Source of the DNA: Selaginella moellendorffii
Lineage: Eukaryota; Plantae; Lycopodiophyta
Assembly: GCF_000143415.4 (NCBI RefSeq)
Contig: NW_003314422.1
Location: 166,391-230,390 of the forward strand
Length of the DNA: 64,000 nt
Reading direction: 5' to 3'
The stretch's first letter is position 1, and each line of letters starts with the position of its first letter. The notes under the pieces were generated by a model. That model saw only the letters and a list, made by a program, of their open reading frames with translations, did not search any database and was not told the DNA's origin. A program made the position numbers and the translations under genes. Shown in pieces: positions 1 to 64,000 of this stretch.

Positions 1-47
1 GAGAGCTGCCTTTTTGTTTCCGAATTAGAGGTGGCGTATATTCCAGT

Positions 48-61
48 TGGCCACGTGGCCA
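48..61. promoter_or_regulatory. Palindromic G-box (TGGCCACGTGGCCA)
   Basis: Perfect 14-bp palindrome around CACGTG; target gene not identified. Confidence 0.3.
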
Positions 62-375
62 CTGGCCTGGTGTGTGCATGAGGCTGTATTATTTTTCCAT
101 GCTTTTCTCATACATCTTCGCGGCGAAGTTGGTGTTTCAAGCCCAAATTAAGGAGCGGACTCGCCGATCTTTGATAAAATTAAAACAACGCGGGCGTGGC
201 AAATTTAACCACGCCCCCACGCCGAGACAGCGAGAGAATATTTTTCTATCGATTTCTTTCTATTTCTTTTTCCGGAAATTTCCGAAATTTTTAATTCCCG
301 GAAAAGTAAAATTTCTAGGTAGCTTTGACTGCGAGGGAGTCGCGTCGCCCAATCAGCGTCACTCTCACAAAGGGA

Positions 376-379
376 GTGT

Positions 380-413
<34 letters not shown>
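376..413. repeat. (GT)n microsatellite
   Basis: Seen directly; one interruption. Confidence 0.9.
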
Positions 414-417
<4 letters not shown>

Positions 418-3400
418 ATCATATTGATGTGTGGTGCCGGTGAATAGTTTTTGGGTAGAAAGCGTCGGGAGATTGCATCATCATTGGGGTTGTTGCAATG
501 ATTGCGACAAGCGCGTACGTTCGGGGCCGTACACGTGGCGCCAAGGCCGTGCCCTAGTACGGACGCGCGGGGGGTGGGAATATCCGTCCCATTCAAACAC
601 ACGGTTCTTCTACTAAAGAGGGGGGCCACAGAGCACCCAGTGGGGAGGGAGCTCCAAGTTTCATTGTGAGTGTGAGCGAGCGTGAGTGAGAGATTGAGTG
701 AAAGCTGCTGCTGCCCAAGAGCGCCTTTGTTTTCTTGCTGCGTTTGTCAAACCAATCAATCGAGCTGGGTCTGGGTCTAGGTCTGGACGAATGGACTTGT
801 ATGGCCAGAGAGAAAGGGAAAGAAAATTTGCAGCGGCCCTCTCGACAGGAAGGAAAGGGAGAGAAAAAAAAAAAAATGGGGCACTGGGTAAGAACTGGAA
901 TGGAGTGAATTGAATGGGCAGCGACACCACCACTAGTCGGCTGTGACATCACTTTAAAAGCAAAAAAACCACCAAGGCCCGGGTGGGGGAGGAGACGATC
1001 TCCCAGAAAACAAAGAGCGGAGGAAACCGTTTGGATTGCGAGGAATCTAACATTTATGAATGGCGACCATTGATGCTGGCTAGAGCTGAGATCCAAATTG
1101 AGAAAGGTGTGGTGCAGAGAAGACAGATTGTGTTGTGCTATATATATATATTTTTTAATTCCAGACTCCTATGTGGCAGCCAGCATCAGCACCACGTGTC
1201 TGCCACATGGGACTCAAACATTGTGAAAAAAGAGAAAATTCCAAAACCAGGCTGGTAGTGTCCAGCATTATTGAGCAGTGGATGCAGAATGGACTGAGTG
1301 GTGAGGTTCCATATTCCATGTTGGGTAGGGTCTGGGTGGGAGTGCAGCAGATTGTGCAATGCCAAAGCAATACATTGACAAGCAGGAATGGCATCCTACT
1401 CCTAATCCTAGGTAGAAACTTTCTGTGCCTTCGTGGACTCTCCTCTTGTTTACTTTTGGTTTTCTTTCTTGGTTCTTTGTTGGTGGGGTTTGAAGGAGTA
1501 GGTTGAAGGTCCTGCTGCTGCTGCTGCTGCTGCTCCTGTTTCTTCTGCTCCTGTTTTCAGCAACAGGGCAATCCAATCCACAACACAAACACAGAGGTCC
1601 CTCCACTGCAGTCCAAAGCTATTTACATTTACCATTCCATACCAAGAACATACAAGCAAAAGGCAAGAAAGGGATTGGATTGGGAGACTTGTTCCTTGTG
1701 AAAGGAACTATTCTCCTGTACCACTGCTTTAAATGCAGGGCAAAATCATTTGGCTCACATTTTAAGTGGAAAATCTGGACTGCTATACCTTGGGCTTGTA
1801 GTGGGCCAAAAAAGTAAATTGGATTCTGTAGGGTCCCATCTTCTTCCTGTCAAATGAGGCCAATTCCTTTCCATCTTTTCTTTATTTTTATTTTATTTTT
1901 CTTTTAATTTTTCAGTTTCCCTATACAAGCAACTGTCAAGAAGGATCCTCATGGATGAATGTGCTGCTATCCAGTTCCTGAAATCTCATAAATATAATAA
2001 TGGAAAAGAAATTGTAAGCTTTTCCAAAAATGCATAAATCAGGCTGTCTGTCAACAGTTCGTACACAGAAGACAATGCCAGTGCTACACTTGTTCCCCTC
2101 ACACCACTGTACTCTCCTGCTTTCAGATCCTGGCCTGGCTCTGGCCCCCCTCCTGGACTGACACACTCCTTTGAGAATAAATCATTGATGCTGCCCTACA
2201 CTTGCTACTTTTGCTGACACTGCTGCTGTTGCTTCCTTGCACTGGGGGGTTCTGGAACCAAGAAATTTATACATATAGCTGTTTATCTAGAAAAAAGAAA
2301 AAAAGTCATTAGAAAACTCTAGAGTCTTGTTTGTAGCAGCTCAGGAAAATGCAAAACTTAAACTCTATAAATTAACTGTTGGTGGTGCTGCTATTGCTGT
2401 TGTTCATGCCAGAGGCATGAGCAAAGCAAGCAGCATGCCCTGCATTATCACATCCACCACCAACTTCAAACATATAGTGGGATCACCCTCAATCTGTGGC
2501 ATATCTTTGGGTCCAAGATACATAAGAGTCATGTGTAAGTATTGGCACGGCACACAACTTTCTCTGCTTTTGCTGGCTAGAGTGTGTGTGTGGGTGTGTG
2601 CGCTTGTGTGTGTTGGTGTGTGTAGGTTGATGCTTTTTTTGAGTATTAGGTAGCTTTGCACTTTCTTTGTGGCTTGCATTATAGAAAATTTTGATTCCTG
2701 TCTTAGTGCTTGCTGCTGCCTGTAAGACTTTGTGTGTGTGTGATGTGTGTGGGTGTGGTGTGTGTGATTATTATTCTCGTGTACTACCACTTTATTTGCA
2801 TATTCATTCATCCATTCATATATTGTATACAAGGTCTTGCAGCGCCCCCATGGTCCTATGCTTCCAACTTATGTATAGAATATCACTAAGGAAGTGTTGG
2901 TGGTATCTGTCCAATTTATTTTTGCCCCCAAAGTGATCTTGACAATGCTGGTGGTGTGCTAGGAGCTACTAAACTATAATCCTCTAACTGAGGAAAATGA
3001 ATGGATTCATGCTCTTGTTGTGACACTGGAGGTCTTCATTTGCCTTCTTTTTCTTTCCTCCCCCTTTGTGATTCTTGATCCTAGTTAAAGCAACCTCAAC
3101 TTGTGTGATTGACAGCAACTTCATTGTCTAGACAAGTTGGGTGGGATTTTGTGTCGCTTCTCTATTGCTTGGATCGAAATCCCAGTAATTAAGTTAAGTG
3201 GATCCAATCCTGACTAGCCAGCCGGGACCAGCAAGCCAAAGCAGCACCAGCAACATCTTCGTGAAAACAACAACAGCACACGAAGAAATGTCATGGGAAG
3301 TTTGCTGGCGATTTCCTCCTCACGTATAAGCTCACAGTTGCAGACCGTGACCCGGAATAATAAATAATAATAAATAAAAAAGCGAGAAAAAAAGGTTGTG

Positions 3401-5949
3401 GGAAAAAGAAATCCTTGAATGTGTCCGCAACTTAGTGGAGAACTCCTTCACATGTTGCAATCGAGGGCGAATTGAACATTGATCTAAGCAAGTTGCTTCG
3501 TGCATCTCTCTTTCAGAAACATTAGAGTAAAAGAGAGGCCCGAGTCCACGTCTGGAATCCCTGGGTTCTTTCGGTCCGACACATCGCTCACATCCAAAGT
3601 AGCTAGATAGGAGAACTCATTGAATGCATACGAGAACTTCCCATGTCCCCCTATTATAAATTTTCTTCCTTTTTTATTAAAAAGGGCAAAAGAAAACAGT
3701 AAGAAAACAAAAACAAATCCTTGTAGTACTTCGCTATCAATTCTTATTGAGGCGTGGTTTGGTTCCGTAGCACACAACAATCTGCCACCTACAGGCCTGA
3801 ACAAAGTAAGAGTCGATACAAAAAAAAGGATTCATTGAAAGCTGATCCGTCAACAGCAAAAAGCACAAGTAAAAAAACAAAATAAAAATAAAATAAAATC
3901 TTTGTAAAAAGGTAATGGCACCATTCTCTCCACGTAAAAAAACCAAATGAAGAAAGCTGTGGTCCCTGTGGGAAACGATGCGCTGATCATCCCTTGTTTG
4001 TTTGTTTGCTTCTCTCGCGTCTACTCTCTGGCTTTGTTTGCTTTGCGTTTCTTTGGCTCGCCCCCTCTCCCGCCCGGCCTAGCGTAGCTTTAATGAAACT
4101 TGAGGGACCCTCTCTCTCTCTTTCTCGTCCAAATTGATCATGGAATTGTTCTCTTGATGATAAAGAACCTTGTCAAGCCAACTGGCGATGGCTACCACCA
4201 CCACCGCCACCTTTTCTTCCTATCATCGTTGTCAGTTGAGTAGAAGCCACGCCCCATCACAAGTAATTCTCTATGCACTGGGTCTTGACACACTACCCGT
4301 GCACAGGCGAGAGCTCGAGACGTGAAGTTGAGAGCCTGGAAAGCTGTGAGGCCTGGACCACTCATAAAACTCTATTTCCTTTCATAGAAATATCAATAAA
4401 GTATTTGAATTTATTATACAACACTATTATCTCTTTTGTCATGTCGTACCATTTGCATTGCGTGATCCCTGGTCAGACGCACGAGGATGTCACCCCAGTT
4501 TTTAAGAGACAAACAAGCGAAAAGATTGGAAACGGAAACTCTTACTGGTTTAGGATCAACTTAGAAAGAGGTATGCATACAGAGGGGCTATATAGTATAG
4601 TAAATAGCTTATCGTTTTCTGATTCTCTTTCTGCAGCCTAGGAAACGATGCACTACGCTCCAGACGGCGTCTGCCTGCGTGGAGATTGTGTGTGAGAAAG
4701 CGATGGATGGATTGAAAGATAGATAGCACCACCCGAGTCGTCTTCCTTTACTGGGTGTTTTGAGTGGGACTTGCTGCTGCTGCTTCTCAGAAAAAAATGG
4801 GTGGGGCAAGTTTCCATCACTTGAATTCCCGTGATGTAAGCCGTGTGCTCATTAAGCACGGCGGATTCACGAGAACTAGAGAGAGAGAGAGGCGGGGCGG
4901 TCTTTTTCGGGCCGCAGTCGGACTCTAGCTATCTGTTTCTGTATGCAAGAATTTGATTTTCTAGAAAGAAAAAATAGAAACTCTGTACCACCTTTCATAA
5001 TAATATAAGATCCCGTGAGGATGAGCGCTTGCAAGCACACATTTTCTTGCCTGATCGCCCTGCGTGGTGATGCTGTGTACGCAGATGACTCACATAGAAT
5101 ACTGAAAGACACTCGTAATTATTCACACTGGTACAGGGCCCCGGGAATATCACTCTTGCTTCTTGGTCTCTTCCTCTTGTAGCTAATCTCTCCACGCTTC
5201 CGAATGGAACAAGGAGCGTGGTTTTGGGGAACTGTTCTCTCGCTGTACACGCACAGCAGCATTTGGCAAGCTTTTTCCATTTCAGCTTCATTACACGGAC
5301 TGAGCACTGCTGGGCCTGCTGCTGCTGCTGGATCTGTGTTCATCCAGGACTTGGCTTGTAATTCAACACACCCCGCTGACAGTGACAAAGCTCTTTTGGT
5401 TTCTAGTCCTTTTGCAAGAGACGCGTACCAAGCACAGCTCCTCCAGACAAAAACGAGAAGAAGCTTCACCTCTTTCTCTAGTACTGGCAAAGAATCAAAG
5501 CACCTCTCACTTCAGCCATCCTGTTTTTGCACACATGACGCGTCTGTGTATGTCTCCTTTTCTTTTTTCCTGGCTTGACCATATACCGGCATTACACCAC
5601 CTGGCGTAAAATGGAAATTAAAGTCTTTGCATGGAACCACGTACTCCACCGTCTATATTGATTTCACTACACACACTTTGGAAAGACTTGTCAAACAGCA
5701 ACTCGGAACGAAACTTTTGCCGTGTGGTGGTGTGGACTGGGCACAGGCGCAGGCGAGTGCTCCTCTTTCTCGTGTCAGCTTTTGGGTGAAATTTACGCCC
5801 ATGATTTTATAGTGGAGCCTAACTTGCTGACTTTTGCTCCTTCGTGCTTGCTGCAAAACGCATAAACATTTGCAATCTGTAATCTCGTGCTAAAGATCTT
5901 CCGTGTTTTTTTATCGCTCTTCATCATCATTTGGATATCGTTCCGTGAT

Positions 5950-8524
5950 GAAAGTAGAAGAAGATCAGCGTAAGGACGTTTGTCCAGCTTCTTTCAACCT
6001 GAAACCTCCAGCCGATCGAGCGTGGCCATACAACCTTCGCCAATCTCGACCAAAGATGGTAGATCCATCAGGAAAAGCCGCTGGATCCCCCGCATGGGAG
6101 GAACTCGTGGCAACTTCTCGCAATACGAGACATGCATTGCCACCGGCGAACTCTCGGCAATCTCGAGCAGCGAAGGCAAGTTGCTCAGCCGGAGCCTGGA
6201 ATAAGAGGAACTCTGGCAAGCTTCTCGCAGTGTGAGATGCTAACCTTTTAGCCTTTTAGCGAGAGCTTTTCATGTCGAGGGAGACGAAAGTTTATGTAGC
6301 TTCTCGCAGCTTGAGACGTGCAGCTTTTTCACACCCTGAAATGTATAATCTGTTCAGCGGCAGACTCCCAAGTCGGTTCGATTCCACAACCGGATATAGA
6401 AAGCTCAGCGAACATACCCGTAACTCGTCAACTTTGGTCTGGAAGCGAGCAAACTCCCGGCAGTCCGATATTTTAAGTTCCTGGTCGCCGCCTCCTTGTT
6501 GTGATTGTTGTGAAGTCATGGTTTCTAGGATGCGCTCCATTGTGGGACAGCCCGTGAGTTCTAGCCGCCGGAGATCGCAAAGCCTGCCCAGTCGTGGAAC
6601 TTCGTCTAGCACTCCACACCCGTCTAGTACCAGCACCTTCAAGCTCGTAAGCTCTTCAAAACCGCGTGGAAGCCATCTCGTGGCATTTGCAGGCGCGTGA
6701 GACTCGGGAAGTCGCGCAGACGATGGCAGCCTTGTCACTCGAAGACTTCTCAGGGGTAGCACCCGTAGCATTCTGGAACCACTGAGAGACTCGTCGGCAT
6801 CACTGCTGAATTCTCGTGTGTCTACCAGGATAAGATCAAACACTTCCAAACTTTCTTTGACGTGGCCGCAATCCCAGTCCGTCCATATATCACCTTCGCA
6901 TGGACGAAGTCGTAGCACTTTCAGCCGTCGTAAGCTCCAAACCAGCCGAAAGTTCTTCACTTGGCGGGTGTCATCATCCTTCCTACAAAGCTGAGGTCCA
7001 CAGCAGCACCTTCCTGTTTGCAGCTGTTGTCCCGGATCACAGCGCGCGACTCTAGCCTTGTCAAGCTCTTGAGATGTTCCCACAAGCGAACATCACATAT
7101 GCACCTTCAAGTGCCTAAGCTCCAGAAGTCTGTCGAGAGAAAATCCAGGCGGATAATCCTAAGGTGATGTTGACCGTAGACAAGCCCGCAGAAGTGAAAC
7201 ATGTCGATCGTTGACGAGTAACGCATCATGATGAAGGACAAGAAAAGAAGCTGCGCGTCTTCGTTCCCCATGTCCATAAGCTCAGCTGCAAAACTTGGAA
7301 TGCGCCATTCCACTCGTCATTAAGTTCCCACCTAGCCATCTTCTCGTAAACGTGCAATCAGCTGCCGTGCTTGTTTCGTCTCGCATACTTGGTCACCACC
7401 TCTACCGCTTTAGGAACTCCACTGCACTGCCAAACCATTTTCTTCACGAGCTCGGCATCAAATCTCGTCTTCTCCAAAGGCATGCACACAGAAGAGCTTG
7501 TAGCTATCGTCGTATGACAAAGGGCCAACCGTCACACCCGTCCACCTGTGATCGTCCAGCAATATATCTGCGTTCCTTGTGATGGCTACCACCTTGTTTC
7601 CCCTCCCTATCTTCTCCGTCAAATGTGTAGCCAGTTTTGCTTCCACACGTTGTCCAGAACTAGCAGGTACCTCTTCAGTGTGCTCCTAGCTATGATGTTG
7701 AAAATTTCTCGTCGCCCGTTTCCAACAGACCCCACCCTCCGGTCACTACCAGTCAATCGAGACAGAATGTCTGCTTGCAAAGTTATCAGCATCTCTAGAG
7801 ACTCTCTGTTGTCAAACTCGATCCCAGCAAAGTGGCCCCTCACCTTCGTGTCTTGACACAACTGAGTGAGAAGTAGAGTTTTTCCTACGCCGGCCTGGCC
7901 AAAAACACAAATCCTTTCAGCGCCTCCCATGTCTAACAGCAGGGACTTGAGCCTCGTAAAGTCGCCATCTCTACCAACGATTAAACCCTGAGAAAGACTT
8001 GGTGGCTGGCAGCGGTAGTCTATCTCGGAAGAAGAGCTTGGTTGAGTCACATGAGAATCTGATGCCTGGATATCTCTCGCGAGTGTCAAAGCTGAAGGCT
8101 GCTGTTCCCGTTGCTGCTCAAGTGCCAGCTGAGCATTTATAATCGGCAGGAACCTCTCGACCTTAGACTTGGCGTCGTAGAAACGAAAAGTGTCCATGAT
8201 GTATCTAAACAAACAACAAGGTTCAGGCGGTAAGAGAAACACATCGTACCTGGGATGAGCTGAGCGGCGATTTTCAAAATGCCGCTCCATGTCATTGAAA
8301 TAGTTGCTGAAGAGCTTGAGCGCCTGATATTCGTCCGACTTTTGGTCATTGAGGAGTTCAATGCGTGCCTGTACACGATTGTAAACAGTGTACTCGTTAA
8401 TTACCTCCCTGGACTCGCTTTGGAAATACCAGAACTTGGAGAACGCATAGAAGAGAGCTTTGAAGCCTTCGTTGATAGGCTCTGCGATGACTGCCGGCAA
8501 GATGGAAGTGTTATCGAAAGACAT
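5950..8524 (-). pseudogene. Degraded NLR (helical N-terminal domain - NB-ARC - LRR)
   Basis: P-loop GQAGVGKT and kinase-2 YLLVLDNVW (ORF 7619-8524). After a frameshift, RNBS-B-like GNKVVAITR and LSYDDSYKLFCVHAF (7458-7646). After another, GLPL-like CSGVPKAV followed by an in-frame TGA. LRRs such as LTSLKVLVLDGC and LCDLRRLELTGC (6292-7083, 5994-6179). Several frameshifts and stops; 3' end approximate. Confidence 0.88.
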
Positions 8525-8732
8525 AGCCTCCCAGCAACAAATGGCATCCTCGAAAACGAAAATGAGAGCTGAGATGATATTAAAACATTAAAAAACAGAT
8601 CAACTGACATTCAGAGACATACCTTTAGCAGCAAAGGGAACTTCTTGAAGAAGAATTGTAGTAAGACAAATCCACCGACAAATGAATGCCTGGGTCCCAA
8701 TGTGTGAAAATATTCACACATACCCGAAGAGA

Positions 8733-11401
8733 TCAAGCTCGTGGCTTTGATTGAGCAACTGCTTCGTCTACACGTTTCAGCACGTCCAAGTGAACAAGCA
8801 AGGACGATATGTCTGAAGGCCTTACTCCACCAATTCGTGAAGCCTGTCCAATATTTCGAGGTCGTATCTGCATGAAATTCGACAGTGTCACATAAGCACA
8901 CAGTTGGTTTGGAGCGACTCACTTGTGTCAATTTCTCTCTTGCTTCTTTTGACAACGTCGCGACTGAGGTATAATCAACACTATCAGGAATTTCTTTATG
9001 CAGCTTTAATGCCATCTGTAGTAAGAAATAGTCAGGGAAGAAGTTGACCAAAGGTAAAAACCAGAATGACCTGTTTAAGCTGCATCGTTTGACGAGCTAT
9101 GAGGCCCTCGTACTTGATATCAATCTCCACGCATTCCTTCTCTTCCCGTGATAGCAAAGGATTTCCAGCGCCATGTTTATCCAGTAGCTCATAATGGACA
9201 TGCGGCCTTTTCAAGAGCATGTTCAGCAAAACTGGACCATCAACAGGTTGCCCGGATAACTGCAGAACCTCTGCGTTCATTTTCTCGGAACCTGCATATA
9301 GTGGTTCTGTTACAACAAGAAAGAAATGCAAACAAGAACGTCCTTACAGTATCGAGTGGTCTGTAGACGTTTTTTGTCGTCAGAAATACGAGACTGTTTC
9401 TCCTGGTAAAGAGACCACCGTCTGTCATCGATTAAGCCGAGGTCTCTCCCCACCGGAGTAAGACGACTATCTGCATTATCGGCCCGAAGTAGCAGACGAT
9501 GTTCTGAACGGCTGCATTTGAAATGCATTAAAAAGGGCAAGTTAAGTGAAATAAACATACTTGCCTTGTTAACATGCGATATGGCTCTCTTAAGTTCTTT
9601 GTTACCAGGTCGTCTATTAGTGTTCCTATATATGAGCTCTCCCTTTCCAGAACAAAAGAATCCTTCTTGCAGCAATATCTTGCAGCATTAACACCTGCTA
9701 CGAAACCCTGCATTGTAATCAACACATTTTTATATATCCAGCCAGAACACCACCTGTACCTGAGCAGCAGCTTCTTCATATCCAGTTGTTCCATTTATCT
9801 GTCCACTGAAATATAAACCCTCTAGCTTCTTTGTCATTAGCGTCGGATAGCACTGGTTTGCAGGCAAATAATCATACTCCACGGCATATGCTGGTCGCAG
9901 CATCGCACAGTGTTCTAAGCCAGGTAAGGTTTGCAGTAAAGCTAGCTGCAATCTCTCCGGTAATCCAGTCGAAAATCCCTGGTTTCAAGCAATATATGTC
10001 AGAAAACTACATCTTTCTTATCTTCCAACCTGCACATAAAGCTCAGGAACACTTCTTCCTTCCGGTTCTAGAAATATTTGGTGGCTGTCTTTGTCTTTAA
10101 ATCTGACAATCTAGAATTCAAAGCAATATCAGAATATTTATATGCTTTCATACCGTAAACATTTTACCTTGTCTTCGATGGAAGGGCAATATCTGGGGCC
10201 TTTCGATTCCACCCATCCTCCATATGTTGGAGTTTCAAGTAAATTTTCGTTAATGAGCCTGTGAGTCTCTGGCGTCGTCCGTGTAATGTAGCAACACTGC
10301 TGGTCTCTCTCAACGTGTGCGGCTGGATCAAAGCTGAACCACCTCACCTAGTATCAATAACACGTTGCAACAAAACGGGAAAAACAAGCATTCTTACCTC
10401 CTCGTCACCAGGCTGCGACTCCAATCTGCTTGTATCCACGGTCCGAACATCCACCCTTGCGGGAGTTCCCGTTTTAAGCCTGTCGGTCTCAAAACCAAAA
10501 CTCTGAAGGTTCTCCGTAAGTCCTTGCGATGCCGACTCGCCCGCTCTCCCTGCGCTCATGGATTTGCGTCCAACCCATATCTTTCCATTCATAAACGTCC
10601 CGGTCGTCAGAACCACCGCTGGTGCAAAGAAATTAACGCCGAAGAAGGTGCCGACCCCTTCAACGTTGTCATTTCTTCCAACCAGCACCTCAGTCACCAT
10701 AGACTCCCGGATAAACAGATTCTCTGTGCTGAAAGTTAGCCAAAAACAATATAAATCCCATAGAAAGATCGAAAGAAGAGAAAAACGCTTACGTTTCCAC
10801 GACCTTCTTCATCTCTCTAGCGTACTCCCTCTTGTCGGTTTGGGCACGCAAAGCCCACACCGCAGGACCTTTGGAACGATTCAACACTCGCTTTTGCAAA
10901 TAACACCTGCAAGGAAGGATAAACAATTGGCAACGAGAAAGAAGATAAGAAAAATCGCTTATACTTATCGGTGATCTTTCCAATCTCTCCGCCAAGAGCA
11001 TCCACTTCGTGAACCAGTTGCGATTTCGCCGGGCCACCAACAGCGGGATTGCAAGGCTGACAAGAGAGATTTCTACATGCAAATGAGAGATTTCCGTGTC
11101 TACCTGCCAAGCTATTCGATCGAGATTGAGTGTGAGCATCAATGTGCGAGCCCCCATTCTCGCCGCTGCTAGGGCCGCTTCGCAGCCGGCATGGCCGCCT
11201 CCAACAACGATGACATCGAAGTCGTGCTCCTTCCCTGTGCGTGCAAGAGATTGGACAAGGAAAATCGCGAAATTTCGGAGATTTACCACTGGCATTGCAG
11301 CACAGTAGCGAAGATCTTCGCTTCCCACAAAGCCTGGCATCGCTCCAAGGGACGCCGGGCCGGACATTGCGTGGTGTCGATGGAACGAGTAGCGTAGCCA
11401 T
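8733..11401 (-). CDS. mnmG: tRNA uridine 5-carboxymethylaminomethyl modification enzyme GidA/MnmG, probably plastid-targeted, multi-exon
   Basis: Exons join to give [77 protein letters not shown] and [25 protein letters not shown] at 11401 with a transit-peptide-like exon 1; last exon [15 protein letters not shown]...KPRA*, TGA at 8733. Confidence 0.95.
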
Positions 11402-13726
11402 AAACCCTAGCACTTTAAGCGGCGCCCTTTAATCTAAAATTTTTCCTTCTCTATCCTGAATAACAGGCTCTAGAATCAAATGGCTAGCATGTGTCATAGA
11501 CAACATCTTGTTAAAACAACACAAAACATAAAACCATGAAAGAAAAGAAGTTGCCCAAAGTTCCACAGTGAGATCATTGGCCACCTTTTGGTTCTTGACT
11601 GTCTCCTGGAGTGTGCCATGCTATAACACTGCCTTTCGCCTTCATGGTGATGGTATGGTTTACTTCCCAGGAGAAGGGAGAACTTGACAGTATGGAGTTC
11701 TATTGGCCAGGGAGATGAATTTGGGCCATTTGTCCTGCTTGCTCACAATAATATTACAAATGAAACGAAAGTATAAAGGCAGGAATATGGATGCCTAAAG
11801 GCAAATCAAATCATGAGCTATAGTAGTCTCACTGGAGCACTCAGCTTCAACAATGATGCATCTAACAGCTTGATGCAACATCTGGAACCTCAATCACTCC
11901 TTTACCGTAAGAACTTTGATCATCTTGAAACGAATTCATGACTAAAGTGTCTGATTCCCCTGCCAACATTTATAGCTCTGAAAAATTCCACTTTCAAGCT
12001 TTATAATGTTCTTGACATCTGATGTTCCTCCAGCACTACAAAATGGACCCGGTGTTTGGGGCTGGATTCTTCCAGCATATCCCGCTGATATGAAGCAGAA
12101 ACGCCATCTTGCAGATCCTCTTTTCAAACCTATGACATTGTAAAATTCTAATTTCAGCATGAGAACCAAAGCAGCCCCCACCATAGAAATCCACCAGGGC
12201 TGTGACATCCCAGAAAAATTCCTAGGAAATTTACCACACAGGGTAAATAATCTCTGCCAAGCTTTTGATTGTATGCCACTAGAGCCTCTCTTTTTTGGTA
12301 GACGGCGTACTTTTATTTGTTGCGCTTCCTTCATTGAAGCAATGTCCTGAACGAGAAGAAAAATCTTAGGAGAAGCTGAAGTGTGTGAGCACAAAATCTC
12401 TGAAGAACTACTTCCACCAATTTACCCACACCCTCTTCATCCCTTCCCACCCACAATCCCCTACTATCTAGCCAGCCCTCGCCACCGTGCTTGCGGCATG
12501 AACGGTTGGATTGGTCCATGCAGCCCATCCATGCCCATCCAATGTGGCATGACCGACCAATATTTGAAAATTTGTTCGTTGCAGAAAGATTCCACCAATA
12601 TAAAATATTTAATTTTCAGTTCAATCCACATGAAAGCTGGTAGAGAGAATATGGTTATAGACTAATACAACACCATACTCTAAGATGGTGACCAATCGAT
12701 CACCAAATAAGAGATAGCATTCTAAGAAACATTGGCCTTGCTGCCATTATAAGGCATATTATATTATAAAGCCACTGCCAGCAGATCTCATCATCAATCA
12801 CCCTGCTAAAACATGAGAATATGAAGAGCAACATGTGTACAAGTAGGTGCAGAATTATCACCATTTCAATGGACATTAAAAGGATATTTGCTATTGTGGC
12901 CTTATGGTGGAGATCTACTCTTGTGGTTGTGCGACTCACTATGTTATCCTGAAAGAACAAGTGAAACTCATTCTACTAGAAGAGTGGCAGATTAAGAGTT
13001 TTATCTGCTGCTTGATGATGAAAGTGGCGATCTCAAGGTGTTCAATCATCCACCAGGTGCCAAGGCAAAAGGCCTCTGGAACTAGTGCATCACATTTGAC
13101 ATCTCTAGGGCAAGTTGTCAAGTTGTATCAGGAAAAGCCAGTAGAAACACTGGCCCAATACTCATGGCCTAGTTATCTCATCCCACCTGACTTGTACTCT
13201 CCAACCATGTTGTCCTCGACATCTGATGTAGCTCCATGCTGGATTTGTGGTTGAACTTGCTCCTTCGAACCAGTAGAGTCCTAGTTTCAAACTTTGGAAC
13301 ATCTCCTAGTTTTTGTATCACTTTGAGAATCTGCTACTATACCTCTTTTGGCACATCATATTCCCACAATACTTGTTGCAATATCTCTATCTATAGCGCA
13401 TGTGATCATGAAATGAAATTTGGATATACTATCACCGTGGATCCTTGGAATCTTGGGGGATAAATGGGGATAAAATAGCCACTAAAGGCTCTCTCATTAA
13501 GCAATTGCCCCTTTTCCAGTTGGCTTAAGAGGAGAGAGATACGGTGCGCTACATTTGGTATCAGAGAAAATGGCACGAGTTCGATTCTCATTGATTAGTG
13601 GCTACTTAAAAATATAATATACCATTGAGTAAAGTATATTCCTACCCTTAAATTTGAACGAGTGGATGACTAGTTGTCTCACATGGAATAACTAATCTAC
13701 ACAATGGAAGGATTGGTAGATTGAGT

Positions 13727-14368
13727 CAGAGCGGGGTCTCAGGTCCGAGTCAGAGCGGGGTCTCAGGTCCGACTCTGTTGGTTGGCTGGTCCAGTTTTCT
13801 CCCACTAGGCTCGACCCGAGGGGTAGGGTGTCAAGAGAGCGGGGCTCTCGGGAGAGCTGTGGCTCTCAGCTTCCGTTCATGAAGGCGTGAACTTACAGGA
13901 ATCGCACCACATGTTGATTGACATCTGGCTGGTCCAGTTTGCTCCCACTAGGCTCGACCCGAGGGGTAGAGTGTCAAGAGAGCGGGGCTCTCGGGAGAGC
14001 TGTGGCTCTCAGCTTCGCCCTCGGTTGGCTGGTCCAGTTTTCTCCCACTAGGCTCGACCCGAGGGGTAGGGTGTCAAGAGAGCGGGGCTCTCAGCTTCCG
14101 TTCATGAAGGCGTGAACTTACAGGAATCGCACCACATGTTGATTGACATCTGGCTGGTCCAGTTTGCTCCCACTGGGCTCGACCCGAGGGGTAGAGTGTC
14201 AAGAGAGCGGGGCTCTTGGGAGAGCTGTGGCTCTCAGCTTCCGTTCACGAGGGCGTGAACTTACAAGGAAGCGTGGTGGATTGTAAGCAACCAAAGAAAG
14301 GGAAAGGGCCCATGAATAAAAGTGCACCCCCTTTTCCAATCGGTTAAGGGTCTTAGGATAGTTGGGGT
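13727..14368 (+). repeat. Tandem array of Cassandra internal-domain units plus a truncated Cassandra LTR
   Basis: Four units of GGCTGGTCCAGTTT...GGCTCGACCCGAGGGGTAG...GGCTCTCAGCTTC matching 14700-14815, followed by a deleted LTR starting TGTAAGCAACC at 14282. Confidence 0.85.
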
Positions 14369-14434
14369 TAATCTACACAATGGAAGGATTGGTAGATTGA
14401 GTGTGGAAATGAAGGTGTTAGTTCCTCTCTTGGC

Positions 14435-15027
14435 TGTAAGCAACCAAAGGGAACGACTTGAGAGACGATCCATGGGGTTCAAATATAGAGGGAAAGGGCC
14501 CATGAACAAGAGTGCACCCCCTTTTCCAATCGGTTAAGGGTCTTGGGATACTTGGGGTTAAGCGTCCTTGGGTTTGAATAGTATTGGGCTGGGTGACCTC
14601 CCGGGAAGTCCAAACTCAAGAGCTTACATTTGGTATCGGAGCGGTCTCGAGTTCGACTCTGTTGGTTGGCTAAGGGAATCACACCACATGTTGATTGACA
14701 TCTGGCTGGTCCAGTTTGCTCCCGCTGGGCTCGACCCGAGGGGTAGGGTGTCAAGAGAGCAGGGCTCTCGGGAGAGCTGCGGCTCTCAGCTTCCATTCAC
14801 GAGGGCGTGAACTTGCAGGGAAGCGTGGTGGATTGTAAGCAACCAAAGGGAACGACTTGAGAGACGATCCATGGGGTTCAAATATATAGGGAAAGGGCCC
14901 ATGAACAAGAATGCACCCCCTTTTCCAAACGGTTAAGGGCCTTGGGATATTTGGGGTTAAGCGTCCTTGAGTGTGAATAGTACTGGGTTGGGTGACCTCC
15001 CGGGAAGTCCAAACTCAGGAGCTTACA
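14435..15027 (+). mobile_element. Cassandra TRIM with 5S rRNA-derived LTR segments
   Basis: 194-bp LTRs at 14435-14628 and 14834-15027 (TGTAAGC...GCTTACA); PBS TGGTATCGGAGC; TSD TTGGC/TTGGT. Each LTR carries GTTAAGCGTCCTTG...TAGTA(C/T)TGGG.TGGGTGACCTCCCGGGAAGTCC (14557-14611, 14956-15010), the 5S rRNA A-box/C-box region. Confidence 0.92.
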
Positions 15028-17607
15028 TTGGTTTAGTAAATTTGAACGGTGTAGAAGAATTGGTAGATTGATTAGTAAATTTGAATGGCAGGTGGATGAC
15101 TAGTTGCCTCATATGGAATAACTAAGAGATTGAGTGCGGAAATAGAGGTGTTGGTTCCTCTTTTGGCTCAGTATGGGTTATTAATCAATAGTCAATGAGG
15201 ATATTGACATCTCTTAAGAGGGGGTGAGTGTAACGCATGTGATTATGGGATGAGATTTAGATATACTGTCACCGTGGATCCTTGAAACCTTGAGGGATAA
15301 ATAGGGATAAAATAGCCACTAAGGGCTCTCTCATCAAGCAATTGGTGTAGAAGGATTGGTAGATTGATTAGTAAATTTGAATGGCAGGTGGATGATTAGT
15401 TACCTCATATGGAATAACTAAGAGATTGAGTGCGGAAATAGAGGTGTTGGTTCCTCTTTTGGCTCAGTAGGGGTTACTAATCAATAGTCAATGAGGATAT
15501 TGACATCTCTTAAGGGGGGGTGAGTGTAGCGCATGTGATCATGGGATGAGATTTGGATATACTGTCACCGTGGATCCTTGAAACTTTGAGGGATAAATAG
15601 GGATAAAATAGCCACTAAGGGCTCTCTCATCAAGCAATTGCCCTTTTTCCAGTTGGTTTAAGGGGAGAGAGATAAAGTGCGCTACACTATCTCGTTATAT
15701 TCTTTACACCGATAATAGCCACTAAGGGTTCTCTCATCAAACAATTGCCCTTTTTCCAATTGGCTTAAGGGGAGAAAGATAAAGTGCACTACACTATCTC
15801 GTTATACTCTTTACACCAATAGTATACTTCATCTTGAAAGTGTTGTCCCACTATAGCTAATTGTTCGCCACTAACCAAGAGGTAGCCTTAATCTTCTTTT
15901 GCTCATCGCCCATTGGCAGCAACATATCACCCCTCATTACTCAAAAGGGACAGCCAACATTCTTTTCCAAAGACACCACCATACCTCCACATCTCCATCC
16001 TCTCAAGCTGGTGTTGGTGCCAAAACTCCTAGTCTAACTCATTCTCTATCCAGTTTTGCATCACATTGCAGCACCATAAAGTCTCCAAATTTGAGACACC
16101 ACCATGGCCAAGGTTGCCCCTTCTTTGCCTTGCTCATTGCTCAATAGATCATTTTGTATTCATTTCTTAAGTGTTTCTTTGCATGTTTCACTCTTGCTCT
16201 CAATTTTTCAAGTCAAACTTTTGATCTAAATTTTATATGCTTATTAGACTTCTACCACTCCATATGGTGCACCTTTGGATCAACTTTGGGATTTACAAAT
16301 TAAATGTCTTATATAATAAATAATTTTTTTTAAAATGGAAGTACTAATTTTTGGTAGTTAATGTTTCTACCATTAATTGCAAAAGCCTAAAATTTTATAA
16401 ACCATAATATAATTCCAGATTACTCAAGGGGTAAAATACTGTATATTATTTTTTTTTCAAAATTTAATCTAAAGAGAACTTTTACAAAATTAAATCTTCT
16501 TACTACATAGCATTGGTATTAATTTTTCATAAACACTACTTTAATATGTAATTGCAAATATGGTAAAAGGGAAAAGGTATATAAATTTCATATTAAATAA
16601 TCTTATATATTTTAGAAAATCAAGATATTAATTTGTCAACAGTGTCCCTTTATATAAATAAATCAAAAACACTGAAAAAAAACAAACTCCCGACCTAAGT
16701 TGCATGATATTTACAATGTGTTTATTCTTTTGGGTTGATATTCCAAAGTTTAAATGTAAAATATATAACACACCAAAGAATAGAAGCCACATCTTTTATT
16801 ATGTGGATAGGAGTAAATAAAATACTCACACCCAGGGTTCTTCTTTGAATGTAAGGTTGGAACTTCCATTTCACCACTGCCAAATGCATACATTCTCATT
16901 TCATAAGCTGAAGGTTGCTTAAAACTTGCATTTTCCACCTTAATTTGTAAAATATAGTAATAATAACTTGTGCTTTAAGATTTTGATCTTCAATCTTTGT
17001 AGGTGATCTCATAAAACCATAAAAACACCAAACTATAAAGTTAATTATATATAAGCCATAATCTTGCTTAAATCTTCTTATGCAGAAGGAAGCTTTTATA
17101 AAACCTTATGCTCACAAGAAGGTTTGTGTGGACCACCTCTTCACTTGGAACCACTATGCAACAAAGAGTCTTCACTTTTCTAGTTGGAGTGTCTTTCTTG
17201 TCATGTAGCTCGTTGCCTAAGGGAACATCAATTAAGCCTCATCCTCTACCTTGTCTAGAGCATCTAACATAGCCTTGTCATATAAAGCATCCACCTATGA
17301 ACTTGGGGTGTCAAGTTCATGAGAAGGCTTAAAGGCCTCCTCCATTGCCATGCTATATAGAGCCTCCTTCATTATCACATTGCTCCTATGTGAAGGGTCC
17401 TCTTGTATTACATCACAAAGACAATCCTTCTTTGCCACTTTACATCAGACATTATTGTGCTCAACCACCACCTCACGATGTTCCACCACAACTATGATTG
17501 TTAAATGTAATTGTACTATATGGCCTACAACAACAACCTTATAAAGAAAAATAATCCAGATAATATTTAACACAAAACTTACATATCATAGATGATCATC
17601 ACACTAT

Positions 17608-17707
17608 NNNNNNNNNNNNNNNNNNNNNNNNNNNNNNNNNNNNNNNNNNNNNNNNNNNNNNNNNNNNNNNNNNNNNNNNNNNNNNNNNNNNNNNNNNNNN
17701 NNNNNNN
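17608..17707. other. Assembly gap (100 N)
   Basis: Run of N. Confidence 1.
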
Positions 17708-17857
17708 TACTTTCACTTCTAACCCTAAATGACCAGAAATTATAGAAAAACTTGCATCCAAATGAGGGTCTAGAGGACTGTCCTGATTTAGTTTCTAGAG
17801 TTCCATATTAAACTTAAAAAACTTTTGAAAGATATAATAAAAAGACATACATTTGCA

Positions 17858-18387
<530 letters not shown>

Positions 18388-18946
18388 TGCATTTACGCAA
18401 TCCTTTACACAATCCTCCTTTATGCAATCACATATTAGTTACCATACACTTGTGTCCAACAAGTGAACTAATCAATAACAAGAACCATTTCCCATTCTTA
18501 GGAACTTTTGAAATTTATATTATTTTAAATGTAATACCTACCAATTAATTTACCAGATTTGGTAGTTTGACAAATATACTACATTAAAATGAATTACTTA
18601 ATAATTTTTCTTACTTAGCATATGTTTATACCAACATAACCTAGTCATGAACCTCGCATGAAACCACAAAGCTAAGAACTTTCGGAGGCAATTCATATTC
18701 TTCTGTGTTGAATTCGTGCACTTGGTCATGTTACATGTGTAATATATTTTATATGTATGCATATATATATTTTATTTATTGTTTATTGACTAAACTAAGA
18801 TAACAAAAGTGAAATGCACATATATTTGAAGTGTTTAATGTAAAAAATTCAAATGTTGCAATTACCACTGTACATGAGACCTATTTGATTTATTCATACC
18901 AGTTATGCAAAAAAAAGTCACCAATTAATTTCATTAACTAATATAT

Positions 18947-20179
18947 ACTCCAAGACAAAGGTTGAAGGCGAGTATTCCTTCTTCTCTGCATCCATCGATG
19001 CCGACATAGGGCAAGCGTCTGCGAACAGTTTGGTAAACGCATTCAGCAAGGTGCAGTACCGAGTGGATTTGTACACTCTTCAGCTTCCTCCCCACCATAC
19101 TGAGCTCCTGCGGGCCAATGCAAAGCAGGCCATCGACACCATGAGCGATCTAACTGTGCTCTTTGATACTTACGGTACTCATTACTTGGCTGGCCTCATC
19201 ATGGGTGGCACTGCGGTCTTCACTCAGTCACGAACGAGAGCACCTTCGACTCGAAGTTCGACCTCGGCATTGCCGCTCAAATGTCTTACAAGAACGTGGT
19301 GGGCAGCATCACTGTTGAGGAGAAAAGCGAAAGCATCAAGTCATTTCAGGAGTCAAGCCGCATCAAGCTCAACACCACTGGCGGAGACCCCGGTCTTGGG
19401 GGAGTACATTTCCCCGATCATGCAGACGGGTGGAGCGCCAGTGTTATAAACTACATAGCGTTCATCGACTTCCTTGGTGAACTAAGCCTGGTCGGGATCT
19501 GGAAGCTTGCTTCCACCCCAGCACGAGCACAGCAGATTCTGGACTTCTGACCCAAATACTGTGAGCTGAAACAGAAGCATTATGGGAGCGACGGTCCACT
19601 GCTCCGTGCCAGGATAGTTCCTATTAAAAGGCAGTTCACCGACGAAGGCAGCGGCGCACACATGGATCTTTCTGTCTGCATTCCGGACGTTGGTGGTGGC
19701 TGGTATTACCTCGGCCAAGTTGCATTCCCTGGAGGAGAAGCCAAGAGATCTACCCAGGTTCAGGAGCGCTTGTCGACGTACACCACTGGGAGAAGGTGTG
19801 GGATGACCATGGTTCAGGCAAGAGCAAGAATTACAGCCTCTGGCACGGTGTTGCGTTCGACCCAGTGGACTACATTGTCTTGAGCGACTTCTTCCGGGGT
19901 GGTGTGGACAACCAGGACGCTCCCACAAAGGAGGAGACAGCTGGTATCGAGGCTGTCTCAGTCAGCTGCCTCGTATCCAGTGGGGTGGTCATGGGTGGTC
20001 TGATATGGAACGATAGTGGCACAGGTGCCTCAGACGATGCATCTGTTTGGGCCATTGATCCTACTGCCCCGGTTTCCGTCGATGAGTTCCAGCCTTACTA
20101 CGTCGCAGAAAAGAGTCACAACGTTCCCACCCGTCCAGTGTACGTGCTCAAGAAGTCGGCTGTCCGTTTTGGGGACTAG
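18947..20179 (+). pseudogene. 5'-truncated MACPF + Vps62/beta-tripod-like pseudogene
   Basis: Paralogue of 22036-23540 starting at SKTKVEG, with YGTHYLAGLIMGG. Frameshift ~19225, TGA at 19548 where the paralogue has TAC, and a 22-nt deletion ~19742. Confidence 0.92.
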
Positions 20180-20243
20180 ACTTGATTATTATGGGTAAAA
20201 TAAAGTTGCTTAAATAAAGATGGACCCAAGTTTGTAAGCAGCT

Positions 20244-21890
20244 TCTCGCATTCTTTCTCTTCCCGCAAGGGATTTCCAGCGCCATGATTTTCCAGTTCGT
20301 GGACATGAGGCCTTTTCAAGAGCATGTTCAGGAAAACTGGATCATCCCGGACAGTTGCAGAACCTCTGCAGTTTGCATATAGTGGTTCTGTTGCAAAAAG
20401 AAAAAAATGCGAACAAGAACGTCAATACAGTATCGAGTAGTCTGTAGACGTTTATTGTCGTCAGTAATACGGGACTGTTTCATCGATTAATCCGAGGTCT
20501 CTACCCACCGGAGTAAGACGACTATCTGCATTATCTGCCCGAAGTAGCAGACGATGTTTTGAACGGCTGCATCTGAAAAGCATTAAAAAATGCAAGTTAA
20601 GTGTGGCTCTCTCAGTTCTACGTTGCCAGGTCGTCTATTAGTGCTCCTATATATGAGCGTCTCCCTTTCCGGGACAAAAGAATTTTTCTTACAGAAATAT
20701 CTTGTAGAATTAACACCTGCTACAAAACCCTGCATTGTAATCAACACATTTTTATCGACAGCCCGAACACCACCTATACCTGAGCAGCAGCTTCTTCATA
20801 TCCAGTTGTTCCAATTATCTGACCACTGAAATATAAACCCTCTATCTTCTTTGTCATTCAGGCAAATATTCATACTCCACGGCATATGCTGGTCGCAGCA
20901 TGGCTAAGTCAGGAAAGGTTGCTCTAAAAATATTTGGTGGCTGTCTTTGTCTTTACATCTGACAATCTAGAATCCAAAGCAATATCAGAATATTTACATG
21001 CTTTCATACCATAAATATTTGACCTTGTCTTCGATGGAAGGGCAATATCTGCGGCCTTTCGATTCCACCCATCCTCCATATGTTGGAGTTTCAAGTTAAT
21101 TATCCTTGATGAGCTTGTGAGTCTCTGGCGTCGTCCGTGTAATGTAGCAACACTGCTAGTCTCTCTCAACGTCATCGTCACCAGGCTGGGACTCCAATCT
21201 GCTTGTATCCACAGTCCAAACGTCTACCCTTGCGGGAGTTCCCGTTTTAAGCCTGTCGATCTCAAAACCAAAAGTTCTCCGTAAGTCCTTGCGATGCGGA
21301 CTCGCCCGCTCCCCCTGCGCTCATGGATTTGCGTCCAACCCATATCTTTCCATTCATAAGGGTCCTGGTCGTCAGAACCACCGCTGGTGCAAAGAAACTA
21401 ACGCCGAAGAAGGTGCCGACCCCTTCAACATCGTCGTTTCTTCCAACCAGCACCTCAGTCACCATAGACTCCCGGATAAACAGATTCTCTGTTCTGAAAG
21501 TTAGCCAAGAACAATATAAATCCCATAGAAAGATCGAAAGAAAAAGAAAACGCTTACGTTTCCACGACCTTCTTCATCTCTCTAGCGTGCTCCCTCTTGT
21601 CGGTTTGGGCACGCAAAGCCCACACCGCAGGACCTTTGGAACGATTCAACACTCGCCTTTGCAAGGAAGGATAGACAATTGGCAACAAGAAAGAAGATAA
21701 ATAAAAATCGCGAGATTTCTTTGTTTACCTGCCTATCGAGAGCAATGTGCGAGCTCCCATTCTCAGCCGGCATGGCCGCCTCCAACAACGATGACATCAA
21801 ATCGTGCTCCTTCGCTGTGCGTGCAAGAGATTGGAGAAGGAAAATCGCGAGATTTCGGAGATTTACAGGTGGAGTCAGCCATAAACCCTA
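20244..21890 (-). pseudogene. mnmG: gidA/mnmG duplicate pseudogene (introns retained, many deletions, 3' truncated)
   Basis: Colinear high-identity copy of ~9130-11410, including intron sequences and the start context AGCCATAAACCCTA; multiple frame-breaking deletions. Confidence 0.95.
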
Positions 21891-22035
21891 ATAGATTGTT
21901 AAGATTATGCCTACTGAACTAGTCGTATTTAACTTTTTACTGAACCAATGAAATTGATATAGTGGCATCTTTAGCAAATGCTTTCGCTTATTCAGGTATT
22001 AGATATCGATTATTCAGGCATTAGATAGGTGGACT

Positions 22036-23540
22036 CTAGGCCTCAAGAAGGACGGCCGATTTCTTGAGCACGTACACTGGACGGTTGGGCTGGCTGTGAC
22101 TCCCTACCGCAACATAGTAAGGCTCAATTTTGCTCGAGTCTATGGCACCCTGGTCAGGAGGAAGAATCTTCCAAACAGACGCATCATTTGAGGCATGTGT
22201 GCCAATGTCGTTCCATATCATACTGCCCACCTTAGCAGGTACCACGCAGCTCACAGAGACGTCCTTGATACCAGCTGCCTCCCCTTTTGTGGGAGCGTCC
22301 TGGTTGTCCACACCACCCTGGAAGAAGTCGCTCAAGACAACGTAGTCCACCGGGTCGAATGCAAGGCCACGCCAGAGGTTGAAGTTCTTGCTCTTGTGTG
22401 AACCTGTATCATCCCACAGTTTCTCCCATTTCTGTACTTCAACAAGCGCTCCTGAACCTGGGTAGATCTCTTGAACCACCAATGTATTACCCCTGGCGTC
22501 TCCTCCAGGGAATGCAACTTGGCCGAGGTAATACCAGCCACCACCAATGTCTGGAATGCAGACGCTGAGATCCTTGCTTGCACCGCTGCCGTCGTCGTTG
22601 AACTGCCGTTTCAGAAGTGGAACTATCCTGGCACGGAGCATTGGACCATCGCTCCCATAATGCTTCTGCTTCTGCTCACAGTACGTGGGGTAGAAGTCCA
22701 GAATCTCCTGTGCTCGCTCTGGGGTGGAAGCAAGCTTCCAGATCCCGACCAGGCTTAGTTCACCAAGGAAGTCGATGAACGCTATGTAGTTTATAACACT
22801 GGCGCTCCAATCGTCTGCATGGTCGTGAAAAGTACTCCCCCGAGACCGGGGTCTCCGCCAGTCGTGTTGAGGCTGATTCGGCTTGACTCCTGAAATGACT
22901 TGATGCTTTCCTTGTACTGTTGCTCCTCCGATGCGCTGATGCTGCTCACCGCGCTCTTGTAAGACATTTGTGCGACGATGCTGAGGTCGTACTCTGAGCT
23001 GTAGGTGGTCTTGTCCGTAACCGACGTGTAGACTGCGGTCCCACCCATGATCAGCCCAGCGAGGTAGTGAGTACCGTAAGTATCAAAGAGCACAGTTAGA
23101 TCGCTCATGGTGTCAATGTCCTTCTTTGCATTGGTCCGTAAGTACTCGGTATGGTAGGGAGGAAGCTGAAGAGTGTACAAATCGACTCGGTATTGTACTT
23201 TACTGAATGCATTTAGCAAGCTGTTCGCAGAAGCTTCCCCTATGTCAGCTTCAATGGAAGAAGAGAAGAAGGGGAAATTGCCTTCAACCTTTGTCTTGGA
23301 GTTCAAGCTGCTGCTATATTCCTGGATGGAATTACCGGAAATGGATTGTACGGAGGTGCCGATGCTTGAGTGATAGCTGATGGGCTTGGGCATTGAGAAA
23401 CTCTTGGAACCCACCACCACGGTTTGGTAATCATCCCCAAAGTTGAAGAGGTTGCTGAGGCAGCTCTTCACGTCGGCATAGTAGCCATTCAGGACATTAT
23501 AACCGGAGCCAAGGATCTCGCAGCCAGGGAGTGTATCCAT
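22036..23540 (-). CDS. Intronless MACPF/perforin-like protein with C-terminal Vps62(DUF946)/beta-tripod-like domain; one 1-nt frameshift near 22828
   Basis: LPGCEILGSGYNVL start, MACPF signature YGTHYLAGLIMGG, GGD, then IWKLA. The C-terminus has three (W/F)xDxG(S/T)...D.S.W-type repeats. ORFs 22791-23540 and 22036-22641 join into ~501 aa if one base is restored, as judged from the paralogue. Confidence 0.88.
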
Positions 23541-23858
23541 ATTTACAATTGAAAGAACAAGAAGGAGAAAGAATAGCTTTGATGATGTTCAATGCGAATC
23601 ACTCCGCTCCGTTTTGTAGCTTGATTTGGTCGGCACTAAAACCAAAAGACACCCAACGTGTTTCATGCAGTCCGTCGCTCTTATGCCATGTATGCAAGTT
23701 GGTGTCAAAAAACTCAGTGATGATGATATTTAAGCTACTGTGTCACGATTGCGACAGGGAATCCAGAGTAACCATCGAGCACCAAAGGCCTCTGTCATCC
23801 CGTGTTAATTTTTCCTTGGGTACTTGGAGGAAAATTTGTAATAAATCGTGAACCTGGT

Positions 23859-26051
23859 TCAGAGGGACTCCGGGACCAGTGTTTCTGGGGGCTGCCTCGA
23901 TTTACCAATCTCTTTGTACTTGTACCACTTGGAACAGGCAAGATAGAACAGGAAGTTGACGGAGCTCATAGCAGCCAGAAGCCAGTAGAAATTGCTCAAC
24001 TTACTCCTGTTGAGGTTATTGGTAAGCCAACCAGGTTGATCGCCATGGCTTGTAACTCGGTTGACGATAGTGACGACCGCTGTACTAAGAAAGTGACCGA
24101 CTGCTATAGTACTGAGGTAGAGCGCAGTCCCAAAACTTCGCATATGCCGTGGAGACTCCTTGTAGAAAAATTCAAGCTGGCCGACTTGTGTGAAGATTTC
24201 AGTGGTACCTCGGAGAAAATACTGCGGGATCAACCAAAAGATGGTAATTGGAAGCACTGCCTTGGGTTTATCCAGGAAACCATACTTCCTAGCTGTGTCA
24301 ATCCGCCTTGCTTCAACCAAAGCCGCAGAAACCATGGACAGTATCGAGGCTAGTATTCCAATACCGATCCTCTGAAGAGCTGTTATTCCCTGCTCATGGC
24401 CAGTGAACTTTCTTGCGAATGGAACGAAGAACTTGTCATAGAGTGGCAAGAAGAGCAAGACGTTGATGAGCTCGAAAACGGACATAGACGCTGGCGGGAA
24501 GACAAAACGGGGACCCAAGCGCCGTTGCATGGTGGCTCCCTGCTCGACCGAGAAAGTTTCCATCTGTGCTAGAGCAGTCCATACGAACGCCGTGGTAGCC
24601 CATATTGGAAGCAGTCTTAAAACCATCTTCACTTCCTCAACCTGGGTGACGGTACATAAATGCCACGGGCTTTTCTCATACATTCCTGGCCGTAGTATGG
24701 CTGCTCTATCCAGAAAGCTACAACAGAGTAAAGAAAAACAAGCTACAAACTTTGAGGAGACTCATGAAACAAAACTGGAAGCTTACCGGAACTGGTTACT
24801 GTGTTCGATTTTCTGATCTGGCTTCTCGTCTTCGTACAGCTCCCCAGCATCAGCAGGGTATGCCGCATTCTTCTTCGTCAAAGCTGCAACAATGACCTGA
24901 GCAATACGAGTCAGCGAGCTTCCACTGGGTGGCTTGTATCTGTACAGAGGAGCACCCAGGCAAAATACTACAATGGCCCCAACCAGCAAGCCAGACGGGA
25001 TGCCAAATCCCCAGCCAAACCCGACGTTATCCTGGAGGTACACAAACACCGTGATCGATATCAAGGATCCCACAGAGATGATGAAGTAGAACCAGTTGAA
25101 GAAGCTGGACATATGTTTACTCTCGTGGGGATCTCCCTCGTCAAACTGGTCAGCTCCCATGGAGGATACGTTGGGCTTGATGCCTCCGTTGCCAAGAGCA
25201 ACGAGGTAAAGTCCTGTGAAGAGCACAGCAATCTGCGAGCCATGAGCTCTCGGACATATAACTTGTGAAGGATCCGAGCACTTGGGCGGTCTTAGCGATG
25301 GGAGCACGGCTGAAATCGTCAAGAGAACCATTCCCTGGGATCGGAATTGTGAGTGATCGCAAGAAGCAAATTCGCTGCCAAGTACTCACTGCTAACTGGA
25401 CTGATGCAAAGAGGTTGATCGTCAAGAACCGACCAAGATACGCGTCCGCTAAGAAGCCTCCAATAAAAGGGGTCAGATACAATGTACCGACGAAGTTTGA
25501 GACCATGTTCGCTGCTTTTGGAATAGCGATGTGCATCTCATTCACGAAATAGGTGACCAGATTCCGCTGGAGTCCCAGCGAAGCCATTCTTTCGCATAGT
25601 TCCATGCCTGTTTTTCGTGACGATCTCGGTCATGGTCGATGATCGCTAGGATGATTCAAGAAGAGAAATCGTACCGAAAATAAGAGGCGCGGCTTTCCAT
25701 CCTCCGGTTTTGGCTTTGGTTGCGGGCGCGTCCCGGAAATCCACCGAGCCATCGGTAGTAGTGGCAGGATTTTGCGCAACCAGAGCGCGCTCTAGATCTT
25801 CATCCAACATGACGGGTGCCTGTTTGAAATCAATGACAAGATTTCCTTTAGAGATCTCTATACCACTGTTTCTAAACATGACCATCAAGAAGCTCAACAA
25901 GAATCGACATAGAGGAGCGAAACCGCGAAGAAGATCGAATGAGAAAAACGAGAAGGAACAGCAAGGATCGTCAGAATGCGATTGAATGCAAGGGGATTCT
26001 ACTCACGACCTGCTTGGGTTGCGTCTCCGGAGGAGTGTTGCTGGCGTGCAT
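23859..26051 (-). CDS. NRT1/PTR family (NPF) transporter, NPF6-like
   Basis: TGGWKAAPLIFG, ELCERMASLG (ExxER), GGFLADAYLGRF, GGIKPNVSSMGADQFDE, SFFNWFYF, CTVTQVEEVK, GQLEFFY. Start is either ATG 26051 (short upstream exon spliced in frame) or ATG 25810. Confidence 0.95.
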
Positions 26052-26791
26052 TGACGCTCCACTTTGAATACCCTAAATAAGCTCTGGCTTTATCCAAATA
26101 AAAAATAAAAAAAATGAGTTGTTTCATATTGATCGATCCTGTTCTTGAAATTCATGTTTCTGTGGTTGGAGGCTTATCACAGTTGGTCCGCCAGCGGGAG
26201 TTCTATCAAGCTCAACGAATCGAAAGCTTGCAATCCAGGAACTATCCAAGGATTCTTGTCGAATGCTAGATGAGACTCCGCTCCACAAACCGCGAGACTA
26301 TCCAGTTCATAGAGGCGTGGGAAAGCTTCACACAGGAGAAGACAAACAACAGCCCACAAACCAGGACGCAACCCAGAATGAAGAAAAAAGAAGATTGATA
26401 CCGACATGGAGGACCTTGAAAGAATATAAGACCTTTAGATCATTAGACCAAACTTCCTTTTGATTTGTGATTAAATTTAGGGCAAGGATTCCAACTTCTG
26501 TATTTTTCTCTGTTCATCCAGATTAAATCTTTTGTCACGCGCTTTCGATTTGATCTAATACATGATATTCAAAACGTAGCGAGTGAGAGTGATCTTCGTT
26601 TATGCAAACGTTCAAATAATTAATATATCCAGAATATTGAAGCATTGATCCGCACTAACCAAAATGCTACAAGCCCAAGCATAAGTGTTAAGTCAGGATA
26701 ATAGGATAAAGAAAAGGCCTTATCATAGATGTGTAAAGGATAGAATCCTAATAATCCCGTTTGCCCAAAAACCCTAAATCTCAAACAGGGG

Positions 26792-28506
26792 ATGGCATTG
26801 GCACAAATGCGGAGAAATCTTGCGCTCAAGCTAGCGCCCGCTCGCTGGGAGCTTCCAGATTCGGCTCCTCTGATCCAAGAGCTCCAGCACAGGGCGCTGG
26901 CATCCAACATTGTGCTGGAGGTTCGCGATGCGCGGGTAAGCAAGGGTTTCGCAGCTACATTTGATCTTTCTAGCAGTTGCCCTTGGGATCAGCGCACAAG
27001 GAGCTCTACGAAAGGGTTCTCAGCTGGAAGCATCATCTGATCGTGCTCAACAAGGCCGATCTTGTCCATCCCGAGACAATCCAGGTTGAAACAACTTAGA
27101 ATTTTTCTGTTCTAACGATTCTTTCTTTCTTTCTTTCTTTTTTCTCTCAGGCTTGGAAGCTCTACTTCCATAAGCGCCAACAAAACTACGTCTTCGTCAA
27201 TGGACACAACAAACTCTCCGTGAAGATCGTACGTCTTTCTTTTCCAATTTTCTCCTTTGATACGTTCAAGGTTTCTTTTTTCTTTCTTTTTTGTAGATGG
27301 TAAGGAAAGTGAAGTTTTCGATTCTTCGTGCACTCAAAGCCGAGCGGACAACTCTGGCGATGCTGGCTGGTCTACCAAATGTAGGAAAATCTGTCCTTAC
27401 CAATACTTTGCATCGAGTTGGCCGCTACAACATATCAGGTACTTCTTTTGCCGCTTCGTCAGTGCTCTTGCTGATATAATGCTGATATTATTTCCAGCGC
27501 TTGAGAAGATGACGCTGGCTGCTGTCGGTCCCAGTCCATACTTAACCGAATCTATTCGCGGCTACAAGGTGTGTGCTTTTGATTGCTTCTTCCTGGTCAT
27601 CCTTTGACACAATGACGCAGATAAACTATACTCCTCCAATGTACATTTTGGATACGCCTTCAGTAATGCATCCGAGTATTACTGACGCGGAGCTTGGAAT
27701 GAACCTCGCTGTGATCGGTCCGCCATTAAGTTCCTCATCTTTTCTTTGTTGTTTCTCCTGAACTGAATGATAAAACAGGCGCTATGGATTATGACGTTGT
27801 TGGGATGGAGCAACTTGTTCGTTACTGCTTGGTGTTGTGGAATTCTTCTCCACATCCATTTCAGGAGTGGTGGGATGAGTTTCGCACTCTGGAGTTTACG
27901 ACGCAACCGAAAGACACACACACTGGAGTTGAAAAGGTACTTTTAAAGATTTCATGCATGTCACCATCGTCTTTTGATTCCTTGCAGAGCAAAATGGAAC
28001 GTAGCAAGTACACAGTCGAAGTCAAGGGTATTCTCTCCGAAATTCGATTGAATTATGAGGGAGACCCGGGAAACGAGAATGAGATGGAAATTCTGGTTGA
28101 GTTGCAACTGAGGGAGATCTGGAGCTTTTTCCAGACCACTACAACCAAGCCGGTGAGCACGTTTAAGACAGCTAAAAGAGTAGTGGGCTTGTTCAGATCC
28201 GGGAGACTCGGATACGTGACACTAGACGCAGTACCTGAAACTAACGAGATTGGAGAATCTCAAGTGGACGAGCCCGACATTCAACTTCCCCCAGAGGTCG
28301 ACGTACCGGTTAAAAAACCATACAGAAGAAAGCGCAGCGTAAGAAGCTTGTCTTCTTCATCATCCTCGAAACGCTTTCATTTTGTTTTGTTGTTGCTCTG
28401 CCAGCTTCAAAATGTGAGTCCTCAGAAACTGCTGAGGATGGCTAGAACGCAAAGGAAGAAGATGGAGAAGAAAAGAAAACCGTGCAAAGAGACTTACATC
28501 CACTGA
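26792..28506 (+). CDS. Circularly permuted YlqF/RbgA-family GTPase (DAR GTPase 2-like, organellar), multi-exon
   Basis: IVLEVRDAR|LP, G4 LNKAD before G1 GLPNVGKS, G3-position YILDTPS, C-terminal FRSGRLGYVTLD. Confidence 0.9.
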
Positions 28507-28631
28507 GCCAGGTGATTTCGTTCTTTGTTTATCACTGTATATCATCCTAGAACACGCATGCTTTTCCATGCAGTTACTATCTGTATCATCGGAGTGTCGC
28601 TCGCCAACGAAAATCCATCCCGCTCTCGTCC

Positions 28632-28999
28632 TCACAGGTACTTGGCCTGCTGCCTTGTGCGACGCCTTCTCATTTGCCTGTGGTACCGTTTCCTGTCGTG
28701 CGCAGATTTCGTTTGGTATGGCTGCCACCGTCAAGTTCGATACGAGAATGAATGGCCGACCTCCAAGCGATCCAAGTGCCTACCTTCTTTTGGTTGGGTG
28801 TCAAGCCATTCCACCGGGTTCCAAGGAGTCTACCAATCTGCCCAAAGGTAGCGCTTGGATTTTGCTTTACAACCTTCTTCCGGTTGGCCTTGCAGAAGAA
28901 CATATAAGGAGCCAATGGACGCTTTGGTCCAGGCCTTGTGTACCTCGAGCGCTTATAGGTACTGCTACCGCTCGCTCCTTTGATCGCTGTTGCATCCAC
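28632..28999 (-). CDS. Small HMG-box protein
   Basis: PKRPLAPYMFFCKANRKKV...FGQIGRLLGTRWNGLTPNQKK, an intron, then PYQTKSAHDRKRY...KYL* (TGA 28632). True start not resolved; possibly a micro-exon near 29070. Confidence 0.88.
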
Positions 29000-29463
29000 A
29001 GAGGTTTCCAGACAGTCTCAAGATCCATTCCTATCTACTTGGTCGATCTCACGATCAAGCTGAAACTTACACATTCTTTCTTTCGCTGCTCCAAAGAAAC
29101 TACAGCACTGAAACTTACACTGGCGAGCGAGTATCAAGTGTTCACAACGGTGTGGAAACGCCGCGGACCCCTTGGACTACGTGGAAGACACCTGGCAATG
29201 TTTACACGTGTTTTTTTATCAATCGTCCACGTGCCCTTCGTTCTTGCTTGGCTAAAAATAGCCGAGAAATGCTAAGGATTTAGGTCACAATATAGGGCTT
29301 ATAATGTAAAATACGCGCTCTCTCCCGCGCGATCGATCGATCGGTCGAAGCGAGCGACGGCGCATCGCGCGGCTCGATCGGGTCGGACCAGCTACAAGGT
29401 AAGAATCTAGCCGCATTCGAATGCTAGTGAGCTGAATCGAATGCGCGTAGCTAGGGGGCGGTT

Positions 29464-32236
29464 ATGGTAGCTTTCGGGAAGAAGCTGCGAGAGCAGCGGG
29501 TTTCGGAATGGAAAGAGTAAGCCTTTTGCCTCAAATCTTCGATCGCTCGACGCTGTTAACAACGATTTCTTTCTTTGCAGCTACTACATTTCTTACAAGA
29601 TGATGAAGAAAAAGGTGAAGTACTATTCGCAGCACGGTGATTTCAACACCAGGGAAGACCGACAGCGAGTTCTCAAGGAGTTTTCGTCCATGCTTGATCG
29701 TCAGGTAAGAACTTGGATTTTGTTTCTTTGATTGCTACTACCGACTTTGCTTTTCGATGTAGATCGAGAAGATTGTTCTCTTCCTCATCGTGAGGCAAGG
29801 AGACTTGGCTGAGAGGCTGAGAAAGCTGGGAGCCGAGAGAGAAAGGTGTGAGAAAGAACAACCAGCGGATTTGGATTGGAGAGACAGGTTTCGCGACGCT
29901 TATAATGATGTTGGAAAGGATCTGCTCAAGCTGCTCTACTTTGTGGAAGTGAACGCCATCGGCTTGAGAAAGATTCTCAAGAAATTTGATAAGCACATTG
30001 GGTACAGGCTGACGGATTACTACGTCTCCAGCCGCTCCAATCATCCATACTCGCAGCTGCAACAAGTTTTCAAACACGTGGTTAGTGTTGGATCTTTGTT
30101 TTCCATTACTGTCAGATCGGTCCCTCACTCAGTGACGTGTTTGAATTTTTTTCAGGGAATCGGAGCAATGGTTGGAGCTCTGACACGAAACCTTTCAGAG
30201 TTGGAGGAACATAGAAAGTCTTTGACTTCCATTTACGACTATCCTGATGTTCCAGCTCGAGTAAGACTGTTTGTTTATATGCGCCACACACTGACTCGAT
30301 GGTTCTAGTTACCGATTGTTGAGTCGATAAAAGCAGCACAAGAAAGATTGACAAATTCCACGAACTTCCTTCAGTTCCTTGGACAGCATGCAATGCTCAT
30401 GAAAGATGAGTTTCCTAGAGCTCCCGGTGAAGAGGACGTTCAGGAAGAGCAGTACCATTTGATGTCTCTTATCCTCAACCTCGCGAACACATTCTTGTAC
30501 ATGGTATGTGAGGTGCCGGTATCTACTTGCACAAACTTATGTCATGGTTGCAGGTGAACACGTACATCATCGTTCCAACGGCTGACAAGTATGCCCTGAG
30601 CATGGGTGCTGCGCCAACACTGTGCGGAGTTATAATCGGAGCAATGGCTGTAGCTCAGCTGGTATCCTCTGTGTATTTCAGTGCATGGTCGAACACCTCT
30701 TACTTTCGGCCTCTCATATTCAGTAGTGTGATGCTCTTCATGGGGAACTTGCTCTATGCAATTGCTTACGACTGCAATTCGCTTAGTCTCTTGCTGGTTG
30801 GACGTCTTCTTTGTGGGTACGTATTCACTTAAGATCAGCATTGTTGACCGCCCTGTTTCTTCATTTGCATGGCAGGCTGGGTTCTGCTAGAGCGGTAAAC
30901 AGGCGGTATATCAGCGACTGCGTGCCTCTAAAATCACGCCTGCAAGCTTCGGCAGGATTTGTGAGTGCGAGTGCCTTGGGGATGGCAGCAGGTCCAGCTC
31001 TAGCAGGAGTTCTGGAGTTCAACAAGAAGTTCGTGGGAATGACGTTTAATGCCAACACACTGCCTGGGTGGGCGATGGCTATCTGCTGGATTCTCTACTT
31101 GGCGTGGTTATCGGTTTCTTTCAAAGAACCTGCACGTCCAATCGAGGTTGACGGATCAACAAGCGGCAGGCAGTCGAGGCTGGCTATTGGTACTGTCCTT
31201 GTTATTTTGCTGCTTACACGGTTTCCATGGTTTGCAGATAACGGTTTTGCCAATGGAAAGCATAAAGAACAAAGTGATGCCGAGGAGGGAATGCTGCAAC
31301 CTCTGAATTCTAGCTACGACTCCAGAGAGGAAACGGAAATAGAGGACGAAAATGATGTGGAAGGAGAAAGAGAAGAGGATGACGCCTCTGAAGACAATTC
31401 CAAGCAGCCAGCGAATTCCATCAGAGAAGCGTACAATCTCCTCACACTCCCAGTCAAGGTGAGTGCTTCTAAGCAAATGTGACAAAGGCTGACACTATAT
31501 ATTTTGCAGGTGCAACTGCTCATATATTTCATGCTCAAGTACGCTGTGGAGGTTTTGATATCAGAATCAAGTGTTGTCACGTCATTCTACTTCCACTGGG
31601 ACGTGAGAAACGTGGCCATTTTCCTCGCCTTGCTGGGTCTTACGGTGTTGCCAGTGAACGCAGTCGTCGGGAGCTGCTTGAGCAACATCTTCGAGGATCG
31701 GTAAGCTGGTTTTCTTGACTGGGACGATTCAACTGGTTTTTTAATTCCAGGCAAATACTTCTAGCGGCGGAGATACTCACCTGCGTGGGAGTGCTGGTCA
31801 GCTTCTCCGGGCCATTCCACTACACAATTGTACAGTACATCGCGGGAGCGGTGCTTATCTTTGTCTCGGCCGAGGTCCTCGAAGGTAAGCTTTCATAGTT
31901 TTTTCTTCGTCGGTTGAGTCGCTTGGAAGGGAAGAGACTTTGTTGTGTGTCTTGCCTGGCTGCTTGCGAATTTTCTAAGCTTTTCTCCTTGTTCTAGGTG
32001 TGAACTTGTCGCTGCTGTCCAAGGTGATGTCATCGAGGCTCGCCCGAGGGACTTTTAACGGCGGGCTGCTGTCGACGGAGGCCGGGACACTGGCCCGTGT
32101 TATTGCGGATGGAACCATAACTGTGGCGGGGTATTTGCGAGAAGACAAGCTCCTCAATGCAACGCTCTTCCCAACGTTTGTCATCGGTATCGTGTCTGTG
32201 GTAGCTACGCTCTTCACCTACAACTCCATGTTTTGA
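29464..32236 (+). CDS. SPX-MFS vacuolar phosphate transporter (PHT5/VPT family), multi-exon
   Basis: MVAFGKKL...[12 protein letters not shown] and [14 protein letters not shown] (SPX). MFS motifs [26 protein letters not shown] and [21 protein letters not shown]. Confidence 0.96.
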
Positions 32237-33841
32237 GAAGTAAAAGCTCTCTCCCGGGAGGAGCGAGCGGGAGATTTTTTTTTTTTTGTTACAGTGAGCG
32301 TCACAAGAAAGAAAAGAAAAGAAAAACCAAGGAAAGAAAGTATCCAAAATGCCCAAGCGCGGAATTTGCTACCAAATTGGACAAAAAGAAGAAACGTTTG
32401 TAGAGAAAGACTGGAAGAATAGCGAAAGAGTTTGAAGCTTTCTTTTGTCATGGTAAGTATCACCTGGAAGACCATTAAAGTTCCCACTCTTTCCAATTCT
32501 CGAGTTCCATGCAATATGATCGAGAGACCCAAAGCTCGCAAAGATTTTGTTGCAATCTTTGTACATATGATTTTAAAAAAATAAAAAATAATATAACTCT
32601 AAAAACCATTTAAAAGAAACTAGAGAAAGGACCATGTACAGCAAATGCCCCAACTGGGCAAATGTTTTAAGCTTGTCTTACCCAAAGACTGGTTGACACC
32701 TAACACAAAGATACCAGCCAGGACACGCCGGCAGCACATTAAATGCGAGGCCAGCTTTTGCTATTGGGATTGCCGGGCTGCTGACGTTCTCTGGATGCCA
32801 TACGGACCGTATAGCACCCGTAGGACGTGCTGGAGCCGTTGATGGGTGGCGTATCCACGGCTGCTGGGTGCCCATAGTCAACTTAGCTTTATCATGTGCA
32901 CCTATATATCTATGAAACTTATGATCCAGAGAAGATTGGGATTTGTTTGTGATGGTCACCTCAATTTGGTAAAGAGGAAATAAATCTCGTATTGCTAAAT
33001 GCATGCACTGCGTGCTAATATCATCCCAGATAGTTCTTTTTGCTTTGGGGGGTTTTTATCATTTGAGGGCTCTAGCTAGTGATCATTGCATTGCATTGAC
33101 AAATAAGGAGAAGAAAATTAAAAAAAGTTATTGTTTTGGAACATGTTTTGGCCGAGAGAAAAATCCTACCAACTTTTGTAAATGTTTGCTGTTGGTGAAT
33201 TAATTTATGGTCCATGGACGTTGGCATGTCATTGGCAAGAACCTTATCAAACTTTTTTGTTTCGGATTTTCTATATTTTTTAATTGCTTTTGTTTTTTGT
33301 TAATGGTTTGGAAATGTCCGTGACTGTCTGAAAAAACCAATATAGTTTTTTTTTGTAGGAAAATATAATATATACGTGACAAAAAAGCACATTAACGCCA
33401 GTCTCCGGATGCAAGAACAAATCTTTCTTTATGAGAGTCTTTTGAAGCGAGCTTTCGACGACGTTCTTTTGAAGCGAGTGTGTTTGATAGTTGCTTTTAT
33501 GGAACACATGCGAGATGTTTTGGCGTCTTGTTTTTTCCCGGGATTGTTGACCATGAGTGAAAAAATAGCAGAAAAAAGAAAGAGTGCTTGAGTCCTCTTT
33601 TTAAATATATGCAGCAGCCGGTGCTACAAAAAACATTCCATTTCCACAAGAGATTCAAAGCAAAGAATAGAAACAAGGTATATCGTATTGCTCCGTTTTT
33701 TGTTTTGTTATCTCTCACTTTCTCTCTTTCTTTCTTTCCAGAGAAATCTGTGCTGGCCTTTTGGAGATAAGAGTAGAGCACTACTTGAACTACAAGAGCT
33801 AAAGCGAAATCGAAGAAAAAGAATGGAAGAGGGATCGTTGA

Positions 33842-34195
33842 TCAAGACGAGGAGAAGTAGTCACGAACCTCAAAGATTGATTTGTTCTTGACCACAATGT
33901 CATACATGTGGATGGTCTTGAATTTGGAGAAATCGGCGGGCAAGGAGATGAGATCCACCGAGTAGACTTTGTGGAACTGGATGAGGTCGGGCTCCTCGAG
34001 CGGGTATCGCTCCCATCCCAGCGCCAGGAGCTTTGGCTCCAGGCACGAATACGAGGAGATTATTTCGTTGCTGGGGACATGCACGAGAACCTTTCGTCGC
34101 GTCACCACTGGCTCCATGCCTCCGTCGATGGGCTCCATAAGCGGATTGGAGACGAGGCGAGCAACTCCATTCCTAAAGACCCACACTCCTGACAT
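33842..34195 (-). CDS. FPF1: FLOWERING PROMOTING FACTOR 1-like protein (117 aa, intronless)
   Basis: MSGVWVFRNGV...RRKVLVH...LGWERY...LIQFHK...LISLPADF...HMYDIVVKN, the family signature. Confidence 0.93.
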   Translation of the reverse strand: MSGVWVFRNGVARLVSNPLMEPIDGGMEPVVTRRKVLVHVPSNEIISSYSCLEPKLLALGWERYPLEEPDLIQFHKVYSVDLISLPADFSKFKTIHMYDIVVKNKSIFEVRDYFSSS

Positions 34196-37100
34196 TGTCA
34201 AAAAGCCTTTCGAAAGGAGCAACGGAGAGAACTTTAGATGATCTTCTTCCTTCTTTCTTGCTGGAGGAAGAGATGGTGTAAGTGAGAGAGAGAAATAGCA
34301 GAAAAAGAGAAAGAAATTAAAGAAGAGAGAAGGAAGATCTGAGCTGAATGAAAAAACGAGAAAAATCAAAAAGAGAAAAGGGTGAGCGACGAACAACGAG
34401 GAGAGCCGAGAATTCCAATCCAGATATTCCCAAATCCCACGAAGAGATTCGAGTGGTGGTTGTATCCGGTTTTGCTATCTTTCCTTCTCCGCAGCTGGAT
34501 CTTGCCAAGACAACTCGCGCTTCAATCCTATGATCAAGCAGCTCTCTTTTCTTTTCTTCCTTTTTCCTTCTTTTTTCCTTCCTTTTTTCTTCTTTTTTTC
34601 TTTTCTGGTGCTATAAACTTTGTTGGAACTTGGGCCTCTTCTCTCTTGGCCTCCCTGGGTGCTTCTATATCATGATCAGCATGCACAGCCAGCTATCATG
34701 AAACTTTTGGCATGAAACAACCAAACAAAAGTGCCAACAAACTTCAACCACTGGCTTATAGCTAGCCTGTTGCTTTTGTTGCTGTTTTTGTTTGAAGCCT
34801 CTCTGCTGAAGGGTGTGAATGTGAGTGAGAGGGAAAGGGAAGAAGCAGGAGGCAAAAGAAAGAGGAAAAGCAAGAGAGCGAAGAGAGAGAGAGAGAGAGA
34901 GAGGAAGAGAAAGTGAGAGTCTTTAAAAGAGAGAAGAGAGTGCAGTGCTGCAATTGAAGCACACAGAGATGGCAGGAACAAAAAGGAGCAGCCTTGTGTG
35001 TTGTTGGTGACAAAGATCTCTCTGCATGTATTCTCTAATGCTCAGGAGTAGTTCTCAGCAGCAGCAGGGCGCAGAAAGCAGAAAGCAGGAGCAGGAGCAG
35101 CAGCCTGATTGCTTCCCAGAAACCAATTGATTGTGGCCATGCATGCAAAACACATATACAGAAGCGTGTGTGAGAGAGGGAGAGAGGGGAAGTATATATA
35201 AGAGTTTATATCACTCTCACAGGGATCCAAATCAATCCCTTTCTCCCCCCTTGAATGTGAAGAGATCTTGAAAGAATCTCTCCCCCCAGTGAGAAGCAGC
35301 AGCAGCAGCAGCAGGATTGGGAGAGAAGCTGCAAGAGAGAAAGACACTCTCCCCGATCACCACCCCCTCCTGATTCTTCAAAGGTGAATACTCGACTCGC
35401 TCGACTCGACAGAGAAGGTTTTGAATGGAGGGAATGAAGAACAGCAGCAGGAGTGTTGTAAAGCTATGGAGGAGAGGAAAAGGAACGAAGGGGTGGTGTA
35501 TTTATAACGCAATCTCCACAGCCCAGAGGAAACACAGCGAGCAGCGAGAGCAGCGCGCAGGAGGACAGCAGCGTGCAGCCGCAGTACGCAGCAGAAGCTA
35601 ATTATCAAACTGCCAACATGTGTGAAAGAAGGAAAAACGAAAGAAAAAAAGAAGAAAAAATCTGGTGTTGGAATGGAGGAAAGTGGGATGTGTTGTGGCA
35701 AAATTCACCCAGATTTCATGCAGATTTCTTCTTTCGAATGATCAGGAGCTGCTGCTTAACTAACCCAAGAAAGAATTTGGGAGAGCGAAGAAGATCTTGC
35801 GGATTGATATGATTAGTAAAAGAGAAAGAAAACGTAAGACGCCAAGAACACGGTGCGAGAATGGATCCAGCCGGGAGAGGGGAAAACGAGGCTAATCCAC
35901 AAGATAGAGACGAGGAGGCAGGGTTGTAATCTTCTTCCACTTGGTGATCCCGTCCTGCACCTCTACATTCCTCATTCAATATTTGCTGGAAGCTACACCA
36001 GGAGAAGAATGGAATTTGGAAAGAGCTCTATAATATATAGACACTTATAATATACTGCCTCTATACAAGGAATCGAGCAGCGTATAAGTATAGATGCACT
36101 TCCGGGAAGAACAGGAAGAGAGTGTATTTACTTCGCTCTTTTTTCTCTCTCTCAGAGCTGGAGCTGAGACTTATTGGGGGAGACAAGCCGACACGTATCC
36201 GTGCCACGGCTAAACCACATTTAACAAAACTAAAACTGCTATCAGGAAAAACGAAAAAAATCATATAAAAAAAGGCCTCACATTGCAGATCCCCAAACTC
36301 CCAGAGAAACAAAAGGTGGCCCTGGCAAATGGATCTGGTTTTGGGGTGGTGAAAAGGGCAAATCCAAATCCAAACTAGATTGCTCATTGCACTTGGTGTG
36401 TGTTTTTTGTGATGCTTAGCTAGGCATTTGCATTTGGAGACCTTGCTGCTGTGGTGGCCAGGTTCATTCTCTCCATCACAACACCATGAGTGCTACCTAG
36501 GATTTCCAAAGTTGCCTTCTATGACAGATTCATTTTCTCATATTATAGACATATAATTGTGTTATTAATTACTATTCTTAAGATAAGTTTTGGGCCGGCA
36601 TTTGTTGTTGGTCGGTTCCTATGTCTCCATCCCCAAAAAACCGCTCACACCATGCACACAAAATGCCCCCACCCCACCCCTCTCACTCTCTCACTCTCTC
36701 TCTCACACATACATACACACATCCAAATTTACGCGCTTTCACCTTTTGGTCGATCTAACAGAAGAAAAACAAAGAAAATTAAGACCATGACTTTGTCCTC
36801 GTCACACCAAACTGTTTCGCTAGAGTTTACCGCAACACAACAAACTAATCCTCGCTGGTGAGAGAGGAAAGAAACGGAGAGAGGAAAAAACAAGGGAGGG
36901 GAATTTTGCCGCGCCCCGGCATTTTGGCGTGCACGACAACTTTCCAACTGAATTGCTGGATTGGATGATCATATCGAATTCCATCGAATGCTGCCCACTG
37001 GGAACAAAGATCTCCAGACAAAACGGCTGGCCTTCCAAGTTTCTTTGCTAGCCTTTCGGTGGGTTTATCCAACAAAACAAGCATGCCATGCCAAGCCACA

Positions 37101-39969
37101 AACTAACAACAGCCAATTACTAATGCTTGCTAAACTATCCAGTGGGACCCTTTTCGGCTTTCCTGTTCGTTAGGCGGTTGATAAAGGCAATGACCAGACA
37201 TGATCATATAGCAAGAAAAACATAGAAAAAAATGTTTTTTTAAAAATAAATAAATAAAAATAAGAGTAATCTGTTTTTGCTTATAACTACGTGCACTTGC
37301 TTGCATAGTCCGCTTATTTATTTATTTACTTCTACATAGAATCCATGATGCATGCATGGTTACGTTCCCTCCCTCGAAAATTTTAGTGTTATCATTATAA
37401 GATGGTAGTTTCGTCAACTTTGGGCAAAACGCACTGTGCATCTTCGTCCCGTTTTGACTTTCTCGCAAAACCTTTTCGATCAAACAACAGAACTAGCAAA
37501 TTTTATTGCCTCACATGCCCCACATGCATCCATTTTCAAGTATATATGTTCCGTTGCTTCTTGTAAGCAAGTTACCAGATGGGGGCATTTGCCAATCTTT
37601 CATTACACAATTTCTTTCTTCAGGGTCAAATTCTCAATCAAGCCTGACCGCTGACCAGATACACACACAAAATATATAGAAAACAGAGAAACAAACCATT
37701 AGAAAAGCTCTCATGTGCCGTTGGTCGATGATCGAGAGAGATGAATTGCCACTAACAAAAGCAAGGCCCTTTCCTGTATATTACGTCAACATGGATCAAA
37801 ACAATTATTAAAACTTTCAAAGTTTAGTGCATAGAGATGGTGGCGCATGTGCTTACTTGAATAACCCCATGTATATATATACGTACACAAGGATCTAGCA
37901 GTACCTCTATACGTGGAGAGAAGAACAAAGCTCAGAGCACAATGTGGGACAATATTTGTGAACTTGGAATCGACCACTGATCCAACTTTCTCTCCTCTTT
38001 GACAAAGAACACGACGAAAGAGGGGTCCGAGCGTGGAAATCATAGAAAAACGCATTGGCCCATCTTCAAAGTCAAGCAGCAAATTGCTGGATCGAGGCAC
38101 TAATATGTCGAGTGAAGAGAAGGACCCCAACCTTGTTAAACAAGAGTTGCTATAAGATCACAGTCACTATAAGATCATAGTTCTATAATATCCATCTCTC
38201 TCTACTTGTGCGATTTGTTGGTTTCGTTGTCACATACGCATCACACGACGTTCTCGTCATGTGTCATGTGGTGTGCTGCTGCTTAGTCAATGTTCCAAAA
38301 CAAAATCCACGAAAACTTAGGTTGGTTTGGAGTGGAGAGTTTATGCTCGCCGCCCTCCACGTATAGTTTTCTAATGGATCCCATCGCCATCCATGAAACT
38401 TCGATGGAAACAGCCTCGCAATCCTTGAAGTGCAAGAAATAGAAGGAGGAAGAAGAAGAGGAAACCAAAAGAGGAAAAGAGAGCTCCTTTTTTTTTGCTT
38501 CACCTCTCTTTCTTTTGGTGGCTCTCACTTTCAATGGGAATAAATGTGACAACACAGTCAAGGACTAAACAGTCTCTCCTTGAAGCCAGTCCAGGAAGAA
38601 GAGAAGGGAGGTGTAGTGTAGTGCAAAGGTGACATTAATGCACACTAGAGCCTGTGTTCCAGATCTTAAAAGCTGAGAATAACACAACAAGGACGGGGGG
38701 CTCAGCGCTCTCACAGACTGCCTCTGTCACTAAGAATTTGGGACAAGCCGCACACTCGCACAGCGAGCACAGGAGGAAAATGGAAGAAAAACGAGAAACC
38801 ACTTACCACTCCTTGTCATCTCGTACGTAGAGACTTTCTCTGTATACGCACGCCTTTCCTCTCTGTACAGTGTGGTATTCTACCTGTGGAACGAAACGAA
38901 GCGTGTCTCGTAAATGGATCCTATCTCTCTTGAATCCTGCGTTTGAAACTGGAGTAAAGTACTTACTTGGCAAACTCAAAAGAGGAAGAAAAGCTACAAG
39001 CGTGACTCCGCTCGTATGGTGGAATATCATAACTCCTGTCTATGTGGCTCAAAGAACTCAAACAGGTACAAGAAAAAAAACAGAAAAAAACGAAAGGATA
39101 ACTTCATACCCTTGTGAAAGTAGCGGCTGCCCCACTTCTTGTAAAAACTCTTGTAAAAGAGCTTGTAGAAGATCCCTTCGCATCTACCAAGAGCCAAGAT
39201 GTTATATTTGAGTGTACATGAAGAAAGTAAATGCTTGGCTGAGCAGTAACGCCTCGTGAATGGCATCCTGGAAGCACAGAGAGCAGATATTCCTTGAGTA
39301 CACGATTCATCCAAGAAACCTCTAAAACAAGAATGGTGGTTTAAGTTAGTTCTTCCTCACCTTCACTCACGGAGTTTTGATAGGCAGTACGTGTAGATCG
39401 GTCGTGTGTGAAGACGAGCTAAGATAGCTTCGCTTTTCATCACGGGTGGGCTTTTGTCAAGCTTTACAGCAACCCTCCTCTTTTTCTTTTTCCTCGCAAG
39501 TCATTGGAATCCACACGGTTCATATGTTTTTTGTGACTGTGAGCTTTCTCGACCTGGCGCGACCACAAACAAAGCAAGTGTTAGATGCCGACACAAAGTT
39601 TGTCTCCTTGTGCTAAATAGCTAGCCAAGGAATCTGACGAGGTGTTCTCTCAATGTAAGGAACAAGATACCTGAAGGGATGAATCCGCGTTTGATAATTC
39701 GTTTGCGCATAATAAGGGACGCGGCACGTCAGTCGAGAAATGAGCTTCCAGAGCTGCAAAGAAAAGTTTAAGTGTTAGAAAGATACGATTTTTTTTTTTT
39801 GTTTTGAACAATTTCCCGTGCCTAGAATTCGATCAAGGGAAAAGAAAACTGGGAATTAAACGGTTATACCTGGCTCATTCAGCATAAAAATCTTTAACTG
39901 GATGCATTGGTCTGGAAAAGAATGAAAACAAAAGTCAAAGCCACATTGTGAAAATAAAAGGAGTTGTTC

Positions 39970-41583
39970 TTACCAGGGTGCTGCTCCGGCAAAACTTGTT
40001 TTTCTAGGATGTGCTGAGAAAGTATTAGCAAGCAAAACATACGAAGCTCCATACTTGGGGTCCAACTCAACAAGTTTCTGTGTGACCCGAGCTCCATTTT
40101 CCATTGCACTGTGACTCTTGCAAGCCCCCAACAAACAAGTCCAGTCCGATGCCTCGGGAACAAAAGGCATGCTCGAAACCAAACTCTCGGCGTCCTCCAA
40201 ATGCCCAGCCCGTCCAAGCATATCAACCAAGCAGCAAAAATGCTGCTTGGTAGCCTTCATGCCAAAATCCTGGGTCAAGGAGACGAAGATACATCGACCA
40301 CTGTAAACTTTCCCGGCTCGACTACAAGCCATCAAAACCAAGAGGAGAGTAGAAGAATCAAAACTTTTCTCAATGATCTTCATCGAGTCAAAGAGCTCCA
40401 AAGCTGAAGTAAATCTGGAGCTGTGAGTGTATGCCGCAAGCATGACGTTCCAGGAAAAGATGCTCAAGCACGGCATCCGGTCGAAAAGATTCTTTGCAGC
40501 AACAATATGCCCAAACTGGGTATATACCGACATGATAGCATTTGACGATACCACACTCTTTAATGGAATGGAATTATACAAAGCTTGAGCCTCCCCAAGA
40601 CACCCTTGGCGAGAATACACTGCTAGCATCGTTGTCCGACATACCGAGTCTTGGAAAGGCATGGAATCAAACACCGCCTTCGATTCTTCCAGATACCCTC
40701 CTTGGGAATATGCAGCTAGTAGAGCGTTCCATGTCATGAGATTCCACTCGGGCATCAACAAAAACAAAAATCGAGCATATTCCACGTCGCCAGTGTTTCC
40801 ATACGCCACCATCAAAATGGTCCACGACACGATATTCTTTTGTGGCATTATCTTAAACAAGTCCGCGGCATCTTTGGTATGCCCGGATTGGGCATGCGCT
40901 GCAAGCAATGTGTTCCAAGATACCAGGTTTGGCTCCGGGATTCTATCAAAGACGTCTTTGGCTTCTAGAACTTTTTGCCTTTGGCCAAAAGCATCAACCA
41001 TCGCGTTGTAAGAAACAACATCATACTCAGGCATCTGATCGAAGATCTTCTGACTGAAATGCAAGGCATTTGATGCAAGCAGCGTCGTCCATGAAACCAG
41101 ATTCCAAGCGGGCATCTCGTCAAAAAATCTCTTTGCTTCATCTAGGCTCTCGTTGAGCGCGTATACTGAAAGCATCAGATTCCACGAGACAAGACTTCTC
41201 TCCGGCATGGCCTCGAATAAACGCCGAGCATCGTCAAGATGCCCGTTTTGGGCATATGCAGCAAGAAGCGAGTTCCAGCTCACGACATCGTACTCGGGCA
41301 TTTGCTCAAAGATCCTTCTGGCCTCCTGAAGCTGCCCATTGCGTGCGTAAGTGCAGAGCATGAGCACCCATGAAAAGGAATCCTTGTGAATGCCATCGAA
41401 GATCCATCGAGCAATCTCCGTGTTACCACACCGGCCATACATGTCGATCACCTTGTTGAGCGCGTAAACATCGCCTCTGGGTCGCATAAGGCGTTGGAGA
41501 CGGAAATGAAGCTCTTGGGCAGTCGCGAGGTCGTGGCAAGACTCCATAGCCGCGAGGCAAGCGTTCCTTTCCCCATAGGTCAT
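39970..41583 (-). CDS. PLS-class pentatricopeptide repeat protein with E domain, no DYW
   Basis: Tandem repeats such as FEQMPEYDVVSWNSLLAAYAQNG; HFCCLVDMLGRAGHLEDA; WTCLLGACKSH; SYVLLANTF. Confidence 0.95.
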   Translation of the reverse strand: MTYGERNACLAAMESCHDLATAQELHFRLQRLMRPRGDVYALNKVIDMYGRCGNTEIARWIFDGIHKDSFSWVLMLCTYARNGQLQEARRIFEQMPEYDVVSWNSLLAAYAQNGHLDDARRLFEAMPERSLVSWNLMLSVYALNESLDEAKRFFDEMPAWNLVSWTTLLASNALHFSQKIFDQMPEYDVVSYNAMVDAFGQRQKVLEAKDVFDRIPEPNLVSWNTLLAAHAQSGHTKDAADLFKIMPQKNIVSWTILMVAYGNTGDVEYARFLFLLMPEWNLMTWNALLAAYSQGGYLEESKAVFDSMPFQDSVCRTTMLAVYSRQGCLGEAQALYNSIPLKSVVSSNAIMSVYTQFGHIVAAKNLFDRMPCLSIFSWNVMLAAYTHSSRFTSALELFDSMKIIEKSFDSSTLLLVLMACSRAGKVYSGRCIFVSLTQDFGMKATKQHFCCLVDMLGRAGHLEDAESLVSSMPFVPEASDWTCLLGACKSHSAMENGARVTQKLVELDPKYGASYVLLANTFSAHPRKTSFAGAAPW

Positions 41584-41771
41584 ACAAACTTGAGAGTTTT
41601 AAGCAACCGGACAAAATTGGTTTGCTTGTTCCATCTTTCCATGCATTTATCAAACGAGACATAGACTTTTGTGTAAGTCAACAGATAGCGTCTCCACCAA
41701 AGCCTGCAAACCATTATATAGTTCTATTTCTTGATCCACAACATTGTCTTATTGTTATTGCTGAAATCCCT

Positions 41772-42749
41772 ATGGCAAAACATATTACACTAATCTTTTT
41801 GTTTTTCCTGATTTTTTTTGTTGCCCCTATCAAATGCCCACCAGGTGGTGGACGGCCAATTACCTTTAGCAATGGACTTCCGGGATTCCTCTCACATAAT
41901 GACATTGCACGCCTTATAACTTTCTTCAGAAACCTGACCTCCACAGCATTCCAATTTGGTGGAAGTTTTGGTGCTGGTGCATCCACTAGTGACACCTTAC
42001 TCCTGGAGGGGGGTACAGTAGATTGCACCCTTTTTATTCAGGATGGGAACCAAGGTGATAGATGTTCAGCATCACCTTCCAATAGTCGTAGAACAACAAT
42101 CCAAGGGGTTCAAGCTCATGCCGCCTTTGCTTACTTACTCTATGAAAGCCAAGATGTGATTAGGAGTAGATTGTATGGTTACCATAGAGCGGCAGTAGAT
42201 TTTTTAGATGAAATATTTGTGCTAGAATACAGTGCTATCTATACTTCAAGTCCACCTCCTAGCCCTCCAAGCCCTCAAGTAATCTTTAATGACAATAGTA
42301 ATTCTAAAGTTCAAGAAGCTCGTTCTACAGGTTGTCTTTCAGTGTTTGAGACAACTTTATTTGGATGGTGGCCTCATAATACACTTTTTAGTGGTGAAAA
42401 ACTATATTCTCCAAACGGGCTTATTATGCTGAGTTTACAAAGCAATGGAATCCTTGCTCTTTACAAGATTTTGATTCAAAACTCCCCTTTGTGGACTTCA
42501 AATTCTTTTTCAAACACAGTGGGCAATTGTAGGCTTGTTTTGGAATACAATGGAGGCTTAACAATATATGATGGAAACAACAATGTAATTTGGAAGTCTA
42601 ATTACAGTTGTGACTGTTCAATCCAACCATCGATTTTCTCTGTCCAAAACGATTGTAATATTGTCACCTATAAAATATCTAGTCGATTTGATAGTTCTCA
42701 CACCAGCTCACCAACATGGTCTTCTGGGACTTATACAAAGTGCCACTAA
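41772..42749 (+). CDS. Secreted protein: signal peptide + unknown ~130-aa domain + Ser/Pro linker + bulb-type (GNA/B-) lectin domain, 325 aa, intronless
   Basis: MAKHITLIFLFFLIFFVA signal and SSPPPSPPSP linker. NTLFSGEKLYSPNG...LQSNGILALY...LWTS...IWKS...VQNDCNIVTY is a B-lectin pattern. Confidence 0.85.
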   Translation: MAKHITLIFLFFLIFFVAPIKCPPGGGRPITFSNGLPGFLSHNDIARLITFFRNLTSTAFQFGGSFGAGASTSDTLLLEGGTVDCTLFIQDGNQGDRCSASPSNSRRTTIQGVQAHAAFAYLLYESQDVIRSRLYGYHRAAVDFLDEIFVLEYSAIYTSSPPPSPPSPQVIFNDNSNSKVQEARSTGCLSVFETTLFGWWPHNTLFSGEKLYSPNGLIMLSLQSNGILALYKILIQNSPLWTSNSFSNTVGNCRLVLEYNGGLTIYDGNNNVIWKSNYSCDCSIQPSIFSVQNDCNIVTYKISSRFDSSHTSSPTWSSGTYTKCH

Positions 42750-43899
42750 TGAAAATAGTTTCTTATTAAAATATTATTTTTGAATAATAATATAAATTAA
42801 ATTAGCAGATGTAATTCTAAAATAACACTTCTAAAGACTAGCAAGAAAGAGTAAGTTATATTAGCTATGCTTAATCTACCCACTATCCTTATTATACATT
42901 TGGAACATAGCCCCCCTCCCCCTTAAAGAATACACACTCTAGTACTAGGAGTTAAATCTCTAAAATAAACTTGAAACATATTAAATATAAAATAATACTA
43001 AATTGCAAATTTGAATGCAGGAACAACACCATCATGTTTAGGACAAACTTTACATTTCATAGATGTGCCTAACTTGCAGATTTAGACACTTTTCATAAAT
43101 AGTTAATAAGACCAAACAAAACTAACATATAGGGTATAATAGTAAGGGTGTTTAGTAGACATGATTTGGTGATATTAAGGGACTAATTTCAATACACCAA
43201 AGTTTTTGTCATTAACCAATGCAAAACACAACAAGATGGGAACTCCTTACGAAGTTAAGTATGTTTAATTAATAGTATGTAGGAATTCTATCCTTATGCT
43301 TGTTCAGTCTAAGTACACTTGAAATGCTAAATAACTCCACTAGCACAAGAGGTGATAAAGGGTTTAGCAATACCAACCTCTTACTGTCATAATAGTAAAA
43401 AAAGAATATCCAAAAAGACTCACCGATAAATAATTTTTAATATTTGTAGTCATATTTGATAAATATGTATGTACATTCCCCATATCCCAATAAGACTAAT
43501 ACAAAAATTAGCGTGCCACCCTCTCAATGAGTTACTTTACGTGATCCTCTTATGTTTCAATTGGACCTAATCCTTGAGTAGAAGTGGACATGGTTGTTTC
43601 CTTTGGATCATGTTAATGTTCAAGTCTCCCCCTTGAGTTAAATGTAAAACAAAGTCCGAGGGGTGCCACTACTAATCAATCTTTCCATCTACCATTTTGC
43701 TGAAACACAGAAGTCATCTGATCCTCCACTCTTCTAGCTACCTTGGTTTTGCCTGCTTTTTAAGAATGGTATAATGAAGACACATTGCTGCAAGAGTGAG
43801 TCTCCACCATAATACCACCACCACAAATATCCTTGCTTGCTGCCTATTGAAGTGACAATGATTCCATGCCTCCTAAAGTGCTTGCACTCCCATCACTTC

Positions 43900-44215
43900 T
43901 CTAGATAGATTGGTGCTCATGGCCTATCACCTCCAAGACTAATATCCTGACTTTAGCCTCTATCACATCCTACTGGACTTGCATACTCCATCCTGTTGTC
44001 CTTGACATTGAATATGTCTCTAAGAAAGACCAATGGCTAGACCTCTAGCTCCTTCAAACCAATGGAGAATGTCTTTGCTCCGAACCTCAAACTCTGGAAT
44101 ATCTCCTAATTCATGTGTCACTTTGAGAATCTGTCACCATATCTTTCTCGCCCACAAAGCATGTTGCACTGTCTTTAGTTCGCCTCACTCCTTGCATCAT
44201 GGCATCTTTGTCATA
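43900..44215 (-). mobile_element. Second LINE zf-RVT remnant
   Basis: CKE*GELKTVQHALWARKIW*QILKV; nucleotide similarity to ~13170-13380. Confidence 0.5.
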
Positions 44216-46524
44216 GTCACATTCAAGACACTATATGTCATAAGTGGGATAATGAAAAATCCCAGTTTAACAAAATGAAGCATAATCATAAATAAAGCAA
44301 TTCGGCACAAGTTTATGAGCAATATAATTAGGTAAACTCCTTCATGCTTATCAGCCTTATAGCCATGTGTTTAATCTAGAACCCCACATAAATCCCCTTA
44401 AGAGCCAAAAATAAGTAAAGAAAACTAAAGAACTTAGATTTTCAACCATTTTTTTTCTCTCACTTGTGATCGCATATAAATTGGTAATCCTTATTTCTCT
44501 TGTGCCTAAATGCGGCTTTGATACAAAAAAAATTAGAAGATTCTAGAGATTATAATATTCTAGACTATTTCAACAATATCATAATTCAAAAATAGTTCCA
44601 TATTTTTCTGGAATATCAAATTAATGGCCTTCAAATGTACAATGCCACCCTAATATTCCAGAAAAATAAGGAACTAGAGCAATTTTAAGGACCCTAAACC
44701 TTAAACTGTAAACCCAAAACCATCTCTACCTAAAAAAATTATAAATATAGCACAAGAATCAATAAATTTTTAAAGTTTACTACATCTGCCTCATGTTTCC
44801 TACAAGCTATTTCTAAATCCTAAATTATAAACTTTTTTTCTAATGGGGAAATACCTAACCAATTATCTCACAACCTTTCTCAAGGTATTGAAGGAAATAA
44901 TTTATCTCCTTGGGTTTAGGGTAATTTTAAAGGTATAAACCATAAACCCTAAATTCTAGGGTTTCTAATATAAGCCTATAAAGATCCCTAAATAAATAAA
45001 TATATAATAAGAAATATAATGAAATGTGAATTAGGCAACTATAATGAGTTCTAAACAATGGTATAGTGAGTGAATGGGTGGGCAAAAAATTATTTGAAAT
45101 GACTCAAACTGATTACAATAATAGATGGCATGACATGATGTAAAGAAAACTTAGAAACCAGGATTAAAATAAGGAAATGCATAAGTTCTCAAAAGACAGA
45201 AGTTGGCACTATCTCAAAATGAAAATTGAAGTTTACATTTGTGCTCTTCTTGGTACCAGATCCTAGAAAAGAAGAATATGAAAGCAAAGAGAGAAAAACA
45301 AATAAAGAAAAAAAACAAAAAAATGAAAAAAGAAAAGTTTTCACCATATATAACGATAATAATGGAAAACATATTTGCAAAGATCTGGTGGTTGAGTGAA
45401 GTAGTTTTGACTATAAATGATATTGTAGTCACTAGAAGTCACTATATGGTGATAAACTGATGGCTCTAATAAGTTGGTGATAGTGTGTGAAACATAGCCA
45501 AGCTCAATTTAGGGTTTAGGGTTTAGTGTTATGAACAATATTTGGTGGCCATGGTTAAATCTTTGTGGGTTAGAACACACCCTCCACAAGCTTAAAAGCA
45601 ACTACTTCTTTATGGAAACATGTGTGGAAATTGTGATCACAAGAATAAAATAAAGAACTTCAGTGTTGGAAACTAGAGAGGAAAGCCAAAATTTTAAACT
45701 TTTTTTAATTGGGGAAATACCTAACTAATTATCTTGCAACCTTCCTCAACATTTGCTAAAAATAATCTACAGTAAATTCTAGGGTTCAGAAGGTAAGCCC
45801 TAGGATTTAGAGAGATTATTTAAAACCAAGGGTATGAATCTTTAAAAGATTTGGAAAGTTGTGATAAAAACATAGCTAGGTGAGTATCTATTATTGTATA
45901 TACTATATAGTAATTACCTTCAACTAGTTTTGTGTGTTATTTAGCGCTTCTAGCCCTATAACATAAACCCTAAGCCCTTATTTTAGAGTTTTTATTATTT
46001 CAAGAGTGTATGGAGGACATATATGATACAGTATTTATTATAATTTTATTATTTTTACTCATATATAAAAGTAATATGAGTTATGGTAAACAAATGTCCT
46101 AAACTAATATGTGAATGTCCAAGAACCTACTCTTGAGTGCCAAGAACCTAGCTAAAAGTTAGTGCCCTAAGTAAAAGCATTGCCATAGCAATGTTAAGCA
46201 CTAACATAAGCACCCAACAGGCCCTAAGAAATGAGGGCTAAATTTTCACAAATGTTTCTTTTATATGGTGTCTTGCAACTAATATTATACCTCAATTTAA
46301 ACCAATCAATCAATGTAATAATGTCTTTATAAAGTAATTGGAAAACCTTTTTTTAAAGAGTTTGCTAAAATTTTTTCTTATATAAATAAAATAAAATTTA
46401 GTGTAAATTTTAAAAGTAAAACTTATACAAAATTGTAAAATAAGTCTTAGCTATTTAAACTATAATTTAGAGTTTTATTTACCTCCTAGAAAGTTTTATA
46501 ATATTTAGAGGATATAAATCTTAT

Positions 46525-46529
<5 letters not shown>

Positions 46530-46610
<81 letters not shown>
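46530..46610. repeat. (TA)n microsatellite
   Basis: Seen directly. Confidence 0.99.
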
Positions 46611-46612
<2 letters not shown>

Positions 46613-47317
46613 CAAAATTGTGTTCTATATGAGTTTGAGTTTTATATACTAACACATGAGTTTTCATATTTATACATCTAGTTTTTATACTTAATATTTT
46701 TATCTCCTTCCAGTGAGTTTATGGTGTTTAGCTTAAGAGAGGAAATTTTTTGCTGAAGATTAGATCAAGGTATAACTATAGTCATCAATAATAACTATGG
46801 CATAACTAAGTCATGTCTAAACTAGTATATGTATAGACATGACCAATTGATGAAATAACTGAGAATTATCCACTAGCTAGTTTATGCCTTATACTCTAAA
46901 GAGTTACTCCTCATTCACACAAGTATGAACCACATATGCCAAGGGGATGCCTCAAAAAAATTATAGCTGAACTATCTCTAACTTAGATATATATGCTTAG
47001 AATATGCCTTGATCTTTAATTACCAATCTCTATCAAAATTTTATACAAATAAACAAGAACTTGGTTAATAAGATTTTGGTTTTAGGATTTAAATATTTTG
47101 ATTTAACCCTAAACCCTAGGGTTGATAAATGTATATATACATTACCTCATATCCCAAAGGGACTAAAACAACATAAGAGCACACTCTCAAAGAAATTAGC
47201 AAAACTATGAGCAAAAACACCCAACACTGCTTTTGGGCTGTTTGCCTCACTCCATTGAGAAACTTAATGCCACTTGTTATACTCCATAACCTGTGAGACT
47301 TGTTATGGAACACTCCA

Positions 47318-50300
47318 ACTTTAGTCATTTAACCACACTTCCAACAATTTAGAGGAGTCTTACTCATAACCTTAATAAGTTCTATTTTGGACTTAGGGAT
47401 TTGTCAACCTCATGAATGGCATTTATACCACTCAACCTTAGCACTTGGTCCAAGTGCTCCACATATTCAATCATATTATCAACACCCCAAAGGACTGACA
47501 TCTTAGCTTGTTACGCTAATGCCATGTCCATCTACCCTTGTCTCATTGGTAATCCTAGTCCACCTATGCCATAGTTATCTTTCAAAGACTAGACCATTTG
47601 TCCATGAGTGGTGATCCCAGAACCACTCTTTAGCATCCTTAAGATGCCTAGAGATATATGGAATAGCATCCCCTAACATCCCTTTTTCAATCCCCACCAA
47701 GTCCCTCTCCGTCCCCGGCTGTATTTGCTAACACTGCCATTAGGTCAAGGCTCGAAAGCCCAACCACTACATCCCGTTGACCTTTGAGACTTCCTTGACA
47801 CATGACCACATCCTTGATCACTACATAAGAGGATTATTCCTCTTGTTTTCCACAGTTTGGGACTTTGGGATAACATTTCAAAATATTGTGGATCTACACA
47901 AGCCTCATAAATGCTCTCCCCACCTTCTGCCTTTGGGTGCCCTAGCCATGTGGCTAGAGCGAGGTTCTAATGAGCCACACTAGGTATCCAAGTAGGTAGT
48001 GCCACCCATACTTTATTGACCATTCAATCTAGAGCCGGCTTTTGAACACTTCACCAAGTTACCCCACTTGTCCATTCATATTCACTTTATCCTTGAACTC
48101 CTCAATTATTATATCATCACTTAGCCTTCCTTGGTCACATTAGCCTTTCTTGGCTAAATTGGCTCCACTAGAGTCCTCCCCCTACTATACTTTTGGAGCT
48201 CACCAAACCCCTCTAGGCTCTGGGAGGCGATTGCTTTGGGCTTTCACCCTTGGACTTGGACTCGGACTCAAACTTGGACTTAGACTCAAACTTGATCTCG
48301 GTCTCAGCTTTGGTAGTGTTTTGTGAGCCTTAAGTTTGTGAATGCAAACAATGGTCATGGGTAACCTACCTTGATGAGATTGGCCACGTACAAATGCTAG
48401 ATCTAAATATCCTTGGTTCATAAGCACTCATAGATATTATCAAGAAAGGCCTTAATCACATCACCCCAAAACCACTCCAGGTGGCAAAACTTATTGTTGA
48501 AATTTGTGAGGCTTGGGATCATATTGCCAATATAATCCTAAAGGTTTACATCTGAAACTAACCAAGTAATAAAGTTGTTGTTGAACAGCATGTAAATTAC
48601 TAGGTTTGAATGGCATTATAGAATTGCTAAAGCACCCTATTCATGGATGTAATGACCACCCCCGAGGTGCAATTGCAATTGGAATGGGTGCATAAACACT
48701 TATATATATTAGTGGGATTGATAAAGCAGCCAACACACCTATATTCTTTTGCAAAACATTAGCCCATGGAGAAGCACTTGCATAGATGAACAGCAAAGGC
48801 TTCTCACTCGCATTCTCAGACAAGAATGTCCTTCAAACACTTGAGACAGTTGTAAAACAACTACTTGGTGACCCACTCTTACAGGAATTCCCACCTCAAC
48901 GACAGGATCTCCCATACCTCATGGGAATCTACAAAGTGCATAAGAACAAAATGCGTTAGTTAATGAATGTGGATGGATGTGTCTTTTTGGAAATCACAAT
49001 TTGCCTAATAGCTATCCTAAAAGGGATATAGGAGGCATTATAAAACATAGCTGATGATTTTTATGCATGGGTAAAGTTTTTTGGAGGAAAAACAAATGTA
49101 TGCTATATCCTTGGATCTACATAAGAGTTTGCAATTAATCTCCTTAATAGAATCATAACAATTTACATTAAAGACATCATCAAGTGATATGAGGCAATTC
49201 CCCTCGAGGGAGACCAAGGCTTTACGATGGCTATAACACATTTTGTCAACTTAGCCTTTGCACACTAAAATTATCTCAAAAAAACCTCTTTGTAATCCAA
49301 AAGAAAAATGGCAATTTTGAGGCCGAATGAAAACTTCTATATCACTTATCGGTAAAAGCTACAAGAATGGAGCTAACAAAAGTCATCGAACTTAATAACT
49401 TCATCATTTAACACACATATGTCCAGTTGGGGAACAGAGTGTGGAGGTAAGTCTGAGGAATCCCTATGGGCTTCTTATGCTCTCCCTTGTGGTGTAATTT
49501 GTACCTCTTTTACTTCGAGTATAATTTTGTTATTTGACTTGCACAATTAGGCCAATATGATTTACTCTGCCTTTTTAAACATAGCTTCAGGTACATAGAT
49601 GACCTCATTTCGATGAACAATCCTATGATCTTCTCCTTCCTTGACCCTGATCAAATAAAGTTCAAAGGAAATCCATTTTGGATATATCCACTACAATTCC
49701 TTGCCATGTAAAATGAGATGGACAATCCATTTATTGGTACGGATGGCTCACTCGTGAATTTGTTAGCTCATTTCCTGAGCTTTTAGATCTGGGTTGACAA
49801 TACTTTTCTAACAACAAAGTACAATAAGTGTAGATCACTTAAATTCCAGATCTCGATGTATATCTATTGAGACTTTAATCACCTTGTTGCAAACTCATCT
49901 AAAGTAATCCTGGGACAAGTTTTTGCACTTTTCTATTTTATTAATACCATTAGTGGTGTCATCCTTGATATTGATAATCAGTAAGTGACTAAATTTTCTA
50001 TTCTACTTTAGTCACTTAACCACACCTTTAACCACTTGAAGGAGTCTCACTCATAACCTCTATAAGTCCTATTCAGGACTTAGAGCTTGTTAGCCCCAAG
50101 AATAACATCCATGCCACTCAACCTTTACATTTAGTTTAAGTGCTCTACGTGTCTGATTCTATGACTGACACCCAAAGATACCACTAATATAACAACCCAT
50201 TACGCTAAGGCCATGCCCATTCACCTTTGTCACATGGTGATCTAACACCACTTATATCATAGTCTTGTCTCTCAAAAACTGAGCTATTCGTCCATGAGTG

Positions 50301-50380
50301 ATCATCCTAGATCCATCTTTAGGATTTTCGCAGACATGGGAAATAGCCTCCCTTTTTTGGTCCCTACTAAATCCCTTTTT
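47318..50380 (+). mobile_element. Degenerate Penelope-like retroelement (Naiad/Chlamys-like RT) with flanking diverged direct repeats
   Basis: RT remnants GIDKAANTPIFFCK (~48715), LPYLMGIYKVHK (~48910), GIPMGFLCSPLWCNLYLFYFE (~49457) and FRYIDDL (~49586). Diverged direct repeats at ~47318-47715 and ~50005-50380. Confidence 0.78.
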
Positions 50381-50384
50381 GTTT

Positions 50385-50873
50385 ATAATACATTTTATTT
50401 CTCTCCCCTTAAGTTAATTGAAAAAGGGGTAATTGTTTGGTGAGAGAGCCTTTAATAGCTATTTTATCCCCATTTATCCCTTGGTTCTAATTGTTATTTA
50501 TGGTAAGTGTCTAAATTTGCTAATTTTCTAATGATCCATTGTTTGGTGAGAGAGTCTTTAGTAGCTATTTTATCCTCATTTATCCCCCAAGGTTCTACTG
50601 ATCTATGGTGATAGTATATCCAAATTTCATCTCATGATCACATACATTACACTCACCCCCCCAAGGTTCTACTAATCCATGGTGATAGTATATCCAAATT
50701 TCATCTCATGATCACATGCACTAAACTCACCCCCCCATTCAAAGATGTCAATGTCCTCATTGACTATTGACTAACAACCCTTATTGAGCTTAAGGGAACT
50801 AACACCTTCATTTCCACAATAAATCTACCAATTCTTCCATTGTGTAGATCAGCTATTCCATGTGAGGCAACTA
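50385..50873 (-). mobile_element. Degenerate fragment of the same TRIM family as 13392-15686
   Basis: Reverse complement of the LTR, PPT and internal sequence, with local tandem duplications. Confidence 0.8.
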
Positions 50874-51315
50874 AAGCTCTATTTCGTTAAAGTGGGAATT
50901 GTCATTATCCCACTTGTAAAATAAGGTTTCCAAACCTTTATATAGTATATAAATATAACAAAATTCAACTGCATTGAGGCACATGCCATTTTATTTTAAA
51001 CAAGGAAATGTCTACTCAATCACTTCTCCTCCCCCTGCCACTGCTTCACCTCTCTCTTCTCCTTGTCATCGTCGTCCAATTTCTTTCCATCCTTTTAATA
51101 TTGGCTCAGTTGCTCCGAGTCTAGATGGAGCCCAAGTCCCCATTCAATCTTTACTTTCCCCTTATTAATAAAACAACTTCGTAGACTTCCAATAACATGC
51201 TGTAACACTTCTAGTATAATGCAAATCCTCTCAAAGAATTGTCTTTTAATATTAATACAATGGCATGGAACCCCATGCCATAATAAGTTACATTTTTAAA
51301 TAAATACATGCCATC

Positions 51316-54300
51316 TCAGACTGTTATTTTTTGCCTCCAACACCTATACAATAATCTTGGAATTTCATCACTCTCCACACTATCAGGATTTAAACCCAAT
51401 AGTAATGCCATCTCTTCTCTAATACGTCCACACTCATGTTCAGTGGTCGAAGAACCCATCCGGTTGAGCAGATTATGGAGATGCGGATAGTGCTTGGCTA
51501 GACAATATACATGCCATAAATGATGACTGGTGTCTGTCCGATCAAATGGCTTCTGATATACCGTTCCATCTGCCATTTGGTTGATTTCTGCAGCCACCTC
51601 CTGGACTGGCCGGTTCTCTATCACCATCGCTTCAAGCCGTTTTGCAAGGTCCCCCAGAACATACGGTTTCTTCTCCCTAGTTTCCATACTGCAAGAGATG
51701 GGGTGCACTGCATATGTGTGCATGTTCGCTGCAGTTTTAATCGGCGAGTCATCGATGATGAGGATTTCACTTGACCTAGCAGTCTGGTTCATCACTACAG
51801 CCTCTGCCTTGACGAAGATGGGCTTGCTACCCCTCACATGGACCATAGTCAAGCAATCCTCCTGCGTTAGGAGAAAGTCAAATGGTAATATTACTCGCGT
51901 CTGATCGTGCATCATCTGTAGCAACATTAATGCATTGTGGCGCATCATGGATGTCCAAACTCCCAATTGCAAATTGAACCCGGCCCTCTGTTTTAAGTGT
52001 CGCATGGTCATTATTAGATCCCGCAGTTTCTCCCGTGTGATTAATGTGAATCTGTCTCTTTTGACCAACTTGCGACCGCAGGCTTTGGAGGGTGCAGTGA
52101 CATTCGAGGACGAGCCACGCTCATGGGAGAAAAGGACACCGTTCAGATCAAAAATGATACAGTACTTTTGCCGTGACTCTGAAATGAAATGCGTCAGCAT
52201 AAAAAATGGTACAAGTCAATTTTACCATCTACAATATTAGCGAATGGTGCTCCCGATGGTCGTTCAGAGGGTTTTGGTCGAGGAAACGTGAAGGGCGGAA
52301 ATACTCTCCTCTGCAATGTGGGGTCAATCGCATCCGATGGCGTGTGGGCACATACCATTTCAGCTGTAGACTCTGGTACAACTGGCTCAACAGTGGCATG
52401 GGGTGGTTCCGATGGCGTGTGATCACACGCCATTTCAGCTGGTGCCTCCGTTGGCAAAGTGGACATGACCGAACAGGCAGCAGGGGCGGTGTAGGGAGGT
52501 TCCAACGGCGCGTAGTCAGACGATTGGGCACACGTTGGAAATGAGGATACGACCGGCTCGGCGGCTGGGGCGGCCTCATGCGGGTCCAATGGCGCCTGGT
52601 CACTGTCAGTTGGATACGTGGACAAGATTGACTCAGTGGTATGGGCAGCATCAAGTGGAGCGTGGTCAACTTGCTTGGCGTTGATATGGATAGTAGCCTC
52701 CACCAGCTCTGATGACTCTTGCAGGCAAGTAGAGTCCACTGGCGGATCCATATGCATGTCCAAATATCTCCCTTCGATTGAGATGGTATCCTCCCGTGCT
52801 ACTAAAAACAAACTCATTAGCACATTGAATCGACTATACTGTATTTACCATCAACTGCTATTGAGGAACTAGGACCGATATCACTTGGGCGCACTGCTGA
52901 TTTTGAAGGATTGGACATACGTTTCGACCCTTGCTTGGCACTATCCTTCCTCGACACTAAAGGCTAGAGTTTGTATCTTAATTCAACTGAATAATCTCTA
53001 CTTACCATTTCTTCTGCGACCTACATGGACAATGTTAGAAATGGTAAAAGGTTAGGAATGGATGTACTATTATTTACCTGATGGTTTGTCTTGTATGACC
53101 TTCCTCCGCTGCTCTTTGGCCACCTCAGGCTGGCCATCGTCGTCATCATCGTCATCGTCGTTATTGTGATCGTCACCATTGTGAGGACCATCCAAGTCCT
53201 CTTCGTCCTCCTCTTCTTCATCCTCCTCTTCTTCGTCCTCCTCTTCTTTGTCCTCCTCTTCGTCCTTCTGCTCTTCCTGCTCATTATCTTTCTCTGGCTC
53301 CTCATCCCCCTCTTGCATTTCTTCCATAGGCTGCTCAGGTTGGATGGCTTGTTTTTCCAGGACCATCTTGGGAAAATCATCTAGCCGAGTCTCCATCTCA
53401 AAATACAAGACATCCATAGCCTGTTTTAGTGCGTGACCTAGGACCGTATCCTCACCCGACTGTCTTAACATGGTTTCTACACGTTCTTGCACCCTTCGAA
53501 AACGACGAGATGAGAAAAACGTGGCCCTGACTTGAAAAGCATCCCTCATCCATTGTACCTCTCCATTGAGATTGGGGAAGGGGAGTCCGCCATAGGAATC
53601 TGAGTCAGAAGGTGGTGACTGGCTCCTTTCACTCAGCCCTTGATCTGCAATGAATGGCATGAGCACACACGCCATAACCGCGAGGCATTACCTATCATCT
53701 TTTCGTTGCCCTTCTTCCTTTTCGAATCAAACGCCTCTGATCCTGACGACTGTCCAACGTGCTTTCGCTTTTTATGACCACTGTCAGTTTGAGCTTGGCT
53801 GGTGCTTGCCTGTTTTGCCTTTGAAGAAGTGTCTCCTGCAAGGAATGGCATGAGACCACACGCCATTGCAAATATAATTTGTACCTCCTTTTTCCTATTG
53901 CTTGTCTGTTTGTCCTTCTTCGACGCGCCACCAGTGCGCTTTTCAGTCCTCGTGTCTGAATATTCACAATGATCTATAATCAAAATGGCGTGAGGCCTCA
54001 CGTGACCTTACCTTGTGCAGGTTGTGAGCTCGGCCTAACATCAGTAGCTGTTAACGCCGTTTCAGCATCTGGGGGTGGCCACGCTCCTGCATACAGAGCT
54101 TGTGAGATAACATTTAAACTTAAAGTGCGTACTCACCAGGTTCGTAGAGAAGATACTGTTTTTCTTTGGCAACTGTAATTATATGCTCCATTGAAGTCAC
54201 CTCTTCAATGGAGTTTGTCACCGCAACACACGGGACACCCTTGAGTAGTGCGGCTCGAAAGAATAGTCCGCCGCAGTTGTACTCGACAACGCATTTGCCC

Positions 54301-56447
54301 TTGGAGTCACCCGCTATTGCGTTGAAGACCCAGCTGAGCATTTCCCATGCTGCACCTGGAGCTTTCTTTGGATTCGAAAGCTCCATAGCCGTCTTCAGTT
54401 CCTCAGGCACGGGTAAATTGACCTCCCTCAGATCAATTCGATCGGCTTTGTTGAACGAAGCTGGGAAGTCACTCCAGTCCCACTCTGCTGCAGGACCAAT
54501 AACAAGGGCGACTGTGAAGATGCGAACATTCGTCGGTATCTTCTTCTTAGCCATTATCCCATGGATCTCCCGCATCTCCTTGCTTTTCAACCGAGCCTTC
54601 ACCTCGTTCAAGGCCTTCCAGAACTTGTGATAGGATTCGGAGTCGTAGATCATATAGTGGACTGAAGATTCCACCTCCGCAAGTCCCACCATTAAGTCAA
54701 TGATGGAGCTGACTTCGTCTGCATGAGTGATCTCCTCGTTTGTGAAGTCCATCACACAAAAGATGTTCTTGACCTGCTCATCTCCGCGGGAAACGATGCT
54801 CCTCCACCTTTGATCCTCATCCGAATTCACGTATACCCGGTAAGGTTCTCGATAGGCCTCTGCTGCGGGGTCGAGCTGTTTCTGAAGCCGGCGGTCGACA
54901 TCCCTCTTAATGAAATTTGGATACTGATCCAACTTCTCAGCTTTACTTTTCGTGGCATCCCGCAGCAGATCGATGAACTTGGGGGCCCCCTTCACGTACT
55001 CGTCGATGTCTTCATTTGACAAGTCCAGCTCTTCCATCATCTCTTGCGTGGTGTCGATGCTCACCCTCGCCACGGCCACTTGCTCGAAGATCCAATCCTT
55101 CAATAGCGCACCCATTGAGTGCAACAATTCCCCGGCATGGTACCTCCTCAGCACATCTACCCATTTGTCAAAAACAACTTTTGTCGCGAGTAAAATGTTA
55201 TGGATGCTGAGTGTGTCATTGACCCCTAGTGTTTTCGAGAGAAGACTCGAGAATTCCTGCAATGGAAATGGCGTGAGGCCACATGCTATGCCACATGCAA
55301 CGAGGCTTACCTGCCAGGCGCTAGTTGCTAGTGCACGTCCTTATCCTGGTTTTTGTGGCTTCTTCAGTTGAACCCAGAGCTTCCGTGTTCGTGCCAATGT
55401 CTCGTGCAGACCCGATTTGTAGCACGTTTCTTGCTTGACATTCTGCGCGTGGGAGATGTATATGATAGATCGGAGGGGCGAGTTGCCTTTTATCAGGCGG
55501 ACAACTCTTGTCTTGAAGACTTTCTTCACCTCCTCGCCCACCATAATATCCACAACTATCTGTTGCATTGCCAAGCTAGAATGCTGCCCGGAGACGGCAT
55601 AGAACCGGATGTTCTGATCGTCCAACACCTTCCTATTGATCAAGTCTGGAAACCTCGTCTCGCCCTTCATTGTTCGGTAGTAGGGGATCACGTCTGCGAT
55701 GTCGGGTGTTACTGGACTTGCCAGCATCTTCTGCTTCAGTTTCTCCACCCACTCATCAGATACTAGCCTGTGGTTGTATTTGCTTTGGATCTCGATACGG
55801 CTCACGTCGATTGTATATACTTTGTTGGAATAGTAACAAGTACTATTATCTGCAACAATTTTTGCTGCCTCTTCTTGCTCTTTCTGCTCTTTGAGGCTCT
55901 TCTTTTTGGTGGGTGTAGTGTTCGAACCCGAGGCAATGGCATCACCGAGTAGCTTCTTTTTTGGAGCAGCAGAGTCGGACGTCGGCTTGAGCTTGACCAC
56001 CTTTTTCTGCTTCGGGGTAGTTTCCAGATCGACCCCCTTCCCCTTCGCTTCGCAAACTGGAGGCACTCTCAACGGCTCAATGTTGGAATATAGTTTTTGA
56101 ACATCGTCGTAGGTGAGGTCCGTGGATTCCATGTGATCTTCATAGACCCGCAGCGTCTTTGAAATTGTGGGCCTCCTGGACAACCTCTCCCTAGCTCCCT
56201 CTAGGAATTCCTCATAGCCGCTGCCCCCCTCTGGGAAGCCGCTAGGATGTGCAAGGTGGATCTTGAAGGCGGACGCTGTCTCTACCACAAGTGCCAGTCC
56301 ATATTCTTGCATGGAACTGCATGGAGTGTCTGTCACTTGGATGAGGATCCCCATGCATTCTTTTCTCCCACCATCTTTGTTGTACAGCATCAGATCCTCG
56401 CCTTCCATCCCGACTTGTGAGCTCCTCCCCCTTCTCTGCATCCACAT
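51316..56447 (-). pseudogene. Large multi-exon gene: ParB-like domain - degenerate N4/N6 MTase-like domain - acidic/low-complexity region - FCP1/NIF-like HAD domain; this copy has at least one stop and a probable frameshift
   Basis: NHRLVSDEWVEKLKQKM...RFYAVSGQHSSLA (ParB/DGQHR-like). SKGKCVVEYNCGGLFFRAALLKGVPCVAV (motif-I-like). CIIFDLNGVL...GVWTS...FVK...LIIDDSPIK (FCP1-like). Exons linked by GT-AG introns; in-frame TAA at 55341 lies inside an exon that continues to the donor at 55310. Confidence 0.7.
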
Positions 56448-57419
56448 TGACAGTGGCTGGAAGAAGAACGCAATTCCTCGCCTGTTCAGAAATGCACAAC
56501 AATTAGAGCTGACAGATGAAAAGCTAGCAGCTGGAAATAACGTGAGGCCACACGCCATTCACCACTGCATCAGATGTCTTGAGGCTGCATCCTAAGATGG
56601 CGTGAGGTTACACGCCATCTGTAACCGGACTGCACTCGAGAGCCCAATCGGTGCATGCCAATGTTGCTACTGAATGGCATGTGGCCTCATGCCATTTTCT
56701 ACTTGGTCTAAAAGACTTACCATTTGAAGCCGAATGGAGGCCGTGACAATCGAGGCCGGACTCGCTGGCGAATGTGCACTGTGTGTGCAGCGGATCGTAG
56801 CAGCAAGGCTACTCTGCCACTTACAGTTGGAGAGTGGTGCTGAAATCTCCCGAGACGCCAAGTGGGCTGCGTGTGGGTGGCGGAGTGGGCGGCGGAGTTG
56901 GCGGCGAAGTTACAAACTGGGTGTGTCTTGAAGTGGACGCCGATGCACACGAGCGCGATGCGAGCGCGAGTGTGATGCAAGCGCGAGTGGACGCCGATGC
57001 ACACGAGAAACCTGTAGAGAAGTGAGCATGATCGCGAGTGGGAGCGCGATGCGAGCGGGAGCGCGAGTGTGATGCGAGCGCGAGTGCGAGTGTGCGAGCG
57101 CGAGTACAAAGCAAAATGCAAAACCTAACCTCACACGCGCGAAATGTCACAACGGTTGGTAATCCCGCCACGTCATCATTCCTCGGACTTGGGCGCCACC
57201 ATTAATTTCTGGATTGCCGCGCGCATGCAAGCACGCAAAATCCATAAGAAATCCGCAACGTCATCATTCCTCGGACTGCATGCACGCGAAATCCAAAAGA
57301 AAGATCATGATTGGGATATCATTTAATACCCTCGCTATATTTATACCATGCATGATTGGATATTCCAAAGCATCTTGTATTTCCAAAAATGGCAGATGTT
57401 CAGCTAAATAAAGAAATTC

Positions 57420-58820
57420 TATCTGTTTCTATTTTTCTCTCAAATCAATATTATAGCGTGTGGGCTCATGCAATTTTGAACCAAAGAAACCCAAAAAACG
57501 TTGGACCCAAAATATTTTGAAAAAACCCAAAAAACCCTAAACATTTTAAACCCAAAAATCCAGGCGTCCTGTGGCGTTATTCCTTAAATGGCGTGTGGGC
57601 GCATGCCATTTTCAGGGCCAAATGCTGAATGGAGAAAAATTCCCTTTCAGTGCAAATGCTGCAAGAGGCAGATGCCGAGCACAAAGGATTGTAACTACCT
57701 CACATGACACAGATAAACTTTTCTCTATTTGGCAAAGATAAACTTTATAGCGTGTGGGCTCATGCAATTTTGAACCCAAAAAATGCACCAAAAAATTCTC
57801 GGCGTCATCTGGCGTTATCTCTTGAATGGCGTGGGGCCGCATGCCATTTTCAGGGGCACATAGGAGTATATTCCTAGGATATTCTAACACGCGCGAGATT
57901 TTTTTGAGTTTTCTGGAGATCCAACCGTTAGATCGCAACTAGATTTTACAGAATGGTATACAATGTCTTTCTTGATGACCCTGCAAAGAAGCATCTCGAT
58001 CGGACACCACATGAGACCACACGAGCCTTACAATGTTTCAGGGGCATTTGCCATAGATCCGACCGTTATTTTGCTCCAAGATTTTACAGTTTGGTGTGCA
58101 TTGACCTTTCCATCGAAACTGCAAAGGGACATCACAATCAGATGCGGGATCACAAGAAACTAATTTCACTAACTCTGGTTTCACCAAGATCTACGTAAGG
58201 AGTTATGAAATGAAAAGACCCTCTCTATTGAAATGTGTTTATGGTCCTAGGGGCATTGTGACATATCAAAAGATTTTGCATCAAGTTCTGTATTTGCATG
58301 TTTATCAAGCTACTGAATTGCTAAACCCTAAACCCTAAACCCTAAATATGTGGCAAATGCTGCGTGAAGAAAGATGCCCTTTCTGGGCAAATGCTGTAAG
58401 AGGCAGATGCCGAGCAGATGTATCTCAGGCTAGCGAAGGGGACAAACGAAAGCTAGCTATAAACATGACGGGATGCAAATAGATTACTAGGCTGGTCCTA
58501 CGAAAATCAAAAACCATAATTGAAAACATTGAAAATCCAAAAAGAAAGGTTTATAATATTTTTGAATTTTAAGCAACCAAAGGAATGTAAGTAGGGCATG
58601 TGTTTGTAAGTTTAAAAATGCCTCAACCACTTAAATTCCCAAGTAAATAAAGCTGTTTCTATTTTTGGTACAGGTAAACTTTATAGCGTGTGGGCTCATG
58701 CAATTTTGAACCCAAAAATGCACCAAAAAATGCTCGACTAGCATTATTCTTTGAATGGCGTGTGGCCTTATGTCGAGCATTATTCTTTGAATGGCGTGTG
58801 GCCTTATATTGCCATAAATG
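57420..58820 (+). repeat. Three diverged modules, each with a pair (or more) of palindromes
   Basis: ATAGCGTGTGGGCTCATGCAATTTTGAACC...ATGGCGTG modules at ~57420, ~57720 and ~58650. GCAAATGCTG.AAGAGGCAGATGCCGAGCA occurs at ~57652 and ~58387. Confidence 0.85.
58321..58346. repeat. Short interstitial telomere-type repeat (CCCTAAA)n
   Basis: CTAAACCCTAAACCCTAAACCCTAAA; a shorter TTTAGGG tract lies at 45508-45526. Confidence 0.8.
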
Positions 58821-59678
58821 GACGTACACACACAGCATAATTATTCCTTTACACGGCGAATAATCTTGGCGCGGATCGCTGACATGGCATGGCAAAGTTC
58901 GAATCACTGACATGGCACAGCTGGATCGAGGCAAGGACATGATGTGACAAAGTTCAACCTCCGACAGCAAAGTCTAGAAGCTACTCAGTTTGAAATTTGT
59001 CAGAGGAATCATAAGATCTGGTTTGTCAGAGGATTTGATGTGACATTCAAGCGTGTGTTATTTTTGAATTCTCGAACTCATTCCTAGGTCTATCATTTTT
59101 GTGCGCCGTGTTCTTGGTTCCGCTGAGCGCAGTGAGCGCTGTTTGTGTAAGCGGCGTTGTGGGCTGTGGTTTATGCGTCTACGAGCGGTTGCGGCATTGC
59201 GAGCGCCATTGCGAGCGGCAGTTTATGCGAGTGGCAGTTTGTGCGAGCGGCGCTACGAGCAGTTGCGGTGTTGCGAGCGGCGCTACGAGTAGTTGCGGTG
59301 TTGCGAGCGGTATTGTCTTTGGTGTGGCTACCGCTTCCTCTTGATATTCGGCACTTGTGCTTCCTGGTATGTTCACCATGGAATGGCTTAGGACCACATT
59401 TAGAAATGGCATGAGGCCACATGCCATCTTGGGCCCTTGCAATTTCATGGCTAGCGTATTGTCATGTATGTTTTTACTTGCCTGCAGCTGTGTGTATATC
59501 AAGATGGCATGAGGCCTCATGCCAATTTTGTGAATGCGAAATTTCACGTGGGTGTCAATAGCATGTTTGAATAATGGCATGTGGCCTCATGCTATTGAGG
59601 TTGTTTGGTATGTTATGATTTAGGCCATTCTCCAATCATTTTTTGTATGGTCTTTAACTTCTTTTCTGCACTTTCAGA

Positions 59679-59980
59679 ATGGCCTTCAGGGTTGGGGAAA
59701 AGGTTTACATTTTGAATGGTGGGAAGAGAGTTGCAAAAGTGACCCTTGTGTCTATGGATCGGAACTTTGTTATACACTGTCAAAGGCTTGGGGAAGGCAA
59801 TGCTGCTGTATCAGTAGAGACTGTCTTCGATGGGAATGTGGTCGCTATTGAACGAGGAGAGATGGTCGTCGGGGTAAATGTTGTTGTTGCCTTGAAAAAT
59901 CTTCAGAAGAAAGCAGATGTTGGGGACAGCGCAAGTGCGACGCATGTTCCCTCCGTGGATCTTAAGAACCGTGCTACATG
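59679..59980 (+). pseudogene. En/Spm (CACTA) Tnp1/TnpA-like ORF, apparently truncated at ~59980
   Basis: RVAKVTLVSMDRNFVIHCQRLGEGNAAVSVETVFD resembles the Tnp1/En/Spm-like VA.G.......HG..LG....V.V..V pattern. Composition changes abruptly to short repeats after 59980. Confidence 0.5.
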
Positions 59981-60257
59981 GGGCTGGGTAGTTTTTGAGC
60001 TGAGCTCACGAGCTGAGCTCAAGTCAATGAAAGTCAACGAAAGTCAACGGAAGTCAATACAATCCCCTAACTAGCGAAAGTTTAATGGCACTACCTTAGT
60101 TCGTCCTGAACCAAGAATTTTTAACATAAAATCTAGGTGTTTAAGGTATTCCATAAGCTCATGTAGATTATTGGTTCGACATGAACTAATCTTTTAGTCT
60201 ACAAAAAAAGAAAATAATATATTAAACAATATAATTTATATTAAAATCAGAATATAT

Positions 60258-63200
60258 TCAATCTTCTTCTGCTTCCATATCCAGAAAAGTAGAAATGGGT
60301 ATAGTGGAATGCTCCTTCACTATAGGCTCGTGTTGTATGTAATGTTGTGCCATACGTTCAGCATAAATAGGTAAGTGGAATTGACTTTGGTCCATATGAT
60401 CATCCATATCATCAAGATCAAGCGTGTGGACTGAAACACTGTGTGTGATAAGTGTAGACCTAATAAAATAGAAACATTTGAGAATAAATATTATAGATTA
60501 TTTCAAGCACTAACATCACCTGTCGCAAAATCTCCTAAGAATGTCCTCAAAGGCACCCTCCTTCTCAAGTGCAAAAACCGCTCGGCCTGTCTCTTTTGCT
60601 GCCTGCACCATTGATCCAAATCCTGCTGTAGCATCAAGCACAATCCCCTTTGGCGGACAAAATAACTCCAACAAGATTTGCATGGCCGTGACCGAACGAT
60701 GTCGATAACCAGGGAACGCTGGGTGAAGAACGTCCGAGTCAATCACATTTGGGATGATGTCTGTAGAGCTGTCATATCCTGGTAAAGCAAGAGCAACACG
60801 CTCGTCAGCTCGTGTGGCATTACGCCGGTTCCCAATGTGGCATAGAGCATGGTAGTTCCAGGAATAAATCTGGAAAAAAAAAATAGAATAGAGTTAATTT
60901 ATAAATAAAGAAGTCACACACCTTTCGCGTCTGCCTGCTAGTGCCTTTTGTGTCCACCGCCATACTCGAAAGAAGGCAGCCAGATGAAAACTCAACAAAT
61001 CCATCATCGTTGTCAGCCAAGTGTGCGAGAAGGCCTTCCCACATTAGAGAGCGAGGAAGGATCATGACAACCACACCCTCGTATGTCATGAAGCTGCTCG
61101 CAACCTTTAAGGCTTGGGAAATGTGTTGGGCCTGCAACACATTCCATGACGGAGTATCCCCCTGTGGTGGTGCCATCCCATCGGGAAGATCAAAAAAGAT
61201 GAAATCGATCTTCCCATAAGGTGTGAGCTGACCCAAACCATGGATCCACCGATCAAGCATGTAGAGCTCCCGACTAGTAGCATCTAAAAGCTGTGTGTAA
61301 TCCCCAATGAGAATAGCAACTTCCCCAACACTGGCCGTTGGGGATAGAGGGCGAACCTGAAAATCAATTATTAGAACTAAAAGTTGAAGATAAAATTCAT
61401 GCTTACTAACCTGTTTATGCATCGCTGCAGAGGAGAGCTCTTCTAGGTCGTCATCTGTAGCCGTAGGGAGGGATGGGAAGAATGTCTTAGTCCGCCGAAA
61501 AGACTGATGGCTGCTCTCTGCAACATCTATAAAACAAAAAGTGAAGTCAAGAATGAATAAAAGAATGTTCCAAATCAAAGTCCTTACTCTCATGAAAGGT
61601 TTCATGACGGCCCCTTCGGGGGTTGCGAGGAGCAGGTACTGGAATCTCTTGTGCTGGAATTTCCTGTACAATTTCCTCTGGTTCAACAGTATTTGGATTT
61701 GGCATGGTTTCCTGAGTGCTGACTTCTAGGTTTAGTTGTTGAACTTCAACAATGTCGTTATCACAGTCAGAAAGAGCCTTTGGAAAATAAGAATATAACT
61801 CAAGGTTAATATTTCCTAGCTAAGTGCTGAGTTTCAAGTGAACCTGGATGACATTCAAGGTAGAGATCTAGCTCGAAGTCCGATGTTAGCATCTGCTCCA
61901 CGAGTTCAAGGTACCACGGGCATAGCTCCCTCTCATGTGTACAAGGACAGTAGAACTCTGGCTCATACATCCCAAGCTTCTTGCCTCTAGTCAGGAGCTT
62001 CTGCAAAACACCGGTTGTGTATACCGGTGCGCCGGGGCTATATTTTAAATATCTACAAAGTAAAACAAAAATATAAATACCAATATATAAATGAGAATTG
62101 AAAAAATACCTGTAAACCATGCGCCTCGCAAGAAATGGTTGTCCTGGTTGGTTCTTGAACTCAGCCGAACTCGTCCCACCACGTGGAAGCCAACCATTCC
62201 CTAGCTCTGCAAGACAAGCACGAATATATTCTTCGAGAGTGATACCTGTGCGGGTGCTGGAAAGAAACTTCTCATCCCAGACTTGTAGCATCTCCTCACC
62301 AGCGGCAATACTCTGAGAAATGTACGCCTTCTCCTTCATCACCTTCTCCATCCTTATCTCGCAGCGTTTTTCGTTATTTCGCAGCCAAGTGTTGAGAAGT
62401 TCCAAGCAGACACTTTGTTCAGCAAAGGACATTTTACTCTTAGAGATGTTGTAAATGAGTTCCTCCGGTGCTTTACCAGTTCCTACACACACAAAGAGTT
62501 ATGAAATGTTTCACAAATTTTATAAGAACTTACGAACGCGAGAACAAATCTCGGCAATGCTATCAAGCCATTCTTGCCCGCGTCGTATGTCTGCAATCGA
62601 GAGCAACTTTTTCACCTTTGTTCTCTTCGTATTCAAAATTCGCTGCTCAATCGCATGCCACTCCATCTCCTTCTGCTGCTCGTCCCCTCGAGCATTTTTA
62701 AAGAATGACGCTCTTTCTCCTTTGATTATGGGCTGCAAGAAACATTATGTAAGTTGATACATACTTCAATAATAATTTACCTTCGCCCAGACAGCAACTA
62801 GAAAATCAAGTGGCAGTTGGTACCAAGTCTGCAATTCTTGGCCTTTCCTAGCTCCTAGCTTCACTCGAATTGCTTCAAATACCTCACGATTGTACAACGT
62901 TTGGACCTCCTCTAGCGAGAGCATGCCCATAAACCGAAGGTGCTCAATGTCATGTACCAATGTATGAGCTTGAAACGCAAATTGGTTTAGCCTGCAAAAA
63001 CACGATATTAGCTAAGTTTACAAAAAATAAATTCTTACATGTTGATCTTATGGCATGCCATGTTGAGCTTCACAGTGTGCTCCCGAGTCATTGGTTCGAC
63101 AAGTGTGACTGGAACACTAATGTGTCGTTCTTCGTCATCTCGGAACTTCTCTTGAATGCACTTCCAAAATGCCAGCCACCTATGGTTTCCATCGATCACC

Positions 63201-64000
63201 CAAAAGAGCTTTCCAATGAACCCTGCTGTCTCCACATGTTGTCCTAAGAATCCATCAAACTCACGAGACTTTCGCAGCCATATAGGATCCCATTTTTCCT
63301 CAAGTTCAGTAGTCACTGACTCTGTCCGGCCGGTTCCAAGGAAAGTTGGTGAAACGATGAAGGTACCAGCTGTGCTCCCAAACCCGACCTCGGCAAAGGA
63401 GCTGTAGATAGCCATGTTGAGGTCGTAAGCTGAGCGCACCCAATGGCTTTGAACCAATCGGCACAAAGGAACTAGAAATCGATGAGGGCCATTCCACGCC
63501 ATTTCCTGTAACACTTTACTGACTGTCCGTTCTTGAGCTTGGATAATTGTGTCCCGAACACGATCATTCAAGATGGTGTCAGAATCATGCATGCATAATC
63601 CCTCACCACCATTAGCTCCCCCTGCACCACCAGCCTGAGGAGCAGTAGGAGCAGCTACCATGCCCCCAGTAGCCTCTGTAGTAGATCCACCTACAACGCT
63701 ACCAATAACGTCCTCAGCTGGTTCATTGACCTGGCCGCGAGCAGCCTCAGCAACCGAAGGCATAGCACCCCCACCACTGCCAACATCAGATGCAAGTACC
63801 CCACCACCAGTACCCGCAGCCTCAGGAACACCAGTACCAACAGCCTCAATAACACCAACATCGATTTGAGTGTTCATCTCAACATCCACGTCATTGTTAT
63901 ACTCATCGTTGCCTCCAGCATGACTAGCCGAAACTTCATTAGATACTTGAGATGAATCTCCACTCAATCGGCCAAGCCCACAGCGATCAAGGCGGCTGCC
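60258..64000 (-). CDS. Multi-exon ParB-like domain + beta-class N4/N6 DNA methyltransferase-like protein (5' end beyond the window)
   Basis: KLFWVIDGNHRWLAFWKCI (ParB/Srx motif, ~63190). VAILIGD...KIDFIFFDLPDG...ALKVASSFMTYEGVVVMI (motifs III-VI, ~61.0-61.3 kb). LFCPPKGIVLDATAGFGSMVQAAKETGRAVFALEKE (motifs X-I-II, ~60.56-60.67 kb). The frame is open to base 64000; last-exon phase suggests a possible 1-nt indel. Confidence 0.8.

Follow-up and report, generated by a model that had tools for sequence, protein, structure and literature searches.

In the bacterial ParB/parS system, parS is read by the helix-turn-helix of ParB and not by its N-terminal nucleotide-binding domain. A different system of repeated sites is that of maize En/Spm: TnpA, a DNA-binding product that is not the transposase, recognizes many repeated 12-bp subterminal motifs, including inverted pairs, and influences both the transposition and the epigenetic state of the element. 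The VANC proteins of Arabidopsis VANDAL elements have short, family-specific motifs, which accumulate in the non-coding DNA of each protein's own element (PMC5735166, PMC10398659). ParB domains have been described in ParB-HTH + Dam fusions of chlorophytes and chytrids (PMC4738411) and in a ParB-MTase accessory gene of Sola1-1 in Ectocarpus (PMC12477816). The red-algal Plavaka protein PAG3 (Bostrychia) combines ParB with a 2OG oxygenase; arrays of inverted repeats lie next to its gene, and on the basis of these repeats it was proposed to bind its own element (10.1101/2025.02.11.637652).

The window studied here is a stretch of 64,000 nucleotides (64 kb) from Selaginella moellendorffii. Its segment from 50968 to ~60080 is best explained as what remains of a large cut-and-paste DNA transposon, in a copy that is both truncated and decayed. 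This element carries an accessory gene (gene 1, 51316..56447, minus strand, roughly 1,575-aa model) and a divergent plus-strand ORF (59679..60074), which is probably the first coding exon of a transposase gene. Between the two divergent genes lies an intergenic region (56750..59350), which is bordered on either side by GCGAGCG-type repeats and contains repeated palindrome-bearing units. On the right the element is truncated, seemingly at about 60.0-60.1 kb; TIRs and a TSD are seen in relatives in the liverwort Riccia sorocarpa. An earlier note on this DNA had called the divergent ORF TnpA-like, a label that depends on a non-significant match to Pfam TNP1 (PF03017, E = 0.033).

Scattered over this element are copies of a palindrome with a constant length of 22 bp. 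In the 64-kb window, ATGGCRTGWGGCCWCAYGCCAT is matched 17 times at ≤ 3 mismatches, where 0.00 matches are expected (100 shuffles), and 21 times at ≤ 6 mismatches. All 21 lie within 50968-59595, and the search of the rest of the window returned no full copy; isolated 8-mer half-sites outside 50968-59595 are few and at chance level in the window scan. The count of about 20 copies, their fixed length and their confinement, as put forward in the earlier note, are thereby confirmed. The consensus had also been described as its own reverse complement. This applies to the true dyad, 8-bp arms (ATGGCRTG / CAYGCCAT) flanking a 6-bp NGGCCN core, but not to the W positions, where complementary pairing is mostly absent. 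The R/Y degeneracy corresponds to CpG versus TpG/CpA, and each half-site contains a CpG. The arms change independently and compensatory change is absent (219/500 shuffles reach the observed score), a pattern more in keeping with recognition of half-sites in duplex DNA, together with decay at CpG, than with selection for a hairpin. Solo half-sites in a single orientation occur near the element end, both in the window (50982, 51307 and 51510) and in locus L008 (390 and 435), and look like the subterminal motifs of other transposons.

The palindromes sit almost exclusively in non-coding DNA: in UTRs, in short introns and between the two genes. Coding sequence makes up 54% of the span yet holds just 2/21 copies (binomial P = 2.5e-5); the palindromes are thus specific to the element and avoid its coding sequence. 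The leftmost copy is degenerate (50968..50989, 6 mismatches) and the next one (51260..51281) lies 35 nt beyond the gene 1 stop codon. Both in-frame copies (52337..52358 and 52412..52433) fall in the Pro/Ala-rich linker, one in each unit of an in-frame 75-bp tandem duplication. Four copies are located within GT-AG segments of 38-54 nt: 53654..53675 in a 47-nt intron (53645-53691), 53845..53866 in a 49-nt segment (53836-53884), 53985..54006 in a 38-nt segment (53974-54011) and 55268..55289 in a 54-nt intron (55257-55310). The 5' leader of gene 1 contains three copies (56537..56558, 56597..56618 and the perfect 56674..56695), as does the leader of the divergent ORF (the perfect 59406..59427, 59504..59525 and 59574..59595). 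About one third of the copies are intergenic. Three of these (57453..57474, 57747..57768 and 58683..58704) are identical variants, ATAGCGTGTGGGCTCATGCAAT, within a duplicated unit of ~80 nt, two are single copies (57588..57609 and 57826..57847), and two are half-decayed (58755 and 58791, together 58755..58812) within a 36-bp tandem duplication. The placement reported earlier, past the stop codon, in four short introns, in the leaders and in the intergenic region, is thus reproduced. The unrelated flanks reported with it are found for most copies where the flanks were read, the exceptions being the three sets of duplicated units (57453/57747/58683, 58755/58791 and 52337/52412); as these hold several copies, ~14-15 independent placements remain. 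A MITE-like mini-element, which the earlier note had raised as an alternative, was rejected: no flanking or target-site duplications were seen when the flanks were read, and the arms are not TIR-derived, the Riccia TIRs being unrelated to the palindrome.

Gene 1 encodes, in order, a ParB-fold domain, a helical region with an MTase-motif-I-like stretch, an acidic tract, the Pro/Ala linker and a NIF/FCP1-like C-terminus. Three kinds of evidence support its introns: the logic of the reading frame, a further copy in the genome (runs X5 and X19) and an intron position that is conserved. The phase-0 intron at 55257..55310 (minus strand) coincides in position with L001:11681-11876, an intron of Riccia, and its 54 nt are a multiple of three. 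The window copy is a decayed pseudogene with an in-frame TAA (55341..55343, minus strand); in the second copy, a G at 55343 gives CAA. Two RNA-seq runs, each sampled at ~12%, gave no coverage of gene 1. Between the window and X5 copies, 42/52 differences are A>G or T>C, and the window copy shows C-to-T decay of the kind typical of methylated repeats.

The N-terminal domain (55344..55880, minus strand) contains an invariant SGQHS and, as modeled, has a ParB/Srx fold, in line with the ParB-like product named in the earlier note. The AF2 model (pLDDT 81, pTM 0.71) finds ParB, Noc, KorB, PadC and Srx structures as its best Foldseek matches (probability 1.00), and nearly all of the 50 listed matches are these or other structures of the ParB/Srx superfamily. 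Alignment of the model with residues 37-132 of M. xanthus ParB using VIA-align gives Z 11.0 and an rmsd of 2.0 A over 95 residues. The family is rare, with 12 matches among 1.84 billion representatives. The structural matches span ParB residues ~21-140 alone, which is the N-terminal nucleotide-binding (CTP-binding) domain, and the model stops at the exon boundary. Across the family, the invariant motif [SD]GQH[ST]xxA replaces CTP-binding box II (GxxRxxA), and none of the members has the arginines of GxxRxxA at those positions.

The MTase motif-I-like stretch (VVEYNCGGLFFRAALL..., 54189..54305, minus strand) weakly matches the N6_N4_Mtase-like region of Riccia, and the earlier MTase-like assignment comes down in the window to this one match: the exon has no Pfam match, and hhalign pairs just the motif-I-like EYNCGG with its Riccia equivalent, at an E of 0.005 and a probability of 7%. 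In the Riccia copies, the match to PF01555 is itself sub-threshold (E 1e-3 to 2e-4) and the DPPY-type motif (motif IV) is absent. A bona fide beta-class N4/N6 amino-DNA methyltransferase (PF01555), which is marked by motif I FxGxG and motif IV (D/N/S)PP(Y/F), was therefore rejected, and the region is, judging from its motifs, best called a degenerate or pseudo-MTase. The NIF/FCP1-like last exon (51316..52178, minus strand) likewise has no Pfam match, whereas its Riccia counterpart matches PF03031 at 7e-11; it retains FDLNGVL, with Asn for the second Asp of DxDx(T/V), and LIIDDSP, aligned to the Riccia motif.

The earlier note had suggested looking for palindromes that co-vary with the protein, and such variation is found at great distance. 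Relatives of the gene with 24-30% identity occur in Riccia and in three environmental contigs, each amid palindromes of a different sequence. In Riccia, the homologous gene (ParB-like, weakly MTase-like, NIF phosphatase) stands head-to-head with a transposase with DUF8039 and DUF7869 domains, and these two are the only genes called in the loci. Five Riccia loci with the homologous gene or the transposase contain 17-48 copies of another 22-bp palindrome, TCWTSGSGAYGCRTCSCSAWGA, where ~0 are expected, with no copies beyond the span of the palindrome arrays. One locus is TIR-bounded at both ends (L009, where inverted TIRs occupy 4063-4082 and 16029-16048 and the 4-bp target-site duplication is TAAA) and one at a single end (L001). 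With their TIRs, target-site duplication and transposase, the Riccia relatives are TIR cut-and-paste DNA transposons; their TIR (ATCAGAGTATTCATTAAA...) contains no palindrome half-site. The environmental contigs (L006, L007 and L003) each have yet another palindrome adjoining the ParB-like exon. The intron after that exon shares position and phase between the window and Riccia, and contains one lineage-specific palindrome in the window versus three in Riccia. The arrangement of gene and palindromes thus recurs, each time with another palindrome, in a minimum of four or five lineages. Riccia ParB-like exons that are merely ~50% identical still have a common palindrome core, so that co-variation is visible only at great distance. 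New here are the pair of accessory gene and transposase in Riccia, the lineage-specific palindromes and the conserved palindrome-bearing intron.

Since relatives pair the same gene with other palindromes, the palindromes are probably recognition sites of the element itself. We propose, by analogy with VANC and TnpA and with a probability of roughly 0.5, that they are cognate sites at which a protein encoded by the element binds, the ParB-fold accessory protein being the likeliest binder. That any protein binds them, which one does so and with what effect, we infer. Several observations count against this proposal. The ParB match is limited to the nucleotide-binding domain and lacks the GxxRxxA arginines, the transposase accompanies the palindromes in all loci, and the palindromes of L009 persist without the ParB and MTase exons. 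Single-orientation half-sites lie near the element end, Riccia exons of ~50% identity have a common palindrome core, and the window copy is dead, with no transcription seen in the two RNA-seq runs.

The palindromes could instead be sites of the transposase (e.g. of an N-terminal DUF8039-type domain), acting as extended subterminal repeats in end recognition or synapsis, with the ParB-fold protein as cargo with another role. We regard this as a possible but doubtful explanation. No complete locus has the palindromes without the transposase gene, and comparison between loci therefore does not distinguish it from the accessory protein. L009 retains the transposase and 23 palindromes after the loss of the ParB and MTase exons, although it may be a deletion derivative served in trans. 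The palindromes of L001 are densest toward one end (17 copies in 951-3483), and the solo half-sites near the ends also fit a transposase. However, the TIRs, which a transposase must recognize, are unrelated to the palindrome, and sites also occur mid-element, in the accessory-gene introns and the central intergenic region, whereas the motifs known from other TIR families are confined to the ends.

It is unlikely that the palindromes are merely selfish or neutral, having multiplied inside the element without serving it, whether as a very small palindromic insertion sequence or through repair or gene conversion. Bacterial and organellar palindromic insertion elements tolerate coding sites, and two copies here lie in frame in a low-complexity coding linker, single copies have unrelated flanks and one intron has a length divisible by three. 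A concerted change of roughly 20-50 dispersed sites between lineages also has no explanation. Neutral spread is nevertheless hard to reconcile with the recurrence of different palindromes in the lineages above and with the conserved intron; nor were target-site duplications seen in the flanks read, or copies in the 55 kb of neighboring host DNA of the window or outside the Riccia array spans.

We consider it quite improbable that the palindromes act as nucleic-acid structures, be it as pre-mRNA or leader hairpins that tune splicing or expression, as cruciforms or as small-RNA sources or targets. Perfect copies do form 8-10-bp hairpins that are more stable than those of shuffles (-7.6 to -10.8 kcal/mol, z -2.6 to -4.2), and transcribed non-coding sequence holds many of the copies, at 9-11 nt upstream of a 3' splice site. 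Yet arm covariation lacks compensation, G/T combinations on one strand are A/C on the other, the intronic copy at 55268 folds no better than shuffles (z -0.2; the copy at 53845 still somewhat better, z -2.6), about a third of the copies are intergenic, and an Rfam search gave no family match. Dicer-type processing needs a stem longer than the 9 bp available. Least probable of all is a host factor that reads the palindromes as a silencing or targeting mark, for which the CpG in each half-site and the methylated-repeat-type decay of the window copy could speak, as no host factor was found and an element would be expected to shed host-recognized sites rather than keep 20-50 per lineage and renew their sequence.

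Returning to the cognate-site reading, the comparison with known systems sets its limits. With ParB/parS, Noc/NBS and KorB/OB, the element shares the predicted N-terminal fold and palindromes of comparable length, located on the DNA that also carries the gene of the putative reader. Unlike ParB/parS, it has SGQHS in place of the CTP-binding GxxRxxA, 20-50 dispersed sites instead of few clustered ones, a eukaryotic transposon setting and a protein fused to MTase-like and phosphatase-like parts; the parS-reading helix-turn-helix lies outside the structural match. A ParA-type partner was not found either, as no ATPase family appears among the Pfam-scanned ORFs of the window element and Riccia L001. 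A partition system, or a strictly defined ParB/parS system, is rejected on the missing arginines and on the missing partner among these ORFs; the earlier note had spoken of a candidate ParB/parS-like system. VANC motifs likewise amass in non-coding parts of the element encoding their binder and differ between related families, but VANC is of a different, unrelated fold and has short motifs in tandem repeats where the element has 22-bp palindromes, and its anti-silencing effect is demonstrated, where that of the ParB-fold element is presumed. TnpA would be a parallel as a non-transposase element product with many repeated motifs, inverted pairs included, although these are subterminal only and TnpA is not ParB-fold. 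The algal elements with PAG3 and Sola1-1 are likewise giant DNA transposons in which an accessory protein with a ParB domain is encoded opposite the transposase; the elements described here differ in their land-plant hosts and their effectors (a degenerate MTase-like region and a NIF phosphatase), and have single palindromes across introns, UTRs and intergenic DNA where PAG3 has tandem arrays beside the gene.

Intact relatives have two head-to-head genes, one for a DUF8039/DUF7869 transposase and one for an accessory protein. In the latter, a ParB/Srx-fold domain is joined by a region that resembles a degenerate beta-class amino-methyltransferase, by an acidic tract and by a phosphatase domain of the NIF/FCP1 type. 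A dimeric element-encoded protein, most probably this accessory protein, would bind the palindromes as duplex DNA, and the spread of sites over every non-coding segment would mark the entire element as 'self'. The phosphatase-like and MTase-like effectors, tethered in this way, may affect how the element is transcribed or packed in chromatin. For the idea of such self-binding, the red-algal Plavaka PAG3, the ParB-MTase of Ectocarpus Sola1 and the VANC motifs are published precedents. The outcome would be an anti-silencing or self-regulation device, as with VANC and En/Spm TnpA on their own repeated motifs.

The 22-bp palindrome ATGGCRTGWGGCCWCAYGCCAT has 17 matches in the window at ≤ 3 mismatches, and dinucleotide shuffles give none. 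At ≤ 6 mismatches there are 21 copies, and all 21 lie within 50968-59595, which bears out the restriction of full copies to approximately 51-59.6 kb proposed in the earlier note. This interval falls within the element studied here, a truncated and decayed copy of a large cut-and-paste DNA transposon. The remaining 55 kb of the window contains no copy and carries ordinary land-plant genes, encoding NB-ARC/LRR, a MACPF protein, an NPF transporter and an E motif-containing PLS-class PPR. When 18 copies are aligned, the 8-bp arms flanking an NGGCCN core are invariant, and the R/Y positions correspond to the CpG that each half-site contains, which is either preserved or has decayed to TpG/CpA. The flanks that were read are mostly unrelated, and no target-site duplications were seen by eye beside the copies. 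Several copies lie within local duplications, leaving about 14-15 independent placements. Although coding sequence makes up 54% of the span, it holds only two of the 21 palindromes (P = 2.5e-5), both in a Pro/Ala-rich linker. No family in Rfam matched.

The accessory gene of the element (gene 1) was modeled on the minus strand from 56447 to 51316 so as to preserve the ORF, yielding roughly 1,575 aa and introns of 38-54 nt. Four introns bear a palindrome (53645-53691, 53836-53884, 53974-54011 and 55257-55310) and three do not (54087-54136, 52802-52848 and 52179-52225), hence short introns belong to the gene as such and did not arise through the palindrome. A second genomic copy, about 1% different, is present in the public sequencing runs X5 and X19. 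Its 1-nt insertion at 53888 implies that a 49-nt palindrome segment must be spliced to keep the frame, and it has the consensus bases at two palindrome differences (52354 and 56608). The 'RNA?' contigs of X19 were rejected as intron support, as they retain the introns and seem to be genomic DNA from another copy. Compared to X5, 42 of the 52 differences are A>G or T>C, i.e. mostly C-to-T-type changes in the window copy, one of which created the in-frame TAA at 55343-55341 from CAA. Together, the stop codon and this substitution pattern point to a window copy that is dead and probably methylated. No transcription of gene 1 was detected in two RNA-seq runs from 2026, each sampled at about 12%, in which coverage was confined to a 40-nt piece of its 5' leader (56788-56827). 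About 300 reads cover this piece, all running into unrelated sequence on both sides. The piece and the loose read ends resemble a segment of the large-subunit (25S) rRNA; if so, it would be a captured rRNA fragment and not expression of the element.

Several other features surround or punctuate the element. Plant-type telomere-like repeats, (CCCTAAA)n, occur in its intergenic region (58329-58350) and left of the element in AT-rich DNA (44942-44966 and 47103-47125). GC-rich GCGAGCG-type short repeats lie in the same orientation on both sides of the central intergenic region (56900-57100 and 59130-59310), directly upstream of each gene's leader, and may be promoter or first-exon repeats. A 55-nt inverted repeat with 78% complementarity (44227-44281 and 50876-50930) brackets a 6.6-kb AT-rich segment that stops 38 nt short of the leftmost palindrome and is probably another TIR element, inserted beside the palindrome element or into its end. 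On the right, a neighboring minus-strand gene (60258-64000) shows clearer motifs, namely DGNHRW (ParB/Srx-type) and, as MTase motifs IV and I, DLPDG and AGFGS. It was rejected as a relative of gene 1 and belongs to a different family, since BLASTP revealed no similarity between the two; it has no palindrome array and no Pfam match, and is probably cargo of a different transposon abutting the truncated element. Its ParB-like exon contains ATGGCATGCCAT (63050-63061), two palindrome half-sites joined without the 6-bp core, which may be a chance product.

Sequence searches with the gene 1 protein gave few matches: none in Pfam for all its large ORFs, none in NCBIfam for the alignment of its ParB-like family, and none of significance against PDB sequences with phmmer and a profile. 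The 380-aa exon likewise retrieved nothing in a word-indexed homology search, probably owing to a length filter. Scanning all 1.84 billion representative proteins with HMMER retrieved 12 weak relatives (best 1e-8), whose alignment displays an invariant [SD]GQH[ST]xxA motif. Single-sequence AF2 prediction of the domain was unusable (pLDDT 32), and an alignment of 18 sequences was required to obtain a confident AlphaFold model of the residues encoded by 55344-55880 (pLDDT 81, pTM 0.71). Nearly all of the 50 Foldseek matches listed for this model are ParB, Noc, KorB, PadC, sulfiredoxin, SbnI or other ParB/Srx-superfamily proteins, and the same-fold clusters in AlphaFold DB include entries named DNA methylase N-4/N-6, DGQHR-domain and ParB/Srx-domain; judging from their accessions, these relatives may come from mosses, Chara and marine invertebrates. 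VIA-align superposes it on residues 37-132 of Myxococcus ParB (Z 11.0, rmsd 2.0 Å, 95 residues). The ParB-like label of the earlier note thus holds for the fold, but not for a CTP switch or a partition system, as the CTP motif lacks its arginines and no ParA-type partner was found among the ORFs scanned. The modeled domain is the ParB nucleotide-binding N-terminal domain and not the parS-reading helix-turn-helix. The MTase-like label retains a motif-I-like stretch in the next exon as its one support in the window copy. The phosphatase label derives from FDLNGVL and LIIDDSP motifs, which align with an exon of the liverwort Riccia sorocarpa matching PF03031 at 7e-11.

Homologues of gene 1 were identified in R. 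sorocarpa by profile search. Five loci share its part order (ParB-like, weak N6_N4_Mtase and NIF), with the exception of L009, which has lost the ParB and MTase exons, and the accessory gene is arranged head-to-head with a DUF8039/DUF7869 transposase. For the divergent window ORF (59679-60074), comparison with the N-terminus of the Riccia transposase gave a single marginal 21-residue match (E 0.047). The copy in L009 is complete from end to end at about 12 kb: its inverted termini, ATCAGAGTATTCATTAAA..., occupy 4063-4082 and 16029-16048, with a TAAA duplication on either side, which identifies it as a real cut-and-paste transposon. A matching terminus is also present in L001, L008 and L010; the ends of the window copy were looked for and not found. 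In each of the five loci another 22-bp palindrome, TCWTSGSGAYGCRTCSCSAWGA, is present in 17-48 copies against an expectation of about 0; these copies are confined to the element and again located in introns and intergenic DNA. Array architecture differs between the lineages: palindromes stand singly in the window, whereas in Riccia they often form runs of two or three at 27-28 bp start to start (e.g. L001 11681-11876 and other introns). Some Riccia variants read CATGGCGATGCGTCGCCATG (L001 12344-12365, L002 11250-11271 and 1931-1952), and their outer bases, ATGGCG...CGCCAT, are those of the window palindrome, which may be coincidental or may preserve part of a shared ancestral half-site.

The architecture is kept between the liverwort and the other land plant at about 27% identity. 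The intron after the ParB-like exon is conserved in position and phase between the two, with one palindrome in the window versus three different ones in Riccia. For the palindrome introns, an Introner-type origin was rejected because the 55310-55257 intron matches a Riccia intron in position and phase. Three short environmental contigs encode ParB-like exons 24-30% identical to that of Riccia. Beside this exon, L006 carries GGAGCAAGCGATATCGCTTGCTCC three times and L007 carries CTCACGCGAGGCTCGCGTGAG-type units at least nine times, while L003 has a 31-nt palindrome just past its 5' splice site. Related families with different palindromes, for which the earlier note had proposed to look, therefore exist in Riccia and in all three contigs. 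The cis motif is completely replaced between lineages; the shared intron position and phase combined with lineage-specific palindromes show that gene and palindrome array have long been paired and that one palindrome sequence has given way to another.

The palindromes are best read as candidate cis sites for a dimeric element-encoded protein. We put the probability that the accessory protein is the binder at about one in two. Its predicted fold is that of a DNA-segregation family, the sites extend across the whole element and not the ends alone, and the palindrome bears no relation to the TIRs, to which the transposase must bind. The arms also vary independently, without compensatory change, which favors this protein and argues against a selected hairpin. 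Against certainty, Riccia ParB-like exons that are about 50% identical share a palindrome core, the transposase accompanies the palindromes in every case, L009 keeps 23 palindromes after the loss of its ParB and MTase exons, and solo half-sites near element ends resemble subterminal motifs. That the transposase binds the palindromes instead is about half as probable. Structural, selfish or host-factor readings jointly take up the rest, the hairpin among them having failed the covariation test. The idea of a palindrome as two abutted TIRs was rejected on comparison with the Riccia TIRs, and a partition system for want of the CTP motif and of a ParA-type partner among the ORFs scanned.

On a bolder reading, which we consider less probable, a ParB-fold protein that has lost the CTP switch would bind dozens of co-evolving 22-bp palindromes across its own element. 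Binding would tether a CTD-phosphatase-like domain, and also a dead methyltransferase serving as a DNA or SAM reader, to the element's own chromatin, and the effect would be polymerase control or a block on silencing.

Transposon ParB accessory proteins and the self-binding idea have already been published. Sola1 of Ectocarpus is a giant transposon with a ParB-MTase accessory protein (PMC12477816), inverted-repeat arrays adjacent to PAG3 (ParB-2OG) of red-algal Plavaka elements prompted the same self-binding hypothesis (10.1101/2025.02.11.637652), and fusions of ParB-HTH with Dam are on record from chlorophytes and chytrids (PMC4738411). For VANC of Arabidopsis VANDAL elements, experiments have shown binding to motifs that are specific to the family and lie in the element's own non-coding DNA, which counters silencing (PMC5735166, PMC10398659). 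No description of the land-plant family (ParB fold, degenerate MTase, NIF phosphatase and dispersed 22-bp palindromes, some intronic) was found in the literature searched, and to that extent the combination is new.

Experimentally documented, sequence-specific self-recognition by transposon accessory proteins is limited to very few cases, namely VANC and TnpA of maize En/Spm. The logic here would be the same, but with a prokaryote-type ParB fold. Tentatively, and with the odds against it, we propose that transposon self-recognition in land plants and other eukaryotes may include an ancient class not yet described, which would combine a ParB fold lacking the CTP switch, palindromes, and a tethered phosphatase-like domain and dead MTase. 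With its defined 22-bp site and domains, the element offers a protein-DNA pair that is concrete and can be tested, as well as a natural series of co-diverged protein-palindrome pairs. It also raises the puzzle of how 20-50 dispersed sites, some of them within introns of conserved position, change in concert. Tethering of the phosphatase-like domain to the element, if it occurs, would give mobile elements a new means of manipulating transcription or silencing.
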